Source of the DNA: a virus
Length of the DNA: 57,714 bases
Virus record (IMG/VR): IMGVR_UViG_3300000295_000011
Direction: 5' to 3' (one strand)
This document shows positions 1 through 57,714 of the stretch, one piece after another (position 1 is the first letter of the stretch; each line of letters starts with the position of its first letter). The notes under the pieces are model-generated. The model was not told where the DNA came from and did not search any database. It was given only the letters and a program-made list of their open reading frames with translations. The translations under genes were made by a program, and so were the position numbers.

Positions 1-54
1 GCGTGGAACTAGGATGTACATCCCACGGTGCCTGTACATTCCCTACCAACGTAG
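1..54. repeat. terminal direct repeat copy 1, identical to 57661-57714
   Basis: The first and last 54 nt of the window match exactly. int/attP are internal (about 45.1-46.6 kb), so this reads as circular-assembly overlap or terminal redundancy, not attL/attR. Confidence 0.9.
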
Positions 55-148
55 CGCCTCTCGAAAGAGGGGCGCTGAGGCTAGTCAATAAAGGCTCTTT
101 CAAGCCTCTGCCTTCAGACAGGGGTTATTGACTTTATTTGTCGTTCCG

Positions 149-349
149 TCACTTCTCGTGATCTTGACCGCGTTGAGGCAACTCTGATTCAGCGGTACCG
201 TCCTCGTTGCAACGAAGTGGTTCCCCGCTAACGGGACAAATAACCGCGTCGAACGCCGTCCACGCTGCGGCGATTGCGTAAATCAAACGCACGTCGTCGT
301 GCGTGGTTGGCGTTACCACCAGGCGCTTGTCGATTATTTCAACATCCAT
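149..349 (-). CDS. hypothetical small acidic protein (66 aa from MDVEIIDK)
   Basis: Internal ATG of ORF 149..373 is preceded by AAGGAG at good spacing. It is the first ORF downstream of the leftward consensus promoter. Confidence 0.55.
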   Translation of the reverse strand: MDVEIIDKRLVVTPTTHDDVRLIYAIAAAWTAFDAVICPVSGEPLRCNEDGTAESELPQRGQDHEK

Positions 350-789
350 TGTTATCTCCTTTCGAAAACCCACCTAAGCCCTCTCGGTGGAAAGGGCTTA
401 GATCGGCTTTCGATCAGGGCGCGGCTGCGCATCGTCTGCGCTCAGGCCGCTCGGGACGTGCGTCCTCTGCTTCGTTTCAGCTGATCCTGATCTAGCTCGT
501 GGGGCGTGTGGCGATCGTCCGTCGCCATCGAGCATCCGTCGTTTTCAGGTGGTCCCCATCCCAACCGCACTGGAAGATGCCCTCCAGCCGTCCTGCGTAC
601 TTTTCATACGCGACCTTTGCGACTACCGTTCCGTCGCGTGATGCGCTCCCGACAGACCCTTCTGTCCAGAATCGCGTCCGTTTGGCGGGCGGTCCCCGAC
701 ACAGCTAAGTGCCGAGATTCGATGTCCTTCCCATCGACGCCAAGCCTTGCGGCTTGGGTAAGGGATGTGTTGCAATCCCTATAGCTTTT

Positions 790-817
790 ATTATAAGCAA
801 AGTAATGGCGATGTCAA
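790..817 (-). promoter_or_regulatory. leftward sigma70 consensus promoter (PL-like)
   Basis: On the minus strand: TTGACA (817-812), 16-nt spacer, TATAAT (795-790). The 16 nt TATAATAAAAGCTATA are identical to the rightward promoter at 1647-1662. Confidence 0.7.
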
Positions 818-860
818 TAGGAAAACTCATAATTTCAAACAAAAGCTATGCTTGCGGGCA

Positions 861-885
861 AAAAAAGGCCACCGCGAAGGTGGCT
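861..885 (-). terminator. intrinsic terminator after the repressor gene
   Basis: Minus strand AGCCACC-TTCGC-GGTGGCC followed by T6, 19 nt past the cI stop. Confidence 0.7.
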
Positions 886-903
886 CTTTGCGGAAATCGT
901 AGG

Positions 904-1599
904 TTAGAGACCGCCTGCTCCAGACCTGTCGATGACTCTTCCGACGATGTAGACGAACTCTGTTTCAGTAGCTGGGATTACTTCTGGCTTCCATGACGGA
1001 TTCTCTGACACTACATATAAGTCGCCATTCATGAGGCGGCGAAGACGCTTGACTCGCCACTCACCGCGATACGTGAAAACGTAGACGCGATCATTGATGA
1101 TGTCTCGTTGGGCTTCGTCCACGGTTACGGAGTCTCCGTCAAAAAGAAGCGGCTCCATGCTCTCGCCAGATACTTCAAATACTTTTAGGTGCGACTGTTT
1201 GTACTGGTGCTTCTGGAGCCAGGAACGTCTGTATGACTTGGGTTCTGCGGTCTCGTCGATTGTGTAGGTTGGCGGCGTGTAGCCGTCACCGGCGGAGCAT
1301 TGAATCGTATACACGGGGATTTTCACAAAGTCAGAGTCGTCGTCGATTTCCTCGGTGATGAGCGGCAGGACAGGTGTGGCTTTGGGCAAAGGATCGCCTA
1401 CACCGGCAAGAAGCCATTCATACATAACGGGTAGTTTTTTGCAGATGGCAACGGCTGCCTCGGCACGGATGGAGGAGGTCTTACCGTTCAGCCAGTGCGC
1501 AACAGATGGCTGGCTAACGCCAGCAATGCGGGCAAGCTCTGACTGTGAGAGGTTGTAGGTGGACTGCAACCAAGAGATTCGTTCAGAAAGCGTACTCAT
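904..1599 (-). CDS. cI: CI-like repressor (N-terminal XRE-type HTH plus C-terminal S24 LexA-like autopeptidase)
   Basis: HTH segment LSQSELARIAGVSQPSVAHWLNG. S24 catalytic motif SGESMEP and downstream KRL lysine. Divergent from a cro-like gene. Confidence 0.9.
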   Translation of the reverse strand: MSTLSERISWLQSTYNLSQSELARIAGVSQPSVAHWLNGKTSSIRAEAAVAICKKLPVMYEWLLAGVGDPLPKATPVLPLITEEIDDDSDFVKIPVYTIQCSAGDGYTPPTYTIDETAEPKSYRRSWLQKHQYKQSHLKVFEVSGESMEPLLFDGDSVTVDEAQRDIINDRVYVFTYRGEWRVKRLRRLMNGDLYVVSENPSWKPEVIPATETEFVYIVGRVIDRSGAGGL

Positions 1600-1679
1600 A
1601 ATTAAAAATCTTATAACAGAGCGTCATAACAGTTCCTCTAGTAAGCTATAATAAAAGCTATAACGCACAAGGAGTTGTT
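1600..1679. promoter_or_regulatory. divergent switch region (PR/PRM-like) with candidate operators
   Basis: 80-bp AT-rich cI/cro intergenic region. Rightward TATAAT at 1647-1652. Repeats YATAACAG at 1612 and 1626, and GCTATAA at 1645 and 1657. AAGGAG RBS at 1669. Confidence 0.65.
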
Positions 1680-1919
1680 ATGGACTTAGCCAAACAGAGA
1701 TCTACTGCAATAGCGCGCTCGCTGGTTTCGGAGATTGGTACCCAGTCGAAGACCGCGAAGGTGGTCGGGGTTTCACAGCCCACGATTGCTATCTGGATCC
1801 GCAACGGGATTGGTCGAACTCGAGAGAACGATCTCCGGTTCCGATTTCCAAATTTAGAGACGTGGAAGCTTTTCCCGGCTTTGGAGGTCGTTGACAAATG
1901 TTCGTCCGACCAGAGCTAA
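1680..1919 (+). CDS. cro: Cro-like HTH regulator
   Basis: 79 aa, HTH segment KTAKVVGVSQPTIAIWIRNG, divergent from cI. Confidence 0.7.
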   Translation: MDLAKQRSTAIARSLVSEIGTQSKTAKVVGVSQPTIAIWIRNGIGRTRENDLRFRFPNLETWKLFPALEVVDKCSSDQS

Positions 1920-2134
1920 GAAAGGGCGACGTTGACGTGCGCCTCAAAGCCCCGAAAACGATGATCGAAAAGCTCGACTTGCTAAGCATAGCTTTCGGCC
2001 TCACGAGACAAGATGTGATCCTGATTGCTCTTGACGCTTATGTTCAAGAACTATCCCATGTCTCTAAGGTACTCGCCCCAGCCGTGGCGAAGCAACGGAA
2101 TCGTGACGGAAACGGAACGGACGAGGAGAGATAG
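1898..2134 (+). CDS. ribbon-helix-helix type small regulator (cII position)
   Basis: 78 aa. The segment VRLKAPKTMIEKLDLLSIAFGLTRQDVILIALDAYV looks like a CopG/Arc RHH. The start codon is uncertain. Confidence 0.45.
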   Translation: MFVRPELRKGDVDVRLKAPKTMIEKLDLLSIAFGLTRQDVILIALDAYVQELSHVSKVLAPAVAKQRNRDGNGTDEER

Positions 2135-2136
2135 CG

Positions 2137-3081
2137 ATGGGATTTCTTGCAGTTTTTAAGGTTCGCGGTTCTGGGTTGACGAACAAAACCGAAGTCGACG
2201 TTCTGGAGGCTTTAGCTTTCTTTATGAACGATCAATCTGGAGTGTGCTTTCCGTCGACCGATGCGGTCGCGCGGATTGCTCGTGTTCACCCGAATGTCGC
2301 CAGAAAGACGCTCAAAGAACTCGAGGCCAACGGCCTGATTTCCACGCGACAAGCTCCTGGCTGTCGTCGATATTTTGACCTGCATCTAGACCGCCTCCCC
2401 CTTAACGAAACTGCAGGGGGTAACGATCTTGACGGGGTTAAAGAAGTTGAACCCCTTAAAGATGTTGAAGGGGTTAAAGAAGTTGAAGTAGCCCCCTTAA
2501 AGAAAGTTGAGGGGGCCCCTTTAACTTCTTTAAGTACCCCCCTTAAAGATCTTGAACCCGAACTAACAAAAGAACTAACAAGAGAACAAAGAAGGGAACT
2601 GACAAGTTTGGATGCACCCGAGCGCACGCTGTGGGAAACCGACCATCTTACCAACGACGGTAAAAAGGTCGAAAAGCCGAAGGCAACAAGAGCCAAGCCA
2701 AAGACAAGCTGCCCATTCTCGCCTGACGACTCTATCCCGCCTGAATACCTTGAGTACGTACAAGCCAAGCACCCAAGCATCAACGCTCAGACGGAGTTCA
2801 CCAAGTTCGTCAACTTCCACATCTCGAAGGACAACAAGTACAGCAACTGGCTGGCCGCCTGGAGAACTTGGACGACAAAGGCAGAAGAGTTCTCCAAGAG
2901 AAAACCGCAGCCCCAGTCGTACACACCCGCACGCCGTAGCACTGACCCGCAGGCGGGATGGGTATCGACTCAGACGCCGACAAACCCGCCGCCTCTCTAC
3001 ACGCCTGAGGAACGAGAGGCGCTGAAGAAAAAGTATCAGGCGATGACCGCTATTTTTGCCAAGACGGATAAGAACGTATGA
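2137..3081 (+). CDS. replication initiator (winged-helix N-terminus, lambda O-like role)
   Basis: N-terminal wHTH (VCFPSTDAVARIARVHPNVARKTLKELEANGLI). Iteron array lies inside the gene. A DnaC-like loader follows. Confidence 0.7.
   Translation: MGFLAVFKVRGSGLTNKTEVDVLEALAFFMNDQSGVCFPSTDAVARIARVHPNVARKTLKELEANGLISTRQAPGCRRYFDLHLDRLPLNETAGGNDLDGVKEVEPLKDVEGVKEVEVAPLKKVEGAPLTSLSTPLKDLEPELTKELTREQRRELTSLDAPERTLWETDHLTNDGKKVEKPKATRAKPKTSCPFSPDDSIPPEYLEYVQAKHPSINAQTEFTKFVNFHISKDNKYSNWLAAWRTWTTKAEEFSKRKPQPQSYTPARRSTDPQAGWVSTQTPTNPPPLYTPEEREALKKKYQAMTAIFAKTDKNV
2430..2610. repeat. candidate origin: about 6 iterons (SSSSTTAAAGAWSTTGAA) plus an A-rich GAACTAACAA repeat
   Basis: Copies start near 2434, 2452, 2470, 2492, 2517 (inverted) and 2537. 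GAACTAACAA x2 and related copies lie at 2557-2605. At protein level this reads GVKEVEPLKDVEGVKEVEVAPLKKVEGAPL. Confidence 0.65.
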
Positions 3082-3923
3082 CCAAGTCAATCTCCGAAAT
3101 CCTCGCCAGACTCACCGCCATCGCGGCGGAACGCAAGGGCACGGCCCCCCAGGTTCCTCCGAAGAAGGATCCTGCCCTTGTGCGCGAGATCGAGGCCCTG
3201 CGCGCAGAGTTCACCGAGAAGGGCGTGCCCTTCACCGAAGGAGCGCTTGAGGGCATGGCGGAAAACCGCCTGCTTCACCGAAAGGCAGAAGAGCAGAACG
3301 CAGCTTTGTTCGCCCAGACCGCCGCAATCCCGCGCCGCTTCGCCAAGGCAACCCTGTCTGGCTTCATGCCGTTTGACGACGTTCAGGCCGCCGCCTTCGA
3401 GAAGGTCTGCGCATGGTCGCAGGGCGTTAGTGCCGGCGAGACCCCGTGGCTGATCCTCTCGGGTTCGTGGGGTACTGGGAAGTCGCACTTGGCCTGTGCG
3501 GCTCTCAACAGCCTGCGCGAATGCAAGGGCCTTACCGTCCGCTTCGTCGCTTGCCTCGACCTCGTGCGCGCCGTTCAGGACACCTACTCGAACGAATCCG
3601 GAACGACCGAAGCCAAGATCACCGCCGACCTGTCCCGCATCGACATCTTGTGTCTCGACGACGTTGCCGCCGACCCGACAACGTTCGAGTCGAAGCTCCT
3701 GACGCGAATCCTCGACGCCCGCTATCGCAACGACCGTCCGACCCTGATCGTCACGAACCTGTCGATACGTGAGAGGGACGGGAAGCCGTCCGAATTCGAT
3801 GCCTTCGTCGGCAATCTGGTCGCCTCTCGCGTCCACGAGTGCGCGACCTACGTGGACTGCACGACCACCGATTTCCGCCGCGTCTCCGCCAACCGAACCA
3901 ACGACCCGACCAAACTTTTCTGA
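3078..3923 (+). CDS. DnaC/IstB-like AAA+ helicase loader
   Basis: Walker A GSWGTGKSHL, Walker B ILCLDDV. ATGA overlap with the initiator gene. Confidence 0.8.
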   Translation: MTKSISEILARLTAIAAERKGTAPQVPPKKDPALVREIEALRAEFTEKGVPFTEGALEGMAENRLLHRKAEEQNAALFAQTAAIPRRFAKATLSGFMPFDDVQAAAFEKVCAWSQGVSAGETPWLILSGSWGTGKSHLACAALNSLRECKGLTVRFVACLDLVRAVQDTYSNESGTTEAKITADLSRIDILCLDDVAADPTTFESKLLTRILDARYRNDRPTLIVTNLSIRERDGKPSEFDAFVGNLVASRVHECATYVDCTTTDFRRVSANRTNDPTKLF

Positions 3924-3934
3924 GGAGCAAGCCC

Positions 3935-4180
3935 ATGAAATACCTCCCGCCCGAATCTCCGCTGCGTCGCCTGATCGAAATCAACGCACTGGACGCAGAA
4001 ACCTGCGAGCAGATCATCCGCGAGGTCGAGCAGTACGTCGTCGACCGTTACGAGACAATCGAACCCCGTCTGCGCCTTTCCGTGACCGTGACCATTCCCG
4101 CCGAACACTCAATCAGTGGGGCCGCGTTCTCCTTCGCCGTCCACTACGACGACCTCGCCGACGAGGAGGACGCGAAATGA
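3935..4180 (+). CDS. hypothetical protein
   Basis: ATG at 3935 with GAGGAG RBS at 3923. Internal start of ORF 3839..4180. Confidence 0.5.
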   Translation: MKYLPPESPLRRLIEINALDAETCEQIIREVEQYVVDRYETIEPRLRLSVTVTIPAEHSISGAAFSFAVHYDDLADEEDAK

Positions 4181-4422
4181 AAGGGCTTCGCCTCAAAACC
4201 TGCGCCTCTGTCTACGACTTCCTCAAGCACAACGTCCGCGAGGAGGTCTGGGCGTACACCGTCTTCCGTGCGCTTGACATCGCCAACTACCGCTCGAGCT
4301 ACTGCTCGGACGCCAAGGGGCGCTTCCGCTTCACGCTCACCGTGCCCGAGACCGACTCGGTCAGTGCCCACGCCTTCGACGTGGAATTCACGAACGAGGA
4401 CTTCGAGGAGTGTCACGAATGA
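4177..4422 (+). CDS. hypothetical protein
   Basis: ATGA overlap with the previous stop (MKGLRLKT...). Confidence 0.5.
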   Translation: MKGLRLKTCASVYDFLKHNVREEVWAYTVFRALDIANYRSSYCSDAKGRFRFTLTVPETDSVSAHAFDVEFTNEDFEECHE

Positions 4423-4559
4423 CCACGCAACAGTTCGACGAGCTCATTTTGGCCATGCTCGTCATTTTCATCCTCGGCTTCTTCATCGGGAACCGGGAAC
4501 TGAAAAAGCGATGCGGCAAGTGCCGCCTCTTGCCGGAGAAGGAGGAAAGCAATGAGTGA
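4419..4559 (+). CDS. small membrane protein (46 aa)
   Basis: ATGA-coupled start. Hydrophobic LILAMLVIFILGFFIG segment. Below the 60-aa cutoff of the ORF track. Confidence 0.4.
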   Translation: MTTQQFDELILAMLVIFILGFFIGNRELKKRCGKCRLLPEKEESNE

Positions 4560-4857
4560 ACCCGACACCAAAGCCCGCGTCGTATCCAAGTCGCATCACA
4601 CGATGTCGCTCACGACCACGCTGCACACGTTCCTCGGACGCAAGGTGATCCGCATCACCACGATGCCTCTCTTCGGCTCGACCGCCTACCTCACGACCTA
4701 CGCCGAGGGCCGTCTGGGCGACGACCCGACCGACCTCACGCAGGCAACGTTCGAGTACTGCCGCGCCTACAAGTTCGCGGAGCGCTCCCTTGCCTTCACC
4801 CACCATGAGTCACTCGTCGAGCAGGCCGTGCAGAGAGGTGCGCCCCATGTCCGATGA
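4552..4857 (+). CDS. hypothetical protein
   Basis: 101-aa ORF in the coupled gene chain. Confidence 0.5.
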   Translation: MSEPDTKARVVSKSHHTMSLTTTLHTFLGRKVIRITTMPLFGSTAYLTTYAEGRLGDDPTDLTQATFEYCRAYKFAERSLAFTHHESLVEQAVQRGAPHVR

Positions 4858-5182
4858 AACCACGGGAGCGGAGATCGTGCGCGAGATCAAGGAACGCCGA
4901 GGCAAGACGACCTGGCTCCTCAGTCTCGACCGCCGTCGCGAATTCTGCGTGCATTCCCGCCCCGACTTCTCGGGTCGACGCGGCCAGTACGTCACCAAAG
5001 TCACCTACCGCCTGCTCCCGAAGCCCTGTCCCGACGATGACCGCGAGGGCCTGCGTTGGTACACCGCCGAGCTCGAGCGCGAGCGCACCATAGCAGTCCG
5101 CTACAGCAGGGATGCAGCTCACGGCATGGCCGTCCATGACGCCGCCGTAGGTTCCATCCAACGAGGAGCATTCAACCCATGA
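4847..5182 (+). CDS. hypothetical protein
   Basis: Internal start MSDETTGAEIV overlaps the previous stop. Confidence 0.5.
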   Translation: MSDETTGAEIVREIKERRGKTTWLLSLDRRREFCVHSRPDFSGRRGQYVTKVTYRLLPKPCPDDDREGLRWYTAELERERTIAVRYSRDAAHGMAVHDAAVGSIQRGAFNP

Positions 5183-5457
5183 GCACAGCTTTCATCGTCA
5201 GCACCACGGACGCCGCCGACGAACTCAAGACCGCCATCGTGGTCGAGGGAGGGGACTTCTGGGAGGTTCACAGCACCGACTTCGAGGGCGAAGTCACCAC
5301 GTCGATCAAGCCCGGGCGGTGGTTCGCCCCCGTCTCCTGCGTGCGCTTCGGTCGACCCGTCGCGTCATGGAAGCTCCCAACCTTTGCCGACGCGCGCCTT
5401 CTCCACCGTGACGCCGTGGCGCACATCCTGCAAAACGGCGGCTACAACCCCAAGTAA
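5179..5457 (+). CDS. hypothetical protein
   Basis: ATGA-coupled 92-aa ORF. Confidence 0.5.
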   Translation: MSTAFIVSTTDAADELKTAIVVEGGDFWEVHSTDFEGEVTTSIKPGRWFAPVSCVRFGRPVASWKLPTFADARLLHRDAVAHILQNGGYNPK

Positions 5458-5473
5458 CCCACAACTACGAACC

Positions 5474-5644
5474 ATGAAAGACCTGTTCTCCGCACTCCTC
5501 GCTCCGTTCTTCGTCATCGTGAACGTCGTGGCGCTGTTCTTCCTCCTCGCTGCCTGCCCAGTGGTGATCGCCGTCGCCGCCATCGCTGCCATCGTCGCAC
5601 TGCCCTTCGTCCTCCTCCTCAACTTCTTCGAGGCGGACCGATGA
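5474..5644 (+). CDS. small membrane protein
   Basis: MKDLFSALLAPFFVIVNVVALFFLLAACPVVIAVAAIAAIVALPFVLLL suggests two TM-like helices. Confidence 0.5.
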   Translation: MKDLFSALLAPFFVIVNVVALFFLLAACPVVIAVAAIAAIVALPFVLLLNFFEADR

Positions 5645-5973
5645 GGTGGAAACGACCGAAAGAGGAAGAGCCGACCGGCCCGAAGGAACCGCGTCCGCTC
5701 TTCGGCGACCGATTCATCAACACCATCCGATGCATCGACTGCGCCTACCTCGCGGGATCCGACCGCACCCCCCGGTGGCTCTTCGCAGAGGAAAAGGGCT
5801 ACTGCGACGCGGTCGGGCACAAGGGAGGGCGGTGGAACGTCCTTCAGGCCATTACCGAACTACGCCCCCCGTGCGCGTTCTACGAACGAGCGCCACAGGA
5901 GCGAATAGACCTCCGCATCAAGGCGGTGGGGATTCTCAAAGCAAGAAAAGACCAACAGGAGCAAAACCGATGA
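5641..5973 (+). CDS. hypothetical Cys-containing protein
   Basis: ATGA-coupled 110-aa ORF. Confidence 0.5.
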   Translation: MRWKRPKEEEPTGPKEPRPLFGDRFINTIRCIDCAYLAGSDRTPRWLFAEEKGYCDAVGHKGGRWNVLQAITELRPPCAFYERAPQERIDLRIKAVGILKARKDQQEQNR

Positions 5974-6332
5974 TTCCGACGACCAGGATTGCCGACGCTT
6001 GGCATACCGTCATCAACCCGAAGAAGTCCCGCCCGAACCTCCCCGAGGTTGGTCGCCGCTGCCGACTCCACTTCCGCGAGTGCGAGGCCCTCACCGACAC
6101 GGGCCGCATGAAGATCCGCCACGGCATCGACTTCTACGGCTACCTCGCCAACGAGTCCTTTTGCTACATCCCGCTCTACAAGGTCGCCATCCCGTCCTCG
6201 AACCTCGAGGCGTGGACATACGACGAAACCAACCCGCGCAACGGGAAGAAGTTCCCGCTGTTCTTCAACGGCTTCGGGCGTGACAGCTACGAGGCCTTCC
6301 GCATCTTCAGCAAGCGAGGCATCAGGGGATGA
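5970..6332 (+). CDS. hypothetical protein
   Basis: ATGA-coupled internal start MIPTTRIADAW. Confidence 0.5.
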   Translation: MIPTTRIADAWHTVINPKKSRPNLPEVGRRCRLHFRECEALTDTGRMKIRHGIDFYGYLANESFCYIPLYKVAIPSSNLEAWTYDETNPRNGKKFPLFFNGFGRDSYEAFRIFSKRGIRG

Positions 6333-6706
6333 GAGCGAACACATTGCTCGCACTGGGTCGACTCAAGCCCGGGCAGATGAACAAGACCGAGACCGCGTAC
6401 CGCGACCACCTCCGCGCACTCAAGGCCGCAGGCGAAGTCCTTGACTTCCGCTTCGAAGCGATTACCCTCAAGCTCGCGCAAGACCTCCGATACACGCCCG
6501 ACTTCTTCGTGCTCAAGCCAGACGGCTCGATCGAATTCCATGAGGTCAAGGGAAGCCGCGCCATCTTCCGAGACGACGCCAAGGCGAAGTGCAAGATGTG
6601 CGCACAGCTCAACCAGTGGGCGACCCTGATCGTGGTCTACCCGCGCCGCAAGAAAGACGGCGGCGGGTGGGAGTATGAAACCTTTGAGCCGAGCAACTTA
6701 TGGTAA
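6329..6706 (+). CDS. PD-(D/E)XK nuclease, DUF1064-like (possible junction resolvase)
   Basis: YTPDFFV ... IEFHEVKG matches the D...E.K nuclease signature I recall for DUF1064. Confidence 0.6.
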   Translation: MRANTLLALGRLKPGQMNKTETAYRDHLRALKAAGEVLDFRFEAITLKLAQDLRYTPDFFVLKPDGSIEFHEVKGSRAIFRDDAKAKCKMCAQLNQWATLIVVYPRRKKDGGGWEYETFEPSNLW

Positions 6707-7134
6707 TCATCGAAAAAGAATTCTTCCGTCTGCTGCGCCTCTGGGCGAGTATGCGCCGCAAGGGCCGCATCCCTACGGTCAAGTCCCCGACGTTCGTCAT
6801 CATGCAGATGATGCGCCTCGCGCAGGGATCCCCGGACGCGGAAGAGGAGGCTAACCCCTTCGCCGAGAAGCGCCAACCGCGCATCACCCCGAGCGCCGAG
6901 GAACTTCGAGCCAATGAACAGGTCGCCGACGACCTCGATGCCGCCTTCGCGTCCTCCGAGCTCCCGATGATCGCCAAGGCCGTCATCCGCGCACGCTACG
7001 TCGAGCATCTCGAACCCGAGGACATCGAACAGCGCCTGCACCTCGGGCGCAATACCTTCCGCTTCCACCACTACGCCGCAGTTTGCGAACTAAAACGAAT
7101 CTTCGATTGCATCCGCGAGAAAAGAGTCGTATAA
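6700..7134 (+). CDS. late-gene regulator in the Q position (sigma70 region-4-like HTH C-terminus)
   Basis: Last early gene. C-terminal RARYVEHLEPEDIEQRLHLGRNTFRFHHYAAVCELKR resembles a region-4 HTH. A promoter plus terminator follows immediately. Confidence 0.45.
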   Translation: MVIIEKEFFRLLRLWASMRRKGRIPTVKSPTFVIMQMMRLAQGSPDAEEEANPFAEKRQPRITPSAEELRANEQVADDLDAAFASSELPMIAKAVIRARYVEHLEPEDIEQRLHLGRNTFRFHHYAAVCELKRIFDCIREKRVV

Positions 7135-7135
7135 T
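7107..7135 (+). promoter_or_regulatory. late promoter (pR'-like)
   Basis: TTGCAT (7107-7112), 17-nt spacer, TATAAT (7130-7135). Overlaps the stop codon of the regulator gene. Confidence 0.6.
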
Positions 7136-7224
7136 GTGTAATGAAGTATTTTTGGCCTCAGTCGGAGGCGAGTCGTGTGCGGCTTTAATCCCTGTCGGGA
7201 GACAGAGTCGTATCTAGCGAAAAT

Positions 7225-7257
7225 AAAGCTCGGATCGAAAGGTTCGAGCTTTTTTTA
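7225..7257 (+). terminator. intrinsic terminator (tR'-like) about 90-115 nt after the late promoter
   Basis: AAAGCTCGGA-TCGAAAGG-TTCGAGCTTT followed by T6. Confidence 0.75.
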
Positions 7258-7385
7258 TACCCCTTTTGCGGGTGGAGCGGTCTCGACATGACGTGATCGT
7301 TTCGCATGTTTCCGATCGCGTGACCCCTTTACCCACCACATTCTTTGCTTTCGACAGGGATTGCCGCCTCAATCACGTTGAACGC

Positions 7386-7769
7386 ATGAAAAAGATTCTC
7401 TTGGCGGCTGTTGTGGCTGCATTCTTCATCTCTACCGCCGCAGATGCTCGTGGTGGTCGCGGTTTCGGCGGACGCTCTTTCTCGCGCCCGTCTGCTGCCA
7501 GATCAGTCCCGAATCGCACGACTGTCGTGAAGAAGAACACGACCGTCATCAACCAGACGGTTAACAGCTCCGCCACGTCAAGCGGCGGCGGGTTCTGGTC
7601 TAGCGTCATGGGTTCGGCTGTCGGCTCGACGGCGGGTTCTATGGCGGGCAATGCCATTTACGACTCCATGACGAAGGACGACGAACCGAAGCAGCCGGCA
7701 CAGGCTCAGCCGCAGGTCATCTATGTGCCTGTCGACCAGAACGGGAAGCCCGTTAAACAGGCTCAGTGA
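7386..7769 (+). CDS. secreted Gly/Ser-rich protein (moron-like)
   Basis: Signal peptide MKKILLAAVVAAFFISTAADA. Bracketed by terminators at 7225-7257 and 7829-7861. Confidence 0.65.
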   Translation: MKKILLAAVVAAFFISTAADARGGRGFGGRSFSRPSAARSVPNRTTVVKKNTTVINQTVNSSATSSGGGFWSSVMGSAVGSTAGSMAGNAIYDSMTKDDEPKQPAQAQPQVIYVPVDQNGKPVKQAQ

Positions 7770-7828
7770 ACCGAAGGGGGGCATTTCAGTTATTCGAAAT
7801 TTTCGAACAGCTGACCGAACCCATGCGC

Positions 7829-7861
7829 AAACTCCCGCGTAAAAAAAACGGGAGTTTTTTA
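7829..7861 (+). terminator. intrinsic terminator
   Basis: AAACTCCCG ... CGGGAGTTT followed by a T-run. Confidence 0.7.
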
Positions 7862-7892
7862 TTCGTCCAGAACATGACTTGAGGAGGTCTGC

Positions 7893-9127
7893 ATGGACAT
7901 CGAAAACCAGACACCCGCCCGTCTCAAGGTGGAATACCGAAAGGTCGCAGACCTCATACCCTACGCCCGAAACGCTCGAACGCATAGCGATGAGCAAGTT
8001 TCTCGCATTGCGGGATCGATCCGAGAATTTGGCTGGACTAACCCAATTCTTGTTGACGGCACAAACGGCATTCTCGCGGGACATGGCCGCCTAGCGGCAG
8101 CACGAAAGCTCGGCATGAGCGAAGTCCCCGTGATCGAATTGGCGGGACTGAGCAAAACACAGAAACGCGCCTACATTCTCGCTGACAACAAGCTCGCATT
8201 GGACGCGGGCTGGGACGACGAACTGCTAAAGGTCGAACTCGAAGAGCTGAAACTGGAAGGCGTGGAACTTGACGACATAGGCTTTTCTTCGGAAGAGCTT
8301 GACGACTTATTGACCGTTGACGATTCTGACGATTCCGACGAGCCTGATATTCCTGAGCCTAAGCCAGACCCTGTATCGAAACGCGGCGACGTTTGGACGC
8401 TTGGTGTTCACCGAGTAATGTGCGGTGATTCATGCTCTGCCACAGATATTTCTAAGCTTGTGGGGGGGGTAGGGTAAACCTCTACCTGACGGACCCTCCC
8501 TACAACGTAGCCTACGAAGGCAAGACGAAAGACGCTCTTACGATTGAAAACGATTCGATGGAGGATGGGGCCTTTAGGCAGTTCCTCGTTGATGCGTTTT
8601 CAATGGCGGACACCGTCCTTGAGCCGGGCGGCGTTTTCTACATCTGGCACGCCGACTCGGAGGGATACAACTTCCGTGGCGCTTGCCGAGACGTTGGCTG
8701 GAAGGTGCGCGAGTGCCTGATCTGGAACAAGAACGCCTTTGTTCTTGGTCGCCAAGACTACCAGTGGAAGCATGAGCCGTGCCTTTACGGATGGAAAGAC
8801 GGCGCGAGTCATGAGTGGTACTCAGACAGAAGCCAGACGACGGTTATCGACTGTGATCGCCCGATGAGAAACGGCGAGCATCCGACGATGAAGCCTGTGG
8901 AGCTTTTCCGTTATTTGATGGAAAACTCAACGAAGAAAGGCGACAGCGTTTTGGACAGCTTTGGCGGCTCGGGGACAACTCTTGTCGCAGCAGAACAGAC
9001 CGGGCGCATTGCGTACCTGATGGAACTTGATCCCGTTTACGTTGATGTCATCATCAAACGTTGGCAGGAAATGACGGGGCTTGAAGCCGTTCGAGATGAC
9101 GGCAAAACCTACAACTCGCTGATTTGA
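7893..9127 (+). pseudogene. ParB-N-domain / N6-N4 DNA methyltransferase fusion, interrupted by a frameshift at a G8 tract
   Basis: ORF 7893..8477 carries the ParB motif ILAGHGRLAAA. The frame open from 8456 to 9127 reads GGRVNLYLTDPPYNVAYEGK ... FGGSGTT. The two frames overlap only at 8456-8477, which contains the G8 tract (8462-8469). One extra G restores a single ORF of about 411 aa. Confidence 0.8.
8462..8469 (+). repeat. poly-G (G8) homopolymer at the methyltransferase frameshift point
   Basis: tGGGGGGGGt read directly from the sequence. Confidence 0.95.
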
Positions 9128-9164
9128 AAACTCTCGGAGGGGTGACCCAGTAACCGAGAGTTTT
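9127..9164. terminator. hairpin terminator after the methyltransferase
   Basis: AAAACTCTCGG, 16-nt loop, CCGAGAGTTTT. 11-bp stem flanked by A- and T-runs. Confidence 0.6.
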
Positions 9165-9236
9165 ACAACCATGTTTGAAGGATTGTCTTAACTCGGCGAA
9201 CATCGGAACTGCCCCGTACCTTCCGAGAGTATTCAT

Positions 9237-9653
9237 ATGGCTAGAACAAAAATTCCAATCGACTTGAGAAAGGTTGAGGAATACGCTCAAGTCTGCGACA
9301 GCGAGGAGGAAATCGCTTTTGCTCTTGGGATTTCCCAAGACACCCTGACTCGCCGAAAACAGGAATATGCGGATTTTGCGGAAGCGATAAAAAGAGGCAA
9401 GGCCAAGGCTAACGTTTTCGTCGGCGGCAAGCTCATGGAAAAGATTCGAGGGGGCGACACGGCCTCCATCATCTTTTACATGAAAGCCCGTTGCGGCTGG
9501 AAGGAAACCTCGCGCAACGAATTGTCGGGCGCGAACGGCGGCGCAATCAAGGTTGACGCCACGCCCGACCTCTCCGGCGTTGATTTGGACAAACTTAAGG
9601 CGGTAAAGGAAATGCTTTATGGCAACTCGACTGCCGACACTGATCGAACTTGA
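9237..9653 (+). CDS. terS: terminase small subunit
   Basis: 138 aa with an N-terminal HTH-like segment (EEIAFALGISQDTLTRRK). Directly upstream of and overlapping TerL. Confidence 0.7.
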   Translation: MARTKIPIDLRKVEEYAQVCDSEEEIAFALGISQDTLTRRKQEYADFAEAIKRGKAKANVFVGGKLMEKIRGGDTASIIFYMKARCGWKETSRNELSGANGGAIKVDATPDLSGVDLDKLKAVKEMLYGNSTADTDRT

Positions 9654-11064
9654 TCAGGAGATTGCGCGGCGCAGCCTGTCCGAGTTCTGCAAGATGGCGT
9701 GGCACGTGCTCGAGCCTGCAACTCCGATCAAGTGGGGCTGGGCGCTCGACGCGATGTGCGAGCACCTCGAGGCCGTGCACAACGGTCAGATCAAGCGCCT
9801 TTTGATGAATGTTCCGCCGGGCATGATGAAATCGCTCTTGACGGGCGTTTTCTTTCCGGCTTGGGAATGGGGCGCAGGCGGACAGCCTTCAATGCGCTAT
9901 CTGACGACGGCGCATAAGGAAGACCTCGCTATCCGAGACAACCTCAAGTGCCGACGCCTGATCTCCTCTGACTGGTATCAGGAGCGATGGGGCGTTGAGC
10001 TGTGTGGCGACCAGAACGCAAAGAAGAAGTTCGAGAACACGGCTACTGGCTTTCGTGAGTCAATGGCTTTCCGAAGCCTTACTGGCTCTCGAGGCGATCG
10101 CATCATCATCGACGACCCGCTGTCTGTCGACGATGCGTTTTCACAGGCCGCGTTGCTCTCCGCTGAGACAACCTTCCTAGAAGCCGTCCCGTCACGAGTG
10201 AACAACAGCGATTCGGCGATCATCGTGATCATGCAGCGCTTGCATGAACGCGATACGTCGGGCGTGATCCTCGCCAAGGAACTCGGCTATGAGCACCTGA
10301 TGCTCCCGATGCGCTTTGAGGAAAACCGCAGGTGTAAAACCTGCATCGGCTTCACCGACCCTCGAAAGAAGGAAGGGGAGCTGCTCTTCCCAGAGCGCTT
10401 CACAGCCTCGCAGGTGGACGAGATGGAAAAGACGATGGGCGGCTACGCTACGGCGGGTCAGTTCCAACAGCGTCCCGTCCCGCGCGGCGGCGGCCTGTTC
10501 AAGGCCGAGTGGATCCAACGGTGGACGCCCGAGATGCTCCCGACGCACTTTGATCGCGTGCTCTGCTCTTGGGACATGACCTTCAAGGGCACGGACCGAA
10601 GCGACTACGTTGTGGGTCAGGTCTGGGGTGCGCGTGACGGCAACTTCTACCTGCTCGACCAGGTTCGCGGGCAATGGGACTTCGTGAAGACGGTCGAGAT
10701 GTTCGAGCGGCTTTCCGAGAAGCACCCAGAGGCCACGCGCAAGCTGGTCGAAGACAAGGCGAACGGTTCTGCCGTGATTGCCACGCTGAAGAAGCACGTG
10801 ACGGGCATCGTCCCGATCACGCCGAAGGAATCCAAGGAAGCACGCGCCTACGCCGTGTCGACGCTCTGGGAGGCGAAGAACGTCTTCCTCCCGCCGGCCA
10901 CGGCCACATGGGTCGACCTTGAGTTCATTCCCGAGCTTTTGGCGTTCCCGGCAAGCGCTCACGACGATATGGTCGACTCAATGACTCAAGCGCTTTCTGA
11001 CCTGACGAAGAACGCGCGTCCGAAGATTCACGCGTCTAACCTCGCCTACCTCCGCAGGGGTTAG
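9619..11064 (+). CDS. terL: terminase large subunit
   Basis: Walker A-like NVPPGMMKS, Walker B IIIDDP, C-terminal nuclease acidic motif AHDDMVDS. 481 aa. Confidence 0.85.
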   Translation: MATRLPTLIELDQEIARRSLSEFCKMAWHVLEPATPIKWGWALDAMCEHLEAVHNGQIKRLLMNVPPGMMKSLLTGVFFPAWEWGAGGQPSMRYLTTAHKEDLAIRDNLKCRRLISSDWYQERWGVELCGDQNAKKKFENTATGFRESMAFRSLTGSRGDRIIIDDPLSVDDAFSQAALLSAETTFLEAVPSRVNNSDSAIIVIMQRLHERDTSGVILAKELGYEHLMLPMRFEENRRCKTCIGFTDPRKKEGELLFPERFTASQVDEMEKTMGGYATAGQFQQRPVPRGGGLFKAEWIQRWTPEMLPTHFDRVLCSWDMTFKGTDRSDYVVGQVWGARDGNFYLLDQVRGQWDFVKTVEMFERLSEKHPEATRKLVEDKANGSAVIATLKKHVTGIVPITPKESKEARAYAVSTLWEAKNVFLPPATATWVDLEFIPELLAFPASAHDDMVDSMTQALSDLTKNARPKIHASNLAYLRRG

Positions 11065-11142
11065 GCAAATAAAACGAAAGCCGCAGGTGCTACCAACACC
11101 GAGCGGCTTTCTTGTTTCAACCTTCATACACAAGGCTGAACC

Positions 11143-11337
11143 ATGAAGGATATTTTACAGGCTTTTGGCGCGTTCTACGCGATGAAGGGGCTTTCTCAGA
11201 TGTTGACTTCACCTCTAAGCCGCGTCCCTGCCGACTGGAAGATCATTCGCGTTTTGCTCACAGCCTCCGCCTGCGTCCTTTTCGGGATGCTGACGGTTTA
11301 CGGCCTTGAGTTCATGGCGAACCACTGGCCGTTCTGA
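11143..11337 (+). CDS. small membrane protein
   Basis: 64 aa with a hydrophobic C-terminal half. Sits between TerL and portal, after hairpin 11071-11115. Confidence 0.4.
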   Translation: MKDILQAFGAFYAMKGLSQMLTSPLSRVPADWKIIRVLLTASACVLFGMLTVYGLEFMANHWPF

Positions 11338-11431
11338 AAACGAGGTTTTCCGCAGGCAATGGGGCGGCACTGGCCACCTACCAACCACCTGCCACTTACT
11401 GGCCATCTACTGGCCTTTCTAGAGGAAAGTT

Positions 11432-12973
11432 ATGGCTAAGAAGATCAAGGCCGAACCGACGCAGGCTGCGCCGCGACGGATCCTGGTCGAGGATGCGCTC
11501 GCTCATGCGATGAAGCGCCCCCTCACCACTGCGGACATCAAGCGCACCTACGCGCTCCCGCAGACACTCGGGTGCAAGCAGTCCGAACGCGTTGCGCTCG
11601 ACCGACAGCTGACCCGCACCGTGGGGTTTGACTCCATGTGCGGCTCGCTCGCGGAACACGCGGCGGCTATGGGTCAGTTCCCGATGACGAGCTTCGTCGG
11701 CTACGGCGCTCTGCAACAGATCGCCCAGAACGGCATGGTCCGCAACTGCATCAAGACCGTGGCGGACGACGTAACCCGCGAATGGATCAAGATCACGGGT
11801 GGAGAGGACACGCCAGCCGAGATGCTCGAGCAGCTCGAGACCGAACAGCGACGCTACCGACTGCAGGAGCTTTTCAATCAGGCCATTGCCAAAGTCGGCT
11901 TCATGGGCGGCGCGTTCATCTTCATCGACACGGGCGCGCAGACCTCGGAAGGCGAGGACGTGGACTTGGAGCTCCCGCTCCGCCTCATCGCCGAGTCTGC
12001 CGAGGTCGGCAAGGATTGCGACCTGCGATTCGTCGTGGTCGACCCCGTGAACGTCTCCCCGGGCGAGTACAACAGCATCGACCCGCTCCGCGCCGACTAC
12101 ATGACGCCGCGCAAGTGGTTCGTCCTCGGTCGCGCGGTTCACGCCTCGCGCCTGCTGCCGCTGTACGCGAACGAGCCTCCCGTGCTCTTCAAGCCCGCGT
12201 ACAACTTCCTCGGCATCCCGCAAGCCCAGATCCTCTGGGACTACATCCTGCATTGGAACGAATGCCGCGTGTATGCGCAGGATCTCATCAAGAAGATGAG
12301 CCTCCTCGTGTACTACACGAACTCGCAGGAACGTATGTCGACGATGGGTGGCATTCAGGAACTCGACTCGGTCATGGAGGTGCTACAGCACTACCGTGAC
12401 AACAACTCGGTGTTCCTCGCGAACACGGACACGGACAAGGTCGAGAACGTCACGACTGCCATCAGCGGCGTCTCCGACATCGTGAAGCAGGCGCAGGAGA
12501 TGATCGCGGCAGTCAACCGCACGCCCGCCGTGAAGCTCTTCGGCATCTCGCCCGCAGGCTTCAACGCTACGGGCGAGTCCGACCTGCGCAACTACAACGA
12601 CCACATCCGCAGTCAGCAGGAACTCTACCGACGCGCCATTCAGACATGCCTTGATGCGCTTCAGCTGAAGCTCTGGGGCAAGATCGACCCCTCGATCTCG
12701 TTCGAGTGGAACGAGGTCGACATGGACAACGAGTCGGCACAGTCCGCGAACTTCAACGCCCGCGTGACGGCCCTTGCCGCGCTCAAGGACCGCAACGCCA
12801 TCTCCGCCGATGAAATGCGTCAGGCGATGCGCCTTGAAAAGTGTTCGCACCTCGCATTCCTTGGCGACGATATGCCCGCAGGCGAGGAAGGGGAGCTGAT
12901 GACCGATGACGGGTCTAGCGACCTGCTCGCGGCCCTCATGGGAGGCAAGCATGAAGACGGCGAGGGCGATTGA
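11432..12973 (+). CDS. portal protein (DUF1073-like)
   Basis: 513 aa. Position after TerL and before a MuF-like gene. Confidence 0.75.
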   Translation: MAKKIKAEPTQAAPRRILVEDALAHAMKRPLTTADIKRTYALPQTLGCKQSERVALDRQLTRTVGFDSMCGSLAEHAAAMGQFPMTSFVGYGALQQIAQNGMVRNCIKTVADDVTREWIKITGGEDTPAEMLEQLETEQRRYRLQELFNQAIAKVGFMGGAFIFIDTGAQTSEGEDVDLELPLRLIAESAEVGKDCDLRFVVVDPVNVSPGEYNSIDPLRADYMTPRKWFVLGRAVHASRLLPLYANEPPVLFKPAYNFLGIPQAQILWDYILHWNECRVYAQDLIKKMSLLVYYTNSQERMSTMGGIQELDSVMEVLQHYRDNNSVFLANTDTDKVENVTTAISGVSDIVKQAQEMIAAVNRTPAVKLFGISPAGFNATGESDLRNYNDHIRSQQELYRRAIQTCLDALQLKLWGKIDPSISFEWNEVDMDNESAQSANFNARVTALAALKDRNAISADEMRQAMRLEKCSHLAFLGDDMPAGEEGELMTDDGSSDLLAALMGGKHEDGEGD

Positions 12974-13853
12974 GCCGAACGCAGGCACGAGGCGAGAGTA
13001 CGCCAAGAGGGTCAACCGACTGGTAAACAAGTTCCTCGACCTGATGACCGACGAGATCCTCCTGCACGTTGCAGACGCGGGTGACCTGGTCGCGCAAGAC
13101 TGGTCGCTTTCCAAGCCGACGCGCAAGGCTGACCGTGAAAAGCTCAGGCGCATTCGTGCGCGGGTACTGGCAGCGTGGAAGCGGGATCCCGCCGCGTTCG
13201 CTGCGGACATCGACGACTACGTGAGTCGCAACATCGTCAGGTGGACAGGGTATCTCGACCGCTCTGCCGAGAAGCTCGCGCAGTGGGTCGCGCGTTCAAT
13301 TGCCGCTGACGTGACGAATGCACAGAAGCAGGCGTACCTCTCCGCAGGAATCTCGCCCGAAGTCTTCAAGGACAAGTGGACGATCCCCGTTGTGCGACAA
13401 CACATCAGTCCGACCGCCGCAAGGCTAATTCCTTCGATCGTGGAGGAGTCGGTCGGGAACATCGAGCGTCTGGCACTGTCCAAGGCCTCGCGCCTGCAAC
13501 AGGTCATCACCGAAGGCCTCGCGCAAGGGCATACGGTTTCCAAGGTCAAGCAAACGCTCAGGTCTTTCGGCGGGTTCGACGAGAGCACCGCGACGAACTG
13601 GGCGATTGACCAGACATGCCGCATCACCCAGAGCATCCTCCGCGCGAACGATGCGGAGCTGGGGGTGACTAAGGGCGTGTGGATCCACGTGCCAGGTCAG
13701 TACACCTCCCGCGAGACGCACCGCGCGCTGCACGGAAAGACGTTCGATCTTGATGTCGGCCTCTACGACAAGGACGTGGGTGCGAACGTCGTCCCCGGAG
13801 AACTCAGGTTCTGCAGGTGCATCTATCGCCCTGTTTTGCCCTTCAACGTTTAA
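12951..13853 (+). CDS. head morphogenesis protein (Mu F / SPP1 gp7-like)
   Basis: GGAGG RBS before the ATG at 12951. C-terminal HRALHGKTF...PGELRFCRCIY resembles the MuF domain signature. Confidence 0.75.
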   Translation: MKTARAIEPNAGTRREYAKRVNRLVNKFLDLMTDEILLHVADAGDLVAQDWSLSKPTRKADREKLRRIRARVLAAWKRDPAAFAADIDDYVSRNIVRWTGYLDRSAEKLAQWVARSIAADVTNAQKQAYLSAGISPEVFKDKWTIPVVRQHISPTAARLIPSIVEESVGNIERLALSKASRLQQVITEGLAQGHTVSKVKQTLRSFGGFDESTATNWAIDQTCRITQSILRANDAELGVTKGVWIHVPGQYTSRETHRALHGKTFDLDVGLYDKDVGANVVPGELRFCRCIYRPVLPFNV

Positions 13854-13858
13854 CGATC

Positions 13859-15307
13859 ATGACTACTTTGGCTTTTGATTCCGCCGTCACTTTTCGTTGG
13901 CACGACGAGGACGGCAGGATGCACGTGGACAGGTCGAACCTCACCAGAGTTCAGGTCGCGCCGTACTACGGACGCGAAATCCCCAACTCTGAAAGGCTCG
14001 GACTTGATCCCGAAAAAATCTACTACGGGTACCGACCTGCCGAGGAGCTGTCCGATCCCGAGACGGTGCGCTCCGTGATCGGCATTCCGATTCAGCTCAA
14101 TCACCACCTCGACTACCCCCACGCGCCCGCCAAGGACACGCGCGTGGGTTCGACTGGGGATTCGGCGAAGTTCGACGGCACGTACCTGAGCAACTCGCTC
14201 CACATTCAGGACGCGGACGCGTGCGCCCGCATCCGAGACGGGAGCATGAGACAGCTTTCACTGGCGTACCACTACGAGCCTGAGATGCACTCGGGTGAGT
14301 GGAACGGCCAGACGTATGACTTCATCATGCGCAGGATTCGCGGACAGCACCTTGCGCTTGTGGAGGAGGGACGAGCAGGGTCTTCCTGCATCGTCGAGGA
14401 TCACGCTTTGGAACTGGGAGAAAAAGCGATGAATGAAGAAACGCCGATCAAGGCGGGCGATGCTCCCGAGGTCGAAGAGACCGAAGTGCGGATCGCCGAC
14501 GAAATCGGAAGGCTCGCGGATGACCTCCGTGACCTCCATGAAACCACCGAAACGGGGGAAATTGTGGACAACGAAACCGCTGTGACCGAAGACACCGACA
14601 AGGCCGCGAAGATCGAGGCCATCGTCGAAGCCTTCAAGCAACGCGGCGCTACCGACGAGGAAGCCGCCGCCCTTCTGCAGGCACTGAACGAGCTCGCCAC
14701 CGCCGAGCCGCAGGCCGCTGATGAGGAGGTCGACCCGACCGCCGCCACGGACGAAGAAGCCGAGGCCGAAAAAGCCGAGGAAGTCAACCCCGTGGTCGAG
14801 GCCGCCAAGGCCGCAGGCGTCGATGCCGACAACCCCGAAGTGCTCAAGGCCTTCGAGGCCGGAATGAACTTCAAGGGCGAGGCCGAGGACGAAGAGCCTG
14901 AAGCAGAGGATGAGGAATGCGCCGCCGACCAGGATGAACCTGCGTGCGACGAAGAACCCGCCGAGGACGAAGAACCTGAAGCCGCTGCCGACGAAGAGGA
15001 GCAGCCCGCCACTGCGCAGGATGCCGCCATTCGCAAGCTCGAGCAGAAGTTCGATGCCATCGACGAGTGCCGAAAGGTTCTCGGTCGTGTTCGCGCGTCC
15101 GCTTTTGACTCCGCAGGTGCGGTCTATCTCGCCGCACTCAAGCAGATGGGCGCTCCCATGCGCGGCGTCACGAAGATGAATGCTCAAGCCGTTTACCTCG
15201 GCTTCATCAGCGGTCAGAAGTCCGCCGCGAAGGGCATTGCTCAGGACTCCAAGCTCGATGAGTCGGCCACGGTCGACCTCGCAACGGGCATCAATGTTCG
15301 TCTCTAA
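13859..15307 (+). CDS. scaffold/prohead protein (DUF2213-like) with a highly acidic central region
   Basis: N-terminal domain followed by long E/D/A-rich stretches. Position before the decoration and capsid genes. Confidence 0.6.
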   Translation: MTTLAFDSAVTFRWHDEDGRMHVDRSNLTRVQVAPYYGREIPNSERLGLDPEKIYYGYRPAEELSDPETVRSVIGIPIQLNHHLDYPHAPAKDTRVGSTGDSAKFDGTYLSNSLHIQDADACARIRDGSMRQLSLAYHYEPEMHSGEWNGQTYDFIMRRIRGQHLALVEEGRAGSSCIVEDHALELGEKAMNEETPIKAGDAPEVEETEVRIADEIGRLADDLRDLHETTETGEIVDNETAVTEDTDKAAKIEAIVEAFKQRGATDEEAAALLQALNELATAEPQAADEEVDPTAATDEEAEAEKAEEVNPVVEAAKAAGVDADNPEVLKAFEAGMNFKGEAEDEEPEAEDEECAADQDEPACDEEPAEDEEPEAAADEEEQPATAQDAAIRKLEQKFDAIDECRKVLGRVRASAFDSAGAVYLAALKQMGAPMRGVTKMNAQAVYLGFISGQKSAAKGIAQDSKLDESATVDLATGINVRL

Positions 15308-15319
15308 GGAAAACAGATT

Positions 15320-15784
15320 ATGCAGAAGACTGTGAATCTTTATCCGAGCGTTGGTCTTCCGGGTCAGGAAGTCGCCGCTCACACTGCGGTCTACACGCCG
15401 CTTAACTACCTCTCCGACGGCACTGCCGCCGCCGGCAAGTTCGTCTTCGAAGGCACGTCCGATAAGAAGGGCGTCGCCTTCCCCGTCGCCTCTGCCAAGG
15501 GTACGACCCTCGTCGGTCTCGTCGAACGCACCTTCACCGCCGCCGTCCCGTGCGGCGTCGACGGCTCCGAAGCCTACCCGAACGGTGCTGAACTCACGAT
15601 CGCCGTGCGCGGTGACTTCTACGTTGAAGCCGCTGGCGAGGCTACGGTCGGTCAGGCCGTCCTTTGCAATCCCGCTGATGGCGCTGTGTCTTACGGCACT
15701 GTCGGCAGCGAAAACGACACCGGCTGGGTCGTCGTCACGGCCGCGAAGGCTCAGGGCGACATCATCATCATCTCCCGCCGATAA
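15320..15784 (+). CDS. head decoration/cement protein (DUF2190 / BPP-1 Bbp16-like)
   Basis: 154 aa, immediately upstream of the major capsid gene. Confidence 0.5.
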   Translation: MQKTVNLYPSVGLPGQEVAAHTAVYTPLNYLSDGTAAAGKFVFEGTSDKKGVAFPVASAKGTTLVGLVERTFTAAVPCGVDGSEAYPNGAELTIAVRGDFYVEAAGEATVGQAVLCNPADGAVSYGTVGSENDTGWVVVTAAKAQGDIIIISRR

Positions 15785-15798
15785 AAGGAGACTGAACA

Positions 15799-16866
15799 AT
15801 GGACACGAATCTCGAATATCTTAAGAGCCTCGGCATCAGCTCCCCGTATGCCGTTGGCGTCATGCCGTACCACCGCGACGCCTCTGGTCGCATCGTCACG
15901 GACTACGCCAAGGTCACGCAGGGCAAGATTGCTCAGGACGCCGCCCTCTCCACCGCCAAGAACGTCGGCGTTCCCGCCGCCCTCGTCACGTACATCGATC
16001 CGCAGGTCACGACGATCCTGTTCGGTGCGATGAACGCCACGAAGCTCTTCAACGAAACGAAGAAGGGCGACTGGGCCGACAGCTTCATGCAGTTCCCGGT
16101 TGAGGAGGTCGTGGGCGACGTTACGCCGTACTCTGACTTCACGAACAACGTCACGTCCGAAGTGAACTACGAGTTCCCGACCCGTGAAAACTTCATCTTC
16201 CAGACGACGCTGAAGTACGGCGAACGCGAACTTGCCACGGGCGCTAAGGCTCGCCTCGAGTTTGCGGGTGCCAAGCAGCGCGGCGCGGCCAATATCCTCG
16301 CCCGTGCGCACAACCGCTTCTACCTCTACGGCGTTGCCGGCAAGCAGAACTACGGCGCTCTCAACGACCCGAACCTGCCTGAGTCCGTCACCCCCGTGTC
16401 GGTCGGCGGCAAGTCCACGTGGGCTGACAAGACCGCCGCCAACACCGACCAGATGGCGAACATTGTCTTCAACGACATCGCCAAGCTCATCAACGAGCTG
16501 ATCAAGAACAACGCCGGCAACGTCGACGCCTCCTGCAAGTTCCGTCTTGCCGTCGCCTCCGACCGCGCCACGTATCTTCAGATGCCGAACGCCTTCGGTC
16601 TGACGGCTCTTGATCTGCTCAAGAGCAACTACCCGAACCTCGAGGTGCTCTACCTTCCCGAGCTCACGACGGAAGCGGGTTCCATGCTCTACTTGACGGT
16701 TCCCGAGCTGTTCGGCGAAGTCACTGCCGAATGCGCTTACTCTGAAAAGATGCGCTTTGGCAACGTCGAAGCCTACTCCACCTCTTGGGTGCAGAAGGCT
16801 ATCGGCGGCACGTGGGGTTGCGTGATCCGCCGCCCGCACCTGATCGCCACGATGCTCGGCATCTAA
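15799..16866 (+). CDS. major capsid protein
   Basis: 355 aa. Position, strong codon bias and GGAG RBS. Confidence 0.75.
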   Translation: MDTNLEYLKSLGISSPYAVGVMPYHRDASGRIVTDYAKVTQGKIAQDAALSTAKNVGVPAALVTYIDPQVTTILFGAMNATKLFNETKKGDWADSFMQFPVEEVVGDVTPYSDFTNNVTSEVNYEFPTRENFIFQTTLKYGERELATGAKARLEFAGAKQRGAANILARAHNRFYLYGVAGKQNYGALNDPNLPESVTPVSVGGKSTWADKTAANTDQMANIVFNDIAKLINELIKNNAGNVDASCKFRLAVASDRATYLQMPNAFGLTALDLLKSNYPNLEVLYLPELTTEAGSMLYLTVPELFGEVTAECAYSEKMRFGNVEAYSTSWVQKAIGGTWGCVIRRPHLIATMLGI

Positions 16867-16947
16867 CCACCATGCCCGAATCTGTTCGGGCTTCCTAGGG
16901 GGCGGGCTTCGGCCTTGCCCCCGCCATCGAACGAGGAGAAAAATTCA

Positions 16948-17421
16948 ATGGCTACCGCTACCAGAAAGAGGGCGCAGGCGACTGCCGCCGAGGGTGTCGA
17001 GGTTCTGACTTCCACCCTTGAAGAAGAAAAGAAGGCCGTCACCGTTGCGGGCGAAACGATTGCCATCGCCTGCTGTCTGCCTTTTGCCCTGCGCTTTGAC
17101 GACATCCCCGACGGCAAGGGTGGCACGAAGTCCATCCGCTTCCCCGGCATCAACGACAATCTGCGCGGCATGAAGTCGGGCGTCCTCGCTATGCCCGGCA
17201 ACGCCCTGTGCGTGCAGCTCCCGAAGTCCGACTGGGAAAACCTGATCGCCGCTCACGGCAAGGAAATCGCCTTCACGGGTCGCAACGGCTCCATGCCCTG
17301 CATCTATCCCGTGAATGACGTGAAGGGCTTCAAGGCCGCCGCGTCCGAGATTGCCGAGATGCGAACGGGCCTCGAGGCCGCCGATCCGACCAAGATGGGC
17401 GTCGAAGTCACCGCCAAGTAA
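16948..17421 (+). CDS. hypothetical structural protein
   Basis: GAGGAG RBS before the ATG at 16948. Confidence 0.5.
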   Translation: MATATRKRAQATAAEGVEVLTSTLEEEKKAVTVAGETIAIACCLPFALRFDDIPDGKGGTKSIRFPGINDNLRGMKSGVLAMPGNALCVQLPKSDWENLIAAHGKEIAFTGRNGSMPCIYPVNDVKGFKAAASEIAEMRTGLEAADPTKMGVEVTAK

Positions 17422-17430
17422 GGAAACAAA

Positions 17431-17838
17431 ATGGCCTTCTATGAACTTGATGCCGCCGCCTTCCGCGCGGCGTACCCCGCTTTCACCGAGGAGGCGGTCA
17501 GCGCAGAACAGCTTGCGGCATCTTGGGAGGCCGTGAAGGTTCTCCTCGGGGACGGTGAAGGAAACTTCCCGTACCCCGAGGCCAAGATGCAACCGATCCT
17601 GTGGGCGGCTCTCTGTCACCTCCTCTCGCTTGACGGGAACGGGTTGGATCAACCCTCCCGCATCGCCTCTGCGACCGAGGGCAGTGTCTCCACGTCGTTC
17701 GAAAACCTGCAGAGCAAGACCGAGGCGGGATCCTGGTGGAACCTGACGAAGTGCGGCGCGCTCTTCTGGGTGCTCACGATGCCGTTCCGCACGGGCACGA
17801 AGCTCTACTACTCGAAGCCCTATCATCCGTGGGGGTAA
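17431..17838 (+). CDS. head-tail connector (DUF4054-like)
   Basis: 135 aa, by position and my recollection of the family. Confidence 0.5.
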   Translation: MAFYELDAAAFRAAYPAFTEEAVSAEQLAASWEAVKVLLGDGEGNFPYPEAKMQPILWAALCHLLSLDGNGLDQPSRIASATEGSVSTSFENLQSKTEAGSWWNLTKCGALFWVLTMPFRTGTKLYYSKPYHPWG

Positions 17839-17841
17839 CTC

Positions 17842-18402
17842 ATGGGGATCAAGGTCAATCGCAATACGGGCGTGCGCAAGCTCGCTGCCGAAGTCGGCAA
17901 GGTGGGCGCACCCTACGCGGAGATCGGCATCACAGACCCGGAGGTTGCGACCTACGCAATGTACAACGAGTACGGCTGGGTTCAACGCACGACGAAGAAA
18001 CAGACTGGGTATTTCCTGCGTAACTTCGGGATCATGCTCAAGCCGGGGACGCCTCTCAGCTCCCCGCCGCGTCCGTTCATGCGTGCAACCTTCGCCGATG
18101 AGGTCGGCAACTGGAAGAAGATCCTTGCCGCCGGACTCAAGGCCAAGGGCGTCAAGGACGCCAGAGCCGCGCTAGAGATCATGGCGCGGCAGGCACAGGT
18201 CGACATTCAGGAGACGATCCGAAACAACGGCTCGCGCAGTACGAAGTTCCCCGACCGCTCGCTCTTCACGACGTTGCTCTACGACGTGAAGGACGAACGC
18301 AAGGGACGCAACCGCACTGCCGACTCTGGCTCTGGGCGCGACAAGGCGCTTGTCAAGGTCGGAACGATGCTCCACTCTGTCGGCTACGAAATCAAGGGGT
18401 GA
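17842..18402 (+). CDS. head-tail completion protein (HK97 gp10-like)
   Basis: PRPFMRATF motif and position. Confidence 0.45.
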   Translation: MGIKVNRNTGVRKLAAEVGKVGAPYAEIGITDPEVATYAMYNEYGWVQRTTKKQTGYFLRNFGIMLKPGTPLSSPPRPFMRATFADEVGNWKKILAAGLKAKGVKDARAALEIMARQAQVDIQETIRNNGSRSTKFPDRSLFTTLLYDVKDERKGRNRTADSGSGRDKALVKVGTMLHSVGYEIKG

Positions 18403-18405
18403 TGG

Positions 18406-18849
18406 ATGTCAGTCAATCTTCACAAAATCGTGCGAAAGGCGATTCACCACCTGCACTCTGATCAGGCCGCCACGCTCTACCGCTCCACGGGTCGCTACGT
18501 CGACGGTGAGCGAGGGGACGCCGTTCAGCTCTTCGAGGAATTCGGGGAGCTGACGATGCAGATCCAGTCGCTCGGCCCCGACGTGGTACAGCAGGTCGAC
18601 GCAATCACGCAGGCTGCAACGCTTCGCAAGATCTGGGTTTTCGCAGACACGGGAGCCTGGTCGGTCAACCGTCCGCTCGGTCGCACTGGCGACTACCTGA
18701 GAGGCGATGACGGGCGTGTATGGCTTGTCAACGCCGTAATCGAGGACTTCACCCGTAGCGGGTGGGTCAGCCTGCAGTGCCAGCAACAGACGACCCCTGT
18801 GGACATCTACTACGAGACTGAGGAGGGGCTATGCCGCTTGCCGCTGTAA
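18406..18849 (+). CDS. hypothetical neck/tail completion protein
   Basis: 147-aa ORF in the structural block. Confidence 0.5.
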   Translation: MSVNLHKIVRKAIHHLHSDQAATLYRSTGRYVDGERGDAVQLFEEFGELTMQIQSLGPDVVQQVDAITQAATLRKIWVFADTGAWSVNRPLGRTGDYLRGDDGRVWLVNAVIEDFTRSGWVSLQCQQQTTPVDIYYETEEGLCRLPL

Positions 18850-19391
18850 AGCAGGAGCAGATCACCGAAGCCTTCCGAAGCTACCTCAGGAAGTTCGCCG
18901 TCCCGCCGTATGCGAACGACGATGCGCGGCATCTCATCAACGGCTTCGCCAACGACCTCGGCCTGCCCGAGGACAACGATTTCACCGTATTCACGCCGAT
19001 CAGCATGACGCGGCGCGGATCGACGATCGAAACTCATGACGCAGTCTCTGAGACCTCTCTACTTCATGAGTATGTCGACCTGGTGGTTCAAGTGGACTGC
19101 TACAGCGCAGACCGCTTCGCTGCCCGCGATCGAGCGCAGGCATACGAGCTTGCGGGTCGGTCAACTTACGGTGCGGATCACTTCCGCGCCTACGGCCTCG
19201 ACCTCCAGTACGTCGACGGCCTTCAGAATCTCACTGCTCCGACGGACTCGGGGCGGTACGTCCCGAGATGGGCGGTCACGTTCCACCTCGGATTCAAGCG
19301 CACATTGAAGATAGACCAAGACGGGTTCCGCTTCGTCGAGGTAGACCTTGCCAATGTTGACGTGAAATTCAAACCGAAGGAAAAGCAATGA
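18831..19391 (+). CDS. hypothetical tail completion protein
   Basis: 186-aa ORF overlapping both neighbours. Confidence 0.5.
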   Translation: MPLAAVKQEQITEAFRSYLRKFAVPPYANDDARHLINGFANDLGLPEDNDFTVFTPISMTRRGSTIETHDAVSETSLLHEYVDLVVQVDCYSADRFAARDRAQAYELAGRSTYGADHFRAYGLDLQYVDGLQNLTAPTDSGRYVPRWAVTFHLGFKRTLKIDQDGFRFVEVDLANVDVKFKPKEKQ

Positions 19392-20920
19392 TTCCTGCAT
19401 CTCACATTGTGAAGGTCACGCCGCGCGTCATCTCTGGCGGTAGCTCCGACCTCGAAACCAACGGCCTGCTCCTCACGAAGTCGGCCCTTATCCCCTCCGA
19501 CGTTCCCGCCGTCGAGTTCTCCTCCGCCGCCGCCGTTGCCGACTTCTTCGGCAGCGAGGCCGAGGAAACCGTCTTTGCTCAGCAGTACTTCACGGGCGTC
19601 ACCAATCAGCAGAAGGCCGTCAACGCCATCGTGATCGGTCGCTTCATCTCCGAAGCCGCTCCCGCTTGGGTGCGCGGCGGCACGGTCACGACGAAGCTCG
19701 CCACCTTCAAGGCCATCACGGACGGCACGCTTACGCTCGAGGTCAACGGCGAGGAAGTCACCGCCGAGAACATCGACCTTTCCGCTTGCACCTCTCTTTC
19801 CGAGGTTGCCGCCAAGGTTGCCGAAGGCATTGCCGGTGTGACGGGCGCTTATAACGCCAACTCCCAGAAGTTCACCTTCACGACCGAGAAGACGGGCGCG
19901 GATGCCTCCCTGAACCTGGTCGGCGTTGCCGCCGTGGGCACGGCCATCGTCGGCGAATCCCTCGTCGCCTCCGGAGTCAAGGGCACGGGGCTGAGCGATG
20001 CGCTCGGCCTCACGGTTTCCCTCGGTGCTGTGGTTTCCCCGGGCGCGGACATTCAGACTCCCGCCGCCGCGCTTGAGAACGTCTGCTCCGTCACGCGCAA
20101 CTGGGTCGGCTTCACCACGCTTTGGGAAGCTACGCTCGAACAGGCCGAAGGCTTTGCCGCATGGGCGGACATTGATGACGACTACGTGTACGTCGATTGG
20201 ACGACGGACGTCCGCTGCATCGACACGCTCACGCAGGCCGAGACGAAGCCCGCCAAGATGAAGGATCGATTCAACTGCGCGATTTGCCTCTACGGTACGT
20301 CCGCCTTTGCCGCCTTCGTCCTCGCTGTCGGCGCTTCGATCGACTGGCAGAGAAATCAGGGCATGAAGGTCTGGTTCGCCAAGTCCGCCACGGGTCTCTC
20401 CCCGACGATTCAGAACGAAGCCGCCGCCGATGCGCTTGAGGCCATCCGTTGCTCCTACTTCGGCAACTTCGCCACGCGTAACGACGCCTTCCAGTTCATG
20501 AATACGGGCGCGCTCTGCTCTGACTACTACGGCTTCATCGACGTGCTCTACGGCTCGATCTACCTGCGCAACGCCATTCAGCGTTCGTGCATGGACGGCT
20601 TCAAGGCGATCAACCGCGCTCCGTATAACGACATGGGTCGCGCATACATCTCCGCCTGGCTTCAGGATCCGATCAGCCTCTGCCTGCGTAATGGCGTCAT
20701 CGACCCGGGGCTCGATCTCTCCGAGTCTCAGCGTGCGCAGATCATGCAGGAAGTCGGTCAGGACATCACCGGTGCGCTCTTCACGAAGGGCTACTGGTAC
20801 GGCATCGAGATGCCGAGCGCCAACGTCCGAGCAGAGCGCGGCTCGCCTATCGTGTCAATTTTCTATTGCTACGCAGGGGCAATTCAGAGAATCACGGCAG
20901 AGGTAACAAGCATCATTTAG
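19388..20920 (+). CDS. tail sheath protein (DUF3383-like)
   Basis: 510 aa. Upstream of the tube, chaperone and tape measure genes. Confidence 0.65.
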   Translation: MIPASHIVKVTPRVISGGSSDLETNGLLLTKSALIPSDVPAVEFSSAAAVADFFGSEAEETVFAQQYFTGVTNQQKAVNAIVIGRFISEAAPAWVRGGTVTTKLATFKAITDGTLTLEVNGEEVTAENIDLSACTSLSEVAAKVAEGIAGVTGAYNANSQKFTFTTEKTGADASLNLVGVAAVGTAIVGESLVASGVKGTGLSDALGLTVSLGAVVSPGADIQTPAAALENVCSVTRNWVGFTTLWEATLEQAEGFAAWADIDDDYVYVDWTTDVRCIDTLTQAETKPAKMKDRFNCAICLYGTSAFAAFVLAVGASIDWQRNQGMKVWFAKSATGLSPTIQNEAAADALEAIRCSYFGNFATRNDAFQFMNTGALCSDYYGFIDVLYGSIYLRNAIQRSCMDGFKAINRAPYNDMGRAYISAWLQDPISLCLRNGVIDPGLDLSESQRAQIMQEVGQDITGALFTKGYWYGIEMPSANVRAERGSPIVSIFYCYAGAIQRITAEVTSII

Positions 20921-20965
20921 CCGTTGATGTTGCTATAATGAGCCCATGTCCTTTTGGAGGAAATC

Positions 20966-21883
20966 GTGGGCTCATTAGATCTCACTGGTCAGGTGTATGG
21001 TCGGCTTACCGTTATCAGGCGAGCCGAAAACGTGAACGGACGAACGCGGTGGCATTGCCTGTGCTCTTGCGGAAATGAAACTGATGTGGCGACAGGTCTA
21101 CTACGGAGCGGAGGAACCCGCTCATGCGGATGCCTCTCGAAAGAGAACCGCGAGACCCCGCGTGCTCACCTAGAGGGTCAGCGATTCGGACGGTTAACTG
21201 TCTTGAGGCGGTCTGAGAACAGGGGGGCTAGTGGTCGTCGCCTGTGGGTGTGCAAGTGCGATTGCGGCAACACCTGCGAAGCTGAAGGCTATAGCTTGAA
21301 GGGTGGAAGCGTTAGATCGTGCGGATGCCTAGCTCACGAAGTTCGCGTCGAAACAGGCAAGAAGTCTAGAGGCCGCAAGTCCTCTAGGTTCATTGACCTG
21401 ACAGGGCAGAGGTTCGGACGCTTGACCGTTATCGAGCGCGGAGAAAACTCTGCGGCTGGTGCCACTAGGTGGCGGTGCATTTGTGACTGCGGTAAAGAGA
21501 CGTTGACGATAGCGAGTAAGTTACGTGCAGGCCTCGCAAAGTCATGCGGCTGTCTTGGACTCGAGAACGCAACAAAAGCGAAGGTCACCCACGGTCATGC
21601 GAACACCCCGATCTACCGAGTCTTCAGAGCTATGCACAACCGATGCGAGTCTGAAACTTGCCAAGGGTTCAAGTGGTACGGGCAGCGAGGCATTCGAGTT
21701 TGCGACGAGTGGAAGGATTTTCAGGCTTTCTACGACTGGGCTATGGCTAACGGTTACAAGAAAGGACTGACTGTCGACCGACTGGATCCCGACAAGGGGT
21801 ACAGCCCTGAGAACTGCGAACTCGTGACCCGCGCCGAAAACTCAAGGCGTATGCACGCGGCTCACGGACACAAAACAACCTGA
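20966..21883 (+). CDS. free-standing HNH/AP2-type endonuclease-like protein with a 3x Zn-ribbon repeat
   Basis: Three repeats of GRLTV(I/L)xRxEN..G...W.C.C.CG, then a C-terminal WKDFQAFYDWAMANGYKKGLTVDRLDPDKGYSPENCELVTRAENSRRM. GTG at 20966 follows GGAGG. Confidence 0.6.
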   Translation: MGSLDLTGQVYGRLTVIRRAENVNGRTRWHCLCSCGNETDVATGLLRSGGTRSCGCLSKENRETPRAHLEGQRFGRLTVLRRSENRGASGRRLWVCKCDCGNTCEAEGYSLKGGSVRSCGCLAHEVRVETGKKSRGRKSSRFIDLTGQRFGRLTVIERGENSAAGATRWRCICDCGKETLTIASKLRAGLAKSCGCLGLENATKAKVTHGHANTPIYRVFRAMHNRCESETCQGFKWYGQRGIRVCDEWKDFQAFYDWAMANGYKKGLTVDRLDPDKGYSPENCELVTRAENSRRMHAAHGHKTT

Positions 21884-21944
21884 CAACACACAAAATTTTT
21901 AATAGGGCTTCCCGCGCGGAGGCCCTTTTTCTTGGAGCCGAAAA

Positions 21945-22373
21945 ATGGCCGATTACTTTGACGTAACCAGTGCGAACGTCCAAATCATTCTCGCTTGTGA
22001 AGATCTCTACCCGTCCGGCGTGAAGCTCGAGGGCTTCTCCGCCGACAGCGTGATGACTGCCGACGGCGTGGACCAGTCCGAAAACCGTCGCGGCGTTGAT
22101 GGCCGCATGGTCTCCGGCGTGGTCAAGAACATTCAGCCCGTCAGCATCGTGCTTGAAGCCAACTCCCCGAGCCTCGAGGTCTTCGAGACTATCCGCGACG
22201 CTATGAGCGCCAACTGCAAGCCGTATGAGCTTACCCTCACGGTCTTCGTGCCCGCCCTTGAAAAGACCATCGTCTTCCGCCGTGGTGCCCTCAAGAACGG
22301 CCCGAACCTCCCGAGCGTTCAGAAGACCCTTCAGCCCACGACGTGGACCATGGAATTTCAGGAAGTCGCCTGA
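21945..22373 (+). CDS. tail tube protein (DUF3277-like)
   Basis: 142 aa, between sheath and chaperone. Confidence 0.6.
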   Translation: MADYFDVTSANVQIILACEDLYPSGVKLEGFSADSVMTADGVDQSENRRGVDGRMVSGVVKNIQPVSIVLEANSPSLEVFETIRDAMSANCKPYELTLTVFVPALEKTIVFRRGALKNGPNLPSVQKTLQPTTWTMEFQEVA

Positions 22374-22397
22374 TTGACGCACTGAGGAGAAGTTGGA

Positions 22398-22805
22398 ATG
22401 GATGACATTACCCTGAAGATCAACGACGCAGGCCACGACATGACCTTCGTCATCGAGAAGATGAGCGCCTTCAAGGCGGAAGGTTGGCTGATCCGCGCAG
22501 GTCTCCTGCTCGGACGCGAGGCCATCACCGCCGAAGGCGTCAAGGACTATCGAGGCCTGGTTGCCGCGTTGTGCAAGGTCGAGTACGAGAAGGCCGCTCC
22601 CCTGCTCGACGAACTGCTCGCCTGCTGCAAGGTGCGCGTCGGGAAACTGAAGAAGAGCGTGACCGACGACGGCATGATTCAGTCGCCGTTGACGCTCCTG
22701 ACCCTTCGCGTGGAGGCGCTCAAGGCGAACTTCGGTTTTTTGCAGAGCGCAAACCTGTCCAACTTCCTCGGTGGGCAGGCTTCAGAGCCGACTGTGAAGG
22801 CGTAA
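22398..22805 (+). CDS. tail assembly chaperone (G-like, zero-frame product)
   Basis: 135 aa, directly before the tape measure gene. Confidence 0.7.
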   Translation: MDDITLKINDAGHDMTFVIEKMSAFKAEGWLIRAGLLLGREAITAEGVKDYRGLVAALCKVEYEKAAPLLDELLACCKVRVGKLKKSVTDDGMIQSPLTLLTLRVEALKANFGFLQSANLSNFLGGQASEPTVKA

Positions 22806-22990
22806 GAGGGGTCGCCTCCTACGCCAACATTCCGCCGCTCGCAGGGCGTCTCATCTCCGCTCGCCTCGCGTCACTGGCGGAGCTAAAAACCGTTCTTACC
22901 TACGAGGATGCCGTTAACCTCGATGAGGTTCTTCTGTTGGACAACTACCACAAGTGGTTGGCGGCAAAACAAGCTGAGGAGAAAATCTAA
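22398..22990 (+). CDS. tail assembly chaperone -1 frameshift fusion (GT-like)
   Basis: The -1 frame stays open from the slippery site to 22990 and ends 1 nt before the tape measure ATG. Confidence 0.6.
22736..22742 (+). promoter_or_regulatory. slippery heptamer T_TTT_TTG for the -1 programmed frameshift
   Basis: Zero-frame codons are ggT TTT TTG. The -1 frame continues FFAERKPVQ... to 22990. Confidence 0.6.
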
Positions 22991-25045
22991 ATGGCCGGCA
23001 ACATCATCGACAGTCTGTTAGTGAAGATCGGCCTCGACTCCGAACAGCTCAAGGACGGTTTGGATCAAGCGGCACAGGGCATCGACAACTTCGCACGCGG
23101 CGCAGAGCGTTCGGGCGAGGCGGTCGACCGACTGGCAGCACACGCCACGAAATCGGGGCTTCTGCTCGGCAACGTCTCGGACGATGTCGCAGAGCGAATC
23201 CTCGAGATCGGGTCAAGCGGTCAGAAGGCGGCACTTGCCGCAGGCCGCGCAATGGACAGCCTCGGCAAGCAGGTCGGGGCGATCGGCGAGAAGATCATGG
23301 CGCTCGGTGCGCCGCTCCTCGCGGCTTTCGGCGGGACTGCTCTCTTTCAATCCTTCGTCCAAGACGGGAACGCGCTAGCAATCCTGTCCGACCGACTGGG
23401 CGTGTCTGCCCAGAAGATCGACGCATGGGCGAAGGCGAATGAGGATGCAGGCGGCAGTCAGGAAGCCTTCAAGGGTGCGCTTGAAAACTTCATCCTGACC
23501 ACGGGCAAAGGCGAGAAGGCCTTCTTTGAGATGGGCGACCATATCAAGGGGCTTAGCCAAAGGCAGGCGGAATACTTCCTGCAGTCGCAGGGGCTGTCTG
23601 CCGATGCCGCCGCCGTGTTCCTGAAGTACCGTGACAATGCGGAGGAGGCCGCCAAGGCCTTCGAGGGTGTCGCCTTCACTGATGAGCAGGTCAAGCTAGC
23701 ACGTGAGTTCAATCGCCAGTGGCGCAACTTCACGAACCAGGCTTCATCGCTCGGTGGCGTGCTTCTCACGGCAGTGATGCCGCCGCTTACCGCCGTCATG
23801 AAGACGATCAGTTCGGGTGTGGGCTATCTTGCGGAGCATTCCCGCTTCGTGAAGATAGCCGCCGGGGCGATTGCCGCCATCTTCGGCGGGGCGTACCTGC
23901 GCAACATCGTCGCGGCGGTCAAGGCGTCTGGCCTTTTCGTGAACGTCTTCGTGAAGGGGATGCCCGTCATCAAGGCGTTCAACGCCGCGCTGTTGGCAAA
24001 CCCTCTGGGCGTTCTGATTGCCGCTGCCGTTGCGGCCAGCGTGGTCATCGACGACTTCGCGGGCTTCCTCGAAGGCGACATATCGGCGCTTGAGTCGTTC
24101 ATGAAGTGGTGCGGTCTCACCAGTGAGGAGGTCGACAACATCAGGCAGAACATCCTGAGCTTCTGCCGCGCCGTGTGGAACATCCCGAACAACATCAAGC
24201 TCGCGCTCGGTGAGGCTTGGGATGTGATTAAGGAGATGGGCGCATGGTTCGCCGACCTGTTCCATCTCCCCGACGCGAAGGCGTTTACGGACTTCTTCGC
24301 CAAGGTAGGCGACGTTGCGGGATCCATCGGGTCGACCCTCTGGGGTGGCATCGTTGAGGGCTTCCGCTTCATCGACTACATCGCCGATGCGCTCGGCGGT
24401 TTGCCCGATGCGTTCGTCAAGGGCTTCGACAACGGGATCAGCTACATCTACGAGAAATTCCTCGCGTGGCTGGTCGAGCCGTTGCGCAGTCTCCTGCCCG
24501 AATCGCTTGACGGCCTGAGGCCTGCTGCCGACAAGGCGGCGTCCGCCATCTACGACGCGTTGATGTTCCCGATCCGTCAGATCAAGAAGGCCTTCGAGGG
24601 GCTTTTCGGGAGCTTCGACGCCTTTGCCGACAAGGCAAAGGGGATCCTCGGAAAGGTCGGCAGTTTCTTCGGCTTCGGCGACGAGGCGAAGGATCCCGCG
24701 CCCGCCCCGCAAAAGGGCGAGGTGACGGTCAAGGCCGATCCCACGGACAAACAGACGGGCGGATTCCTCGACGGCCTCACCGACAAGGTGGGCGGGTGGA
24801 TGTCTTCCCTGCTTGCGTCACCGACCCCTGCTGTGGCCGGTGCGCCGGCAGGGATTGCGGCATCGAGCGCGGGCGCTTCGAACGCGGTCAACACCGACAT
24901 GAAGGTGACGGTGCAGACCACGGTCAACGCCTCGGGCGACGGCGAGGCAATCGGCGAAGCCGTTGCGGGCAGTGTCCATAAGGCGATGGGCAAGGCGCGA
25001 GACTACATTCAGAATTCTGTCTCGGGCGTTGTCCAAAAGGGGTGA
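22991..25045 (+). CDS. tape measure protein
   Basis: 684 aa, Ala/Gly-rich with hydrophobic central segments. Follows the frameshifted chaperone. Confidence 0.85.
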   Translation: MAGNIIDSLLVKIGLDSEQLKDGLDQAAQGIDNFARGAERSGEAVDRLAAHATKSGLLLGNVSDDVAERILEIGSSGQKAALAAGRAMDSLGKQVGAIGEKIMALGAPLLAAFGGTALFQSFVQDGNALAILSDRLGVSAQKIDAWAKANEDAGGSQEAFKGALENFILTTGKGEKAFFEMGDHIKGLSQRQAEYFLQSQGLSADAAAVFLKYRDNAEEAAKAFEGVAFTDEQVKLAREFNRQWRNFTNQASSLGGVLLTAVMPPLTAVMKTISSGVGYLAEHSRFVKIAAGAIAAIFGGAYLRNIVAAVKASGLFVNVFVKGMPVIKAFNAALLANPLGVLIAAAVAASVVIDDFAGFLEGDISALESFMKWCGLTSEEVDNIRQNILSFCRAVWNIPNNIKLALGEAWDVIKEMGAWFADLFHLPDAKAFTDFFAKVGDVAGSIGSTLWGGIVEGFRFIDYIADALGGLPDAFVKGFDNGISYIYEKFLAWLVEPLRSLLPESLDGLRPAADKAASAIYDALMFPIRQIKKAFEGLFGSFDAFADKAKGILGKVGSFFGFGDEAKDPAPAPQKGEVTVKADPTDKQTGGFLDGLTDKVGGWMSSLLASPTPAVAGAPAGIAASSAGASNAVNTDMKVTVQTTVNASGDGEAIGEAVAGSVHKAMGKARDYIQNSVSGVVQKG

Positions 25046-25048
25046 CTC

Positions 25049-25543
25049 ATGTCAGTTGAAATTCTCTCGTGGGCTATCCTCGATGCGAAGGGCAACCCGA
25101 TTTGCGACTACGACTCGATCGACGATCTCGGCGAGGACACCTCTGCCGTCGTGCCCGTGGAGCCGCAGGAAAACGGCGCGCTCTACGCATACGACAAGGT
25201 CGTACAGCCTCAGCAGATCACCGTGACGCTTCTCTTCTCGGGCGACTATGCCGCTCAGGAAGCGGCAATCGCGAGGATCGACGCTGCCCTGCGGGGGTTG
25301 GAGGCGTTCATCGTGGTCACGCCGACCACGGTACGCTCGAACATGACGCTGATCGCCGCAAGCTCGACCCGATCCTCTACGGGCGGGGCGAACCTGCTCT
25401 CCGTTGACCTCACCTTTCAGGAAGTCCGCTCCGCCAACGTCGGTGGCGGCTCCGTGGCGTGGTCGCCGAAGAAGGCCACGGGCGCTAGCAAAGTCGACGG
25501 CGGCAAGCGGCAGATTACGTTTGTCAGAGGGTGGTTCTCATGA
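25049..25543 (+). CDS. hypothetical tail protein
   Basis: 164-aa ORF after the tape measure gene. Confidence 0.5.
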   Translation: MSVEILSWAILDAKGNPICDYDSIDDLGEDTSAVVPVEPQENGALYAYDKVVQPQQITVTLLFSGDYAAQEAAIARIDAALRGLEAFIVVTPTTVRSNMTLIAASSTRSSTGGANLLSVDLTFQEVRSANVGGGSVAWSPKKATGASKVDGGKRQITFVRGWFS

Positions 25544-25848
25544 TGCGCATTCCGCTTTCCAACATTCCGAATCAACGGTTCTCCGTTGTTCTCGATGGAC
25601 AGAACTGCACCATCAGCCTGAAGCAGAACGGCGGGGCGCTCTATCTGAGCCTCGCAGTCGACCAGGTCGACGTGGTTACCGGGCATATCTGCAACAACGG
25701 AAGCCCCGTGCCGATCTTTCAGACAACCGCCTTTTCGGGGCGTCTTTACTTCTACGACGTGTTAGGGGACTCCCACCCGGACTACTCAGGACTGTCTGAT
25801 CGGTACTACCTCGTTTACTTGGCAGAGGGCGAAAAATGGCAGGCGTGA
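25540..25848 (+). CDS. hypothetical tail/baseplate protein
   Basis: ATGA-coupled start (MMRIPLSN). Confidence 0.5.
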   Translation: MMRIPLSNIPNQRFSVVLDGQNCTISLKQNGGALYLSLAVDQVDVVTGHICNNGSPVPIFQTTAFSGRLYFYDVLGDSHPDYSGLSDRYYLVYLAEGEKWQA

Positions 25849-26690
25849 CTTTTTCCGAAAAGGCGCTGCGCCTGACGGTCACGCTCGACAAGGCGGGTGC
25901 GAACAACGTCTACACGCTCACGGGCTTCGCTACTCATGTGGCGATCTCGAAACAGGGCGGCGTGGACTTCGCGAAGGCGTCGGTCGAGGTCTATGGGCTG
26001 TCACTTGACACGATGGCTCAGCTCACGATGCTCTCCTTCCGCCCGCTCGGTCGCCGATGGAACCTGCTCCAAGTCGAAGCAGGCGAGGGCGGGAACTACT
26101 CCGTGGTCTTTCAGGGCGAGGTGACGAACGCCTACGCCGATCTGAACGGGGCTTGCCCCGTGATGAAGATGGAAGCCCAGACGGGTAGCTACCCTGTCTT
26201 GCAACCTGAGGGGCAACTGGCCATCTCGGGTCAGCAGTCGGCGGCGGAAACCGTCGGGATGCTTGCGCAGAAGACGGGCAAGACGTTCCGCAATGATGGG
26301 GTCGAGGCGACGCTCTCCGACTGCATAATCACGGGCGACCCGATCACGAAGATGCGACAGATCGCCAACAGCGTCGGCGCAGACCTCCTCATCGACGACG
26401 ATGAGATCGTCCTCCTGCCGCGCGGCAAGGTGAGAGAGACGGGCGGGATCCCGCTTGTCTCCGCAGACACTGGGATGGTCGGGTACCCGACGTTCACGCA
26501 GAACGGCATTCAAGTCGTTTCGTACTTCCGCCCCGATCTCCGCATCGGTGCGGCGGTGCGCGTCGAATCCATCGTCCCGTCCGCTTCGGGCACTTGGAAG
26601 ATCGTCAATCTTTCCCACGACCTAACGGCACACAAGCCCGGCGGCGGTTCGTGGCGCACAACGTTCGAGGGGATGTGGCTCGATGAGTGA
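25836..26690 (+). CDS. baseplate hub-like protein
   Basis: 284 aa, position upstream of the spike gene. Confidence 0.45.
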   Translation: MAGVTFSEKALRLTVTLDKAGANNVYTLTGFATHVAISKQGGVDFAKASVEVYGLSLDTMAQLTMLSFRPLGRRWNLLQVEAGEGGNYSVVFQGEVTNAYADLNGACPVMKMEAQTGSYPVLQPEGQLAISGQQSAAETVGMLAQKTGKTFRNDGVEATLSDCIITGDPITKMRQIANSVGADLLIDDDEIVLLPRGKVRETGGIPLVSADTGMVGYPTFTQNGIQVVSYFRPDLRIGAAVRVESIVPSASGTWKIVNLSHDLTAHKPGGGSWRTTFEGMWLDE

Positions 26691-27453
26691 CGAACTGAAG
26701 CTCAATACCTCTGAGTTCACGGCTAGCTCCGAACTCAACGCCCTGCACTTCATGATTCAGTCAATCGTGAAGGGGATGGTCAATACGGCCATCCCCGTCC
26801 GCGTGGACTCAGTCAACCGCACGGGCGAGGGCAACGGCGCGGAGTACCTCTCTGCGACGCCCCTGGTCGAGATGCGCACCGCCTCGGGCGAGGCAATCCC
26901 GAACGTTTCGATCCCGAAGCTCAGGTGGTTCAGGCTTCAGCATGGGACGGCGGCAATCATCGTCGACCCGAAGCCCGGTGACATCGGCCTTGCGATCTTC
27001 GCTCAGCAGGATGTGTCCGCACTGAACGGCGAGGCTACGCCCGTGCAGCCGGGTAGCTTCCGTTGCTTCGATATGTCCGACGGGTTCTACATCGGCGGGT
27101 TCTGGGGGAAGAAGCCCACTACCTTCATCCACTTGGAGGAAGAGGGCACGATTCACGTCGTAGCTCCCCAGAGCATCAACGAGGAGACGCCCGCGCTCAC
27201 GATCAAGTGCGATACGGCGCGGGTCGAGGCTTCGTCCTCGGTCACGCTCGACACGCCTGCGACATCTTGCACGGGGACGCTGACCGTTACGGGTCTCATC
27301 ACCGGCAAAGGCGGGCTTGCCATCTCCGGCGGCTCTGGCGCATCGGTCGACGGCTCCCTCACCACGACGGGCGACGTTGTTGCGGCGGGCGTCTCGCTTG
27401 ACACTCACACCCACCCGGGCGACTCGGGCGGGACAACAGGGACACCACAGTAA
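26683..27453 (+). CDS. baseplate central spike (gpV / gp138-N-like)
   Basis: 256 aa. C-terminal GVSLDTHTHPGDSGGTTG spike-tip type motif. Confidence 0.6.
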   Translation: MSDELKLNTSEFTASSELNALHFMIQSIVKGMVNTAIPVRVDSVNRTGEGNGAEYLSATPLVEMRTASGEAIPNVSIPKLRWFRLQHGTAAIIVDPKPGDIGLAIFAQQDVSALNGEATPVQPGSFRCFDMSDGFYIGGFWGKKPTTFIHLEEEGTIHVVAPQSINEETPALTIKCDTARVEASSSVTLDTPATSCTGTLTVTGLITGKGGLAISGGSGASVDGSLTTTGDVVAAGVSLDTHTHPGDSGGTTGTPQ

Positions 27454-27821
27454 TGGCTCACACGAACTACACGCCTCAGCTCACCGCGTCCGCCTGTTTC
27501 ACGTTCGACGGCAACGGGAACCTGAAGATGCTCGAGGGCACGGCGGCGACACTGCAGAACGTCTCGAACGAATGCAGGTGCTTTACCGATGACCTGTACT
27601 TCTACGCGGAGCATGGCATCGACTGGTTCTCCGATCAGTTGGGCAAGCCCGTGCAGAAGGCCGTGACCGCCGCCCGCCTGAGGGATGCGGCCTTGTCGGT
27701 CGAGGGCGTGGAGGCCGTGGAGGCCGTGGAGATTGACGACGTGGACAGTCGCGCCCGCACACTGACGGGGCGCATCACCATCCGAACAACTGAGGGCGAT
27801 CATGGCCGTAGTGAAATTTGA
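27453..27821 (+). CDS. baseplate wedge protein (gpW/gp25-like)
   Basis: 122 aa, immediately before the J-like gene. Confidence 0.45.
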   Translation: MAHTNYTPQLTASACFTFDGNGNLKMLEGTAATLQNVSNECRCFTDDLYFYAEHGIDWFSDQLGKPVQKAVTAARLRDAALSVEGVEAVEAVEIDDVDSRARTLTGRITIRTTEGDHGRSEI

Positions 27822-29010
27822 TGAACTGACGGGCGTGGTTGTGCCCGACTCCTCCGAGATTCGCGAGGACTTCGCAAAGGGCATCGTGAAGGCGTTCCGC
27901 TCCGATCCCGACCGTCCCGACGTGAACGTTGAACCGACCTCCCCGATGGGGCAAGTGGTCGACCTGGTCGCTGCGGAGATCGAGGCGAAGAATGCCGAGA
28001 TCGCATACCTTGCCAATCAGCTCAACCCCCAGACTGCTCGTGGTGTCTTCCTCGACGCCATTGGCGGCCTCTACGGCATCGACCGCAAGCTCTCAGAGCC
28101 TTCCGTGGTTACCTGCACTCTGACAGGCCTGAAGGGCACTGTGATCCCTTATGGCGCGATTGTGCAGGACACCAACGGGAATAACTTCAGGCACTCCGCT
28201 GTTGGCGGTGCTGTGATCGGGGACGATGGGACGGTCACCACGACTTTCGATTCGGTCGAGCACGGCTCGGTCGAGGTCGCACCTGAGACGGTGACGAAGA
28301 TCGTCACGATCGTCGCAGGGTGGGATGCCGTCACGAATCCCGACTCGGGCGCTCTCGGACGCAGCAGGGAACCTGACAGCGAGTACCTCGCGCGCATCAC
28401 GGAGAGCTACGCGATCAATGCTCTGGGTAGCTTGGAGGCCATTCAGGCGAATCTGGCAGAGCTTGACGGCGTGCTTGACTGCGTGGTGCTAGAGAACTTC
28501 ACGAACGAGTACAAGACGGAATTCGGCCTGCGCATCGAGCCGCACAGCATCGCGGTCTGCATCGTGGGCGGGGATGATGAGGCAATCGCCGAGACCATCT
28601 ACCGACGAAAGGACATGGGGTGCGGCACGACGGGCAGTTACTCGGTCACGTACATCGCAAAGGATCACTTCAACGCGACGTACACGTACCGCATCACCCG
28701 TCCGAGCACACAGGACTTCAAGGTGCGCGTGACGTTTAACGCCGAGTCCGTGAACCCGTATGAGGAAGCGGACGTAAAGGCGGCCTTGATTGCGGACTTC
28801 TCGGGCGAAGGCTCGAACCCGCGCATCAAACTGGCTACGAAGGTCTACGCGTCCCGCTTCTACGGCGTGGCGATCCCCAAGACTACGGCTCCCGTGCGCA
28901 AGATCGAGATTCAGCTCGGCGATGCAGGGTGGGTTGACTCCGTGGAGATCCCCGCCAACGTCGAGCCTTCGATTTCCTCGGAGAACATCGTCTTCGTGTA
29001 CGAGAGGTAA
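27802..29010 (+). CDS. baseplate J-like protein
   Basis: 402 aa, by position and general resemblance. Confidence 0.65.
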   Translation: MAVVKFDELTGVVVPDSSEIREDFAKGIVKAFRSDPDRPDVNVEPTSPMGQVVDLVAAEIEAKNAEIAYLANQLNPQTARGVFLDAIGGLYGIDRKLSEPSVVTCTLTGLKGTVIPYGAIVQDTNGNNFRHSAVGGAVIGDDGTVTTTFDSVEHGSVEVAPETVTKIVTIVAGWDAVTNPDSGALGRSREPDSEYLARITESYAINALGSLEAIQANLAELDGVLDCVVLENFTNEYKTEFGLRIEPHSIAVCIVGGDDEAIAETIYRRKDMGCGTTGSYSVTYIAKDHFNATYTYRITRPSTQDFKVRVTFNAESVNPYEEADVKAALIADFSGEGSNPRIKLATKVYASRFYGVAIPKTTAPVRKIEIQLGDAGWVDSVEIPANVEPSISSENIVFVYER

Positions 29011-29013
29011 GGC

Positions 29014-29649
29014 ATGGCGGACACACAGACATGGTTCAACTTCGCATCCGTTGAGGACGTGCGGGGCATCCCCGATGTCGCCTCCACGCAGTCAGAAGCT
29101 ATCCAGACGCAGTACGCCTTCAGTGCGGACTTTCAGAATCTGGGAAGCCTGATGCAGGATGTGATCGACGCCACGCACGACCTCGAGCGCCTGCACGCGG
29201 CGGCGATGGATCCCCAGACCGCCTACGGCGTTTACCTCGACTGGTGGGGGCAGAAAGTCGGCGTAGACCGCTTCATCAAGGTGCGCGGCGAGTACGTGCG
29301 CTTTGATGATGACTACTTTCGCTTCCTGATCCTCTACCGCGCCGCTTGCAACATCTCGAACGGCTCGGCGGACGCCGCGAACAAGCTGCTACAGCGCCTG
29401 ACGGACACCACGGTTTTCGTCGTGGACTATCTCGACATGAGCGTGAACAGCATCGTCATCATCGGGAACATTTCCGACCTGCAGGCAATGATTTTGCAGA
29501 CCTACGGCCTATTGAATCGACCAGCGGGCGTTCTGACCAATCTTCTCGTCATCTATCCCGACGAGCAGATTTTCGGCTTTGAGGGGTCGACCCTCATGCC
29601 TTTCGACGTCGGCGTTTTCAATCCCGGCAGAACAATTGAGATTGATTGA
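29014..29649 (+). CDS. baseplate/fibre-attachment protein (DUF2612 / gpI-like)
   Basis: 211 aa, between the J-like gene and the first fibre gene. Confidence 0.5.
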   Translation: MADTQTWFNFASVEDVRGIPDVASTQSEAIQTQYAFSADFQNLGSLMQDVIDATHDLERLHAAAMDPQTAYGVYLDWWGQKVGVDRFIKVRGEYVRFDDDYFRFLILYRAACNISNGSADAANKLLQRLTDTTVFVVDYLDMSVNSIVIIGNISDLQAMILQTYGLLNRPAGVLTNLLVIYPDEQIFGFEGSTLMPFDVGVFNPGRTIEID

Positions 29650-30707
29650 TGAGCAACTATCCCGAACACCTGTTGACCTCGGCACTGGCCGCCGAGGGCG
29701 ACAAAACGATTCCGCCCGCAACCTCGCAGGAGGCGGGCACTGGCCGCTTTTCGCAGAACAAGGGGTGGACGGAAGTCAACTCCATGCCGCTCGCAGAGGG
29801 CGGCATCCCGCCGAAGCGTCAAGACTTCAACGGTGCGTTCTACCTGCTATCCCAGCTTCTGCTTTGGTATCAGCAGGGCGGCGTGATGAACTATTCCGTC
29901 GACCTCGACTATGAGGTCGGTAATGAGGTCATGCTCAACGGAACTAAGTATCGCTGTCTTCGCGAGAATGGCCCGGGCACGTCGCTTGTCACGCCTGGGT
30001 CGAGCAAGGCCGTTTGGAAAAATTTGGACGCACCAAGCGTTATAGCAGGTCAGATCACGCCTTTTGCGAATTGCCGTCTTGGTGGCAGCGACGGACGTCG
30101 CTTGATTCCGTGGGGCGAGACAGCGGCCGACGAGCGATATGTGTTGTGTGACGGTGGCTCCGACGGCCTCGGAGGTACTGTTCCAGACTTGATTGGGAAG
30201 TTTATTCTCCCGAGCACCGTAGGCGAGTCTGGACAGGTTGGTGGCAAGCTGACCGCAGGGACGGATGACAAAAAGATTGCGGGGACGGTTGGCGAAACGA
30301 TTCTGACCGTTGACCAGATCCCCAGTCACTCGCACACCGGCAAGGCTGCGGCGGTGTCCGGGCATACGCACTCGCGCGGCACGATGAACATCACGGGCTC
30401 CTTCCCCGTCGATGATCACAAGCAGCGTTATGTGACCGGCAGCTTCTACGCAGGCGAATGGGACTGTTGGGATAGCGACAACCGAGACTCTGAAAACACG
30501 TCGGTGCGGTGTCAGTTCGACGCCGCGCGCACTTGGACGGGGCGCACGTCTACGGATGGCGCTCACTCACACGACGTCACCCTCGAGTCCGTCGGCGGCA
30601 ATCAGGGACACACGCACACGCTTGACGGCGCGTCACATTCGCACACGGTCAAACTTCCGCTGCCGCCGTTCTTCAAACTGGCTTTCTTTGTAAAGCTACC
30701 TGAATAA
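29646..30707 (+). CDS. tail fibre protein with collar-like segment and HxH repeats
   Basis: Segment LCDGGSDGLGGTVPDLIGKFILPS. Repeats HSHTG, GHTHS, AHSHD, GHTHT, SHSHT. Contains MNITGSFP, which resembles the cassette entry motif. Confidence 0.7.
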   Translation: MMSNYPEHLLTSALAAEGDKTIPPATSQEAGTGRFSQNKGWTEVNSMPLAEGGIPPKRQDFNGAFYLLSQLLLWYQQGGVMNYSVDLDYEVGNEVMLNGTKYRCLRENGPGTSLVTPGSSKAVWKNLDAPSVIAGQITPFANCRLGGSDGRRLIPWGETAADERYVLCDGGSDGLGGTVPDLIGKFILPSTVGESGQVGGKLTAGTDDKKIAGTVGETILTVDQIPSHSHTGKAAAVSGHTHSRGTMNITGSFPVDDHKQRYVTGSFYAGEWDCWDSDNRDSENTSVRCQFDAARTWTGRTSTDGAHSHDVTLESVGGNQGHTHTLDGASHSHTVKLPLPPFFKLAFFVKLPE

Positions 30708-30716
30708 GAGGGCGAA

Positions 30717-31808
30717 ATGGCAGAAAAATTTTTATTCCATTACGTCTATACGGCGGTCGGGACGCTTTCGGGGCAGAGCTTCATCACGCAGACGGAAGAT
30801 GCGATTAACGATCTCGCTCGTTATGCGTCCGAAGGCAACGCAGATGCTACCGAGGCTCTTCGTCTGGCGAAGATCGCGAACGACAACTCAGAGACCGCTC
30901 TGAACAACTCGTCTCAAGCGGTCTCAACGGCGAACTCAGCGCTCTCTCAAGTCAAGACGCTGACGACAACGGTTGAGTCGTGGAACAAGCGCATCCAGAC
31001 GGCTGAGTCCAATGCGGCGACCGCCGTCTCGACAGCCAACGCAGCGAAGTCGAGTGCGGAGTCGGCAGTGACGACCGCAAATTCTGCTCTTGCCATTGCA
31101 GGTGAGGCGAAACAAAACTCGAGCGATGCGCTTGCCATTGCGCAGCAGGCGGACAAGAACTCTACGTTCGCTGTGAGCAAGGCAACCGATGCTGCTGCGA
31201 CCGCTGACGAAGCGAAGAAGCTGGCTCAGCAGGCGGTCATCGATGCAGAGTCTACTCTCGTCGAAATGGAGGGACTCCTCGCCACCACGACGGCCAAGGC
31301 CACGGAGGCCGCCTCGTCCGCGCAAGACGCCTCCTCGAGCGCGCTGCAGGCTCAAAACTCCTCGTTGCTCGCCGAAAAGTGGGCGAGCTGGATGAGCAAT
31401 TCTGCGGCCGAGGGACAGCCCGAGGACTTTACGGTCGACGGCACTGAATACTCGTCGAAGTGGTATGCGACCAAGGCCTCCGAAAGCGCAAGCGTGGCTT
31501 CTGATGCCTCAACGTCTGCTACGGCTGCCGCTGACTCTGCGGGCGCAAGCGCAACGGGTGCGCAGCAGTCGATGCAGACCGCTCAGCAGGCGGCGGCAGG
31601 GGCGAGTGCGTCCGCGCAGGCGGCAGAAGGATCAGCTGTTCGCGCAGAAGATGCCGCGAAGCGAGCTGAAGATGCGGCCTCAAGAAACGTCAATGCACTG
31701 ACCTATGACGCGCAGACACCGACCCCTGAGCAGCAGGCACGGGCGAGAGCAAACATCGGCATCTTGAGCGACGCCGAAATTGATGGGCTTTTTGCTGATC
31801 AGAGTTAA
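30717..31808 (+). CDS. tail fibre protein (Ala/Ser-rich coiled-coil shaft)
   Basis: 363 aa of repetitive A/S/T/Q coiled-coil-like sequence. Confidence 0.65.
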   Translation: MAEKFLFHYVYTAVGTLSGQSFITQTEDAINDLARYASEGNADATEALRLAKIANDNSETALNNSSQAVSTANSALSQVKTLTTTVESWNKRIQTAESNAATAVSTANAAKSSAESAVTTANSALAIAGEAKQNSSDALAIAQQADKNSTFAVSKATDAAATADEAKKLAQQAVIDAESTLVEMEGLLATTTAKATEAASSAQDASSSALQAQNSSLLAEKWASWMSNSAAEGQPEDFTVDGTEYSSKWYATKASESASVASDASTSATAAADSAGASATGAQQSMQTAQQAAAGASASAQAAEGSAVRAEDAAKRAEDAASRNVNALTYDAQTPTPEQQARARANIGILSDAEIDGLFADQS

Positions 31809-31823
31809 CAAGGAGGCATTCAT

Positions 31824-32051
31824 GTGAGTGTGATTCGACCCGCGCTTTCTTCCAGTGAGCGCACTACCGAGAGAAGGGCTGTGACGGTTATCCGACGCAG
31901 CCCTTCTTTTTTACGGCCGCAGACGATCGTCGAGGGGCTCCCGCAGGAGACCCCGACCGATCCGTATCTGCCGGTCGACTGGAAAACAGGAGATGTGATT
32001 ACGGCTGCAAGGCTGAACGCCACCGATGAAGGCGTCGACAAAAAACGCTGA
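31824..32051 (+). CDS. possible small fibre-associated protein or remnant
   Basis: GTG start after AAGGAGG. Only the C-terminal half (DWKTGDVITAARLNATDEGV) looks protein-like. Confidence 0.3.
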   Translation: MSVIRPALSSSERTTERRAVTVIRRSPSFLRPQTIVEGLPQETPTDPYLPVDWKTGDVITAARLNATDEGVDKKR

Positions 32052-32138
32052 CGCCATCGAGCGGCTTAAGGCTCAGCAGCCCACGAAAATCCCCACAACT
32101 TTTATTGACAACCTCTTTTAAATAAGGAATTTTTTATC

Positions 32139-32978
32139 ATGGCTACTCAGTTTCTCGACCTCGCTGGCTTGACCTACTATGACGGCAAGCTGAAGGAAAA
32201 GGCCGCTGGCTCCATCAAAATCGAAGGTCTGAACGTCTCGCTTACGTCGATCTCTGGTGCGGTACTCGGCACGATCGCGATCCCGCAGCAAGAAATCGAA
32301 CTCGCCTCTGGTTCGAAGAATGGCCTTATGAGCAAGGAACACTTCACCAAGCTCGAAGGTATCGCCGCCGGTGCAACGCTGGTCGAAGAAAGCGAAACTA
32401 ACGGCAATGTCAAGATCAATGGCAAGGAAACGACGGTTTACACGCCTGAGGTCTACACCCCTCACGAAAATGGCCTCTACAAGGTGACGGTCACCGACAA
32501 GGGTGCTGTGAGCGTCGCCACGCCGGTCACGAAGAGTGACATCACCGGTCTCGGCATTCCGGCTCAGGACACGACCTATGCGCCTGCATCTGGCGAAAAG
32601 GATGGCCTGATGTCGGCTGCTCACTTCACCAAGCTTGAAGGCGTTGAAGCCAAGGCTCAGGTGAACGTGATCGAGAAGGTGTCTGTCAACGGCTCTGCGC
32701 TCCCGATCAACAGCAAGGGTGTGAACATTGACCTCACGCCGTATGCCCTCAGGACCGACATCACGAATGTCTACAAGTTCAAGGGCTCTGTCGAGAACTT
32801 CGAGGCTCTGCCGAAGGACGACGTGACGGCTGGTGACGTGTATGACGTTAAGGCCGCTCATGGCGACAATCCCGCCGGCACGAACTTTGCCTGGACGGGC
32901 ACGGAATGGGATCCGCTCGGCGGTGCTTTCCACGTCGACGCTATCGCTACCAGCGCTATCGACGCTCTCTTCGCTTAA
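32139..32978 (+). CDS. tail fibre protein (GLMS..HFTKLEG repeat type)
   Basis: Repeat NGLMSKEHFTKLEGI / DGLMSAAHFTKLEGV. The N-terminus MATQFLDLAGLTYY is shared with the next fibre gene. Confidence 0.7.
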   Translation: MATQFLDLAGLTYYDGKLKEKAAGSIKIEGLNVSLTSISGAVLGTIAIPQQEIELASGSKNGLMSKEHFTKLEGIAAGATLVEESETNGNVKINGKETTVYTPEVYTPHENGLYKVTVTDKGAVSVATPVTKSDITGLGIPAQDTTYAPASGEKDGLMSAAHFTKLEGVEAKAQVNVIEKVSVNGSALPINSKGVNIDLTPYALRTDITNVYKFKGSVENFEALPKDDVTAGDVYDVKAAHGDNPAGTNFAWTGTEWDPLGGAFHVDAIATSAIDALFA

Positions 32979-33001
32979 TCGATGACCAACTGAGGTGAAA
33001 A

Positions 33002-33616
33002 ATGGCCGGTTTTCTTGATCTAACCGGCCTCTCGCGCTTCAAATCGAAGTTGCTTGAGGCCATTGCAAACGTTTATGTCACCAAGACAGCACATTCGAAG
33101 GCGCTTAACCTCAAGGTCAACAAGGCCGACCTTGAATCTGAAATCAAGCGAGTCCTTGGAACTCTAGACACGGGCATCCCGGTTGGCGCGATCATGGCCT
33201 TCCACGATGTGCCTGCGGGATGGCTTCAGTGCAACGGGGCGGCGGTGAGTCGAACGACTTACGCCGCTCTTTTTGCAAAGATCGGCACAAAGTACGGCTC
33301 GGGTAACGGCTCGACGACGTTCAACCTCCCGAACCTTCACCATAAGTTCATCGAGGGCACGACCACTTCTTCAGAGGTTGGTAAGTCTGTGTCGGCTGGG
33401 TTACCGAACATCAGCGGACGACTCGGCGCATACGACTGTGACGACTCCAAATTCTCAGGGCCATTTCAATATGTAGGCCATGAAGGCGGCGTCTCAACTG
33501 CATGGAGGAGCGTTCCGTACGCGAATTTTGACGCCTCGCGTGCATCGTCAAAATACGGCTCTTCGTCAACCGTCCAACCAGAGTCCATCCGCCTGATCCC
33601 TTGTATCAAATCTTGA
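33002..33616 (+). CDS. tail-collar-domain fibre / receptor-binding protein with exchangeable C-terminal tip (cassette A expressed)
   Basis: Collar-type segment PVGAIMAFHDVPAGWLQCNGAAVSRTTYAALFAKIGTKYGSGNGSTTFNLPNL. Crossover site CCGAACATCAGCGG at 33404-33417. Confidence 0.85.
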   Translation: MAGFLDLTGLSRFKSKLLEAIANVYVTKTAHSKALNLKVNKADLESEIKRVLGTLDTGIPVGAIMAFHDVPAGWLQCNGAAVSRTTYAALFAKIGTKYGSGNGSTTFNLPNLHHKFIEGTTTSSEVGKSVSAGLPNISGRLGAYDCDDSKFSGPFQYVGHEGGVSTAWRSVPYANFDASRASSKYGSSSTVQPESIRLIPCIKS

Positions 33617-33821
33617 TGCAAAGGATGAGCCTCAGTGCCGAAGGCTGTACCGTTGATGCAGAACCGTAGGTGCTGTCAGACTTGGCCGCAGAAAAGGAAA
33701 ACTTTCGGAATTGAATCTGGCCCGGGTTAAAGTATGCCTTGCTGCCCGTGGACGAGGAAAAGGCACCGGTGCCCTCCTCGCCGTGGTCACCACCACCAGG
33801 CAAAGCGCCCGTTATGTTCGG
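33606..33821 (-). other. silent fibre-tip cassette B (71 aa)
   Basis: PNITGALPGGGDHGEEGTGAF...STVQPSALRLILCIKI*. Stop-free, with no plausible independent start. Confidence 0.8.
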
Positions 33822-33826
33822 ACGCA

Positions 33827-34048
33827 CCGAACATCACAGGTGAATTCCCAAACAATGACAACGAATATGAAAAGTATTATTCAGGCGCATTTTCTATCGG
33901 ATCTGTAAGGCTTTCTGGCTATTCAGACGGAAATGGCTCTACCGGGCAGACTGGATTGTTCCGGGCTTCCAGGTCATCATCAACTTACGGATCCAGTACG
34001 ACTGTCCAACCCTCATCTGTTCGCTCGCTTTTCTGCATTAAATCTTGA
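33827..34048 (+). other. silent fibre-tip cassette C (73 aa)
   Basis: PNITGEFPNNDNEYEKYYSGAF...TTVQPSSVRSLFCIKS*. Confidence 0.8.
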
Positions 34049-34241
34049 TGCAGAAAAACGACCGGACGGCGGCAGGCTGCACGGTCGAAGAGCTGCTGTA
34101 AATCGCGCTTGAGCGAGATGCCGAAAAGTCAGCCGTGTTGCTCCCCCAGAGCTGCCCCTCTGAACAATTCCCGTCGCCGGTCTTTTTGAAGGCACCGGTT
34201 CCTGACAGCCATGACGCAGCGAGGGTTCCACTGATGTTCGG
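34038..34241 (-). other. silent fibre-tip cassette D (67 aa)
   Basis: Hand-translated: PNISGTLAASWLSGTGAFKKTGDGNCSEGQLWGSNTADFSASRSSAIYSSSSTVQPAAVRSFFCIKI*. It has no start codon, so it is absent from the ORF track. Confidence 0.75.
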
Positions 34242-34246
34242 TGCGT

Positions 34247-34456
34247 CCGAACATAACAGGTAGCTTCTTTGGACGATACGGCGGCTATTACAGCGGAGCG
34301 TTCACAGCCAACAGCTCATATAAAAGCGATGCGTGGGCCGGGACGGATCCAAACCCAACCTCAGATTTCCGAGCGTCTCGAAGCTCGTCTGTGTACGGAG
34401 CGGCGTCGACCGTCCAGCCGGCTTCAACCCGTATGCTCTTGTGCATCAAGACTTGA
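34247..34456 (+). other. silent fibre-tip cassette E (69 aa)
   Basis: PNITGSFFGRYGGYYSGAF...STVQPASTRMLLCIKT*. Confidence 0.8.
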
Positions 34457-34661
34457 TGCACAGGATAAGCCTGAGAGAAGCAGGCTGTACTGTTTGCGTC
34501 GCACCATACGTGCTATCTGAGTCTGATGCGTCGAAATAGAACAAGTGTCCGCCGTTGTTATCTTTGTTTGGGCAGTCTACAATTTTGCCAACTCGAAAGG
34601 CACCATTTTGTGTGCCGACGGGAACGTAAGCAGACGCCACAAATTCTCCTGTGATGTTCGG
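34446..34661 (-). other. silent fibre-tip cassette F (71 aa)
   Basis: PNITGEFVASAYVPVGTQNGAF...QTVQPASLRLILCIKS*. Confidence 0.8.
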
Positions 34662-34666
34662 TGCGT

Positions 34667-34870
34667 CCGAACATAACGGGTGCAGTCACTGCGTCATGGG
34701 TAAGAGGCACTGGAGCCTTCAAAGATGCCGAAAATGGTAATTGCCCAGGCGGAAACCTCAATGGGCCCGCCAAAATAGACTTTTCGGCATCTCGCTCAAG
34801 CGACTTGTATGGCTCGTCTTCAACTGTGCAGCCCGCTTCAATTCGTCTCGTTCACTGTGTTAAGTTTTAA
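34667..34870 (+). other. silent fibre-tip cassette G (67 aa)
   Basis: PNITGAVTASWVRGTGAFKDAENGNC...STVQPASIRLVHCVKF*. Related to cassette D. Confidence 0.8.
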
Positions 34871-35108
34871 TGCAATGAACGAGACGGACAGACGAGGGTT
34901 GGACGGTCGACGTGCCATATGTGCTACTGGAACGTGAGGCATCAAAGCGCAGACAACCGCCTTTGTCATTATTGATGATACTGTAATAAGACACAGCCGA
35001 TGCAGCGGTTGTTCTTGTCTTGCTGTAAATCGCTCCAGAGACATATTTATTTACTGCGGTGACATCAGCGGCACGCAAGGTGTCATAACCGACACCTGTG
35101 ATGTTCGG
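34860..35108 (-). other. silent fibre-tip cassette H (82 aa)
   Basis: PNITGVGYDTLRAADVTAVNKYV...STVQPSSVRLVHCIKT*. Confidence 0.8.
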
Positions 35109-35113
35109 ACCGT

Positions 35114-35329
35114 CCGAACATCACAGGACAAGTCAACCTATGTGGGGCTTGGGGTGGCGTCTCGAACGCCGGCGCTCTATCGACGCGCGGTTCTACCGGA
35201 GCGCCGACTGGCGGAGCACAGAACGGCGTAAATGTCTACTTTGATGCTTCGGCTTCAAGAAGCACATATGGATCGTCCAGTACAGTGCAGCCGTCATCTA
35301 TCAGAGGACTCTTCTGCATCAAGATTTGA
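35114..35329 (+). other. silent fibre-tip cassette I (71 aa)
   Basis: Hand-translated: PNITGQVNLCGAWGGVSNAGALSTRGSTGAPTGGAQNGVNVYFDASASRSTYGSSSTVQPSSIRGLFCIKI*. Not in the ORF track. Confidence 0.75.
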
Positions 35330-35549
35330 TGCAGTGAACGAGGCGAAGCGATGTCGGTTGAACAGTCGATGATGCGCCGTACTTCGCGTCGGAATTTGAT
35401 GCCGCAAGGGCAATGTCTGTAATGACGGATGAGCCAACGTTCGTCTTGCCGTTCCACGGCGTGGAGGACTTCCCACCAGAAAGTGCTCCACTGGCGGTGA
35501 AGTCATCGCAAGCTACGTTAAACGGCTTGATAGCGCCTGTTATGTTCGG
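35319..35549 (-). other. silent fibre-tip cassette J (76 aa); the only cassette with an in-frame upstream ATG (35564)
   Basis: (MQIRV)PNITGAIKPFNVACDDF...STVQPTSLRLVHCIKS*. Confidence 0.8.
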
Positions 35550-35641
35550 GACTCGGATTTGCATGTCATAGAGCGCTCTCTATGTCGTGCCGGGCACATG
35601 AGCGGGCTTCATCTGCAACTCGACGAAGCCCGCGCTGTTGG

Positions 35642-36781
35642 CTACTTCCAGTCGATCATGCCGGCACATTCGGCACACGCTCGAACGTGCTCACTCCAGC
35701 GCTCCATAACCGCCCTCCTGGCGTCGAAAAAGTCGGAGCGCTGATAGGCTCTGCTTACCTGCGTACCGACATCGTGGCTGAGACACATCTCCGCAACGTC
35801 GAAAGGGACAGCTTCGTCCGCAAGCCACGATCTTGCTATCGATCGCAGGCCGTGTGCAACGAGTCGTCCCTTGAGCGATGTACTGTGCAGGTGCTTCGCC
35901 AAGGCCTGCGAGCTAACGGGCTTGCCGGTGCTCTTGCCGGCAAAGACATGACCGCTTCGTGGCCTCGGGCTGAGCGTCTGCTCTCTGGCGATCAGCTCCT
36001 TCATGAAAGACGTGAGGGGCACGCGAAATGGCCGTCGCTTCTTCATGTGCTCAGCTGGTATGTGGATCGCGTCTTCTGTGATCCACGACTTCTCGAGCGA
36101 AGCATTCTCGCCTGGTCGAAGCATCGAGCAGAGCGAGAAGAGGAAGAGCACGCGCATGCGCTCCGGCGCTTCTTTCATAACCGCCATAACGGTGGGCAAC
36201 TCTCGCCAGTCGACAGACGGCATCGGCTTGACCTGCGGCGGTGCGAAGACCTTCGATACTCGTGCGAGAGGGTTGTGCTCGATGTAGCCGGCACAAACGG
36301 CGAGGTCAAGGATCTCGCGAAGGCGCATGAGTACGCGCTTGAGCGTCGCCTGCTTGCCGTCCTTTTCTATCGGCTGCACGGTTCGGATCACGAGCGGAGC
36401 CGTGATCTCGTCGAGCTGACGATTTCCGAGCGGTTCGATGATGTACCGCTCCAGGCGTCGGCGCTCGTCCTGATAGCTCACGATCTGGGGCTTTTTGAGG
36501 CGGCACCAAAGACGAAAAGCGTCTTTCAGTACATACCCTTTTGGCGGCTCGAGCCCGATGTCCTTTCTTAGGCGTCGGGCTTTTTGTCGTGCCTGCATCA
36601 GGCTCATGTCGGGATGTTCGCCGAGACGCTTGTCTGCGACACGGCCTGAGCACGACGTGCGAAAGTACCAGATTTTTCTGCCGGACGGCATGACTCGCAA
36701 CGTCAGGCCGTTCCCGTCGGCTACCGAATATCTCTTGTCCCGCGGCTTCATTGCCGCAATTTTTTTAGAGGAGAGCGTCAT
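35642..36781 (-). CDS. tyrosine recombinase (P4-integrase-like), candidate shufflon invertase
   Basis: 379 aa. N-terminal arm-binding-type domain (YSVADGNGLTLRVMPSGRKIWYFR). Catalytic signature LRPGE ... HGLRS ... AYQRSD. 78 nt from the end of ORF J (92 nt from site 35536-35549). Paralogous to int at 45402. Confidence 0.85.
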   Translation of the reverse strand: MTLSSKKIAAMKPRDKRYSVADGNGLTLRVMPSGRKIWYFRTSCSGRVADKRLGEHPDMSLMQARQKARRLRKDIGLEPPKGYVLKDAFRLWCRLKKPQIVSYQDERRRLERYIIEPLGNRQLDEITAPLVIRTVQPIEKDGKQATLKRVLMRLREILDLAVCAGYIEHNPLARVSKVFAPPQVKPMPSVDWRELPTVMAVMKEAPERMRVLFLFSLCSMLRPGENASLEKSWITEDAIHIPAEHMKKRRPFRVPLTSFMKELIAREQTLSPRPRSGHVFAGKSTGKPVSSQALAKHLHSTSLKGRLVAHGLRSIARSWLADEAVPFDVAEMCLSHDVGTQVSRAYQRSDFFDARRAVMERWSEHVRACAECAGMIDWK

Positions 36782-37363
36782 ATGACCTCAGACTTCAAAA
36801 AAGCATTTTGTTATGACGATGCTGGGTACTACCAGCACGAGGTTTCTGTCCAGGTTGTGGACGGAGAGCCTCTCATGCCGCCGTCGGTCACCTTTTCCTG
36901 TCCATGGGGAAAGGCGACGCAAGACGACACCGTCTTCTACCGCTTCGACGGGAAAAAGTGGATTGCTGAGAAGAAGCCGACGTGCGCAGCCGAGTGTGTC
37001 GGACTCGTGATCTCTCATACGACGACCACGCCGCATGACGAGGAAATGCGCGAATTGATCCGCAAGTTCTCTCAGGAAGAGGGCTATTGCGAAAAGCGCG
37101 GCGAGGACCTCTCGTGGTCCCTCGAGAAGATCCCTGAAAAGACTGAGGAAGAAAAACTGACTGAGGCGAGGCAGTCCGTTCGCTCGAAGCGCGATTCCCT
37201 GATCTCTGACACGGACTACCTGCTCTGCGCCGACTACCCGATCAGCGCCGAAGACCTCAAGGCCGTCAAGGCCTACCGTCAGGCGCTTCGCGATGTTCCG
37301 CAACAGGAGGGCTTCCCCTTCGAGGTGGTCTGGCCTGAACTGCCGACCATCCTCGCGGAATAA
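36782..37363 (+). CDS. tail fibre assembly protein (Tfa/gpG-like chaperone)
   Basis: C-terminal RDSLISDTDYLLCADYPISAEDLKAVKAYRQALRDVPQQEGFPFEVVWPELP is the typical Tfa signature. Confidence 0.75.
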   Translation: MTSDFKKAFCYDDAGYYQHEVSVQVVDGEPLMPPSVTFSCPWGKATQDDTVFYRFDGKKWIAEKKPTCAAECVGLVISHTTTTPHDEEMRELIRKFSQEEGYCEKRGEDLSWSLEKIPEKTEEEKLTEARQSVRSKRDSLISDTDYLLCADYPISAEDLKAVKAYRQALRDVPQQEGFPFEVVWPELPTILAE

Positions 37364-37434
37364 CGAATCAATCCGTCCCCCGGCACTCCCGGGATTTTTT
37401 TAACTTGCAGGGAGAGGCAACAAAGGAGGTATTT

Positions 37435-37788
37435 ATGCCTGACCGTTATCGGGACATCCTGACAGGTTCTGGCGTGTGGATTGCGCTTTTTGCATCCCTC
37501 GGCGGATGCGTTCTGCGCTATCTCGAAGAGTACAAGCACGAGAAAAAGTGGCATTGGAAGTGGCTCGCTGCCGATCTTCTTTCGTCTGCGTTTCTCGGCT
37601 ACTTCACGTTTTGGGTGCTCTGGGATTCAGCGCACTTCACAGCCTCGCAGTGCGCTGTGGCCACGGCGATCGTCGGCAACTTCGGCACTCGGATCTTTGA
37701 CGTCGTGCGGTTCGTGATCTTCAAAAAAATCGGGTACGTCCCGCCGAATGAACGCCCCTCTGCCGCCGATGAGGAATCCAAGAAATGA
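37435..37788 (+). CDS. holin-like membrane protein
   Basis: AAAGGAGG RBS. Three hydrophobic segments and a charged C-terminus. ATGA-coupled to the endolysin. Confidence 0.6.
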   Translation: MPDRYRDILTGSGVWIALFASLGGCVLRYLEEYKHEKKWHWKWLAADLLSSAFLGYFTFWVLWDSAHFTASQCAVATAIVGNFGTRIFDVVRFVIFKKIGYVPPNERPSAADEESKK

Positions 37789-38240
37789 AAAGCTACTACT
37801 CATACGACATTCAGCCTGCCTGTGACTTCATCGCGAAGTACGAGGGTTGCAGGCTCACGGCGTACCTCTGTCCCGCAGGCGTGCCAACCATTGGCTACGG
37901 CCACACGGGTCCAGAAGTGCGCAAGGGCATGACCATCACGCAGGCCGAAGCCGACGAACTGCTCCGCAAGGATGTGGAGCGCCACGTGCATGATTTCTCG
38001 CAATACGTGAACGTCCCCGTCACCGGAAACCAGTTCATCGCGTTGACCTCCCTCGTTTTCAATTGCGGCGTGAGCTACGTCGTTCACCAGTGCCCGCGCC
38101 TCATGCGTTCGCTCAATGCGGGCGACGTTGAAGCCTGCGCTCACGAATTCCTCGACATCAACCGCGCTGGCGGAAAGGTGCTTGCGGGCTTGACCGAGCG
38201 CCGTCGCGCCGAAGCAAAACTCTTTCTCTCGGAGGTCTGA
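37785..38240 (+). CDS. endolysin, GH24 lysozyme type
   Basis: FIAKYEGCRLTAYLCPAGVPTIGYGHT matches the phage lysozyme catalytic region. Confidence 0.85.
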   Translation: MKSYYSYDIQPACDFIAKYEGCRLTAYLCPAGVPTIGYGHTGPEVRKGMTITQAEADELLRKDVERHVHDFSQYVNVPVTGNQFIALTSLVFNCGVSYVVHQCPRLMRSLNAGDVEACAHEFLDINRAGGKVLAGLTERRRAEAKLFLSEV

Positions 38241-38242
38241 AC

Positions 38243-38782
38243 ATGGTCTATCTGAAATGGCTGGCACTCATGCCTGCGTCGTTCATCATGGCCATCGTTG
38301 GCCGCCTCCTCGCACCGATCCTGCCGCTCTTCGTGGACAAGGAAACGCACCGCCTGCCGGATTGGCTCTCGTGGTTTGCAACGGACGACCACGACGCAGA
38401 CGGGGATCAGGGTCACTGGGAGCGTTGGCCGGGCACTGATTGGTGGAGTACGTACAAAAGGCGCGTTGCCTGGCTCCTTAGGAATGTCTGCTACGGCTTC
38501 GACATCGACGTCCTCGGCGTGCGCGTCTACCCGACGGACGAGTGGCACGTGAGCGGTAATCCGGACGCGAGCGACACGAATGGCATCTCGGGCACTTGCA
38601 TCCGACACTGCTACCGTGACGGCAAGCACATCGCCTGGCACCTCTACGTCGTGAAGCACTACGAGCTTCTCGGTCTACCCTGCTGTGTGCGCATCAGCCT
38701 CGGTTGGAAACTCTGGGGCTCTCGTGACAAGACGGCGCAGTACACCGTGTACTTCAACCCGATCAAGGGATGGGAGCTATGA
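38243..38782 (+). CDS. hypothetical membrane-anchored protein in the lysis cassette
   Basis: N-terminal TM (LALMPASFIMAIVGRLLAPILPLF). Trp/Asp-rich body. Confidence 0.55.
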   Translation: MVYLKWLALMPASFIMAIVGRLLAPILPLFVDKETHRLPDWLSWFATDDHDADGDQGHWERWPGTDWWSTYKRRVAWLLRNVCYGFDIDVLGVRVYPTDEWHVSGNPDASDTNGISGTCIRHCYRDGKHIAWHLYVVKHYELLGLPCCVRISLGWKLWGSRDKTAQYTVYFNPIKGWEL

Positions 38783-39231
38783 GTGCGTGGCTCAAGCCTG
38801 CTGCGGCAGTGCTCGCTGCGTTAATAGCTTTCGGAGCGGGATGTCGGTACTCGGCCGCGCAGGCCGACGCCGAGATCTCTGCTTTGAAGGAAGAGTATGC
38901 GACGCGTGCGCGCGCACTGGAGGAGAAGTATCGTGAGAGTGAAGCCCTTGCAAACGCAAAGCTCAGAGCGGCATGGGAGGAGCGTGACATCGCGCTCGCT
39001 CATGCTAGCGACCTGTCTGCTGACCTTGAGCGGGTGCGCAAGCAATCCGACGCCGCCCGCCGTAGACTGTCCGCAACCGCCGCAGGTCCCTGCAAGTCTT
39101 GCGAGGAGCAGCTTGCCCGAAGTACAGGCATTATCGAGCGAGGCGCAGTCCTACTTCAAAGATGTGTCCGCCTTTCTCAGAGAGTTGCAATCGACAAGGA
39201 CGCCGTAGTCAAGATCGCGGACGGACCTTAA
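38779..39231 (+). CDS. i-spanin (Rz-like)
   Basis: N-terminal TM followed by a long charged coiled-coil. ATGA-coupled start at 38779; the alternative ATG is at 38770. Confidence 0.7.
   Translation: MSAWLKPAAAVLAALIAFGAGCRYSAAQADAEISALKEEYATRARALEEKYRESEALANAKLRAAWEERDIALAHASDLSADLERVRKQSDAARRRLSATAAGPCKSCEEQLARSTGIIERGAVLLQRCVRLSQRVAIDKDAVVKIADGP
39002..39208 (+). CDS. o-spanin (Rz1-like lipoprotein) embedded in the +1 frame of the i-spanin
   Basis: MLATCLLTLSGC lipobox followed by a Pro-rich mature part. Entirely inside 38779..39231. Confidence 0.7.
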   Translation: MLATCLLTLSGCASNPTPPAVDCPQPPQVPASLARSSLPEVQALSSEAQSYFKDVSAFLRELQSTRTP

Positions 39232-39743
39232 AAACCGTGTGTTAAAATCGACTTAACAACACTCGGCACGCCTCTCGTTGACGCGCAACCCGCCGAGTTA
39301 CCCGCCCCTAAGAGCTAAAAACCGCCTCGGAACCTAGACGTCAGTCCGTTGCGGACTCAGGTGCAACTCCTGAGAGGGGAGCCAATTCCATGCCCTCGAA
39401 TCATTGCCGATTCGGGGGCATTTTCGTGACGCCACGAAAATGGTGGGTGAGAAAATGGGGTAGGCGTCTAGATCCGCTTTTTTAGCCCCGAAACCGTTGC
39501 GGCGCAACGTTTGAGGGATGGCGCCTATAAAAACTTCGTTAGACGAACATTTAGCCGAAGACCAAGTTACCAACGCTGGTAAAATGGTCGTAACAACACC
39601 GCGCAAGCCTAGATCTCCGGTTATCCAGAGAGCTGCACTGGGGTATGACGTCATATTCTCCGAACCAGTGGATGCTCACTCCGCGCGGTTTCCTTGCATG
39701 ACTAGTCCGCTCGGGTCGCAGGCCGCCGCCTGCGAGGGGACTT

Positions 39744-39772
39744 TTCACCAGTCCGCGAAGCCGTGCTACAAT
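39744..39772 (+). promoter_or_regulatory. candidate sigma70 promoter with extended -10
   Basis: TTCACC (39744-39749), 17-nt spacer, TGc-TACAAT (39764-39772). Confidence 0.4.
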
Positions 39773-39778
39773 CGGCAA

Positions 39779-39862
39779 CGGATTCTACTCTGGCGGGTAG
39801 TATCTAGCGGACTCCTATGCCGCATAAAGCCCCTGCGCTACTCGCGTGGGGGCTTTATTTTT
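39779..39862 (+). ncRNA. candidate sRNA of about 85 nt, bounded by a promoter and a terminator
   Basis: Bounded by the promoter above and the terminator at 39826-39862. No ORF. Confidence 0.3.
39826..39862. terminator. bidirectional terminator between the lysis side and the accessory operon
   Basis: AAAGCCCC ... GGGGCTTT with an inner GCG/CGC stem and ATTTTT on the plus strand. Sits between convergent transcription units. Confidence 0.7.
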
Positions 39863-39915
39863 GTAACTGTACTTTTTGGGTCGTATGTGCACATCAATGT
39901 ATACAACCGAGCCGT

Positions 39916-40488
39916 TCAGTCATCGTCGTCATCATCAGTGCTGATCATGGGGAAGCCGTAGAACACTTCCCCAGTCGGGAAGGCGCCCGTGTACTGTGGG
40001 TACCGCGTCACGCCCCGGAAGGGGAACTCGTACATCGGGGCTAAATTCTTGTGGTACTCAGTAAGCATCGCGTCAATTTCGGGCGTGAAGAATCGCGGGA
40101 TATAGGCAGGATCAACATAGCCGTCGACCAACTTTCTGACAAAGTAGTACCAGCGGCCGTCCTCGTTTCGCTTGAGGCTGTACATATCAAGATCGAGCCT
40201 CGGGTTTTCGTCCATGTCTGACCTCAACTCGACTGCCGCCCACGTCACGACTACTTTGTGAGCGTTTCGCGTGCAAAGCACCTGAGTCACAGCGTAGCGC
40301 GCCCACTTTTCATCGTCGCCGCTTCTCAAGTAAAAGCACGCAGCGAGGCGCGCGACATGCAACGCCATTTCGGGGTAGGCGCACTCTCTCGCGCCAACGG
40401 CTTCGGCGAAAACCCGCGCGAAGAGCGGAGCGGTGGCGGGCAAATTGCGAAGGTCTATGCCTTCCATTTCTTTTGTAAGGTTCTTCAT
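39916..40488 (-). CDS. hypothetical protein with a poly-Asp C-terminus, paralog of 44328..44807
   Basis: Shared motif DLRNLPATAPLFA. Ends in STDDDDDD. Confidence 0.65.
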   Translation of the reverse strand: MKNLTKEMEGIDLRNLPATAPLFARVFAEAVGARECAYPEMALHVARLAACFYLRSGDDEKWARYAVTQVLCTRNAHKVVVTWAAVELRSDMDENPRLDLDMYSLKRNEDGRWYYFVRKLVDGYVDPAYIPRFFTPEIDAMLTEYHKNLAPMYEFPFRGVTRYPQYTGAFPTGEVFYGFPMISTDDDDDD

Positions 40489-40652
40489 TTGCTTTGCTTC
40501 TCCGGCATGGTCTTTTTGATCTGCTCAGCGATCCACTTCGAGCCGCCCAACTCCCTCAACCGCTCGCGCAGTTCCTTCGGGATGTAAATCAGGACGTTCA
40601 TGCCGCCTTCGGGCGTGTGTCTCGGTCGCCCGGTTACCTTCCTTTCTCTCAT
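40485..40652 (-). CDS. small RHH-like protein
   Basis: MNVLIYIPKELRERLRELGG resembles a CopG/Arc beta-strand plus helix. GAGGAG RBS before the ATG at 40652. Confidence 0.45.
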   Translation of the reverse strand: MRERKVTGRPRHTPEGGMNVLIYIPKELRERLRELGGSKWIAEQIKKTMPEKQSK

Positions 40653-40663
40653 CTTCCTACTCC

Positions 40664-41167
40664 TCAGATATCCCACGATGTCGAAAACTCTCGGTCCTTG
40701 AACAGTGCGGCCAGCCCCGTGATCTGCTTCAGCCTCAGCAGTTCGTCGGCGTCCATGCCGAGGTGCTTCATAATCCACGCGTCCTTCATGCCCGCCTCTC
40801 GCAATTCCTTGACGATGTTCGCCATGAGGTCAACGTCGTGCGTACCTCGGGCGCGGTTGTGTCTCACGGTACTGGCCATTCGATTGCTGATGTCCTTCTC
40901 GATCACCACAACAGGCAACTTGCCGCCTTCGCGTTCGTAGATGTCTTTATGGGTCAGCATCACCGTGTAGCGGTGGAACCCGTCGACGATCTCGTACTTG
41001 TCCACGTCTGGGAGGTAGTAGCACACGATGGGCATCGTGTAGCCGTCTTCCTTGATCGAGTCGTAGAGCAGTTTCATCTCGGGCGGGGCGACGTGGTTCG
41101 GGTTGTACGTGTTCGCCTGAATCTTCTCGACCGGGATCGCCTGAACGTTGTAAACGGGTGATTTCAT
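40664..41167 (-). CDS. ParB-like nuclease-domain protein (IbrB/DndB-like)
   Basis: EIVDGFHRYTV (DGxHR motif). TAATG overlap with the PAPS-reductase gene. Confidence 0.75.
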   Translation of the reverse strand: MKSPVYNVQAIPVEKIQANTYNPNHVAPPEMKLLYDSIKEDGYTMPIVCYYLPDVDKYEIVDGFHRYTVMLTHKDIYEREGGKLPVVVIEKDISNRMASTVRHNRARGTHDVDLMANIVKELREAGMKDAWIMKHLGMDADELLRLKQITGLAALFKDREFSTSWDI

Positions 41168-42465
41168 TACAAGCTCCTGAATTTCGCCAAGACCGCGTCT
41201 CGCTTTGCCTTCATCTCCTTCGTGATGGAGAAGCTCAAGCCTTTGCAAACGAAGTCGTTTTTGATAATGCACATGGCCATACGTCGCCACGTGCAGAAGT
41301 CGTCCTTGCCCTCAAGCTCGGGCAGTTCGTCGAGCGGCTCGCGGAACTTTACGAGGTACTTGTCCTTCGCGCCTCGCGTCCCGTAGCTCCGCGTATTGAT
41401 GATCGTGTCGCCGTACTTCGCTTCCAGGATTTCGATCTGTTCATCGGGGACAGGGCATCCAACGTCCCGCCAGTACGCAATGAACTTTGTGAAGCGGTCG
41501 CGGTAGTTATCGGCAGCGGCGGGCGGCAACGTCGTGAGCAGGAATTCTGTGAACTGCTTCCACGTGTAGTTCTTCGGCAATTTGTAGCTGTTGCTCATGA
41601 TCTTCGAGCCGCTGTAGATGTTGCCGAAGTTCGCGCCGCTCACACGATTGACGAGCTTGCCCCAGAGGTCGGGCTCGATCACCTTGAACTGAGCGAGGCC
41701 GGCCTTGGCCTCATTGCCGAACGGTTCGTCGATGCGCATCTTGTGGATCGGGACGCCTGCGAGGTACATCAGGTCGTAGATCGGGTTGTACGGCTTCGCG
41801 AAGCGGGCGTTGTACGTCCAGATGTCCTCGACCGCCCAGTCATAGATCGGGTAGAAGTTGAAGACGTTCTCGCTCACCTTCGTGCTGAAGCGCTTGCCCT
41901 TGTAGGTTTCCTTGTTCCCGGCAATGGCGCGGAAGCGGTTCAGGCTTTCGTCCGTGCGGATGCCGACAAGGCACGCGGTCTTCTCGCCGTGGCCGATCGT
42001 CTCGCCGATGTGCTTGATGAATTCCTCGAACGTCATCTTCGGGACGTACCAGTCGAAGGGGTTGTTCTGCAGGTTGATGACCCACCTGTTCTTCGGCATA
42101 TCGCGCACCCAGATCGTACGCTTCTCCTCGTCCCACCAGACCCACGTGGGCTCGAAGTAGGAGAGGGAATTCGGCGAGGTCATCGGGAGACAGACCCACA
42201 TGGGAATGAGCACGTCCTCGTTCTCGGTGAACATCTTTTCCACGAATGCTGCGCTCTTCTGATAGAACGCCTCGAGGTCGATGAAGACCGCATGGAACTT
42301 GCGCCCGCGCCGGCGTGCGATGTCGATGCACTGGTTGAGCACGACCCCCGAGTCCTTTCCGCTCGAGAAAGAAACGTAAATGTGCTCGAACTCGTCAAAG
42401 ACGTAGTTCAGGCGCTCCTGCGCTGCATCGAACACGTTCTGCGCCCTGTATTTTTTGATGGTCAT
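41167..42465 (-). CDS. PAPS reductase-family PP-loop protein (IbrA/DndC-like)
   Basis: PP-loop SFSSGKDSGV. About 430 aa. ATGA-coupled to the helicase gene. Confidence 0.75.
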   Translation of the reverse strand: MTIKKYRAQNVFDAAQERLNYVFDEFEHIYVSFSSGKDSGVVLNQCIDIARRRGRKFHAVFIDLEAFYQKSAAFVEKMFTENEDVLIPMWVCLPMTSPNSLSYFEPTWVWWDEEKRTIWVRDMPKNRWVINLQNNPFDWYVPKMTFEEFIKHIGETIGHGEKTACLVGIRTDESLNRFRAIAGNKETYKGKRFSTKVSENVFNFYPIYDWAVEDIWTYNARFAKPYNPIYDLMYLAGVPIHKMRIDEPFGNEAKAGLAQFKVIEPDLWGKLVNRVSGANFGNIYSGSKIMSNSYKLPKNYTWKQFTEFLLTTLPPAAADNYRDRFTKFIAYWRDVGCPVPDEQIEILEAKYGDTIINTRSYGTRGAKDKYLVKFREPLDELPELEGKDDFCTWRRMAMCIIKNDFVCKGLSFSITKEMKAKRDAVLAKFRSL

Positions 42466-43622
42466 AGATCCTCCAGTTTCATGCCCGAGAGCTTGAAGGC
42501 GTTCACCAGTGTTAGCTTTTTCGCGATGCACTTGTCGAACAGCTCCTCGAGGCCGATGTCCGCGCCCGTCAGGTCGAAGTACTCGCAGGATTCCTGCTGT
42601 CCCATGCGGTAGATGCGGGCTTCGGACTGCTCGCGGAAGGCGTAGTCGAACGTCTTGTCGAAGTAGATGATTCTGCGGTACTTCTGAAGGTTCAGGCCGA
42701 ACGAACCCTTGCCGTAGGTCATCACCAGAGCCTGCGGGAACATCTCCTGCAGATAGTCGCGGGCCGCGATGAAGCGGCAGTAGATGATCGTTCGGTCATC
42801 GACATACGGAGTGATGAGCGGGACCTTCTCACTGGCTAGCGTGTAGAAGTGATGGAGCTTCTGCATCGCCCCCAGGATTTCAAAGTCATCCTCGGCAGCG
42901 GCAATGAGTTCGCACTTCAGGTTCTCGTACCCGAAACGCTCGGTCTCGGTCATGTGCCACGTGAGCGTCCGGTACTTCTTCGCGAGCGGGAGGTCGAGCG
43001 AGCATTCGTAAACATACGGCTCGATGATGCTGAGCAGGTGCTCGACGTTGGCGTAGCCAGTGATGTACGTGCGCACAGGCTTCCCGTAGCGATGTTCTGT
43101 CGAGTAGACGCAGTAGTCGTCCCTGAACTTGAAAAAATTCTTGTCGAGGATCTTCGGCGACAGGAAAAGCATCTGGGCATAGATGTCCAGAATGTTCTTC
43201 GTGATCGGCGTCCCGTTCAGGATCAGCTTGTACTCGCAACGTTCGCCCATGTGCAGGAGCCGTTGCGTGCGCTTCGCCCTCAGGTTCTTGATCTTGATGG
43301 ACTCGTCCACGACGATGGCCGCGCACTTGGCCGCGTCGATCTTGTCGAGGACTTCGACATAGACGCGGTCGCTCTGGCCGATGCTCTCCACGCCGTAGAA
43401 GTCGAATTCGTACTCGGAGCAGCAGAGTTCGATTTCCTTGCGGGCGTTCTCGATGGTGCGCAGGGGCGCGACCCACAGAACCAGATCGAGGCCGGGGATC
43501 GAATTGATGAGCGAGACGGCGGTCTGTGTCTTGCCTGTCCCGCAACCCATGAAAAGCGCTCCGACCTTCAGGCGGCGGAGCTTCTCAAAGGCTTCCTGTT
43601 GGTTATCGGATAAGAGACGCAT
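42462..43622 (-). CDS. SNF2/DEAD-like helicase
   Basis: Walker A GCGTGKTQTA, DExx box VVDESIKIKN, SNF2 motif III LNGTPI. Confidence 0.75.
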   Translation of the reverse strand: MRLLSDNQQEAFEKLRRLKVGALFMGCGTGKTQTAVSLINSIPGLDLVLWVAPLRTIENARKEIELCCSEYEFDFYGVESIGQSDRVYVEVLDKIDAAKCAAIVVDESIKIKNLRAKRTQRLLHMGERCEYKLILNGTPITKNILDIYAQMLFLSPKILDKNFFKFRDDYCVYSTEHRYGKPVRTYITGYANVEHLLSIIEPYVYECSLDLPLAKKYRTLTWHMTETERFGYENLKCELIAAAEDDFEILGAMQKLHHFYTLASEKVPLITPYVDDRTIIYCRFIAARDYLQEMFPQALVMTYGKGSFGLNLQKYRRIIYFDKTFDYAFREQSEARIYRMGQQESCEYFDLTGADIGLEELFDKCIAKKLTLVNAFKLSGMKLEDL

Positions 43623-44016
43623 CAGGCTTGACCTCGGTTTCGGGTTTGAGGATCCTGGGGGTGTGCTTGACGGTCCACTTCGGCAGGCGCTCGAGCACCT
43701 CGTTGGGCGGCACGTAACCTTCGTCCCACTCCTCTTCCTCGTTGTAAAAAGCCAGTTCATCGGCCAGTCGATCGGCTGAAATGATCACGTTGCGGCCTTC
43801 ACCCCTGAGGGTGATCTTGAAAGAGGCGGGAATGCTCAGGCAGTGCTGTAGGGCGTAGCGCCCCGGGTGGACGAACTTCCTAGCAGTCCAGAACTCAAAA
43901 CCCGCGTAACGGCTCGAAGCGGGCATCTTGATGAGGATGCCCTTCTCGGTGGTATGGGCGACGAGAGTGGATGCGAATATGATTCGCACCCACACAGTTT
44001 CGGCGGCGGCTTTCAT
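43603..44016 (-). CDS. hypothetical protein, paralog of 44019..44315
   Basis: Shared N-terminal pattern GILIKMPASSRYAGFEFW versus AMLIAMPHSSDYDGFTFW. Confidence 0.6.
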   Translation of the reverse strand: MKAAAETVWVRIIFASTLVAHTTEKGILIKMPASSRYAGFEFWTARKFVHPGRYALQHCLSIPASFKITLRGEGRNVIISADRLADELAFYNEEEEWDEGYVPPNEVLERLPKWTVKHTPRILKPETEVKPDASLIR

Positions 44017-44018
44017 GG

Positions 44019-44315
44019 TTACCTGATGCGCATAGCGCCGTGGAATTCGCCGAAGGCTTCGATGAGTTCATCGCAGCCGACTTCCTTTTCGTCAAGCACC
44101 TTGCGCGTCTTTTCACTGGTGCGCTTGAGGTTGAACGTCATGTCCTCGTTGATCGAAACGAGCATCTCGAAGTCGTTCGAGCCGTCGCGCACGAGCTTTT
44201 TAGAGATCCAGAAGGTGAAGCCGTCGTAGTCGGACGAGTGCGGCATGGCGATGAGCATGGCCTTGTCCGTTTCGTGCTTGATGTTCTGAATGTTGACCTT
44301 GATCTTCTTCCACAT
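44019..44315 (-). CDS. hypothetical protein, paralog of 43603..44016
   Basis: See the paralog entry. 98 aa. Confidence 0.6.
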   Translation of the reverse strand: MWKKIKVNIQNIKHETDKAMLIAMPHSSDYDGFTFWISKKLVRDGSNDFEMLVSINEDMTFNLKRTSEKTRKVLDEKEVGCDELIEAFGEFHGAMRIR

Positions 44316-44327
44316 GGTGCGTTCTCC

Positions 44328-44807
44328 TTACTGGCGGTTATGGGCGGCGTAGTAGTCGTGAAGCATGAGGCTAACTTCGTCGGGGAAGTTGACGCGCTCG
44401 GACGTGAGCTGCTTCCCTGTCTCGGGGTCGACCGTGATTGCGATCGTGTACCAGTGGCGGGCGTCCTCGGAGAGGAAGGAGATGCCGAGGGCGCAGTTGT
44501 GCAGGCCGTAGGAGTATTTGTTGCGCTCGGCGTTCGCCCAGTCGTGGATGATGTCGCCGGCTTCTTCGCCTTCGCAGGTTTCGGTGGCGAAGCCGTACCA
44601 ACGGTCGTCGGCTTCGGCGGTCTGCAGGTAGTAGGCAGCGGCGAGCTTGGCAAGCTCGAGGGCGACGTGCTTGTACTTGCACTCGACCGCGCCGAGCGAG
44701 GCGGCGTGCAGGTAGGCGAAGAGCGGAGCGGTGGCGGGGAGGTTGCGGAGGTCGACGTTGTGGGCTTCGTTGGCTTCGTCGATCATGAAGTCGATGTAGG
44801 TTCGCAT
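44328..44807 (-). CDS. hypothetical protein, paralog of 39916..40488
   Basis: DLRNLPATAPLFA motif. First gene after the promoter at 44870-44898. Confidence 0.65.
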   Translation of the reverse strand: MRTYIDFMIDEANEAHNVDLRNLPATAPLFAYLHAASLGAVECKYKHVALELAKLAAAYYLQTAEADDRWYGFATETCEGEEAGDIIHDWANAERNKYSYGLHNCALGISFLSEDARHWYTIAITVDPETGKQLTSERVNFPDEVSLMLHDYYAAHNRQ

Positions 44808-44869
44808 GGTGGTTTCCTTTCTGGCGGGTTTTCGGAAAGGGCGGGTAGTACGCCTGCCCTATGCCTTGC

Positions 44870-44898
44870 ATTATACATATGGATATAGGAAAGTTCAA
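44870..44898 (-). promoter_or_regulatory. near-consensus sigma70 promoter of the accessory operon
   Basis: Minus strand TTGAAC (44898-44893), 17-nt spacer, TATAAT (44875-44870). Confidence 0.65.
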
Positions 44899-45090
44899 GG
44901 GGGAAAAGTGGCGGGCATTGCGGGCATCGTGTCCTTCATGGACGCCCGACACCCGTCACCGCGAGCGGCACTCGCTTCGTTCGATGCGGTCTGCGCGGAA
45001 CACTTCCCCGACGCGCCCGACTGGGTGATCAGAAGTGCGAGGCGAACGATTGAAGCCAGGTTCTACCAGTGCTAGACTGAAAGCACGAAA

Positions 45091-45120
45091 AAAGCCCCGG
45101 GGGTCATCCCTCGGGGCTTT
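45091..45120. terminator. 13-bp GC-rich hairpin terminator
   Basis: AAAGCCCCGGGGG-TCAT-CCCTCGGGGCTTT. The T-run is better on the minus strand (TTTTTTCG). Confidence 0.6.
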
Positions 45121-45128
45121 CTCTTGAC

Positions 45129-45388
45129 AAAATTGGGGCAAAAATTGGGGCAAAACCCAAGCTCCCTTCCAGAAGCCTTCTGCCACAACGAATCATGGCG
45201 GAGAAGGGGTCTGTCGAACCCCGTTAGACATCCCCTAGACATCCCCTAGACATCCCTTAGACATTTCCCCGTTGAGCCGTGGGTTTTCGCCCGTTTTCGG
45301 TTAGCATGATGGGACAGAGTTAGACATCTGTTAGACATCTTCTAGACATTTTCTAGACAGACAAAATTGGGGCAAAATTGGGGCAAAC
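45129..45388. promoter_or_regulatory. candidate attP: two phased arrays of 4x TAGACAT flanked by 2x AAATTGGGGCAAA on each side
   Basis: TAGACA starts at 45225, 45236, 45247, 45258 and at 45321, 45332, 45343, 45354, with exact 11-bp spacing. GGGGCAAA doublets lie at 45129-45156 and 45361-45388. The region abuts the int start codon. Confidence 0.6.
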
Positions 45389-45401
45389 ATAGGAGCCAGT
45401 C

Positions 45402-46589
45402 ATGCAAGTCACCGCCAGAAACATCGGGAGCCTCCCAGTGGGGACTCACCGAGCAGAACGTTGCCTATATTTAAGAAAGCGAGAGGGTCACGCGCCGACG
45501 TGGGTCTTCCGCTACACGGTCTCGGGAAAGCAGAAGGACGTGGTGATCGGGACGGCGGACGCCGTGACGATTGCTCAGGCAAAGGAAACCGCCGCACGCT
45601 TTCGCACGATGATTGCCGACGGGGTCGACCCGCTTGCCGCGAAGCAGGAGCGGCGGGAGAGGATGAAGAACGCGGGCGCGGAGGTTGACCGCCCGTTCAC
45701 CTTCGCCGACCTCGTTGCCGAGGCCCTGCCCGTCATCGTGCAGAGCAAGGCGTGGCGAAATCAGAAACACGCTGCACAATGGCAATCGACCCTCGAGCAG
45801 TACGCCCTCCCTGTACTGGGTAAGCTGTCGGTCGAGGACGTGAGCCGAGACGACATCCTTGAAGTACTCGTGCCGATTTGGAGAACGAAGCCGGAGACTG
45901 CTGGCAGATTGCGCGGCAGGCTTGAGGCCGTCTTCGCCTACGCCATAGTCATAGGAAAGCGAAGCGGAGGGAATCCCGCCCTGTGGCGCGGGAACCTTGA
46001 GATGTTCCTGCCGCCGATTGCCAAGGTGAAAAAGGAAAGTCACCACGAGGCGCTCACGTTCGACCAGGCTCGCGCGCTTTTCGATGAGTGGCGACCGCCC
46101 ACGTCGATCACGGCCTGCGCGATTCTGTTTGGGGCGCTGACCGCGTCCCGCGTCGGGGAATTCGTGCCCGCGAAGTGGGAGGAGATCGACCTGCACAGGG
46201 AGGTCTGGCACTGCCCGCCCGAGCGACGAAAGGACGGGAAGAAATACCCGCACCGCGTCCCGCTGTGCCGGCAGCTCGTTTCCATGCTGAAGATGCTCCC
46301 GCACGATTCCCCGTATGTGTTCGCCGGCAAAGGCGGCTCGCACATCTCGAAGGAGACGCCCCGCGTGGTTCTCCAGAAGAAGCTCGGGCACGGGACAATG
46401 CACGGCTTTCGCTCGACATTCCGTGACTGGTGCGCGGAGAACGGGAAGGACCCGATTGTTGCCGAGAAAAGCCTGATGCACGCTACTGGGAGTGCCGTGG
46501 TTCAGGCGTATCAACGCTCCGACCTCCTAGACGCTCGCAGGGTTCTGATGCAGGAATGGGCGGACGCCGTGTACCCGGAGCAGGTTTGA
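45402..46589 (+). CDS. int: integrase, P4-type tyrosine recombinase
   Basis: N-terminal arm-binding-type domain. Catalytic signature SRVGE ... HGFRSTFRDW ... AYQRSD. Adjacent to the repeat-rich attP and to xis. Confidence 0.9.
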   Translation: MQVTARNIGSLPVGTHRAERCLYLRKREGHAPTWVFRYTVSGKQKDVVIGTADAVTIAQAKETAARFRTMIADGVDPLAAKQERRERMKNAGAEVDRPFTFADLVAEALPVIVQSKAWRNQKHAAQWQSTLEQYALPVLGKLSVEDVSRDDILEVLVPIWRTKPETAGRLRGRLEAVFAYAIVIGKRSGGNPALWRGNLEMFLPPIAKVKKESHHEALTFDQARALFDEWRPPTSITACAILFGALTASRVGEFVPAKWEEIDLHREVWHCPPERRKDGKKYPHRVPLCRQLVSMLKMLPHDSPYVFAGKGGSHISKETPRVVLQKKLGHGTMHGFRSTFRDWCAENGKDPIVAEKSLMHATGSAVVQAYQRSDLLDARRVLMQEWADAVYPEQV

Positions 46590-46597
46590 CGGGCAAA

Positions 46598-46631
46598 GAA
46601 AAAGCCCGTCACCGTGGTGCGGTGGCGGGCT
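46598..46631 (-). terminator. terminator after xis (protects int from antisense read-through)
   Basis: 12-bp stem AGCCCGCCACCG/CGGTGACGGGCT followed by T5 on the minus strand. Confidence 0.6.
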
Positions 46632-46652
46632 GTGGGTTGCCGATTGTCTGCG

Positions 46653-46871
46653 TTAGGGTGTGGCCTCGCGGAGCTTGAGCGCCTTCGCGCACTTCGTCGC
46701 GTACTGGTCTGCACCGAGCCATTGGTCGATGATGTCCTTGCGCCAAAACAGGCCGCCCGGGAAACGCTTGCCCTGAGGGATGATGCGCTTCGCGATCCAA
46801 CGGTCGACAGTGCGCGGGGACTTCCCGCCAAGGTACTCGCCGACCTCTTTTTTGCTTAACCACCCGTCCAT
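46653..46871 (-). CDS. xis: excisionase / AlpA-like HTH protein
   Basis: WLSKKEVGEYLGGKSPRTVDRWIAKRIIP. 72 aa, convergent with int. Confidence 0.7.
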   Translation of the reverse strand: MDGWLSKKEVGEYLGGKSPRTVDRWIAKRIIPQGKRFPGGLFWRKDIIDQWLGADQYATKCAKALKLREATP

Positions 46872-47431
46872 TGAAATACCTCCCGTTCTTTTGCCATTCT
46901 CACCTGTGCGATCGCCTCCGCGATCAGTTCGGCCTTGCTCATGATTTGTGCCTTGTACGCCGCGAGGGCACGCTCGGCTCGGTCGAATTCCTCGCGGTCG
47001 ATCATGTCGATCACGGCGACCATCGTTTCCTTTTCGTGCAGATCCTTCTCTGCCAGTTGACTGACCCGCGCCACTGCCGCCTGCATCTCGCCGTCATCCC
47101 GCACCGGGGCGGCGGGCGTGGCCAGAGCGTCGAACCAGTTTGGCGCAGCACCTTCCAGGATTTGCCGCACCTGCTTCTCGCGTGCGACCTCTCTGTGCAG
47201 GTGCGCCTGCCCGGTGCTGTGATCGGTCATGCTCAGGTAGGGGATCGAGTTGAAAACCCGCACGTAGATCGGAGCGAATCGTTCCTTCAGTGTGCGGATG
47301 TTGCTCGTGATGAATCCCGTGTGTACGTTCACCTGCGCGGCAATTTGAGCTGTGGAAAATTCCTGCTTCGCGTGCCTGCGGAGGAAGCTCGCGATTTTGT
47401 ACAGCATGATTTCGCGTTCATCGTCAAGCAT
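46856..47431 (-). CDS. winged-helix protein, paralog of 47424..47834
   Basis: N-terminal wHTH-like segment. Shared motif APNWFDA. Confidence 0.55.
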   Translation of the reverse strand: MLDDEREIMLYKIASFLRRHAKQEFSTAQIAAQVNVHTGFITSNIRTLKERFAPIYVRVFNSIPYLSMTDHSTGQAHLHREVAREKQVRQILEGAAPNWFDALATPAAPVRDDGEMQAAVARVSQLAEKDLHEKETMVAVIDMIDREEFDRAERALAAYKAQIMSKAELIAEAIAQVRMAKEREVFQWTGG

Positions 47432-47834
47432 GAGCGTCTCCTGCGCAGACGATTGCGTCGAACCAGTTCGGGGACGGGGCAGCCATAATGCGAATCTTTT
47501 CGGCCTGCATCCTTCCCTTTTCGATGCGCTCGACGCGCATACTCTTTTCCTCTTCTGCTTCGCGCTTCGCCTCTTCGGCCTTCAGGCGTTCGCGCTCGAG
47601 CCTTCGGTTTCGTTCTTCCTCTGCGAAGGAGAGACGCCCGCCGAAGCTAACGAGGGTCAGGCCGTGGACTGTGCGGACGTGCAGCTCGGTTCCTTTGCCG
47701 GCCAAAGTTTCGAGGATGCCGTTCACGCGGGCCTTGGGCTGGTGAGCCAGTGAGGCGATTTCGGGTACCGTGAACTCACGGTGCGGGTTCGTCTTGAGAA
47801 GTTGTTCGACGTGGTGCGTTGCGGTGCTGTTCAT
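47424..47834 (-). CDS. winged-helix protein, paralog of 46856..47431
   Basis: FTVPEIASLAHQPKARVNGILETLAGKG. Shared motif SPNWFDA. Confidence 0.55.
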   Translation of the reverse strand: MNSTATHHVEQLLKTNPHREFTVPEIASLAHQPKARVNGILETLAGKGTELHVRTVHGLTLVSFGGRLSFAEEERNRRLERERLKAEEAKREAEEEKSMRVERIEKGRMQAEKIRIMAAPSPNWFDAIVCAGDAHA

Positions 47835-47843
47835 GATGGTTTC

Positions 47844-48542
47844 CTAGTTGGCGGGTAGTGGAGGAGGCGGCGGGAGCTTGCCCGTCACCTTCATATGGTT
47901 GACGCGTTCGGCCTGCGCGGCCTCGAGTGCTTGAACCTTTTCGAGGTAGTCCCCGAGGATCAGGCGGCGATGCTCGCGGAATCGTCCGGGCGTACTGGCG
48001 ATGTGTTCGGGGTCGTTTTCCTTCAGCACTTCGATCAGCTCCTGATTCATTCCGTTGGCGGTCGCGGCCTCGAAGATCATCTGTGCCGTAGTGAGGCCTT
48101 CGCGGGTGTCCTCGATCAGTTCGTCAGGAATGCGGCGGCCCATGTTGCGATGGTCGATCGCGAGGGTTGCGGCATAGGCCGCGCGGCGGATCTCATCGAG
48201 GCGCTCAGACTCCTGCACGCCGACCTTGAGGAAGGCGATTGCCCCGATCATCAGCATCGAGTTGACAAGCGAGAAGTCGTCCATTTCCTCGGTCGTCTGC
48301 CAACGCTCGAGTGCCATAAAGGCCTCGATGAAGCGTTCGACCATGAAATCCTGGTCGGCTAGCGCGAACAGGTAGCCGAGCTGCGCGGATCCCTTGTGCC
48401 GAGCCGCTCGGGCATCCTCGACGATCTTGACGAGGCGGCGGCATTCGGCGGGGTCTTTGAACTGGTTGCGGAGCAGGCGACTGCGTGCGGCCTGCTCCCG
48501 TCCGTGCGCCCCCTTCTTTCTGGGCTTCTTTGACTTAGGCAT
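47844..48542 (-). CDS. hypothetical protein
   Basis: 232-aa ORF in the leftward operon. Confidence 0.55.
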   Translation of the reverse strand: MPKSKKPRKKGAHGREQAARSRLLRNQFKDPAECRRLVKIVEDARAARHKGSAQLGYLFALADQDFMVERFIEAFMALERWQTTEEMDDFSLVNSMLMIGAIAFLKVGVQESERLDEIRRAAYAATLAIDHRNMGRRIPDELIEDTREGLTTAQMIFEAATANGMNQELIEVLKENDPEHIASTPGRFREHRRLILGDYLEKVQALEAAQAERVNHMKVTGKLPPPPPLPAN

Positions 48543-48552
48543 TGGCGTCTCC

Positions 48553-48909
48553 TCAGATTTGCCCCTTGAGCTGTTTTTGGACTTCCTCGTATGTGTCGAA
48601 GCCCGGCGGGAGGACGAGGCGGTAGCGACCGCACTCGACGCCGTCGATCCTGCACACCAGAAGCACCTTGCGCCAGAGGTGGCACTGGACGAAGTCGTAG
48701 GCGATCTTCGTGGCGATCACCAGTGCGCCGATCAGGAAGCAGAAGTTGAAGCCCATGATGAAGCCGCGCTCCCACGCGATCGAGGTCGGCACGACGATCG
48801 AGTAAAAGAAAAGCCCGAGCCAGAGAAGCCCGAGCTTAGATGTGGGGATCGCGCGGAGGTACCCGCGCATCCACAGGGCGATGATGTCGCCCCTTGAGTT
48901 CGACCGCAT
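48553..48909 (-). CDS. membrane protein
   Basis: Three hydrophobic segments. Confidence 0.5.
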   Translation of the reverse strand: MRSNSRGDIIALWMRGYLRAIPTSKLGLLWLGLFFYSIVVPTSIAWERGFIMGFNFCFLIGALVIATKIAYDFVQCHLWRKVLLVCRIDGVECGRYRLVLPPGFDTYEEVQKQLKGQI

Positions 48910-48918
48910 GATGTCTCC

Positions 48919-49302
48919 TTATCGACGGGTCAGTTCTGCGTAGCGTTTTGCCACGGCCTTGCGGCATTCGATCATGCCCTTGATCTTGTCCTCTTCCTGC
49001 TCGATGATCGTGGGGAAGAGGAGGTCGAGGTAGCCGTTCCTCAGGGCGAAGTGTTGGCCGAGCCAGAGGGCGACCTCAGAGTATCCTCCCGGGGCTTCTA
49101 CCTTGCGAACCCGATCAATCTCGCGGTCGAGGTAGAACATGGCCTTCATGAGATCGTCGGCCTCGGATTCGCCGTCCTTGTGGCCTGCGCGGACGATGTA
49201 CTTGACCGCGTTGCCGAGGTTGAACCCGAGCAGTTCGCACAGGTCGATGGGTTCGAGGGTGATGGCCGCGTCGCGGTAGTGTTTGGGATTGGTCTTGTCC
49301 AT
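48919..49302 (-). CDS. DUF3310-like protein
   Basis: NPKHYR ... EPIDL ... GNAVKYIVRAGHK ... KAMFYL pattern. Confidence 0.6.
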   Translation of the reverse strand: MDKTNPKHYRDAAITLEPIDLCELLGFNLGNAVKYIVRAGHKDGESEADDLMKAMFYLDREIDRVRKVEAPGGYSEVALWLGQHFALRNGYLDLLFPTIIEQEEDKIKGMIECRKAVAKRYAELTRR

Positions 49303-49895
49303 TAGATGTCCTTTGCGAAAGTTTCGGCGAGTGTCGGGATGGTGGCGGGCGGGAACGACTCGCTCAGGTGCTTGGCCGTCAGGTAGCCCATGCAGAAAGC
49401 CCCGCTGCTACCGTCGGTCTGACGCATCGCGTCGTAGGCGATCTTCGAGTAGCGGAAGTCGGGGCGCTTGATGAGTTCTGGATTCGTGAGCAGGTCTACG
49501 CCGAGATCGAACAGCCCTTGTTGGCGGCTAGCGTTGGCGAACAGCCTGAAGCCCTTCGTAAACTCGTCGATCGACTTTGCGCACATCTTGATGCCCACGC
49601 GCCTCAGGTCGGCCTCTTCGTCGAAGCGCTTGAAGCGAACGAGGTTGTCAGCACCGGGCAGGGTGGCGAAGAAGAAGAGGTTGTACAAAGGTTCGCCGTT
49701 GGTCACGGCAGTCGCGTCGAGCGGGTGAGTGATGTCGTCCACATCGGCGAGGACGTGTATGTCCTTGCGCGTCAGGTCGGGTTTGTTGGGGTAGCCTTCG
49801 ACCGGGTTGAACCCCTCGAACCAGTAGCGACCAGGTTCATGCGGGTAGTGGTCGATTAGCCAGTTCCACCCCTTTTCGGAATACTTTTTCATCAT
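49302..49895 (-). CDS. hypothetical protein
   Basis: 197-aa ORF. Confidence 0.55.
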   Translation of the reverse strand: MMKKYSEKGWNWLIDHYPHEPGRYWFEGFNPVEGYPNKPDLTRKDIHVLADVDDITHPLDATAVTNGEPLYNLFFFATLPGADNLVRFKRFDEEADLRRVGIKMCAKSIDEFTKGFRLFANASRQQGLFDLGVDLLTNPELIKRPDFRYSKIAYDAMRQTDGSSGAFCMGYLTAKHLSESFPPATIPTLAETFAKDI

Positions 49896-49979
49896 GTCCT
49901 CTTCATGTGATGAGACCGCCGTCCCCTCCTCTCCTCGCAGGAAGTGGCGGCGGCCTCGGTCAAGGTGTCGGCCTGTGGG

Positions 49980-50183
49980 TTACTCGCCTTCTCGAAGTTC
50001 GTCGAGCAGGTCACGCAGGTGCAGTAGTTCCCGCGCCATCATCATCACGTCTCGCAACATGGGATCGTAAGCCTCGTCGAAACGTCGCTCATCGGTGTCG
50101 GCCTTGATCGCCTCTGCCGCTCCGACCAGTTGCTCGGAGACGTAATCCATGTTTTGCAGAATTTCCTCTTCATTCATTTTCAT
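49980..50183 (-). CDS. hypothetical small acidic protein
   Basis: 67-aa ORF, ATGA-coupled. Confidence 0.45.
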   Translation of the reverse strand: MKMNEEEILQNMDYVSEQLVGAAEAIKADTDERRFDEAYDPMLRDVMMMARELLHLRDLLDELREGE

Positions 50184-50293
50184 GCTCCGGTTGCCCCGTA
50201 ACAGCCCGCGCCTCGGGCTCTTGCAAGCGCGCGTACCGAAATGACGTTCAAGGCGACGATTGCTCTGCGTCTGTATTCTCTTTCAGGCCTCAT
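50180..50293 (-). CDS. possible 37-aa coupling ORF
   Basis: ATGA overlaps at both ends. Arg/Ala-rich, so it may not be real. Confidence 0.25.
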   Translation of the reverse strand: MRPEREYRRRAIVALNVISVRALARARGAGCYGATGA

Positions 50294-50508
50294 TCGTCCT
50301 CCTCCTGCTGTTTGACGAAGTACTCAGTCGGAAAGAGCGTTGGCGCGATTTTTCCCTTGACAGGGACGTGGAGGAGGTAGAAGCCGCAAAGCGTTCCTTT
50401 TGCGTGATACATGAACGCTCGTCCATCGCATTCCGCTTCTGCCTCACGGATCGCTTTTTGTGTTGTGCCCATCATGCAAGCTATTCGCTTGCGGATTTCC
50501 TTTTTCAT
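50290..50508 (-). CDS. hypothetical protein ending QQEEDE
   Basis: ATGA-coupled start MKKEIRK. Confidence 0.5.
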   Translation of the reverse strand: MKKEIRKRIACMMGTTQKAIREAEAECDGRAFMYHAKGTLCGFYLLHVPVKGKIAPTLFPTEYFVKQQEEDE

Positions 50509-51023
50509 CTTGACAGGCATTTCTCGTACCCCTCCATTTCTTCTACAAGTCGACGATCAAATTCAGCCACTCGAGCTAAAAAGTCCCCAGAGATCCACTC
50601 GCTTTTTTGATCATCAGGCCAACACTTGATGAGCGATTTGTACTTTGTTGCATGAAATCCACGGCAAAATGCGTACATGGGCTCTCCGCTTGGTCTTCTG
50701 AAATTCTCACCGTCGAAGTGGCCACGCAATCGTGCGATTTCTTTCCCTGATTCTTTTTCCTGAATCGAAAACATCAGGTCGACGTTTTTGGGGATGTTCC
50801 AAGACTTCGTTGGGTTCCATTCGTTCGGACGAAACTCCGGGTTTTCCTTGACGTCTTCGGGGGTGAGATCGACAGAAAAGCGATTGCCGAATTTGACGGT
50901 CCTCGCTTCGCCAGTCCAAACTCTATTGAGTTCTTCCGACAGGCTCGGCCCGCTGTGCGGTGTGAGCATTGAGAGAATCTCATTAAGACGAAAGTCTTTC
51001 AGTTCAAACCGTGGGGTTTTCAT
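50505..51023 (-). CDS. hypothetical protein (distantly similar to 51265..51702)
   Basis: 172 aa, noticeably AT-richer than its neighbours. Confidence 0.55.
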   Translation of the reverse strand: MKTPRFELKDFRLNEILSMLTPHSGPSLSEELNRVWTGEARTVKFGNRFSVDLTPEDVKENPEFRPNEWNPTKSWNIPKNVDLMFSIQEKESGKEIARLRGHFDGENFRRPSGEPMYAFCRGFHATKYKSLIKCWPDDQKSEWISGDFLARVAEFDRRLVEEMEGYEKCLSR

Positions 51024-51268
51024 TCTTCATCGTCCTCCTCGTCTCTCAAAACTCCTACCCAACACTCCATCGGGAAGGCAACCCAACGCAGTTTTCCCTC
51101 AAAGTGGAGTTGCATAGCCCAAGACAAACCGTACTCTTTGGCTCCCGGCGTTTGGTGCGCCGCAAGCCGCAGGTTTTTCTCGCCCTTGCGGATGTCCTCC
51201 GCGGAGATCCCCTGCTTGAGCAGGCTTTCATACGTTTCTTTGTTGAGTTTCCCTGATCCCTTTATCAT
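51020..51268 (-). CDS. hypothetical protein ending EEDDEE
   Basis: ATGA-coupled start MIKGSGKL. Confidence 0.5.
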   Translation of the reverse strand: MIKGSGKLNKETYESLLKQGISAEDIRKGEKNLRLAAHQTPGAKEYGLSWAMQLHFEGKLRWVAFPMECWVGVLRDEEDDEE

Positions 51269-51702
51269 TCCTCGTCCTCCTCGTCCTCCTCGTCCCACGG
51301 GCGGAAGCTGGTAACATCACGACGGAGTCCGTTGCTGAACCACGCGTCGACCCACTCGCCGTCCTCATATTGAGATGTGTACCGCGCGGCGAAACGTTCG
51401 AGACGTTCTGGCTCGCTGCCGTAAACGTTCTCACACCGCATCCAGACGTCTTTCGGCGGCTCGACCTCGGGGTATTTGTTCCAAGCGTGCGGGTCGTACT
51501 CCTGCACCTCTTCGAGCATGTCGGCGTACAGCGCGGCGGAGAACTGCGAGCCCTCCCCGAACCAGAGAACGTGCAGCCGCGGTTCTTTTTTGAAACTGTC
51601 TTTGATGAGCTCGCGCTCCTTGTGCAGCCGAGCGGAGAAGTCTCCGTCGCTCAGCTCGTCGAGCTTCTTCTGCAGCTCGCGGTCTTTTAATCTGTACTTC
51701 AT
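51265..51702 (-). CDS. hypothetical protein ending DEEDEEDEE
   Basis: 145-aa ORF. Confidence 0.55.
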   Translation of the reverse strand: MKYRLKDRELQKKLDELSDGDFSARLHKERELIKDSFKKEPRLHVLWFGEGSQFSAALYADMLEEVQEYDPHAWNKYPEVEPPKDVWMRCENVYGSEPERLERFAARYTSQYEDGEWVDAWFSNGLRRDVTSFRPWDEEDEEDEE

Positions 51703-51714
51703 TCCTCGTCCTCC

Positions 51715-51885
51715 TTACCAGATCACGACGGCCTTGCCGTAGGGGGTAAGCCGAACTTCGACGCCCCCGGCATATTCTTCGCCCATCATGGGGTAGCCGC
51801 CGTCGTTGTACGTGTACGCGACTTCGATGTCGCCTTCCTTTTCCATAATCTCCTGAAGGAGTTCGATTAGTTCACTGATCGTCAT
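51715..51885 (-). CDS. hypothetical 56-aa protein
   Basis: MTISELIELLQEIMEKEGDIEV... Below the ORF-track cutoff. AGGAG RBS. Confidence 0.45.
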   Translation of the reverse strand: MTISELIELLQEIMEKEGDIEVAYTYNDGGYPMMGEEYAGGVEVRLTPYGKAVVIW

Positions 51886-51888
51886 TCC

Positions 51889-52050
51889 TTAATCTCCTGT
51901 AGATCCATATCCGCTCGCACCGCGCGCGGTCTCGCTCAGCTCGTCAGCCCACTCGAGCTCGAGCTCGGGGAGCGGGATGATGTAGAGCTTCGCGACGCGA
52001 TCGCCTACGTTGACGTTGAAGTGATCCGAGTCGCCACTTGGATTTCGGCA
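51889..52050 (-). pseudogene. dUTPase C-terminal remnant (motifs 4-5), start-less
   Basis: Hand-translated ...GDRVAKLYIIPLPELELEWADELSETARGASGYGSTGD*, compared with the intact copy GDRIAQMRIEKLVDTEFEWADELSETDRGEGGYGSTGR*. The two share the 17-nt CTCGTCAGCCCACTCGA. Confidence 0.7.
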
Positions 52051-52293
52051 TTACATCTCCTTGAGTTCCTGTGCCGCCTCGAGCGCGCCATTGAGCGCGG
52101 CCAGGATGGCCTGCGCCTGCGACGGGCTGAGGTTGTCGATGTAGAAGGTTCGAGCCCAGTTGTGCCACCAGACGACAAAGCTGACATTCCCGTTGGACAA
52201 CGGCTTGAACGCGCAGGTGACATTGGAGCAGACGGCTAGCTTGCCCTTCTTGAGTTCGAGCTTTTTGTCGTGGAGAGCTTTGGTCGGCGTCAT
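52051..52293 (-). CDS. hypothetical protein
   Basis: 80-aa ORF, ATGA-coupled to dut. Confidence 0.5.
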   Translation of the reverse strand: MTPTKALHDKKLELKKGKLAVCSNVTCAFKPLSNGNVSFVVWWHNWARTFYIDNLSPSQAQAILAALNGALEAAQELKEM

Positions 52294-52715
52294 CGTCCAG
52301 TGCTCCCGTACCCGCCCTCGCCTCGGTCAGTCTCAGAAAGCTCGTCAGCCCACTCGAACTCAGTGTCAACGAGCTTTTCGATGCGCATCTGGGCAATGCG
52401 GTCGCCGTTATGAACGATGTACGGCCTGCCCGATGCATTCTTCACCGTGATGTAGACGGGCCCGCGGTAGTCGGCATCCACAAGCAAAGGCGTGATGATG
52501 AGGCCCTTGAGGGCAGTGCTGGAGCGGCTGTACACCACGCCAACGTACCCTTCAGGGATTTCAAAGGCGAGGCCCGTCTGAATGCGAACGGTCTGCTCTT
52601 CGAAGATCGGCGCATCGAACTCTTCGGCGGCGTACAGGTCAAACCCCGCAGCGTACTTCGTGCCGCGCTTGGGCATCTTCGCGTCCGGGTGCAGACGCTT
52701 GATCTTGATGTTCAT
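52290..52715 (-). CDS. dut: dUTP diphosphatase
   Basis: AGFDLYA, VDADYRG, GDRIAQM, RGEGGYGSTG motifs. Confidence 0.9.
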   Translation of the reverse strand: MNIKIKRLHPDAKMPKRGTKYAAGFDLYAAEEFDAPIFEEQTVRIQTGLAFEIPEGYVGVVYSRSSTALKGLIITPLLVDADYRGPVYITVKNASGRPYIVHNGDRIAQMRIEKLVDTEFEWADELSETDRGEGGYGSTGR

Positions 52716-52767
52716 GCTGTTGCTCCTTGTGTGGCCATTGCGGCCGTGATGAGTGAGAGGGGAATCC

Positions 52768-53043
52768 TCATAGCAGCGCTCCTTCAGGCACGGGGTCGGC
52801 TTCTCGGGCGGCTGTGATCTCGAGGCGGTAGATGTCGAGCACCTTCGCGGAAAAATGAAAACCGGGCCAATTGAGTTCGTGCCCGGTTTCGTTGAATCGC
52901 CTGACGACCTTGCTCAGCTGTTGCGCCGTCATGCTGAAAGCGAGCTGAGTGTCGTCGATGATGAAGTGCCGTTCGCCGCGTTGCATGCGCGGCCAGAGGT
53001 AGCGCAGAAGCAGTTTTGCGGGGTTCGTTTTTGTGGTTTTCAT
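52768..53043 (-). CDS. hypothetical protein
   Basis: 91-aa ORF. Confidence 0.5.
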   Translation of the reverse strand: MKTTKTNPAKLLLRYLWPRMQRGERHFIIDDTQLAFSMTAQQLSKVVRRFNETGHELNWPGFHFSAKVLDIYRLEITAAREADPVPEGALL

Positions 53044-53064
53044 TGCTACCTCCGTGAGTAGGTT

Positions 53065-53547
53065 CTAGCGAATCTGGACGCTTTCGCGTTCTTCGATGTG
53101 GCAGCCGGGGACTTCGACGCCGTCGAGCAGAGCCTGCTTGATGGCGACCTTGTTCGGGCTTACGGTCGTCTTGACGGTCGTGTAGGCCTCGGGCAGGTCT
53201 GCGCCTTCGGAGACTTCGACGGCCTGCGTCGTGCGGATCGAGACGGTCACGCGTGCGGTCTTGACCTTCCCAGTCGCGTGCAGGGCCTCGAGGAGCATGG
53301 ACTTGAGGTAGTCGGATCGCTTCTGCATGGACTTGACGCGGGCGAGCATTCGGTCGGCTTCGTCCTTTGCGGCCTTGGCCTCGGCATCGAGCTCGCGAAG
53401 GTAGAGCGCCGTGGCCTCGATCTTCTCGGCGGCTTCGACCTCGACGGCGTGGAGCGCGTCGGCATTCAGGATTTCCCCAGTCTCAGGATCACAGTCAATA
53501 CCGTCAAGCACAGCTCGGATTTTGGTTGGGATTTCATACAATTTCAT
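53065..53547 (-). CDS. Gp157-like protein (siphovirus Gp157 family)
   Basis: MKLYEIPTKIRAVLD start and coiled-coil core, by my recollection of the family. Confidence 0.55.
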   Translation of the reverse strand: MKLYEIPTKIRAVLDGIDCDPETGEILNADALHAVEVEAAEKIEATALYLRELDAEAKAAKDEADRMLARVKSMQKRSDYLKSMLLEALHATGKVKTARVTVSIRTTQAVEVSEGADLPEAYTTVKTTVSPNKVAIKQALLDGVEVPGCHIEERESVQIR

Positions 53548-53851
53548 GATTGTTCTCCTGTGTTTCTGTGTTTACTGGCTGGTTTTGCTTTTCCGCTACA
53601 AGCTTGGCGCACTTCTCTAGGGCGCAAATCACGTTTAGTTCAACAATGAATCTTGGGTCTCCCTTTTCTTCAAGTTCGTCAAGAATGTCGTTCAGAATGA
53701 TTTGAGCTCTTGGATCCAGTACGATTTTCATCGCAACTTCTATTGCGTTTCTGCCTGCTAAAAAAGCGTCTTTGCTTTTTCTGCCACCAAGAAAGGCAAG
53801 CATGCCTCGATAAACTTTTTCGTGAAAGTAATCAAATTCCTCTGGCGTCAT
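53534..53851 (-). CDS. hypothetical protein (AT-rich gene)
   Basis: 105-aa ORF. Confidence 0.5.
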   Translation of the reverse strand: MTPEEFDYFHEKVYRGMLAFLGGRKSKDAFLAGRNAIEVAMKIVLDPRAQIILNDILDELEEKGDPRFIVELNVICALEKCAKLVAEKQNQPVNTETQENNHEIV

Positions 53852-53865
53852 TTTTTTATGCTTTC

Positions 53866-53897
53866 AAAGAAAAAGCCCCCGGCAGTGCCGAGGGCTT
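53866..53897 (-). terminator. intrinsic terminator after ssb
   Basis: Minus strand AAGCCCTCGGCACTGCCGGGGGCTTTTTC. Near-identical to the one at 56990-57020. Confidence 0.7.
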
Positions 53898-53951
53898 GAG
53901 TTATTCGAAAAAATCGAATGACTGATCAATTTGACAGCGTTGTCAAGATGG

Positions 53952-54362
53952 TCAGAAGGGTACGTCAGAGTCGTATGCCGGCTCAGGATCGCGTCGCTGT
54001 GCGGCAGGCTTGGCCTGCGCCGGATTCTCATCGTTGTCCTTCTTTGAACGCAGGAGCTGGATCTGCTCAGCGATGATCTCCGTCACGTAGCGTTCTGCGC
54101 CGTCTTTCTCATACTTGCGTGTGCGCAGACGACCTTCGACATAGAGCGGGTCGCCCTTTGCCGTGTAGTCGCGTATGATCTCCGCTAGTCGACCGAATGC
54201 GCAGATGCGGTGCCACTCGGTCTCCTGCTGGACGTTGCCGTCCTTGTCGCGCCACTTGCGTGACGTGCCGAGGGAGAGATTCGCGATGACGTGATCGCCT
54301 ACGCGGATCTGGGGATCGTTGCCGAGATTCCCGATGAGGATGATCTTATTCACTGATGCCAT
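53952..54362 (-). CDS. ssb: single-stranded DNA-binding protein
   Basis: MASVNKIILIGNLGNDP OB-fold start. Acidic tail ending DSDVPF. Confidence 0.9.
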   Translation of the reverse strand: MASVNKIILIGNLGNDPQIRVGDHVIANLSLGTSRKWRDKDGNVQQETEWHRICAFGRLAEIIRDYTAKGDPLYVEGRLRTRKYEKDGAERYVTEIIAEQIQLLRSKKDNDENPAQAKPAAQRRDPEPAYDSDVPF

Positions 54363-55488
54363 TGTTAGCTTCCTCCTGTGTAGCCTGTTCGGTCATTGCT
54401 TGTTCAAGTTCGTGACGACGAGCTCTGAATGCTTGCGCGATCTTTTCGCGGTCTTCGTAGCAGAGACCCTTGGAGGCAATCTCCTTACCCATTGCCATTA
54501 GCTCGTCGGGTGTTTCGGCGCTGATTGTGCGGGACATAAGGTCGGCGAATTCGTCTGGCGTGACGCCAGCGCTATCGAGCCACTTCTTGATCTCTGCGCC
54601 GACCTCCGGTGTGAGAATTAGCGGATCAGTGCGAGAGGAGAAAAGTCCGGTACGGTCTTTCGACGCGTTCGCAAAGTGCCCGTCGTGGACGAGATCAAAC
54701 ATGATCGTGAACTCATAATCGACTCCGTCGCGCTGCTCGACCTTCATGCCGAGCTTCTTGATGACCTTCTTACCGTTGACGTCCTCTTGCGCCATCTCTG
54801 TCTTACTCCGCATCGTCGCGATGATGTGGAGTTTACTGGTGAGCATTGCGTCGACAAACTGTCGATGGCGAGGTGTCATCTCGTTCCAGGCAGACCACGA
54901 GTTCCCGCGATAGCGTGCCTTCGCAATGCGTTCGACTTCCTCAAGACAGCCGCCCTTGCCGTTCCATTCATGCGTCATCGAGTCGATGATGAGAATGTCG
55001 TAGCCTGCGTCCTCGGCCGCCTTGATGGCTTCCGTGTATCGCTCTGGTGTGAAGGGCGCGTCCAGATCGAGAACGTCGAACTCAGGCATGCCGGACATGT
55101 CAGCGTAGAGAGATGCTGAACCGCGCTCCGTGTCGATGACGGCGATCTTGCCGCCGATCCCCTTGGCGAGCAGAAGAGCGCCGTAGGTTTTGCCGGAGCC
55201 AGATGTTCCTGACAGAGCGAGGCGAAGTTTTGAGGCGCTGCGAACGGCCTTTTTGAAAGTGAATGTCATGATGTGTCGTCCTCGGAAAGGTATTTCGTCG
55301 TCGTTGATCGCGTAGAAGTCTTCGAGAGTCTTGTCGTAGATCGGCTCGGGACGCTTTGCACGTTCGCCGAACCACTGGGCTCGTTCGAACTCGTCTCGCG
55401 TGGCGTATTCGGGGTACGGGTCGAAGTCGACCTCGTCCTCAGGCTCGGGCATCGGTAGCTCGAGCGGCTCAAGTGAAGTGATCGTCAT
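54346..55488 (-). CDS. Sak4-like RecA-fold ATPase (AAA_24-like) with a ~73-aa N-terminal extension
   Basis: Walker A GTSGSGKTY, Walker B ILIIDSMTHEW. GAGGAG RBS before the ATG at 55488. An alternative internal start lies at 55269. Confidence 0.7.
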   Translation of the reverse strand: MTITSLEPLELPMPEPEDEVDFDPYPEYATRDEFERAQWFGERAKRPEPIYDKTLEDFYAINDDEIPFRGRHIMTFTFKKAVRSASKLRLALSGTSGSGKTYGALLLAKGIGGKIAVIDTERGSASLYADMSGMPEFDVLDLDAPFTPERYTEAIKAAEDAGYDILIIDSMTHEWNGKGGCLEEVERIAKARYRGNSWSAWNEMTPRHRQFVDAMLTSKLHIIATMRSKTEMAQEDVNGKKVIKKLGMKVEQRDGVDYEFTIMFDLVHDGHFANASKDRTGLFSSRTDPLILTPEVGAEIKKWLDSAGVTPDEFADLMSRTISAETPDELMAMGKEIASKGLCYEDREKIAQAFRARRHELEQAMTEQATQEEANNGISE

Positions 55489-55490
55489 GC

Positions 55491-55820
55491 TTACTCCTCT
55501 GGGCATTCGAAGCCCGGCTCAGGGGCGAGGATGCAGTCGACGCGATACAAAATCATTTCCGTCGCCTCGAAGAGCGCAACTTCGAGCTCGTCGTTGATGG
55601 CGTCGATGATCTTGGTGACCTCTCTTGCAGAGCTTGCGTCCTTAAGGCTCGTGATCGCTGCAATGAGATCGGTAGAGGAATTGGGATTTACGAGATACGC
55701 CGCAAGCACTTCTTCTTGCCTGTTCGTGACGTAGTTCTCGCAGAGCTCGTCGATGTCCGCGTTCGGCGTATGCTCTGCCTGCTGCGCGATGCTTCGCGCG
55801 ATGTCAGTCAACGTCTTCAT
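55491..55820 (-). CDS. hypothetical protein
   Basis: 109-aa ORF. Confidence 0.5.
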   Translation of the reverse strand: MKTLTDIARSIAQQAEHTPNADIDELCENYVTNRQEEVLAAYLVNPNSSTDLIAAITSLKDASSAREVTKIIDAINDELEVALFEATEMILYRVDCILAPEPGFECPEE

Positions 55821-56071
55821 TCGTTACTCCATGCTCCAGTGATGAGCGCGCCAGCGATGACGGCCAGCGCACCGAAGAAGGTGATGAGCGTCCAGATGCG
55901 TCCGGGGCGCTCGCATGAAAAAGGCTCAGGGGCTTTCGCCGGCTGAGCCTTGGTGTGTGCCTCCTTGCGGAGCTGTGCAGGCAGCTTGTATCGCCTGCGT
56001 TGGTGGTTTGCTTTCATGTCGAAGTCCCTTGGAATGTGGTCAATGATGTGGACCGGGTCAGAGAAGCTCAT
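55817..56071 (-). CDS. membrane protein
   Basis: C-terminal TM IWTLITFFGALAVIAGALITGAW. Confidence 0.5.
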   Translation of the reverse strand: MSFSDPVHIIDHIPRDFDMKANHQRRRYKLPAQLRKEAHTKAQPAKAPEPFSCERPGRIWTLITFFGALAVIAGALITGAWSNE

Positions 56072-56319
56072 GCTGCTTCCTCCTCCTCGCGCTCCTGCCA
56101 GAGCACGCGAAGCTCCTCGAGGCAGTCCTCCATGATGTCCTTGTCGAGCCCCGCGTCGTTGGCTGCTTCGGTGAACTCTTCGATTGTGACGAGCTCGCCT
56201 CCGGCTGTAAGCGTGTCGAGATCGAGCACGTACCCGTCGACAAGGATCGGCTGTTCGTCCGGATACTCGTCGTACACTGACGGGACGCCGCCCATGCCGA
56301 AGTAAAATCCGTTGCTCAT
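56068..56319 (-). CDS. hypothetical acidic protein
   Basis: ATGA-coupled start MSNGFYFG. Ends in REEEEAA. Confidence 0.5.
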   Translation of the reverse strand: MSNGFYFGMGGVPSVYDEYPDEQPILVDGYVLDLDTLTAGGELVTIEEFTEAANDAGLDKDIMEDCLEELRVLWQEREEEEAA

Positions 56320-56474
56320 GCGAAGTACCTCAATGCGATGACCGTGAGACCGATTGCGACGATGCCGCCGATCGTAAAAAGGCGATGGCCGAACGCGATG
56401 GTGTCTTCGGACGTAGGCTCGTACTGGACGAGCTCGTCGGCGCTGCGGCCGGTGAAGAAATCGAGAAGAGACAT
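56316..56474 (-). CDS. small membrane protein (52 aa)
   Basis: MSLLDFFTG start with a GGAGAG RBS. C-terminal TM. Confidence 0.4.
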   Translation of the reverse strand: MSLLDFFTGRSADELVQYEPTSEDTIAFGHRLFTIGGIVAIGLTVIALRYFA

Positions 56475-56496
56475 AGCTTTCTCTCCGGTTGGGAAA

Positions 56497-56569
56497 ATGA
56501 AAAAAGGCATTCAGATGCCGCCGAAGGAGAGACACCATCTTTCGATGGCCGGCGGCACGTGAATGCCTT
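56497..56569 (-). terminator. long compound hairpin terminator
   Basis: Minus strand AAGGCATTCA ... (inner GCCGCCG/CGGCGGC) ... TGAATGCCTT followed by T6. Confidence 0.6.
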
Positions 56570-56707
56570 CTGGTTGGTTGGTGAGTGAGTGAGGGAGCCG
56601 GGGTGAACGCAAAAGCCTCTCGTCTGCAGATGCCCCGACTTTGGGATCTGGCCTAGTGAGCCGCCAGATCGGCGCATATCTGCGTCACGCCGTTGCCCTC
56701 GAAGTCG

Positions 56708-56935
56708 TTACGGAAGTTCGTCCATGACGCACTGGACGTTGACTGCCACCTGCTCGTACTTCTCCGCTGCGGGGCAGTGGATGACGGTCGGCTCGGTCTT
56801 CATGTAGAAGGCAAGCGCGGCGGCGTTCGCGATGCTCAGGAGCGCGTACTCATGGACATCGGCTTCGCAGCAGGTCTCGCGACCGACCGAACGTAGGTAA
56901 TGCGCAAGCCTGACGTCGAAGTCACTTTTTGTCAT
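56708..56935 (-). CDS. hypothetical protein
   Basis: Internal start MTKSDFDV after AGGAG. Confidence 0.5.
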   Translation of the reverse strand: MTKSDFDVRLAHYLRSVGRETCCEADVHEYALLSIANAAALAFYMKTEPTVIHCPAAEKYEQVAVNVQCVMDELP

Positions 56936-56989
56936 CGTTGTTCTCCTAGTAGCCGTCCTCGCTCTTTGCGGGTGCCCGCGAGACGGCAA

Positions 56990-57020
56990 TAAAAAAGCCC
57001 CCGGCGTGTGCCGAGGGCTT
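56990..57020 (-). terminator. intrinsic terminator
   Basis: Minus strand AAGCCCTCGGCACACGCCGGGGGCTTTTTT. Confidence 0.7.
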
Positions 57021-57036
57021 GATGAAGTGTCGTAGG

Positions 57037-57456
57037 TTAGAGAAGCAGTTTCTGTATGGCGGCGGCGGAGATCAGTTTGATCGTCCCCAGCGTCAGAGGC
57101 ACCGTTTTCTCTTTGGCGAAAGCTTTGAGTTTGTCGACGAACCCCTTGGTTCGAACGGTCTCCAGTAGCGAATACCCGTCGAGCGTGAGCGAAGGATTCG
57201 CTGCAATCCCGATTTGAAAGTGGCCGTCAGCGCTTTCAGTCACGTACAGGCCTTCGATGTAGCCGCTGTCGACCAAGAGCTTTATGTGCGAGAACACGAC
57301 GCGAATGCTGGCGTCCTGATCGCGATTGCGGCGTTCGGAAAGAAGCTGCCCTTCCTTCCATTCGTCGAGGTTGTTTGCGTCGTTCACGAACTCCTCAATC
57401 GTCTCATCCTCAACGTGCGCGAGGATTGTCCGCATCAAGTTCCAATCAAGTTTCAT
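57037..57456 (-). CDS. hypothetical protein (DUF2513-like)
   Basis: 139-aa ORF. No obvious SD. Preceded by a conserved hairpin at 57474-57493. Confidence 0.55.
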   Translation of the reverse strand: MKLDWNLMRTILAHVEDETIEEFVNDANNLDEWKEGQLLSERRNRDQDASIRVVFSHIKLLVDSGYIEGLYVTESADGHFQIGIAANPSLTLDGYSLLETVRTKGFVDKLKAFAKEKTVPLTLGTIKLISAAAIQKLLL

Positions 57457-57660
57457 GGAAATTCGGCGCGGAAACCTCTGTCTTCAGACAGGGGAGGAAG
57501 CGCCGTCCTCCTTTCTAAGTTCGGTTAAATCTTTGCGGATACCCGCAGGCTCCGCTTACGCGGCCCGAAGGCCGGTTGACATCCTTCGCCAATGTTGGAC
57601 GGGGTTTGGTGCCTGCAACACCGCTCCTACCTCTTAGAGCTTTTAATCACAGGCCGCAGA

Positions 57661-57714
57661 GCGTGGAACTAGGATGTACATCCCACGGTGCCTGTACATT
57701 CCCTACCAACGTAG
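57661..57714. repeat. terminal direct repeat copy 2, identical to 1-54
   Basis: See copy 1. Confidence 0.9.

Follow-up and report, generated by a model that had tools for sequence, protein, structure and literature searches.

A candidate tail-fibre shufflon with ten alternative tips beside a P4-type tyrosine recombinase in a human gut phage

How could a phage make use of nine fibre-tip cassettes that lie silent beside the single expressed one? The window analysed here, a stretch of 57,714 nucleotides (IMG/VR record IMGVR_UViG_3300000295_000011), raises this question. The phage that carries it is of myovirus type, circular and temperate, comes from the human gut and has a contractile-tail baseplate; the window encodes a cI-like repressor, and no tRNA gene was found in it. 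A recombinase homologue in Sutterella wadsworthensis points to a probable Sutterella (betaproteobacterial) host, and a scan of a genome collection with the constant part of the fibre yielded only two distant matches, both from Burkholderiales. A preliminary description of this DNA had read the locus as a shufflon. Here, we examine the cassettes and their crossover sites, the adjacent recombinase and the rearrangements found in related phages, and weigh the competing explanations.

The fibre gene, its cassettes and the crossover sites

The features of the locus, with the basis of each assignment in brackets, are as follows.

33002..33616, plus strand: fibre gene, 204-aa product (Pfam Collar, E 2.9e-21)
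33002..33403, plus strand: constant part of the fibre, residues 1-134, comprising the N-terminal helical region and the Collar domain (Pfam Collar)
33404..33417, plus strand: crossover site 1, within the expressed fibre gene (codons 135-139, PNISG)
33404..33616, plus strand: cassette A, the tip now expressed (in-frame translation)
33606..33821, minus strand: cassette B, silent (site 33808-33821)
33827..34048, plus strand: cassette C, silent (site 33827-33840)
34038..34241, minus strand: cassette D, silent, without a start codon (site 34228-34241)
34247..34456, plus strand: cassette E, silent (site 34247-34260)
34446..34661, minus strand: cassette F, silent (site 34648-34661)
34667..34870, plus strand: cassette G, silent (site 34667-34680)
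34860..35108, minus strand: cassette H, silent (site 35095-35108)
35114..35329, plus strand: cassette I, silent, without a start codon (site 35114-35127)
35319..35549, minus strand: cassette J, silent, terminal (site 35536-35549)
33404, 33827, 34247, 34667 and 35114, plus strand: five copies of CCGAACATMASNGG (site scan)
33808, 34228, 34648, 35095 and 35536, minus strand: five copies of CCGAACATMASNGG (site scan)
35550..35641, no strand: spacer from the last site to the recombinase stop codon (conserved across related loci)
35642..36781, minus strand: P4-type tyrosine recombinase, proposed shufflon invertase (PF13356, PF22022, PF00589)
36782..37363, plus strand: tail-fibre assembly chaperone, beyond the invertible region (Phage_tail_APC, E 8.6e-23; PHROG tail fiber assembly)
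45402-46589: second P4-type integrase (identity only 26-30%)

Translation confirmed the description of ten stop-free segments of 67-82 aa with a common ending: each cassette is in frame from its own site, and all open with PNI[S/T]G and close with ...STVQPxSxRxxxC[IV]Kx*. The cassettes also alternate in strand as described; heads abut in 33-nt palindromes that contain a 5-nt spacer, and tails abut through stop regions that overlap by 11 nt. Cassettes D and I contain no in-frame ATG, GTG or TTG and were, as stated before, missing from the list of open reading frames. The further claim that only J has a plausible start holds in part. The ATG at 35564 ahead of cassette J exists but is unconserved, an in-frame TAG occupying this position in several related loci, and the in-frame GTG located two codons upstream of cassettes B, E and G, produced by the spacer, had not been mentioned; no Shine-Dalgarno sequence precedes these GTG codons. 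Promoter-like sites and terminators of the silent cassettes were not above chance.

The exact 204-aa fibre protein is known only from this contig and one contig of run ERR3986697, and the constant part is 93-100% identical among public proteins with differing tips. Homologous fibre proteins number in the thousands on record and are common in human-gut metagenomes. Among GenBank phage records, no close relative was found, only matches of ~120 nt in the collar domain. Sequence searches of the PDB with the fibre gave T4 gp12-type fibre matches confined to the collar region, and the entry for the phiTE short fibre was also matched, in a part that is modelled, not solved. When the fibre was modelled as a monomer with AlphaFold2 from an alignment of 47 sequences, the mean pLDDT was 44.8 and the model was unusable.

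Exact matches to CCGAACATMASNGG number ten in the 57.7-kb window, five per strand, against 0.01 expected by shuffling, and none of the shuffles attains ten, in agreement with the count given earlier; likewise, a single copy, at 33404, lies within the expressed gene, at codon 135. The ten sites bound five segments. Each site, a 14-mer in total, consists of an invariant 8-bp CCGAACAT followed by MASNGG, and CCGAACAT codes for Pro-Asn-Ile. The site was compared in 124 distinct contexts: Pro is encoded by CCG in 119 of them (background usage of CCG, 46%) and Asn by AAC in 120, and the third positions of the two codons after Asn are scrambled; this codon pattern indicates that conservation of the site acts on the DNA, beyond the protein level. 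Positions 9-12 of the 14-mer follow the cassette and the preceding 6 nt remain with the context, which implies exchange inside CCGAACAT, so that the strand-exchange point, as read from these alignments, maps to the invariant core.

The recombinase beside the array

The protein encoded next to the array has the domain order Arm-DNA-bind_3, Phage_int_M and Phage_integrase (Pfam, E 1.9e-16, 1.1e-15 and 1.8e-13), and its N-terminus matches the arm domain of a CP4-like integrase (3JTZ, E 1.7e-11). The R-K-H-R-H-Y catalytic set, R222, K247, H310, R313, H336 and Y346, is complete and invariant. The NCBIfam model PRK09692 scores 182.7 bits, under its cut-off of 434, and among named phage and plasmid entries the closest relatives carry integrase annotations and share 24-34% identity. 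The domain content bears out the earlier classification of the enzyme as P4-integrase-like, and its position is kept across the family. P4-type integrases normally integrate and excise; the present gene is located within the tail-fibre module, and the second integrase lies elsewhere, at 45402-46589.

The preliminary description had the recombinase gene starting 78 nt past J; its adjacency to the array stands, but the end facing the array is the 3' end, 92 nt from the last site. This arrangement is strongly conserved. A site lies at a fixed 96 nt past the recombinase stop codon in all 20 recombinase-anchored loci, and in all 16 fibre-anchored loci that extend far enough the recombinase separates the last cassette from the chaperone, with 59% to 98% identity to the window enzyme. 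Furthermore, the position is kept in phages with other fibre N-termini and another baseplate. The layout recurs in a prophage of Sutterella wadsworthensis whose baseplate is Mu-like; the sites there all carry the core CCGAATAT, and the core differs by recombinase lineage (CCGAACAT vs CCGAATAT). A second integrase is encoded at the end of the contig in this prophage too. In two related contigs, L044 and L045, the recombinase gene was called as two fragments.

The spacer contains a hairpin (35602-35633), one stem pair of which was seen as C-G, U-G and U-A, and small palindromes at 35587-35597 and 35570-35579. On the other side, the start codons of the recombinase and chaperone genes abut back to back, and this synteny is conserved. 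No arm-type sites were identified for the array recombinase; TGTGCCNGGCAC, tried as a repeated arm-type site, showed no enrichment in the window.

Rearrangements in related phages and competing explanations

Judged from public assemblies, the predicted inversion products exist in nature, with all ten tip families found joined to the constant part. Four predicted fusion proteins occur verbatim, those of the constant part with B (P0135), D (P0028), E (P0163, in L050) and F (P0177, on 17 contigs). Fusions to C were found at 92-96% identity (P0011, P0012; L086, L113), to H at 98-99% (P0054; L106), to I at 98% (L111) and to J at 99% (P0018). Those to G reach only 76-86% (P0073; L096, L099), and a silent copy of cassette G in L003 is 100% identical. 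The proposal that inversion joins new tips in frame is thus supported exactly for B, D, E and F and at 76-99% identity for other tips. In L089, tip B is expressed and cassette A is inverted.

Four related contigs (L001, L003, L044 and L050) share 99.0-99.4% identity with the window across 2.6-7.4 kb upstream. Their collinearity with the window ends at 33411-33418, where flank homology to related phages stops within and just after site 1, and restarts exactly at another copy of the site, in inverted orientation in L001, L003 and L044 and in direct orientation in L050; L001 aligns to window positions 34242->33999, in cassette D. As had been predicted, the breakpoints are at the sites, with rearrangements between near-identical phages breaking inside the 14-mer. 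The order of the segments changes as well. L046 is 99.76% identical to L044 over 7.9 kb, yet its segments run S1 S6 S5 S2 S3 where L044 has S1-S6, and segment S6 is inverted in L048. Among related phages, the segments form signed permutations that differ, between samples, by single and group inversions at the repeats.

All of this evidence comes from the comparison of near-identical phages from different samples, every alternative fusion that was looked up coming from a different one, so that the switching rate could be low. Two OGKK01 contigs considered as within-sample variants were rejected as such, being two sides of one break. Contig ends cluster at the junctions: of 53 locus ends found near a core, 30 are no more than 60 nt away from it; as a sign of inversion this clustering is weak, because repeats of 33-42 nt alone can break assemblies made with k=31-55.

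The search of relatives for the site array, suggested in the preliminary description, recovered arrays of the same design with 2 to 12 sites each, assembled independently in dozens of samples and by different assemblers. The tail-to-tail partners vary among them (C with D or G; F with E, I, f9 or f12), which requires exchange outside the 14-mer, probably through homologous recombination in the conserved 3' ends.

We consider it likely that the array is a shufflon in the functional sense of Komano, a multiple-inversion system, which varies the receptor-binding tip of a small tail fibre with a collar domain; the fusions, the breakpoints, the signed permutations and the conserved linkage of the recombinase all support the shufflon logic first proposed for this locus. 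In such a system, the 5' part of the fibre gene (codons 1-134) would be fixed and its 3' end would be supplied by the cassette that follows site 1 at the time, the cassettes being stored as five tail-to-tail pairs, with nine beyond the expressed tip. The recombinase would bring together two inversely oriented sites, with strand exchange inside the 8-bp CCGAACAT, and the DNA between the sites would invert, bringing a new tip in frame and reordering the silent segments. Five segments could thereby give 10 protein isoforms and up to 3840 DNA arrangements (5! x 2^5). The lone chaperone outside the invertible region presumably recognises the C-terminal motif common to all tips. The array-side recombinase is the candidate catalyst of inversion, switching may be frequent enough to create mixed populations, and the tips would be expected to determine host range. 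Given the symmetric palindromic junctions and the arrays of 2-12 sites, deletions may also occur, or some assemblies may be collapsed.

A more far-reaching version, which we offer tentatively, is that an arm-domain P4-family integrase has turned into a dedicated multi-site invertase that also excises and captures cassette pairs in an integron-like manner, so that several gut Sutterellaceae phage lineages would draw on a common stock of 40 or more tip families. Arrays of 2-12 sites, identical cassette pairs in otherwise different arrays and symmetric internal sites, which would be expected to allow deletion, are consistent with this version. If this were true, lineages with differing fibre N-termini and baseplates would share one tip pool.

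Conversely, the array might work on evolutionary time only, through occasional illegitimate or homologous exchange among phages, and be fixed within populations. All rearrangements seen are between samples, the tail-to-tail partners change through exchange off the 14-mer, and the recombinase gene is apparently split in two related contigs, as this explanation would allow. Nevertheless, we regard it as unlikely: phages 99.8% identical over 7.9 kb are already several inversions apart, an intact recombinase is linked to the array across 59-98% divergence, and the breakpoints are limited to an 8-bp core that is invariant at synonymous positions and too short for RecA-type exchange, which is thus disfavoured at site 1.

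Less probable again is the possibility that the inversions are real but the P4-type neighbour is an ordinary integrase, the catalyst being the second integrase of the phage or an enzyme of the host, either an invertase or one of Xer type. The phage already has a separate integrase, as does the S. wadsworthensis prophage, the distance of 96 nt to the terminal site is fixed in 20/20 loci, the position is kept across different fibre N-termini and baseplates, and the core sequence differs by recombinase lineage; these observations outweigh the domain architecture, which is that of P4/CP4-57 integrases, and the annotation of the nearest named relatives, at 24-34% identity, as integrases. Finally, it is highly improbable that each cassette is a small gene in its own right, or that the layout was produced artificially by metagenome assembly: an in-frame GTG or ATG does lie just upstream of some cassettes and the window is a metagenomic assembly with internal repeats of 33-42 nt, but D and I have no start codon, the ATG of J is TAG in related loci, searches found neither Shine-Dalgarno nor promoter signals, full-length fusion proteins occur in many independent assemblies and same-design arrays come from dozens of samples and different assemblers.

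Relation to known inversion systems

The proposed shufflon shares its plan with that of the IncI plasmid R64, in which a constant 5' gene part is followed by alternative 3' cassettes arranged tail-to-tail in invertible segments, short alternating repeats part the segments, the crossover sites lie inside coding sequence, a tyrosine recombinase gene stands directly beside the array and the segments invert singly or grouped. The target here, however, is a Collar-domain tail fibre, whereas that in R64 is the PilV pilus adhesin; the fibre has no Shufflon_N domain, and homology of tip or fibre to PilV was rejected (hhalign of the fibre profile, probability 0.09), as was homology of the recombinase to Rci (BLASTP, best E 0.12). 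The window enzyme carries the arm-binding domain PF13356, whereas Rci matches PF00589 only (PMC8138268). Furthermore, the internal sites here are symmetric 33-nt palindromes, in contrast to the asymmetric sfx sites of R64, whose asymmetry is thought to restrict Rci to inversion (PMC11852207), and there are 10 tips here as against 7 in R64.

Programmed inversion that swaps tail-fibre C-termini, altering host range, is also the principle of Mu, P1, e14 and p15B (Gin, Cin, Pin and Min), the Min system sharing the use of several crossover sites, and phage FR-phi has a Gin-type fibre shufflon (PMC13418256). All of these employ serine invertases, in contrast to the adjacent tyrosine recombinase here; a tblastn search of the window with an approximate Hin query found no Hin-like serine invertase (best E 8.4). 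In Mu and P1, the chaperone inverts with the tip, whereas the present locus has one chaperone gene, beyond the array.

The earlier statement that phage systems use serine invertases proved incomplete, since the Rin shufflon of Bifidobacterium and Eggerthella prophages, described in 2018, uses a tyrosine recombinase (PMC6109161, PMC8778435). Like the present locus, Rin is phage-encoded and varies the C-terminus of a receptor-binding protein by means of a tyrosine-family invertase encoded beside the cassettes, with short crossover repeats, and comparison of its prophage and virion genomes revealed inversions (PMC6109161, PMC8778435). Thus, a tail-fibre shufflon with a tyrosine recombinase is not new in kind. 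Rin is, by its published description, XerD-like without an arm domain and acts at the 11-bp rix repeat TTCCCTAACCC (PMC6109161), whereas the enzyme here is P4-type with an arm domain and the site is CCGAACAT(MASNGG). Rin has five tips and occurs in siphoviruses of Actinobacteria; the present array has ten, and its phage has a contractile-tail baseplate and probably infects a betaproteobacterium. Additionally, a BV01-like Phocaeicola phage, also a temperate gut phage, carries a multi-cassette array between a fibre gene and a recombinase gene, and every configuration was found in reads (preprint PMC13596623). As described there, it differs in having three cassettes, six isoforms, a 10-bp TGGGAGAACT and a Bacteroidota host (PMC13596623).

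The mechanism is therefore already known, and what is unusual is the type of recombinase next to the array. For applications, the compact 8-14-bp site and its candidate enzyme might serve as a synthetic shuffling tool, and the locus offers a natural library of ~70-aa interchangeable receptor-binding tips for possible use in host-range engineering. The shufflon would also explain breaks at the fibre gene in assemblies of such phages, an explanation confounded by the 33-42-nt repeats. For the phages themselves, the tip repertoire, 10 here and 12 in relatives, would rank among the largest reported for phage inversion systems, compared with 5 in Rin, 6 in the BV01-like phage and 7 in R64. The P4 type with its arm-binding domain suggests a third tyrosine recombinase lineage recruited for programmed inversion, and raises the question of what steers such an enzyme towards inversion.

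Ten-site cassette array in the tail-fibre gene

The window contains exactly ten copies of CCGAACATMASNGG, five per strand and all within 33404-35549, against 0.01 copies expected by chance in sequence shuffles of the window, and translation from all ten sites showed that each copy opens a segment of 67-82 aa that is in frame and free of stop codons. The ten-site, ten-cassette array (A, expressed; B-J, silent) proposed in the preliminary description is thus real, and cassettes D and I indeed lack a start codon. The cassettes start with PNI[S/T]G and end with ...STVQPxSxRxxxC[IV]Kx. Site 1, the copy inside the fibre gene (33002-33616), falls at codon 135; the encoded protein (204 aa) carries a Pfam Collar domain and has PHROG matches to tail-fibre and tail-collar families. 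The head-to-head junctions are 33-nt palindromes, each consisting of two 14-mers with a 5-nt spacer between them (ACGCA, TGCGT, TGCGT and ACCGT, the first being the reverse complement of the second and third), and the tail-to-tail junctions are 11-nt overlaps.

Features of the array and associated genes
33606-33616, 34038-34048, 34446-34456, 34860-34870, 35319-35329: tail-to-tail overlaps, palindrome TGCATCAAnnnTTGATGCA
35642-36781, minus strand: tyrosine recombinase, downstream of the array
36782-37363, plus strand: tail-fibre assembly chaperone, downstream of the array
45402-46589: second integrase of the same domain type, 26-30% identical to the array-side recombinase

An exact 54-nt direct repeat at the window ends (1-54 and 57661-57714) indicates a circularly closed assembly of ~57.7 kb, so that the coordinates are an arbitrary permutation. 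The window has a G+C content of 58% and encodes, among others, a terminase, a DUF3383 protein and a cI-like repressor; neither tRNA genes nor a Hin-like serine invertase were detected in it. Wherever the source of a sample is given, it is a human-gut metagenome. In close relatives, baseplate genes (spike, sheath initiator, Baseplate_J and wedge) lie directly upstream of the fibre gene. Two fibre-like genes (29646-30707 and 32139-32978) precede the array in the window, one with repeated HxH motifs (SHSHT, GHTHS, AHSHD, GHTHT, SHSHT) of a kind known from metal-binding fibre tips. The other gene and the shufflon fibre have the N-terminal motif FLDLxGL in common, a resemblance suggestive of one shared attachment site.

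Rearranged arrays and fused fibre proteins in related phages

Assembled contigs were compared with the window and with each other. Four contigs are 99.0-99.4% identical to the window across 2.6-7.4 kb upstream; their collinearity stops at window 33411-33418, within site 1, and the alignment picks up again exactly at a different site copy.

Arrangement after site 1
L001: inverted D
L003: inverted E/F, then inverted G/H
L044: inverted F
L050: E/F, direct orientation

Contigs L046 and L044 share 99.76% identity over 7.9 kb, yet their invertible segments are ordered S1 S6 S5 S2 S3 and S1-S6, respectively, a signed permutation for which four inversions suffice; in the related L048, S6 is inverted. 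The simplest predicted event is seen in L089, where B is expressed and inverted A lies behind it. The search of related genomes suggested in the preliminary description recovered arrays of 2 to 12 sites, a range that could stem from true deletions between copies in direct orientation, from gain and loss of cassettes, or from collapsed assemblies. Contig ends cluster at the junctions, which the 33-42-nt junction repeats alone could explain.

A search with the window fibre protein yielded 6628 relatives. In the majority of the best 120, the N-terminal 134 aa are 93-100% identical to those of the window protein, and this constant part joins very different tips at PNI[S/T]G. The predicted in-frame fusion of different tips to residues 1-134 was borne out: fusions with B, D, E or F occur in the public collection exactly, residue for residue, and those with C, H, I or J and with G were found with tip identities of 92-99% and 76-86%, respectively. 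Cassettes E, C and I run in the same direction as the fibre gene in the window, so that their expression would take two inversions; all three are expressed in other contigs, in agreement with the proposed access by a second inversion. The interpretation of the array as a shufflon is well supported.

Exchange point and the adjacent recombinase

Positions 9-12 of the 14-mer are specific to the cassette family, whether the cassette is expressed, internal or terminal, and the six bases upstream of the 14-mer vary with context, not with cassette family. Therefore, the exchange must fall within CCGAACAT. The overlap region of a tyrosine recombinase requires an invariant stretch, here 8 bp, common to all partner sites. 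In a set of 124 distinct contexts of the site, the Pro codon ends in G in 119 (background use of CCG, 46%) and the Asn codon ends in C in 120, and third positions are scrambled in the two codons that follow. The site Ile codon is ATA in 27 of the 124 contexts, compared with <2% of the Ile codons in the structural genes of the window phage, an excess that is a further sign of position 9 being shaped at the DNA level.

The tyrosine recombinase reported next to the array has Arm-DNA-bind_3, Phage_int_M and Phage_integrase domains and matches, at its N-terminus, a solved CP4-like integrase arm domain. Residues R222, K247, H310, R313, H336 and Y346 are invariant in all 22 recombinase sequences. The gene is flanked by the last cassette and the chaperone in 16 of 16 fibre-anchored loci reaching that far, a position kept down to 59% identity and across fibre N-termini differing in length, and a site lies exactly 96 nt beyond its end in 20 of 20 recombinase-anchored loci. 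From this linkage, we infer that the enzyme catalyzes the inversions.

The 92-nt spacer that separates the recombinase stop codon from the terminal site (35550-35641) keeps its length in 20 of 20 loci and contains a 12-bp hairpin (35602-35633), with one pair being C-G, U-G or U-A among loci, and small palindromes at 35587-35597 and 35570-35579. This stretch could be a 3' element of the recombinase mRNA, or it could serve for binding as an accessory or arm-type region. At the other end, the minus-strand recombinase and the plus-strand chaperone have abutting start codons, CATATG (36779-36784), with zero intergenic DNA, so that late transcription towards the chaperone must cross the entire recombinase gene antisense. 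In L044 (10571-11296) and L045 (10170-11296), the recombinase was called as two fragments (241 and 134 aa) and the arrays are identical; the gene may have been inactivated here by a frameshift, leaving the array frozen.

Cassette pool and relation to known shufflons

Among ~100 loci, we identified at least 40 tip families. Sutterella wadsworthensis carries an annotated recombinase homolog, 68% identical to the window enzyme, in a prophage (L119; GCA_958434365.1, 6089-7451) with the same order of fibre, cassettes, recombinase and chaperone and a Mu-like baseplate. All seven of its sites read CCGAATAT in place of the window core; hence, the core is uniform per locus and differs between enzyme lineages. 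One of its cassettes reaches 25 codons farther upstream, where it begins at an additional, degenerate site, CCGAATATGGGCGG, and the added stretch resembles the window linker PNLHHKFIEGTTTSSEVGKSVSAGL.

The IMG/VR contig L007 has a 12-site array (sites 6403-9096) with an inward-pointing fibre gene on either side, one of the 134-aa-constant type and the other of a 172-aa type (8897-9415, minus strand) that differs at the N-terminus and is accompanied by baseplate genes of its own; the locus gave no match to the recombinase or to the chaperone. L007 is either a chimeric assembly formed via shared cassettes or a case of two phage lineages drawing on one cassette pool. Tail-to-tail partners vary among L001-L118: C is paired with D or G, J with four different partners, and F with E, I or the further families f9 or f12. 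Because partners are not fixed, exchange also occurs at the conserved overlapping 3' ends (the TGCATCAAnnnTTGATGCA palindrome). The homology of F extends ~55 nt into the conserved 3' end of its partner, which favours homologous recombination over a second specific site as the cause.

The array follows the same logic as the R64 plasmid shufflon, but neither its enzyme nor its target is homologous to the R64 counterparts, and the window recombinase has no significant similarity to R64 Rci. The arm domain is absent from both Rci (PMC8138268) and Rin (PMC6109161). Serine invertases act in the Mu, P1 and p15B switches, as stated in the preliminary description, and in the three-tip FR-phi shufflon (PMC6109161, PMC13418256). 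Rin, a tyrosine recombinase, was described in 2018 as the driver of a shufflon of a phage receptor-binding protein, and a 2022 description followed for Eggerthella prophages (PMC6109161, PMC8778435). For BV01-like phages, one report describes a fibre shufflon with six isoforms (PMC13596623). Literature searches yielded no account of the present P4-type fibre-shufflon family, which is not proof of absence. Thus, phage fibre shufflons driven by tyrosine recombinases are already known as a kind, and the window system differs in three traits: a P4-type recombinase that retains the arm domain, a very compact site inside the coding sequence, and an unusually large and widely shared cassette repertoire.

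Follow-up and report, generated by a model that had tools for sequence, protein, structure and literature searches.

The region is very probably a shufflon of five segments and ten cassettes by which a tail-collar fibre protein exchanges its C-terminal tip, with palindromes that each consist of two one-sided sites of the sfx type lying back-to-back. This reading rests on the sequence of the 57.7-kb stretch of viral DNA analyzed here (57,714 nucleotides; the window) and on its comparison with related phages.

The expressed tail-fibre gene (33002-33616, plus strand; Pfam Collar, E 2.9e-21) comprises a constant part, site 1 and cassette 1. The silent cassettes are cassette 2 (33606-33821, minus; PNITGALPGG...CIKI), cassette 3 (33827-34048, plus; PNITGEFPNND...CIKS), cassette 4 (34038-34241, minus; PNISGTLAAS...CIKI), cassette 5 (34247-34456, plus; PNITGSFFGR...CIKT), cassette 6 (34446-34661, minus; PNITGEFVAS...CIKS), cassette 7 (34667-34870, plus; PNITGAVTAS...CVKF), cassette 8 (34860-35108, minus; PNITGVGYDT...CIKT), cassette 9 (35114-35329, plus; PNITGQVNLC...CIKI) and cassette 10 (35319-35549, minus; PNITGAIKPF...CIKS). 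All ten have 67-82 codons and share the layout PNI[T/S]G...STVQP...C[IV]K-x-stop. They provide a single gene with alternative 3' ends, the reading frame continuing across the site, and in the window they are arranged as five invertible segments with two convergent cassettes apiece. Cassette 3 of the window was found joined to the constant part in one relative (L029). In another (L016), window cassette 9 is the expressed one and window cassette 6 lies at the recombinase-proximal end; furthermore, the only segment of this locus has window cassettes 6 and 9 joined at the tail-to-tail stop palindrome. Such partner exchange within segments, at the conserved 3' ends, is probably due to homologous recombination.

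A search with the pattern CCGAACATMASNGG returned 10 matches in the window, compared to 0.27 expected, and none of 100 shuffled sequences reached this number. The 8-mer CCGAACAT was confined to these 10 sites in a window-wide count (2.0 expected). The sites alternate in strand (+ - + - + - + - + -), and each of them encodes P-N-I-[T/S]-G and opens an in-frame cassette, all ten of which are open. Eight of the 10 sites form four inverted pairs of 14+5+14 nt. These are junction 1 (33808-33840; site 2 on the minus strand, centre ACGCA, site 3 on the plus strand), junction 2 (34228-34260; site 4, minus, centre TGCGT, site 5, plus), junction 3 (34648-34680; site 6, minus, centre TGCGT, site 7, plus) and junction 4 (35095-35127; site 8, minus, centre ACCGT, site 9, plus). 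At the fourth, the arms make a perfect palindrome of 16+1+16. The sequence reads exactly as the earlier note had it: the coordinates and centres of the four junctions are correct, head-to-head 14-nt sites form an inverted repeat around a 5-nt centre at all four, and the first centre, ACGCA, is the reverse complement of the second and third (TGCGT in both).

The remaining two sites, named as lone in the same note, were confirmed as such by pattern search and in the sequence as read. Site 1, CCGAACATCAGCGG (33404-33417, plus), is located within the expressed gene and encodes P-N-I-S-G, and site 10, CCGAACATAACAGG (35536-35549, minus), is at the recombinase-proximal end. The sites are asymmetric, with a conserved core and one arm, while the other arm shows no conservation: 5' of the sites, the information content was below 0.5 bit at each position. 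A concealed second arm should show up as dyad symmetry centred on CCGAACAT; we looked for this in the lone sites and found none. This is the arrangement expected of an R64-type shufflon, as are at least three alternating recombination sites bounding segments, of which the window has ten. The proposal that the lone sites resemble sfx sites, with only one arm conserved, is thus borne out, and the R64 junctions are palindromic as well.

A gene for a tyrosine recombinase of 379 aa (35642-36781, minus) is adjacent to the array. The protein matches Pfam Arm-DNA-bind_3, Phage_int_M and Phage_integrase as well as NCBIfam PRK09692, and its N-terminus is similar to the arm domain of a CP4-like integrase (3jtz; E 5.9e-12). 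Its catalytic residues R222, K247, H310, R313, H336 and Y346 are invariant among 17 homologs. It has the features of the P4/CP4-57-type (arm-domain) tyrosine integrase family. The recombinase gene and a tail-fibre assembly chaperone gene (36782-37363, plus; Pfam Phage_tail_APC, E 8.6e-23) have back-to-back start codons; beyond the recombinase, along with the chaperone gene, there are also holin and lysozyme genes. A paralog of the recombinase (45402-46589, plus; 27% identity, E 8e-22) is the phage's own integrase. Since this gene is preceded by eight TAGACAT arm-type repeats (45225-45359), it likely represents an integrase with attP, which suggests that the recombinase at 35642-36781 is not the integration enzyme. 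No att-like repeat field was found beside the latter; the paralog has one. Near the recombinase-proximal site there is a conserved motif, TGTGCC (35593-35598, 35663-35668 and 35672-35677), which can be regarded only as a candidate accessory site for the recombinase. The motif TGTGCC/GGCACA in the spacer was also considered as a sigma-54 -24 element and was rejected, because TTGC is absent at the right spacing. No serine recombinase (Resolvase, PF00239) was detected among 20 candidate ORFs of the window or in 5 related phage records, while control genomes were positive.

To locate the crossover, we compared contigs of related phages, in which the same cassettes recur at other positions, in other orientations and beside other neighbours. 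The resulting linkage map comprises 87 sites in 23 loci; all evidence for recombination is comparative, between metagenomic contigs, some of which (G001, L023) may be chimeric across the shufflon. In 113 pairs with the same cassette and different upstream sequences, the mismatch frequency was 53-85% throughout the 5' flank and dropped to 0% over positions 1-8; it was 22% at position 9, 0% at positions 10-11, 25% at position 12, 0% at positions 13-14 and approximately 0-9% thereafter. In 125 pairs with the same upstream sequence and different cassettes, it was at most 16% upstream, 0% at positions 1-8, 32% at position 9, 42% at position 11, 76% at position 12 and approximately 70% beyond position 15. 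Together, the two profiles place the exchange interval between position 1 and approximately position 10. Homology in the natural recombinants breaks exactly at the 5' edge of CCGAACAT, and position 11 onward travels with the cassette. The comparative breakpoints thus place the crossover within the conserved core. Position 9 shows hardly any linkage to the cassette or to the upstream sequence (22% versus 32% mismatch), so that the interval has only an approximate 3' boundary. We also considered position 9 as part of a junction module; it flips with ACGCA in the window, but this linkage fails in other loci.

One of the compared contigs (G001) is 99.1% identical to positions 27532-33413 of the window, covering 5.9 kb of tail genes. 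The homology ends at 33413, which is position 10 of site 1, and the cassette set of the contig is almost entirely different from that of the window. Its array of 12 sites lies between two fibre genes and has no adjacent recombinase gene. The left 3.6 kb consist of an unrelated tail module beside a transposase-like fragment. The contig could be a genuine system served in trans, but it is no less likely to be a chimera of the assembly, and we did not retain the former interpretation.

The core itself is consistent with this crossover interval. Among 310 sites in 66 shufflons, five cores were found: CCGAACAT (39 loci), CCGAATAT (15), CCTGACAT (6), CCCAACAT (3) and CCAAACAT (3). Mixing of cores within one shufflon was observed in 0 of the 66, and four cassette families were found behind different cores in different shufflons. 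Positions 3 and 6, which are synonymous codon positions, differ between shufflons and never within one, while positions 9 and 12 (synonymous) and 11 (Thr versus Ser) vary within shufflons. The invariance at positions 1, 2, 5, 7, 8, 10, 13 and 14 results in part from the search patterns and from the need to encode P-[N/D]-I-[T/S]-G. A core that is uniform within and variable between shufflons is the signature of an exchange region requiring identity between partners. Moreover, the core differs from one recombinase clade to another; for example, CCTGACAT is found in a clade with 54% identity. Thus, the assignment of strand exchange to CCGAACAT, made previously from the window, gained support from the breakpoints of natural recombinants, which fall within positions 1-10, and from the uniformity of the core in each of the 66 shufflons.

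Relatives of the recombinase (49-98% identical) were used to collect 21 and later 80 loci, and junction-bearing contigs were added by pattern. In close relatives, with 82-98% identical recombinases, the first site is located exactly 96 nt past the recombinase match, and in most of the more distant relatives the distance is 112-135 nt. The order of recombinase gene, approximately 100-130 nt, sites and Collar fibre gene is conserved across different tail backbones. The sites of the relatives mostly alternate in orientation, and the Collar fibre gene ends the array. Many relatives have one segment and two lone sites, and the palindrome is absent. In 71 distinct junctions, the centre was 0 nt (3 junctions), 1 nt (21), 2 nt (9), 3 nt (7), 5 nt (26), 6 nt (1), 7 nt (3) or 9 nt (1) long; 1-nt and 5-nt centres dominate (47 of 71). 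Different lengths occur in one array beside one recombinase gene (3, 5, 2, 5 and 5 nt in L012; 1, 3, 5, 1 and 3 nt in L034). The centres ACGCA, ACCTA, ACCGT and GCAGA were each found 5-8 times, in both orientations and between unrelated cassettes. Given a spacing range of 0-9 nt, no dimer could bind both 14-nt arms as one core. To our knowledge, every tyrosine recombinase described so far has a longer overlap (6-8 bp) than a spacer of 1-5 nt would provide. The variable spacing and the sub-minimal spacer together argue that the palindrome represents two abutting sites.

We propose the following mechanism. Each cassette would be headed by one asymmetric site of the R64 sfx type, in which the 8-bp CCGAACAT holds the strand-exchange (overlap) region at the constant-side edge, as in R64. 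The cassette-side arm, MASNGG, is weakly conserved, partly due to the coding constraint of I-[T/S]-G, and the other side has no conserved arm. The recombinase encoded at 35642-36781 would pair any two inverted sites and, presumably, catalyze the exchange of strands inside CCGAACAT, at nick positions that can be placed only by inference. The second monomer may bind the variable arm non-specifically, as described for Rci. Exchange would invert one or several segments and keep the P-N-I frame. With two convergent cassettes per segment, neighbouring segments meet head-to-head, so that two sites come to lie back-to-back. Enclosed by a crossover point on either side, the 5-nt centre would be mere passenger DNA. 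A multi-segment inversion spanning a centre would flip that centre, which would explain the occurrence of ACGCA and TGCGT in the window.

The earlier note likened the 33-bp palindromes to complete cores of the lox, FRT or dif type. Taken in full, this reading would have two monomers on the 14-nt arms and exchange across the 5-nt centre, the lone sites being degenerate half sites. Arm-spacer-arm is the canonical layout of tyrosine-recombinase sites, and all four internal junctions of the window are indeed inverted repeats of 14+5+14. We nevertheless consider this interpretation very unlikely, as the comparison with relatives contradicts it. The centre varies between 0 and 9 nt among relatives with near-identical enzymes, even in one array, and a spacer of 5 nt, let alone 1 nt, is below the overlap of 6-8 bp of known tyrosine recombinases. 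The lone expressed site is an obligatory partner, yet its 5' flank is unlike the centres, and exchange in the centre could never yield an in-frame fusion of constant part and cassette. Furthermore, the breakpoints lie in CCGAACAT, that is, in the supposed arm and outside the centre, and in many relatives two lone sites suffice. Back-to-back sites could also have been put to an additional use, the palindrome being co-opted as an RNA hairpin by which transcriptional read-through into silent cassettes, or their translation, is restricted, or as a cruciform or double-occupancy element that biases the choice of partner. In line with this, the junction RNAs fold at -18 to -27 kcal/mol with z-scores of -2.8 to -7.4, and 1-nt and 5-nt centres are prevalent. 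However, a strong hairpin is unavoidable when two 14-mers are inverted, and the prevalent centre lengths may simply reflect common ancestry, since a small number of junction modules are found again and again in different loci. Since the variable centre and the single-segment shufflons show that such an element is not required, we regard co-option as improbable. As to intrinsic terminators, the junctions were discarded as candidates, because a T-tract is absent after every one of them.

It is also conceivable that the adjacent recombinase is not responsible, and that exchange is due to homologous recombination or gene conversion on short repeats or to a recombinase acting in trans, such as the integrase of the phage or a host enzyme. 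The intrasegment exchange at conserved 3' ends in L016 and the 12-site array without an adjacent recombinase in G001 are compatible with this. RecA-type exchange requires longer stretches of identity than 8-14 bp, and the boundaries of homology are sharp, both of which argue against homologous recombination at the sites. The distance between the recombinase gene and the array is fixed in 66 loci with different phage backbones, the core differs by recombinase clade (as exemplified by CCTGACAT), and the catalytic residues of the recombinase are invariant. The G001 contig may be a chimera (its left 3.6 kb are the unrelated tail module). Exchange by anything other than the adjacent enzyme appears extremely improbable. 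We therefore favor a shufflon with back-to-back one-sided sites, presumably operated by the recombinase next to it.

Under this favored explanation the palindromes are ordinary, being a by-product of any shufflon with convergent cassette pairs; R64 has them too. The crossover map derived from natural variation predicts that changing the core of one site blocks recombination and that a matched change in both partners restores it. The recombinase adjoins such shufflons in many gut phages, probably with Sutterellaceae as hosts. A 68%-identical recombinase carries the name Sutterella wadsworthensis, and a host search by scanning genome contigs gave no match. A lineage of integrases with an arm domain would thus have given rise to shufflon invertases, separately from Rci and apparently also from Rin, and it is of interest how such an enzyme could be restricted to inversion. 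There is some, albeit rather low, probability that this heterobivalent P4/CP4-type integrase paralog was specialized as a multi-site invertase, that its arm domain reads the conserved TGTGCC repeats next to the recombinase-proximal site and thereby confers such directionality, and that the window belongs to an undescribed, widespread family of tail-fibre shufflons. If true, directionality by an arm domain would be a different solution from the C-terminal domain of Rci and from the armless Rin. Since the recombinase has kept an arm-binding domain, non-specific binding of the left arm, as in Rci, may not be the whole picture. With ten alternatives in little space and a very short site, the array may interest builders of synthetic shufflons, who, according to 10.1101/2024.10.25.620183, currently rely on Rci homologs.

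The likeness of the window to loxP, FRT and dif, inverted repeats around a short centre, is superficial. In those sites, a fixed spacer of 6-8 bp between inverted arms is the exchange region. In contrast, the centre of 5 nt in the window corresponds to centres of 0-9 nt in the 71 junctions, mixed within arrays, and the spacer is therefore not fixed; exchange in a shared spacer is likewise not what was found, since lone sites have no centre and the breakpoints are in CCGAACAT. With the Gin, Cin, Pin and Min systems (Mu, P1, e14 and p15B), the window shares alternative tail-fibre C-termini generated by inversion and a downstream assembly chaperone. Those enzymes are serine invertases acting on 26-bp sites with a 2-bp crossover and an enhancer with Fis. 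As described above for the 20 window ORFs and the 5 related phage records, a serine recombinase is lacking here, in contrast to Gin, Cin and Min.

Phage shufflons of receptor-binding proteins with a tyrosine recombinase have already been published. The Rin shufflon of Bifidobacterium prophages (2018) uses a tyrosine-type recombinase without an arm-type N-terminal domain and the 11-bp rix site TTCCCTAACCC (PMC6109161), and a tail-fibre shufflon of BV01-like Phocaeicola phages (2026) has an adjacent recombinase and a 10-bp TGGGAGAACT motif (PMC13596623). As in the window, a phage-encoded recombinase flanks cassettes for the distal part of a receptor-binding protein or tail fibre, and the sites are short and asymmetric. 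The window differs in its core sequence, in the host phylum and in having ten cassettes in five strictly convergent pairs. Unlike Rin, the enzyme of the window has an arm-type N-terminal domain. Our literature search found no paper on this shufflon family of probable Sutterellaceae phages and none on an arm-domain shufflon invertase.

The closest parallels are those to the R64/IncI shufflon, in which Rci acts at sfx sites to exchange pilV tips. Both systems have multiple segments, convergent C-terminal cassettes, alternating sites and a tyrosine recombinase gene at one end of the array. According to 10.1101/2024.10.25.620183, which cites Gyohda et al., sfx sites have been defined by experiment as asymmetric, with a core of 7 bp between two arms of 12 bp, of which the left is variable and the right conserved. 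Similarly, conservation in the window sets in at the constant-side edge and covers the crossover core and one arm, leaving the other arm unconserved. The head-to-head junctions are palindromic in both, with an asymmetric centre present in both orientations. In R64 (NC_005014), junction 1 reads CCAGGTACCGGATTGGCAC-TGGCCTAC-GTGCCAATCCGGTCGGTGG, a 19+8+19 palindrome, and the centre of the second junction, GTAGGCCA, is the reverse complement of TGGCCTAC, just as ACGCA and TGCGT are related in the window. The differences concern mainly the enzyme. BLASTP of the window recombinase against Rci gave an E value of 0.13, and Rci matches PF00589 only, with the arm-binding domain absent (PMC8138268), whereas the window enzyme combines Arm-DNA-bind_3, Phage_int_M and PF00589, and its paralog is the integrase of the phage. 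By sequence comparison, it is not an Rci relative. Furthermore, the conserved block has 8 invariant and 6 semi-conserved positions here versus 19 in R64, the length of the centre is variable in the shufflon family of the window, and the target is a phage tail fibre instead of the pilus adhesin of R64.

The hexamer TGTGCC recurs around the recombinase-proximal end of the shufflon, on the minus strand at 35593-35598, 35663-35668 and 35672-35677. The last codons of the adjacent tyrosine recombinase gene contain the motif, which there encodes C369-A370, residues that are invariant in 17 homologs. Furthermore, the non-coding spacer carries TGTGCC approximately 48 to 70 nt before the first site, the one closest to the recombinase gene. 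Of 18 diverse family members (including loci L165-L219), most keep this pattern, with about 0.05 occurrences expected per spacer. The window as a whole is not enriched (26 copies versus 26 expected). TGTGCC is a candidate accessory site, arm-type site or operator.

The spacer (35550-35641) also contains three palindromes in a row, which separate the last site of the array from the recombinase stop codon: CATAGAG-AGCG-CTCTATG, GTGCC-C-GGCAC and, at 35602-35633, GCGGGCTTCATC-N8-GACGAAGCCCGC. One possibility is that they shield the recombinase gene from transcription crossing the shufflon. At the other end of this gene, its start codon (minus strand) abuts that of the fibre chaperone (plus strand) at 36779-36784, CAT|ATG, with no intergenic base. 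Therefore, the promoter and ribosome-binding site of each gene must sit within the other, and late transcription directed at the chaperone crosses the recombinase gene in antisense.

Related phages revealed further array variation. In L016 (2905-3325), the sole segment is a fusion of window cassette 6 to cassette 9 (compared with 34436-34661 and 35114-35351), and the fusion point is the tail-to-tail stop palindrome, TGCATCAAG.TTTGATGCA. At the conserved 3' ends, cassette partners within a segment are thus swapped or segments are lost; homologous recombination is the presumed mechanism. In a clade with approximately 54% identical recombinases (L219, L221, L225 and L228), the core is CCTGACAT, encoding P-D-I. 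Many cassettes of this clade run head-to-tail, so that the TGA within the core doubles as the stop codon for the cassette that comes before it (...ATCAAGGCCTGACATTACTGG).

The tail genes of the phage record G001 (L153:1-6633; L002) are 99% identical to those of the window, and its 12-site array has only one cassette in common with the window. A second Collar gene (172 aa), belonging to an unrelated baseplate module, enters this array from the opposite side. The record contains the integrase paralog but no invertase adjacent to the array. This arrangement reflects either a chimeric assembly via the shufflon or a cassette pool common to two genes. In L023 (7169-8456), the recombinase-proximal flank (..caaatccgagtc) is present at both ends of a 6-site array, probably as an assembly artefact; this contig serves as a caution that metagenomic contigs spanning shufflons can be chimeric.

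The window encodes a second P4-type integrase at 45402-46589. Immediately upstream (45129-45388) are two arrays of four TAGACAT repeats each, flanked by AAATTGGGGCAAA doublets. The arrays are likely the attP arm region, and the motif is unrelated to any sequence near the shufflon.

What the first reader, a model, noticed from the sequence alone, without database searches (positions are those of the whole stretch)
35642..37363. The candidate invertase is a paralog of the phage integrase, abuts the fibre chaperone gene back-to-back, and lies antisense to late transcription
SEEN:
- The genome has two P4-type tyrosine recombinases: 35642-36781(-) and int 45402-46589(+).
- They share an N-terminal arm-binding-type domain and near-identical C-terminal segments, AYQRSDFFDARRAVMERW versus AYQRSDLLDARRVLMQEW.
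- The first has no attP-like repeat field next to it and sits beside the cassette array.
- Its ATG (36781-36779) directly abuts the ATG of the tail-fibre-assembly gene (36782) with zero intergenic bases (CAT|ATG). Each promoter would have to lie inside the other gene.
- The Tfa, holin and endolysin genes downstream have no obvious promoter of their own.

INFERENCE: late rightward transcription must cross the whole cassette array and then read antisense through the recombinase gene to reach tfa and the lysis genes. That would silence the invertase during lytic growth and restrict shuffling to the lysogen or early phase. It would be an integrase-to-invertase co-option.
Basis: partly seen in the sequence, partly recalled or inferred. 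Interest (0 to 1): 0.6.

Follow-up and report, generated by a model that had tools for sequence, protein, structure and literature searches.

The report
Integrase-type invertase embedded antisense in late operon
A gut (Sutterella-type) temperate phage carries a second, integrase-like enzyme that most likely flips its ten tail-fibre tip cassettes, and the gene sits head-to-head with the fibre chaperone gene as the only backward-facing gene in the late operon; this layout is conserved in about 45 related phages, but whether it regulates the enzyme is untested.

Summary
Gene 35642-36781(-) encodes a full three-domain P4-type tyrosine recombinase, and its ATG abuts the tfa ATG (CAT|ATG, 36779-36784).

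It is not a close paralog of the resident integrase. The two share 27% identity and fall in opposite major clades of a 78-protein tree. It belongs to an old clade (42-100% identity) found in Sutterellaceae and in an unidentified lower-GC group. Every member of this clade examined, except contigs that end too early, lies next to a tail-fibre inversion array.

The clade keeps three features:
- head-to-head start codons with a Tfa-like gene (spacing -2 to +18 nt);
- an exact GTGC-N3-GCAC palindrome about 1185 nt from the recombinase start, present in 39 of 46 loci;
- in Sutterellaceae, a hairpin plus U-run on the late-sense strand just before the tfa ribosome-binding site, present in 16 of 22 loci against 2.8 expected.

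So late-sense RNA probably does enter the recombinase gene antisense. It then meets terminators, not free read-through.

Closest known systems are the Rin and Rci shufflons, and both enzymes lack the arm-binding domain. Earlier agents of this scan noted integrase-type invertases in other Sutterella phages. The junction conservation, terminators, palindrome and phylogeny are new here.

The parts
35642..36781 (-). rec: P4-integrase-type tyrosine recombinase (379 aa) and candidate shufflon invertase. Arm-binding domain is residues 1-77; catalytic residues are R222, H310, R313, H336 and Y346.
   Evidence: Pfam and NCBIfam hits. Arm domain matches PDB 3JTZ by sequence (E 6e-12) and by fold (TM 0.93, rmsd 1.6 A). 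The full-length model best matches lambda Int 1Z1B/1Z1G. Catalytic residues are invariant in alignment A1.
36779..36784 (.). Start-to-start junction CAT|ATG, with zero intergenic bases. The rec SD (GAGG) lies in tfa codons 2-3. The tfa SD (AGAGGAGAG, 36767-36775) lies in rec codons 3-5.
   Evidence: Conserved across the clade as CAT|ATG, CAT|GTG, CATG or a gap of at most 18 nt.
36782..37363 (+). tfa: tail-fibre assembly chaperone (193 aa).
   Evidence: Pfam Phage_tail_APC, E 8.6e-23. PHROG tail fiber assembly.
36742..36766 (+). T2: late-sense hairpin GCGGC-N6-GCCGC followed by U7. It lies inside rec codons 6-14 and ends 15 nt before the tfa ATG.
   Evidence: -10.7 kcal/mol, z -4.4. Present in 16 of 22 lineages against 2.8 expected from synonymous-codon shuffles. 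Covariation at pair 26-54: CG 14, AU 3, GC 1. Six G-U cells pair only on the late-sense RNA, and none pair only on the rec-sense RNA.
36551..36589 (+). T1: late-sense 12-pair hairpin followed by UUUUUGU, embedded antisense in the arm-domain coding region.
   Evidence: -23.9 kcal/mol, z -4.5. The stem is invariant in 16 loci, while loop and neighbouring synonymous sites vary.
37379..37401 (+). T3: hairpin CCCGG-N5-CCGGG followed by U7, directly after the tfa stop and 33 nt before the holin ATG (37435).
   Evidence: Shares the motif CAYTSCCGSRATTTTTTTA with T2 (repeat D15).
35602..35633 (.). H0: 9-bp GC-rich hairpin just after the rec stop, with no U-tract on either strand.
   Evidence: -19.7 kcal/mol, z -3.9. 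Compensatory C-G to U-A change in L021, L025 and L030.
35587..35597 (.). Conserved palindrome GTGCCGGGCAC (consensus GTGC-N3-GCAC); candidate protein-binding or accessory (arm-type?) site.
   Evidence: An exact match lies within -15 to +90 nt of the rec stop in 39 of 46 loci. Background is 5 hits in 418 kb. It sits about 1185 nt from the rec start wherever the stop codon falls. It is the only copy in the late region of the window.
33404..35549 (.). Shufflon array: 10 sites CCGAACATNANNGG, 5 invertible segments and 10 intact C-terminal tip cassettes (67-82 aa, each PNI(T/S)G...CIK(S/T/I)).
   Evidence: (10 sites against 0.86 expected). Whole segments are found inverted and re-ranked at 96-99.7% identity in related contigs.
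33002..33616 (+). Tail-fibre (Collar-domain) gene, whose 3' end is the active cassette.
   Evidence: Pfam Collar, E 2.9e-21. PHROG tail fiber.
37435..39231 (+). Lysis cassette downstream of tfa: holin, endolysin (37785-38240), a 179-aa protein, and a spanin-like gene.
45402..46589 (+). int: the resident phage integrase (395 aa), a distant relative of rec.

Best explanation
Gene 35642-36781(-) encodes the dedicated invertase of the ten-cassette tail-fibre shufflon. It comes from an old lineage of P4-type (heterobivalent, arm-domain-bearing) integrases that was recruited to inversion. It is not a copy of this phage's own integrase.

It travels as a fixed module in the order tfa, rec, hairpin, GTGC-N3-GCAC palindrome, about 45-55 nt of spacer, crossover array, fibre gene tip. 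Tfa and rec are divergent and share their translation-start region.

Rec is the only backward-facing gene in a roughly 32-kb late block. Neither tfa nor the holin gene has room for a promoter after the hairpin that precedes it. Late-sense transcription leaving the fibre gene therefore runs through the array and antisense into rec. There it meets conserved intrinsic-terminator-like hairpins: T1 inside rec, T2 15 nt before the tfa ATG, and T3 after tfa.

Only terminator-resistant or read-through polymerases reach tfa and the lysis genes. Those transcripts are fully complementary to the rec mRNA start. In a lysogen the terminators would shield the lysis genes, while rec is made at a low level from a promoter inside tfa.

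Shown: the enzyme class, the clade, linkage to arrays, segment inversions between relatives, junction conservation, and the conserved hairpins and palindrome.

Inferred: that late RNA crosses rec, that T1-T3 terminate, that rec is silenced in lytic growth, and what the palindrome binds.

The confidence given is for the whole statement. The invertase identity alone I put at about 0.85, and the antisense-gating part at about 0.4.
For: Enzyme:
- Three Pfam domains and PRK09692.
- Arm domain matches 3JTZ/3RMP by sequence and by fold; the whole model best matches lambda Int.
- The catalytic residues are invariant. The arm domain is under purifying selection, with pi at codon positions 1+2 about 0.05 against 0.2-0.28 at position 3.
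- No serine-recombinase motif in any of the six frames.

Linkage to arrays:
- In about 45 loci at 42-100% identity, an array starts 52-110 nt after the rec stop. This holds across at least three tail-module types (window type, Mu-like L034, L036 type).
- The site sequence varies by lineage through synonymous changes but is uniform within an array: CCGAACAT, CCAAACAT, CCTAACAT, CCGAATAT, CCTAATAT, CCGGACAT, CCTGACAT.
- Whole segments occur inverted and re-ranked at up to 99.7% identity.
- G001 is 99% identical up to the first site and then diverges.

Phylogeny:
- Array-linked enzymes form one clade (support 100/99).
- P0002 is in the other major clade. 282 clusters match P0001 at E<=1e-30, whereas P0002 scores 82 bits.

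Geometry:
- rec is the only minus-strand gene between 7.2 and 39.2 kb.
- The junction is conserved.

Terminators:
-.
- The L036 type has a strong late-sense terminator immediately beyond the rec 5' end.

Palindrome.
Against: - No RNA or read data could be obtained. Antisense transcription, termination and silencing are therefore untested.
- No promoter was identified for rec or for tfa.
- No antiterminator was securely identified. ORF 6700-7134 has only a weak PHROG regulator hit at the lambdoid Q position.
- H0, T1 and T2 could equally insulate rec from late transcription. That would be the opposite of silencing.
- The T2 stem overlaps a conserved peptide (KKIAAxKP), so part of its conservation is due to coding. 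Its covariation rests on few independent events, and the loci are related.
- T1 is confined to the window's close relatives. T2 is absent from the lower-GC clade.
- Invertase activity is inferred from linkage and comparative rearrangements, not from an assay.
Confidence: 0.55

Rival explanations
1. Insulation instead of silencing. H0, T1 and T2 stop late-sense transcription, so rec is protected from antisense RNA and expressed in all phases. Tfa and the lysis genes are transcribed from an unrecognised activator-dependent promoter inside rec, or only by antiterminated polymerase. The head-to-head layout persists simply because the module is inherited as a block.
For: There are three late-sense terminator-like hairpins. 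T1 and T2 are conserved beyond the synonymous-shuffle expectation. The L036 type has a clean bidirectional terminator between rec and the lysis genes. No sigma-70-like promoter is visible, so activator-dependent promoters are plausible.
Against: T2 ends 15 nt before the tfa ATG, and T3 ends 33 nt before the holin ATG. Any tfa or holin transcript must therefore pass through these hairpins and must overlap the rec 5' end in antisense. H0 has no U-tract.
Confidence: 0.3
2. The embedded hairpins and the zero-base junction are by-products of coding sequence and genome compaction, with no regulatory role. The KK codons give the U-run, and the AA..KP codons give the stem.
For: The T2 stem and U-run coincide with the conserved N-terminal peptide SKKIAAMKP. 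Lys-rich coding strands naturally give antisense T-runs. The loci are phylogenetically related, so counts are not independent.
Against: Synonymous-codon shuffles that keep the protein give T2 in only 2.8 of 22 loci, against 16 observed. All late-sense hairpin-plus-T-run elements total 24 against 6.2 expected. Compensatory CG/AU/GC changes link a Pro third base to a non-synonymous change in the partner codon. There are 6 G-U cells on the late-sense strand and none on the rec-sense strand. The T1 stem third positions are invariant while the loop varies.
Confidence: 0.15
3. The gene is a second integrase or excisionase-partner acting at another att site (or a remnant of another element), and only happens to lie beside the array.
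For: It has the full integrase architecture, including an arm-binding domain. Its nearest annotated relatives outside the clade are phage integrases at 32-33% identity.
Against: Its position is fixed 52-110 nt from an inversion array in about 45 loci and three tail types, always internal to the prophage between the fibre and lysis genes. These phages carry a separate integrase (window P0002; L034 1-1105). The crossover sites occur only in the array.
Confidence: 0.03

Closest known systems
Rin shufflon of Bifidobacterium breve/longum prophages (Mavrich et al. 2018, PMC6109161)
   Same: It is a phage-encoded tyrosine-family recombinase placed next to an array of alternative receptor-binding-protein C-terminal cassettes. 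The cassettes are separated by short asymmetric crossover sites, and inversions are seen between prophages and virions.
   Different: [quoted passage not shown] The enzyme here keeps it. The host phylum, site sequence and fibre family all differ. A head-to-head tfa junction, embedded terminators and a palindrome are not reported for Rin.
R64 / IncI1 plasmid shufflon (Rci recombinase, sfx sites, pilV)
   Same: It is a multiple-inversion system that swaps C-terminal tips of an adhesin. It uses a tyrosine recombinase encoded beside the array, with short sites that are conserved on one side.
   Different: Rci hits only the catalytic Pfam domain and has no arm or Phage_int_M domain. It shows no significant similarity to P0001 (BLASTP E 0.13). 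rci is co-directional with pilV in R64, whereas rec here is convergent with the fibre gene. The target is a pilus adhesin, not a phage fibre.
Gin/Cin/Pin/Min serine invertase systems of Mu, P1, e14 and p15B
   Same: They give phage tail-fibre host-range variation by DNA inversion, with a recombinase gene adjacent to the invertible DNA. Min handles several segments.
   Different: These enzymes are serine recombinases that need a Fis-bound enhancer (established knowledge). No serine-recombinase motif is present in this window. In Mu and P1 the tfa genes lie inside the invertible segment, whereas here one fixed tfa serves all ten tips.
P4-like / lambda-type heterobivalent integrases (P4 Int, HPI Int, lambda Int)
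   Same: They share the three-domain architecture. The arm domain is 39% identical to the HPI Int arm domain (TM 0.93). The whole model best matches lambda Int, and the catalytic residues are the same.
   Different: Those enzymes integrate and excise at attP/attB, using multiple arm-type sites and directionality factors. Here the substrates are 10 short sites in inverted pairs, and the only conserved accessory-like element is one palindrome.
IS10 pIN/pOUT antisense control (analogy for the proposed regulation only)
   Same: Divergent, overlapping transcription units in which one RNA is complementary to the translation-start region of a recombinase mRNA (established knowledge).
   Different: Nothing here is mapped. 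The overlap is with a structural late gene, and no small antisense RNA has been shown.

Membership tests
P4-like (heterobivalent) tyrosine integrase family | [quoted passage not shown] | tested here: met
   Pfam Arm-DNA-bind_3, E 1.9e-16. PDB 3JTZ, E 5.9e-12 over residues 1-77. Fold match TM 0.93, rmsd 1.6 A.
P4-like (heterobivalent) tyrosine integrase family | Core-binding domain plus catalytic domain with the R..HxxR..H/W..Y set | tested here: met
   Phage_int_M and Phage_integrase hits. R222, H310, R313, H336 and Y346 are invariant in 12 clade members. The model aligns to lambda Int over about 350 columns.
P4-like (heterobivalent) tyrosine integrase family | Catalyses integration and excision at attP/attB with arm-type sites | tested here: not met
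   There is no att-like repeat field. The gene is internal to the prophage and always beside an inversion array. The phage has a separate integrase. By function it is therefore not filed as an integrase. No activity assay was done.
Rci (shufflon-specific recombinase) family | Sequence homology to Rci and the Rci domain layout (catalytic domain plus C-terminal extension, no arm domain) | tested here: not met
   BLASTP of P0001 against R64 Rci gives E 0.13. Rci hits only PF00589.
Shufflon (multiple inversion system) as a functional class | At least 3 short crossover sites in both orientations, separating alternative in-frame 3' cassettes of one gene | tested here: met
   10 sites against 0.86 expected. 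10 intact cassettes.
Shufflon (multiple inversion system) as a functional class | Segments actually invert and permute | tested here: met
   Identical segments (96-99.7% identity) are found in both orientations and at different ranks in related contigs, bounded by the sites.
Shufflon (multiple inversion system) as a functional class | The adjacent recombinase is required for inversion | not testable with these tools
   Only conserved linkage supports this.
Rin-type phage tyrosine invertases | XerD-like two-domain recombinase without an arm domain | tested here: not met
   The arm domain is present and conserved across the clade, including the 42% branch. The Rin description is taken from PMC6109161. 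Rin sequences were not compared directly.
Serine invertases (Gin/Hin/Cin/Min) | Resolvase-type N-terminal catalytic serine motif | tested here: not met
   No Y-x-R-x-S-[TSD]..Q motif in any frame of the window (a regex based on established knowledge). P0001 has tyrosine-recombinase domains only.

The most novel reading that the evidence does not exclude
This clade may be a heterobivalent 'invertasome'. In this reading the retained arm-binding domain docks on the single conserved GTGC-N3-GCAC palindrome next to the recombinase gene. It would act like a recombinational enhancer or arm site that licenses and orients inversions among many short core sites. The head-to-head tfa/rec overlap and the late-sense terminators embedded in the arm-domain codons would then form an antisense gate that confines shuffling to the lysogen. 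That would be a new way for a lambda-Int-type enzyme to work, and a new regulatory layout for a phage host-range switch.
Probability: 0.2. Interest if true: 0.75.

Novelty: new variant of a known kind. Interest (0 to 1): 0.55.

Why it matters
Tail-fibre shufflons set phage host range, and tyrosine-recombinase versions are only recently known (Rin, 2018). This clade shows that a full lambda/P4-type integrase, arm domain included, can be dedicated to multi-site inversion. That raises a concrete mechanistic question: what the arm domain and the conserved palindrome do when there is no attP.

It also offers a compact module of about 4 kb, made up of tfa, rec, the accessory site and the array, that could be tested in E. 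coli.

The conserved head-to-head overlap and embedded terminators make a testable case for coupling a host-range switch to the lysis-lysogeny state. They also bear on how a phage protects its lysis genes from stray transcription coming out of a constantly rearranging DNA segment.

The clade is common in human-gut Sutterellaceae prophages. It is therefore relevant to reading gut virome assemblies, which break or mis-join at these arrays.

Tried and rejected
No read-level test of inversion heterogeneity or strand-specific transcription was possible.
- Megablast of the region against GenBank phages found nothing.
- The first genome-contig scan with a single protein found nothing. The alignment query worked.
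- Sliding-window nucleotide diversity across tfa, rec and the spacer showed no striking conserved block that would mark a promoter.
- Sigma-70 scans were empty or at chance level: the tool and a looser script on the window, and the lower-GC relative L068.
- The conserved flank GCAAATCCGAGT has no second copy in the window.
- Viral-contig scans with the intermediate relatives P0136, P0142 and P0146 found nothing, so the outer boundary of the array-linked clade is not defined.
- R64 was not held under accession AP005147. It was found as NC_005014.
- A literature search did not retrieve the P4-like arm-site sequence.
- A -1 frameshift at the A7 run in rec codons 6-7 was considered and rejected, because the spacer to the hairpin is only 2-3 nt.
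- The long minus-strand ORFs at 13.2-18.0 kb were considered as real genes and rejected. They have no family hits, and a continuous plus-strand ORF series covers the region.
Full report
OBSERVATION

The minus-strand ORF 35642-36781 encodes a 379-aa protein, P0001. It hits Pfam Arm-DNA-bind_3, Phage_int_M and Phage_integrase and NCBIfam PRK09692, the P4-like integrase model. The resident integrase P0002 (45402-46589, plus strand, 395 aa) has the same three domains.

The two proteins are 27% identical (E 8e-22). The 'near-identical' C-terminal strings are real, but they are the family's catalytic-tyrosine motif. The pattern [SY]RAYQRSD[FY] also retrieved Ruegeria and Mesorhizobium integrases.

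The CAT|ATG junction at 36779-36784 is exact. The partner gene is a tail-fibre assembly chaperone (Phage_tail_APC). It is followed by holin, endolysin and spanin-like genes.

WHAT LIES AROUND IT

The fibre gene 33002-33616 (Collar domain) runs into an array of ten CCGAACATNANNGG sites, against 0.86 expected by chance. These bound five invertible segments and ten intact tip cassettes of 67-82 aa. An earlier agent of this scan already described this array (e1-3659523).

The long minus-strand ORFs that a greedy ORF map shows at 13-18 kb are artefacts. They have no family hits, and a continuous plus-strand ORF series covers the region. With these discounted, rec is the only minus-strand gene between about 7.2 kb and 39.2 kb.

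IS IT THE INVERTASE?

No serine-recombinase motif exists in any frame of the window.

Close relatives of P0001 (86-98% identity) occur in 21 IMG/VR contigs. Each has the first crossover site 96 nt after the stop, and arrays of 2 to 12 sites.

More distant members (50-77%) occur in Sutterella, Duodenibacillus and Ca. Aphodousia genomes and MAGs. They are again followed, 52-110 nt after the stop, by arrays. This holds in at least three different tail modules: the window type, a Mu-like baseplate type (L034), and a third type (L036).

A branch at 42% identity, in contigs of 36-45% GC, has the same layout with CCTAATATTACAGG sites.

The site differs between lineages only by changes that keep P-N/D-I-T-G (CCGAACAT, CCAAACAT, CCTAACAT, CCGAATAT, CCTAATAT, CCGGACAT, CCTGACAT). 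It is uniform within each array. That is what a homology-dependent tyrosine-recombinase overlap region requires.

Whole segments recur in related contigs at 96-99.7% identity, in the opposite orientation and at different ranks. The nearest held virus record, G001, is 99% identical to the window up to exactly the first site and then diverges.

The enzyme's catalytic set is invariant, and its arm domain is under purifying selection. I conclude with high confidence that rec is the shufflon recombinase. This rests on linkage and comparative rearrangement, not on an assay.

IS IT A PARALOG OF THE INTEGRASE?

Only in the family sense. A search of 1.84 billion representative proteins gave 282 clusters at E<=1e-30, whereas P0002 scores 82 bits against P0001.

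In a maximum-likelihood tree of 78 proteins, all array-linked enzymes form one clade (100/99). P0002 sits with Ruegeria-type integrases in the other major clade (100/100).

Co-option of an integrase lineage is therefore supported. Duplication of this phage's own int is not.

R64 Rci has only the catalytic Pfam domain and no significant similarity to P0001. Rin is described as XerD-like, without an arm domain.

The AlphaFold model (pLDDT 80) best matches full-length lambda Int. Its N-domain matches the HPI integrase arm domain at TM 0.93 and rmsd 1.6 A.

THE JUNCTION

The start-to-start arrangement is conserved throughout the clade:
- CAT|ATG or CAT|GTG (abutting) in the window's relatives;
- CATG (2-nt overlap) in most other Sutterellaceae loci;
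- a 13-18-nt gap holding two overlapping Shine-Dalgarno sequences in the lower-GC branch.

This holds even though the divergent Tfa-like proteins have three different C-terminal domain types. Only the L036 type lacks tfa. There a bidirectional terminator separates rec from the lysis genes.

Each gene's ribosome-binding site lies in the other's first codons. The two mRNAs must therefore be complementary at their 5' ends, whatever promoters are used.

TERMINATORS ON THE LATE-SENSE STRAND

The scan found three hairpin-plus-U-run elements on the plus strand:

- T1 (36551-36582, -23.9 kcal/mol) lies inside rec.
- T2 (36742-36757 plus U7, -10.7 kcal/mol) ends 15 nt before the tfa ATG.
- T3 (37379-37393 plus U7) lies after tfa, 33 nt before the holin ATG.

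The T1 stem is invariant in 16 loci, while its loop and adjacent synonymous sites vary.

A T2-type element is present in 16 of 22 lineages, against 2.8 expected when synonymous codons are shuffled. All late-sense hairpin-plus-T-run elements in rec number 24, against 6.2 expected, with almost none on the rec-sense strand.

T2 shows covariation. One pair occurs as CG 14, AU 3 and GC 1, and the covariation score exceeds 496 of 500 shuffles and all slid controls. Six G-U cells pair only in the late-sense RNA, and none pair only in the rec-sense RNA. The loci are related and part of the stem is constrained by the peptide KKIAAxKP, so this evidence is moderate rather than decisive.

The natural reading is that late-sense RNA does reach the rec 5' end, and that its passage into tfa and the lysis genes is gated.

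No antiterminator was firmly identified. ORF 6700-7134 sits after a RusA-like gene, the lambdoid Q position, and has only a weak PHROG regulator hit. No sigma-70-like promoter was found for rec or tfa.

A CONSERVED PALINDROME

The 92-nt spacer between the rec stop and the last site is not strongly conserved overall. It does contain two elements:

- a hairpin (35602-35633) with a compensatory change;
- the palindrome GTGCCGGGCAC (35587-35597).

An exact GTGC-N3-GCAC lies within -15 to +90 nt of the rec stop in 39 of 46 loci, including the 42% branch. There are only 5 other hits in 418 kb of locus sequence.

The palindrome sits about 1185 nt from the rec start whatever the position of the stop codon, and it overlaps the stop in L040 and L042. 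It is conserved in sequence rather than by covariation, so a protein-binding site is likelier than an RNA structure. I propose it as the candidate accessory (arm-type?) site. This is untested.

MECHANISM, WITH STATUS

Shown:
- the enzyme class and clade;
- obligatory linkage to arrays;
- inversions between relatives;
- the conserved head-to-head junction;
- the conserved late-sense hairpins and the palindrome.

Inferred:
- late transcription leaves the fibre gene, crosses the array and enters rec antisense;
- T1, T2 and T3 attenuate it, so that only terminator-resistant transcription reaches tfa and the lysis genes;
- those transcripts cover the rec start region and would suppress Rec synthesis in lytic growth;
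- in a lysogen the terminators protect the lysis genes from stray transcription out of the rearranging array, while rec is expressed weakly.

The main rival is that the same hairpins insulate rec rather than silence it.

COMPARISON AND NOVELTY

Tyrosine-recombinase tail-fibre shufflons are known (Rin), and so is the shufflon principle (Rci). An arm-domain-bearing integrase-type invertase does not appear in the papers I could search.

Earlier agents of this scan noted the same enzyme type in other Sutterella phages (e1-3456741, e1-3726848, e1-3549384).

New here:
- the phylogenetic placement relative to int;
- extension of the clade to a lower-GC branch;
- the clade-wide start-to-start junction;
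- the embedded late-sense terminators;
- the palindrome.

VERDICT

This is a new variant of a known kind.

Noticed in passing
L012 (G001:C1) 876-6531; window 27000-33413: The nearest virus record is 99% identical to the window up to the first crossover site. Its 12-site array is then flanked on the far side by a second, convergent Collar-type fibre gene with Mu-like baseplate genes and an IS transposase fragment. It has no rec, tfa or lysis genes there. This looks like site-specific recombination between the shufflons of two prophages (a chromosomal inversion), or a chimeric assembly.
   Followed up: partly
window 33404-35549 compared with L020, L027 and L033: Cassette partners within a segment differ between contigs. 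F pairs with I in L020, and G pairs with C in L027 and L033, whereas the window has E/F, I/J, G/H and C/D. Site-specific inversion alone cannot produce this. It suggests extra homologous exchange at the conserved tail-to-tail stop region.
   Followed up: no
window 6329-7134: A RusA-like Holliday-junction resolvase (PHROG 190) is followed by a 144-aa ORF with a weak 'transcriptional regulator' PHROG hit. This is the position of the Q antiterminator in lambdoid phages, so it is a candidate late regulator.
   Followed up: partly
window 13217-17985: Long minus-strand ORFs (up to 513 aa) have no family hits and overlap a continuous series of plus-strand ORFs (12906-18402). They are almost certainly antisense artefacts of a GC-rich head-gene region.
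   Followed up: partly
L066-L072 (IMG/VR contigs, 36-45% GC): This lower-GC branch of the invertase clade (42% identity to P0001) has CCTAATATTACAGG arrays. Its tfa/rec intergenic region of 13-18 nt is a near-palindrome (AAGGATCTCCT) that serves as Shine-Dalgarno sequence for both divergent genes. The host was not identified.
   Followed up: partly
L073 (R64, NC_005014) 17003-21215: In R64, rci is co-directional with pilV and downstream of the shufflon. In this clade rec is convergent with the fibre gene, the opposite orientation.
   Followed up: no
window 36760-36766 and homologous positions in relatives: An A7 run (rec-sense codons KK) is almost invariant at rec codons 6-7 across the Sutterellaceae clade. 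It doubles as the U-run of T2 on the other strand. Slippage or frameshifting was considered but not tested.
   Followed up: no
L036, 6900-7000: The tfa-less lineage has a strong bidirectional terminator (AAAAACCCCCGT...ACGGGGGTTT) between the rec start and the holin/lysozyme genes. It occupies the same relative position as T2 in the window.
   Followed up: partly

Follow-up and report, generated by a model that had tools for sequence, protein, structure and literature searches.

The ibrAB operon of a Sutterella phage is a copy of a mobile, widespread cassette whose most likely site of action is DNA

Introduction

What does a temperate phage gain from an operon that couples a PAPS-reductase-fold protein to a ParB-like protein and a SNF2 ATPase? 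The cassette is widespread in phages yet has never been explained, and its function is uncharacterised in the literature that we searched, which demonstrates no modified base or backbone for any IbrAB carrier and offers nothing mechanistic. Here we analyse one copy in IMG/VR record IMGVR_UViG_3300000295_000011. The 57,714-nt stretch, hereafter the window, is a complete, circular temperate phage of 57.66 kb, a gut Sutterella phage related to a prophage of Sutterella wadsworthensis. An earlier note on this DNA proposed a modification, anti-restriction or defence module. We followed this proposal across 171 IbrA loci, drawn from many phyla and lying in phages, prophages and other genomes.

Results

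A self-contained operon in an accessory slot

The operon and its surroundings comprise the following features:

45402-46589, integrase
45126-45394, attP-type repeats
45091-45120, minus strand, hairpin then T-run upstream of the operon promoter (inverted repeat I3)
44870-44898, minus strand, sigma-70-type promoter TTGAAC-17-TATAAT, near-consensus, identical in loci L018, L010 and L090 despite differing flanks
44808-44869, minus strand, 5'UTR with ribosome-binding site GAAAGGAAACCACC
44328-44807, minus strand, gpA, 159-aa acidic protein (pI 4.85) without a known family, lineage-specific and paralogous to gpA'
44716-44738, minus strand, exact 23-nt repeat, gpA copy, CCCGCCACCGCTCCGCTCTTCGC
44019-44315, minus strand, small1, 98 aa, all-beta, phrog_27058 family, duplicate of small2 without its tail
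43603-44016, minus strand, small2, 137 aa, canonical form of the small-protein family, conserved C-terminal tail HTPRILKPETEVKPDASLIR
42462-43622, minus strand, minimal SNF2-family ATPase, 386 aa, two RecA lobes only (PF00176, E 3.5e-10; phrog_62, E 1e-57)
41167-42465, minus strand, IbrA, 432 aa, PP-loop ATP-pyrophosphatase (PAPS-reductase fold) plus DUF3440, ATGA overlap with SNF2
40664-41167, minus strand, IbrB, 167 aa, ParB/Srx N-terminal NTP-binding domain then a short HTH-like segment, TAATG overlap
40485-40652, minus strand, 55-aa basic protein (pI 10.4), lineage-specific and of unassigned family, beta-strand/helix pattern resembling ribbon-helix-helix
39916-40488, minus strand, gpA', 190-aa acidic gpA paralog with DDDDDD tail, ATGA overlap with the preceding gene
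40418-40440, minus strand, exact 23-nt repeat, gpA' copy
39824-39858, terminator hairpin with 15-bp stem, common to the converging lysis operon, kept in L010 and L018
37405-38782, holin, lysozyme and DUF7338

All eight leftward ORFs that the earlier note had described as coupled are present on the minus strand (44807-39916), with stop and start codons overlapping or abutting; the SNF2 ATG lies 20 nt within small2. As it had also proposed, the cassette occupies an accessory slot, with the lysis genes on one side and attP and the integrase on the other, and carries its own promoter and terminator. The promoter (44898-44870) matches 10 of 12 consensus positions, in a scan that overall was not above chance (4 sites vs 1.8 +/- 1.5 expected). 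Promoter and 5'UTR are 100% identical in four cassettes with differing upstream flanks or first gene; the 5'UTR has no significant RNA structure (folding z-score -0.27) and matches no Rfam family at threshold. Upstream, the hairpin at 45091-45120 probably insulates the operon against read-through: the arms of inverted repeat I3 are 13 nt long and 92% complementary, and its minus strand reads ...GGGGCTTTTTTCG. At the distal end, the hairpin is strong and the plus-strand T-run good, but the minus-strand T-run is weaker, so the bidirectional termination claimed previously is only partly borne out.

The outermost genes are paralogs, as suspected (gpA vs gpA', 34% identity, E 6e-21), and the nucleotide similarity noted between them resolves into the exact 23-mer at 40418-40440 and 44716-44738, with 0 expected by chance. 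The two small proteins are likewise paralogous (34% identity, E 7e-14), and both match phrog_27058, a family of no known fold. Among the 171 loci, gpA, gpA' and the 55-aa protein are confined to Sutterella-phage copies; gpA is absent in L090-L094, and gpA' is cleanly missing from L010. The cassette, mobile and very widespread among phages, moves as an accessory unit; the operon is a copy of it in a Sutterella phage.

IbrA, IbrB and the SNF2 ATPase

The motifs named from the sequence were all found: GTGKT, DES and NGTP in SNF2, SSGKDS in IbrA, DGFHR in IbrB and DDDDDD at the end of gpA'. The assignment of the central pair to IbrA/IbrB is secure, with PF01507, PF11922 and ParB_N above their cut-offs. 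Its close relatives are E. coli IbrA/IbrB (ECOR-9 IbrAB island; O157 Sakai SpLE1 ECs_1386/1387; K-12 paralogs YbdN/YbdM). E. coli IbrA has the same two-domain architecture, and the O157 protein is 35% identical to window IbrA over its full length (E 2e-83). In O157 and the window alike the ParB-like gene overlaps ibrA downstream, and both the E. coli and the window pairs have a mobile or prophage setting. Unlike the E. coli pair, that of the window belongs to an eight-gene unit with SNF2, two phrog_27058 proteins, the 55-aa basic protein and two acidic paralogs, whereas a UvrD/REP-type helicase pseudogene precedes the O157 copy.

The PP-loop residues S34, G36, K37, D38 and S39 of IbrA are conserved in at least 90% of 161 homologs, as are IbrB motifs DGxHR and RHNxARGxH (at least 90% of homologs) and SNF2 motifs I, II, III and VI (at least 90% of 79 homologs). 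IbrA of the window and its Firmicutes copies are 57-64% identical, a level that suggests strong selection. Across homologs, IbrA has no conserved cysteine: its most frequent Cys columns reach 84%, 84%, 72% and 51%, with A, V, L or M elsewhere, a pattern of buried residues rather than ligands. The N-terminal half of the IbrA AF2 model matches PAPS reductase, FAD synthase, CysD, LarE and TilS (best E 8e-7), including enzymes that solely transfer AMP; the DUF3440 half has no structural match.

Comparison with CysH and DNA-modification systems

With an invariant PP-loop but no conserved cysteine, IbrA is neither CysH nor DndC. The PHROG entry, named PAPS reductase, falls in the category 'moron, auxiliary metabolic gene', and virome surveys count the DUF3440 clade as cysH, listing S. 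thermophilus phages CHPC877, D4276 and CHPC1062 as carriers (Kieft et al.). That IbrA is a viral CysH boosting host sulfur assimilation is nonetheless scarcely credible. Window IbrA shares the N-terminal PP-loop alpha/beta fold with CysH but has an extra DUF3440 domain, no ECGLH tail and no conserved Cys available as catalytic thiol. CysH models reach 22.9-24.1 bits against cut-offs of 154-254, roughly ten-fold under, and PDB PAPS reductases align to residues 175-252 only (E 0.02). An obligate ParB-like linkage, often with SNF2 too, makes no sense in sulfate reduction.

The statement that the pair mirrors DndC/DndB holds for fold and pairing: IbrA and DndC have a PAPS-reductase fold in common, each is paired with a ParB-superfamily protein, DGFHR of IbrB resembles DGQHR of DndB, and DndC matches IbrA locally (E 2.6e-9, residues 157-249). 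It does not extend to the score, the cysteines or the partners. IbrA reaches 28.5 bits against a TIGR03183 (DndC) cut-off of 290.4; DndC needs a cysteine dyad (PMC10853773), whereas IbrA lacks this dyad and an Fe-S ligand set; neither DndA, a cysteine desulfurase, DndD nor DndE lies near any surveyed locus. IbrB, which matches no DndB model, is distinct from DndB. The likeness to Dnd is no more than an analogy, and phosphorothioation of phage DNA by IbrA as DndC and IbrB as DndB is highly improbable.

Other systems resemble the cassette in part. BrxP of BREX type 4 has a PAPS-reductase fold without the DndC cysteine dyad (PMC12839542) and a helicase in its system; its Cys-rich Fe-S-like region, DUF4007 and partners BrxC, PglZ, BrxL and desulfurase are absent here, and its PADLOC match to IbrA covers 24 residues only. 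Phage ParB-methyltransferase fusions and SNF2-methylase 'polyvalent' proteins join ParB and SNF2 domains to a DNA-modifying enzyme (PMC5512222), but here the genes are separate and catalysis falls to a PP-loop enzyme instead of a methylase. A ParB-methyltransferase gene is also encoded by the window phage. There are phage precedents in which a short ParB-like protein with an NTP-binding N-domain is encoded beside an enzyme that modifies duplex DNA after replication: ParB-dependent thymine dioxygenases such as 5mYOX176/ParB176 act on dsDNA (PMC13229309), and DpdB partners DpdA (PMC12839542). Where these systems have a dioxygenase or transglycosylase, IbrA is a PP-loop ATP-pyrophosphatase; its DNA activity is putative, and an SNF2 motor and adaptor are added.

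Distribution and gene neighbourhood

IbrB adjoins IbrA in ~166 of the 171 loci. The proposed helicase partnership is real and widespread, with SNF2 directly upstream in ~96/171 loci (~55%), including those of unrelated phages; an S. thermophilus phage homolog is 35% identical to window SNF2. Because ~45% of IbrAB loci lack SNF2, the motor is not essential to the core chemistry. A small phrog_27058 beta-protein precedes about half of the SNF2 genes at IbrA loci; we propose that small2 is an adaptor for the SNF2 ATPase, and the conserved C-terminal tail probably docks the beta-protein to its partners. The surveyed IbrA loci share no recurring nuclease, desulfurase, methylase or further partner.

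Phages of S. thermophilus and of Lactobacillus carry the core, GenBank lists it in 223 phage records, and in T4-like contigs it lies near SAM lyase and DNA methylase genes. The T4-like contigs have replication and structural genes and, in the fetched flanks, no lysogeny genes. Across 28 diverse loci, the flanks share no recurring nuclease or other effector. We count this distribution and the lack of a recurring effector in favour of a role that serves the phage.

These observations also bear on prophage defence or superinfection exclusion, in which the lysogen would express the unit from the cassette promoter and the unit would mark or attack incoming DNA. The terminator-promoter-genes-terminator layout at the prophage end suits such a unit, and PADLOC returns partial matches (ZorD/DpdE/DrmD for SNF2, DndC/BrxP for IbrA). 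All these matches are local and generic, the best (E 1.7e-12) covering 160 residues of a 908-position model, with NCBIfam scores far under cut-off and no DndB match for IbrB. A defence role is improbable, and host defence is the least favoured of the three options of the earlier note because the core occurs in T4-like contigs without lysogeny genes in their fetched flanks and never with an effector.

Genes for ParB-like and PAPS-reductase-like proteins border the ends of the genome, beside terminase, in Microbacterium phage Hendrix and cluster B mycobacteriophages, and DNA nicking is among the activities of ParB domains (PMC5512222). The cassette might then replicate, nick or package phage DNA, its ParB-like protein nicking DNA or serving as an NTPase, its helicase assisting and its AMP-transferase working on DNA ends. 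Such a role is very unlikely all the same: in the window and most loci the cassette lies far from terminase and replication genes, the phage encodes separate gene sets for replication and packaging, and the unit is mobile.

Discussion

In 2002 Sandt et al. reportedly observed transcriptional activation of the prophage eib genes; no other IbrAB phenotype is known to us. The cassette proteins could jointly switch on phage or prophage genes as a co-activator or anti-silencer that leaves no covalent mark, with IbrB as a ParB-type NTP-dependent DNA clamp comparable to the ParB-like anti-silencer VirB, SNF2 stripping nucleoid proteins or recycling RNA polymerase, and IbrA as a regulatory ATPase. GenBank labels homologs 'co-activator of prophage gene expression', several phages carry the cassette at the late/lysis gene boundary or just ahead of terminase, the regulator gene pchD adjoins O157 ibrAB, and in K-12 the homologs ybdNM form a repressed operon in an H-NS region (PMC9068703). 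We consider this reading, which the earlier note had set aside, rather unlikely. The invariant PP-loop and the cross-phylum identity of IbrA point to conserved enzymology, not a scaffold; ParB clamps need a C-terminal dimerisation domain, which the 167-aa IbrB lacks; and no conserved target site emerged, the only repeated palindromes of the window being those of attP and the tail-fibre region.

DNA is the most likely site of action of the cassette, and the usual annotation as a sulfur-metabolism gene does not fit it. IbrB adjacency, SNF2 linkage and the conserved SNF2 and IbrB motifs argue for DNA as its arena. Enzymes of the PAPS-reductase fold also make small molecules (FAD, APS), which leaves room for a substrate other than DNA, and the insulated promoter-to-terminator layout at the prophage end also suits a lysogen-expressed gene set. 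Among modification, anti-restriction and defence, we favour an action on DNA in the service of the phage, and our tentative best explanation, held at somewhat less than even confidence, is an ATP-driven, DNA-directed modification or remodelling machine.

We infer its substrate, adenylation chemistry, division of labour and pay-off as follows. The machine would consist of a cysteine-less IbrA with DUF3440, a short ParB/Srx-type IbrB with an HTH-like segment, a minimal SNF2 and a small beta-protein. IbrB would bring IbrA to duplex DNA, or activate it there; SNF2 and the small protein would translocate along the DNA or open it; and IbrA would spend ATP (-> AMP + PPi) on adenylating a group carried by the DNA itself or by a substrate bound to it. 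The outcome may be a covalent mark without sulfur or a remodelled DNA state. In the Sutterella phage the cassette has, as local additions, a promoter and terminators of its own, a basic 55-aa protein that resembles a regulator, and the acidic accessory proteins gpA and gpA', of which a copy carries one or both. The pay-off would be that phage or prophage DNA evades host nucleases or silencing, and relief of silencing would also explain the activation of prophage eib, the only known phenotype of IbrAB.

An accessory operon with its own promoter and terminator

The ends of the window (1-54 and 57661-57714) are an identical 54-bp direct repeat, and we therefore regard it as a phage genome that is complete and circularly assembled, 57,660 bp in length. 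The host is very probably a gut Sutterella, because a closely related cassette lies in a prophage whose flanking genes encode proteins listed in NCBI, as exact matches, under Sutterella wadsworthensis. Among annotated phages, Megablast with either the operon or the structural region as query turned up no close relatives. Besides replication genes and structural genes, the window encodes the following features:

904-1599: CI-type S24 repressor
37405-38782: LydA-type holin, lysozyme and DUF7338, followed by the operon
39824-39858: terminator with a 15-bp stem, common to the operon and the converging lysis operon
40488-39916, minus strand: gpA' (190 aa), with a C-terminal DDDDDD
40652-40485, minus strand: 55-aa basic protein
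41167-40664, minus strand: IbrB (167 aa)
42465-41167, minus strand: IbrA (432 aa)
43622-42462, minus strand: SNF2 (386 aa)
44016-43603, minus strand: small2 (137 aa)
44315-44019, minus strand: small1 (98 aa)
44807-44328, minus strand: gpA (159 aa)
between promoter and gpA, minus strand: 62-nt leader carrying the ribosome-binding site
44898-44870, minus strand: promoter, TTGAAC-17-TATAAT
45120-45085, minus strand: hairpin (45091-45120) and T-run preceding the operon promoter
45126-45394: attP-type repeat arrays, separating the operon promoter from the integrase gene
45402-46589: P4-type integrase

The earlier note had placed the operon in the accessory slot between lysis and attP, and the order of lysis genes, operon, attP repeats and integrase bears this out. 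The repeat arrays comprise eight copies of TAGACAT at 11-nt spacing and four copies of AAAATTGGGGCAAA, in two pairs. The operon itself is one compact transcription unit on the minus strand, running from 44898 to 39824, in which the stops and starts of the eight genes overlap or nearly abut. All ORFs, the promoter and the hairpin were located, as were the protein motifs quoted previously, so that the description of a promoter, eight coupled leftward genes and a terminator is confirmed as a whole.

Four cassettes that differ in their upstream flank or first gene share an identical promoter and leader (100%), which argues that the operon moves as a cassette with its own promoter and terminator. 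Homology between cassettes sets in ~15 nt before the -35 element and stops at the terminator, in different contexts. Judged by these alignments, the operon is a moron, an autonomous prophage transcription unit that moves as a whole. A search for RNA elements returned no Rfam family at threshold, folding predicted no structure in the 5'UTR, and comparison by eye of the promoter with the TATAAC repeats of the cI-cro region revealed no likeness to a CI operator. A possible 44-aa ORF (44941-45075, plus strand) diverges from the operon promoter and ends at the hairpin at 45091-45120; it has no family match and, if it is a gene, may encode a small excisionase or a regulator.

Two other regions of the genome deserve description. 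Dense inverted repeats at 33400-36781, among them six copies of the family CCTGTGATGTTCGGAC/GTCCGAACATCACAGG and a second family, TGCATCAAGAyTTGATGCA, occupy a stretch without long ORFs directly after the tail-fibre gene (33002-33616). Beyond these repeats lies a second tyrosine recombinase (35642-36781, minus strand), which the related prophage L090 also carries in its tail-fibre region, and the arrangement resembles a shufflon in which multiple inversions would exchange tail-fibre tips. At 7893-9124, a gene combining ParB_N with an N6/N4 DNA-methyltransferase is interrupted at ~8461-8468 by eight consecutive G; a run of nine would rejoin it as one ORF with DPPY and FGGSGT motifs. The interruption is due either to phase variation or to an error in sequencing the homopolymer.

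The operon carries an IbrAB pair

IbrA contains, in this order, PF01507 (PAPS_reduct, 45.6 bits against a cut-off of 22.5) and PF11922 (DUF3440, 161.9 bits against 25), both above the Pfam gathering thresholds, and matches phrog_2302 at E 4e-101. Residues 1-422 are 35% identical (E 2e-83) to ECs_1386, the annotated ibrA of E. coli O157 Sakai SpLE1. This copy was located via the SpLE1 annotation; a blastn search of every complete E. coli genome with ibrAB as query had given no match. An exact-protein lookup of IbrA returned no record. Both Pfam domains and the similarity to E. coli ibrA identify the protein, at the level of sequence, as a member of the IbrA family. IbrB overlaps ibrA immediately downstream (TAATG at 41167), scores 30.8 bits against ParB_N (cut-off 26.3) and matches phrog_2159 at E 7e-82. 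With a ParB-like gene directly downstream of ibrA and overlapping it, the operon thus carries, by sequence and gene order, an IbrAB pair.

ParB clamps of the ParB, Noc, KorB and VirB type consist of an N-domain with GERRxRA and ENxxR motifs, an HTH and a C-terminal dimerisation domain. The N-domain is present in IbrB, but the last of these parts is lacking, as the protein stops at 167 aa. In an alignment to Spo0J (1vz0), DGFHR replaces GERR with the last Arg retained; a conserved RHNxAR(GxH) block occupies the position of ENxQR of the clamps, and an HTH-like segment, LGMDADELLRL (family pattern LGMDxDExxRL), is conserved. In the IbrA-bearing locus L038 (4392-5324), and also in L039 and L040, an ectoine-synthase-like cupin (PF06339, E 3e-37) is fused in-frame to the ParB domain of IbrB, which hints at additional chemistry attached to the IbrAB pair in some lineages.

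The PP-loop of IbrA, SFSSGKDS, is intact, with S34, G36, K37, D38 and S39 at least 90% conserved among 161 homologs. In an AF2 model (pLDDT 74), the N-terminal half matches PAPS reductase, human and yeast FAD synthase, CysD, LarE, TilS and GMP synthetase (Foldseek), and the DUF3440 half has no structural neighbour among the top PDB matches. The motif and the Rossmann-like fold matches of the model place IbrA in the PP-loop ATP pyrophosphatase superfamily. The PAPS-reductase/FAD-synthase fold works on the alpha-phosphate of ATP, and some of its members do no more than transfer AMP, the acceptor being an oxygen of phosphate or sulfate. Loops modelled with low confidence (96-109, 172-180, 248-256 and 275-291) coincide with the most conserved sequence blocks and likely represent substrate loops, for which ordering upon substrate binding is typical.

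IbrA resembles DndC and CysH but belongs to neither group

No column of the alignment reaches 90% Cys across 161 IbrA sequences. The four commonest Cys columns (84%, 84%, 72% and 51%) alternate with A, V, L and M, a substitution pattern that suggests buried residues rather than ligands. Because no Cys is conserved, IbrA cannot use CysH-type thiol chemistry, nor the DndC chemistry based on a cysteine dyad or Fe-S. Scores against the equivalog models of both groups fall about ten-fold under their cut-offs: 22.9 for TIGR00434 (cut-off 165.1), 23.0 for NF002537 (154) and 24.1 for TIGR02057 (254.2) among CysH models, and 28.5 for TIGR03183 (290.4) in the case of DndC. IbrA was accordingly rejected as a CysH/PAPS reductase, given models under cut-off and no conserved Cys for the catalytic C-terminal position. 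That the gene is a metabolic one of CysH type is scarcely credible in view of the missing catalytic Cys, an obligate ParB-like partner and a frequent SNF2 partner.

The earlier note had read the pair as a mirror of DndC and DndB in DNA phosphorothioation. Fold and pairing do resemble the Dnd system, but DndC bears a sulfur-carrying cysteine dyad or Fe-S ligands (PMC10853773) that the IbrA family, without a conserved Cys, does not share. The PADLOC DndC profile gave local matches only (residues 157-249), and IbrB, whose DGFHR differs from the DndB motif DGQHR, matched no DndB profile of PADLOC or Pfam at E <= 0.01. Neither the eight operon proteins nor the flanks of 28 diverse loci include DndA/IscS, DndD or DndE. 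The parallel is thus one of resemblance, not membership, as IbrA lies far under the DndC cut-off, has no conserved Cys and is paired with a protein that does not match DndB; these findings, with the absence of DndA, DndD and DndE, make phosphorothioation extremely improbable. Profile searches (Pfam, PADLOC), which the earlier note had proposed, revealed no complete known defence system: in the operon, PADLOC 2.0 matched none at full length. Its matches were all local, aligning SNF2 with ZorD, DpdE and DrmD, and IbrA with DndC and BrxP; no further system component was matched.

A minimal SNF2 ATPase follows a small protein with a conserved tail

SNF2 ATPases are a family of duplex-DNA translocases. 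The operon protein scores 39.9 bits against PF00176 (cut-off 24.9), and its gene also matches phrog_62; GTGK, DES, GTP and Q332/R336/R339/G341/Q342 are at least 90% conserved among 79 homologs. With motifs I, II, III and VI intact, the helicase is by its primary structure a minimal SNF2 family ATPase. SNF2 homologs of 630-643 aa were considered as SNF2-IbrA fusions and dismissed, as they bear an unrelated C-terminal extension.

The two small proteins are paralogs, as had been noted (34% identity, E 7e-14), and belong to phrog_27058, a family of 566 representative clusters. A confident AF2 model (pLDDT 88.6) is all-beta with one C-terminal helix; it has no neighbour in the PDB (best E 0.43) and in BFVD matches uncharacterised phage proteins only. 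Canonical members end in a conserved tail, HTPRILKPETEVKPDASLIR in small2 and TEPVKVERKVEVIKELER in streptococcal phages; small1 is one of the few members without it. In 16 loci an unrelated ~110-aa small protein takes the same position upstream of SNF2, and it has only the tail in common with phrog_27058 (hhalign E 8e-5). We read the tail as a putative docking peptide, noting that its last six codons overlap the SNF2 start, which possibly explains part of the conservation. The N-terminal extensions of long homologs contain no informative domain except one NrS-1 polymerase helix-bundle domain (HBD), found in a 628-aa homolog (P0442) with three copies of the phrog_27058 domain. This architecture is a weak hint that the small domain acts on DNA.

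A four-gene core recurs in diverse phages

We scored the neighbours of IbrA in 171 loci of its relatives from IMG/VR, GTDB genomes, metagenome contigs and GenBank phages. IbrB adjoins IbrA in ~166 of the 171 and SNF2 is immediately upstream of IbrA in ~96. Of 92 SNF2 loci scored for a phrog_27058 protein, 50 have one as the immediate upstream neighbour of SNF2. The order small protein, SNF2, IbrA, IbrB is also found in S. thermophilus phage CHPC1062 (SNF2 35% identical, E 3e-63), in Lactobacillus phage phiAQ113 and in a temperate siphovirus contig; T4-like contigs carry a rearranged core near a SAM lyase and a DNA methylase. Sutterella-phage and Firmicutes copies of IbrA share 57-64% identity. 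IbrA-type genes occur in 223 GenBank phage records and in at least 6,539 protein clusters (E <= 1e-10), with carriers spanning Firmicutes to Heimdallarchaeota.

Clustering of ~8,000 neighbouring ORFs revealed no further conserved partner of the core, whose usual neighbours are lysis genes and lysogeny genes. Among 109 flanking proteins of the 28 diverse loci (mutual IbrA identity <60%), no Pfam family occurred in more than three loci; the matches were integrases and HTH repressors.

Several loci show individual arrangements. L062, L069 and L070 (about 6970-11040) show two IbrA-IbrB pairs placed back to back on one viral contig. In E. coli O157 Sakai SpLE1 (L175, 34762-39798), a UvrD/REP-type helicase pseudogene precedes ibrA, a ybdM-like gene and then pchD; this helicase, of another superfamily, stands at the position held by SNF2 in phages. 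Hint/intein domains are present in the large terminase subunit encoded at 13446-15020 of L005, a contig of a related temperate phage.

The remaining operon genes are local additions. gpA, gpA' and the 55-aa protein are confined to the ten Sutterella-phage cassettes among the 171 loci and match nothing in Pfam, PHROG, NCBIfam, PADLOC or PDB sequences, so the 'RHH-like' label formerly given to the 55-aa protein is a sequence impression only. gpA and gpA' are acidic (pI 4.85 and 4.95) and the 55-aa protein is basic (pI 10.4). The paralogy of gpA and gpA' stands (34% identity, E 6e-21). gpA' is cleanly missing from cassette L010 and gpA from L090-L094, and every Sutterella-phage cassette retains at least one A gene. 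The block of about 30 nt said to be common to the two genes exists as an exact match of 23 nt, for which the chance expectation is none. Its copies at 40418-40440 (gpA') and 44716-44738 (gpA) form a direct repeat flanking the conserved core; in relatives the 23-mer lies in gpA (L010, L018) or in gpA' (L090, L091, L093). A generally conserved DNA site was ruled out, since the gpA' of L018 lacks the 23-mer, which may be a gene-conversion tract between the paralogs (more likely than a DNA site) or a recombination substrate.

A possible DNA-directed complex

DNA is suggested as the arena by three lines: the membership of SNF2 in a duplex-DNA translocase family, the ParB-like nature of IbrB with its HTH-like segment, and precedents for ParB-like partners. 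Phage thymine dioxygenases require a short ParB-like protein on duplex DNA (PMC13229309), and DpdB, with DpdA, is another ParB-like partner of a duplex-DNA-modifying enzyme (PMC12839542); the ParB-methyltransferase gene of the same phage is a third ParB-linked case. The presence of the core in T4-like contigs that show no lysogeny genes in the flanks, the lack of a recurrent effector and the extreme conservation argue for a phage-serving role over a host defence of restriction-modification type; a system protecting the lysogen is unlikely, and a role in replication or packaging very unlikely. Together, the DNA-related lines and the phage-serving observations lead us to favour, tentatively, an ATP-driven, DNA-directed modification or remodelling complex, which would protect phage DNA or relieve silencing. 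The interpretation in the earlier note as a modification, anti-restriction or defence module is supported in part: the IbrAB pair is upheld, and the parallel with Dnd holds for fold and pairing only.

Sandt and colleagues reportedly found in 2002 that IbrAB activates prophage eib gene expression in trans. If the DNA-directed complex relieves silencing, it would accommodate this activation, the single phenotype known for IbrAB; a non-covalent transcription co-activator is a rather doubtful alternative. We infer that DNA is the substrate and that adenylation is the chemistry. In a more specific form of the proposal, IbrA, aided by IbrB, would install a novel covalent DNA modification via an adenylated intermediate and without sulfur, and the SNF2 motor and tail-bearing adaptor would assist where present. 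Such a previously unknown, sulfur-free modification by IbrA and IbrB (with SNF2 and adaptor in some loci) is a possibility that we hold with considerable reserve.

Implications

The literature searched contains no mechanistic paper on IbrAB, YbdNM or DUF3440, and all that is known of ybdNM, the K-12 pair, is its repression as an operon by YbdO/CitR (PMC9068703); the abundance of IbrA-type genes gives the scale of this gap. The IbrAB pair is thus already known, though unexplained, and the four-gene core with SNF2 and a tail-bearing adaptor is a new variant. Also new here are the packaging with its own promoter and terminators, the small basic protein and the acidic paralogs. Virome studies tally the DUF3440 clade as the sulfur-assimilation gene cysH, an auxiliary metabolic gene (AMG), and rank cysH first in abundance among organosulfur AMGs, above all in human-associated samples. 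Their tally explicitly includes the S. thermophilus phages CHPC877, D4276 and CHPC1062. We found IbrA in CHPC877 and CHPC1062 and an adjacent ParB-like gene in all three, with the full order of small protein, SNF2, IbrA and IbrB confirmed only in CHPC1062. The absence of a catalytic Cys, together with the obligate ParB-like and frequent SNF2 partners, argues that the cysH annotation, which the present data contradict, is mistaken, in which case viral sulfur metabolism would have to be re-estimated.

The four-protein cassette offers catalytic residues (K37/D38 of IbrA, K31 of SNF2 and R66 of IbrB) as well as the small-protein tail, and with natural variants lacking gpA or gpA' its function is directly testable, including in E. 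coli ibrAB or ybdNM. Should the covalent modification prove true, the 'viral cysH/DUF3440' genes would be a new class of phage DNA-modification enzyme, and the eib-activation phenotype of IbrAB would be an epigenetic effect.
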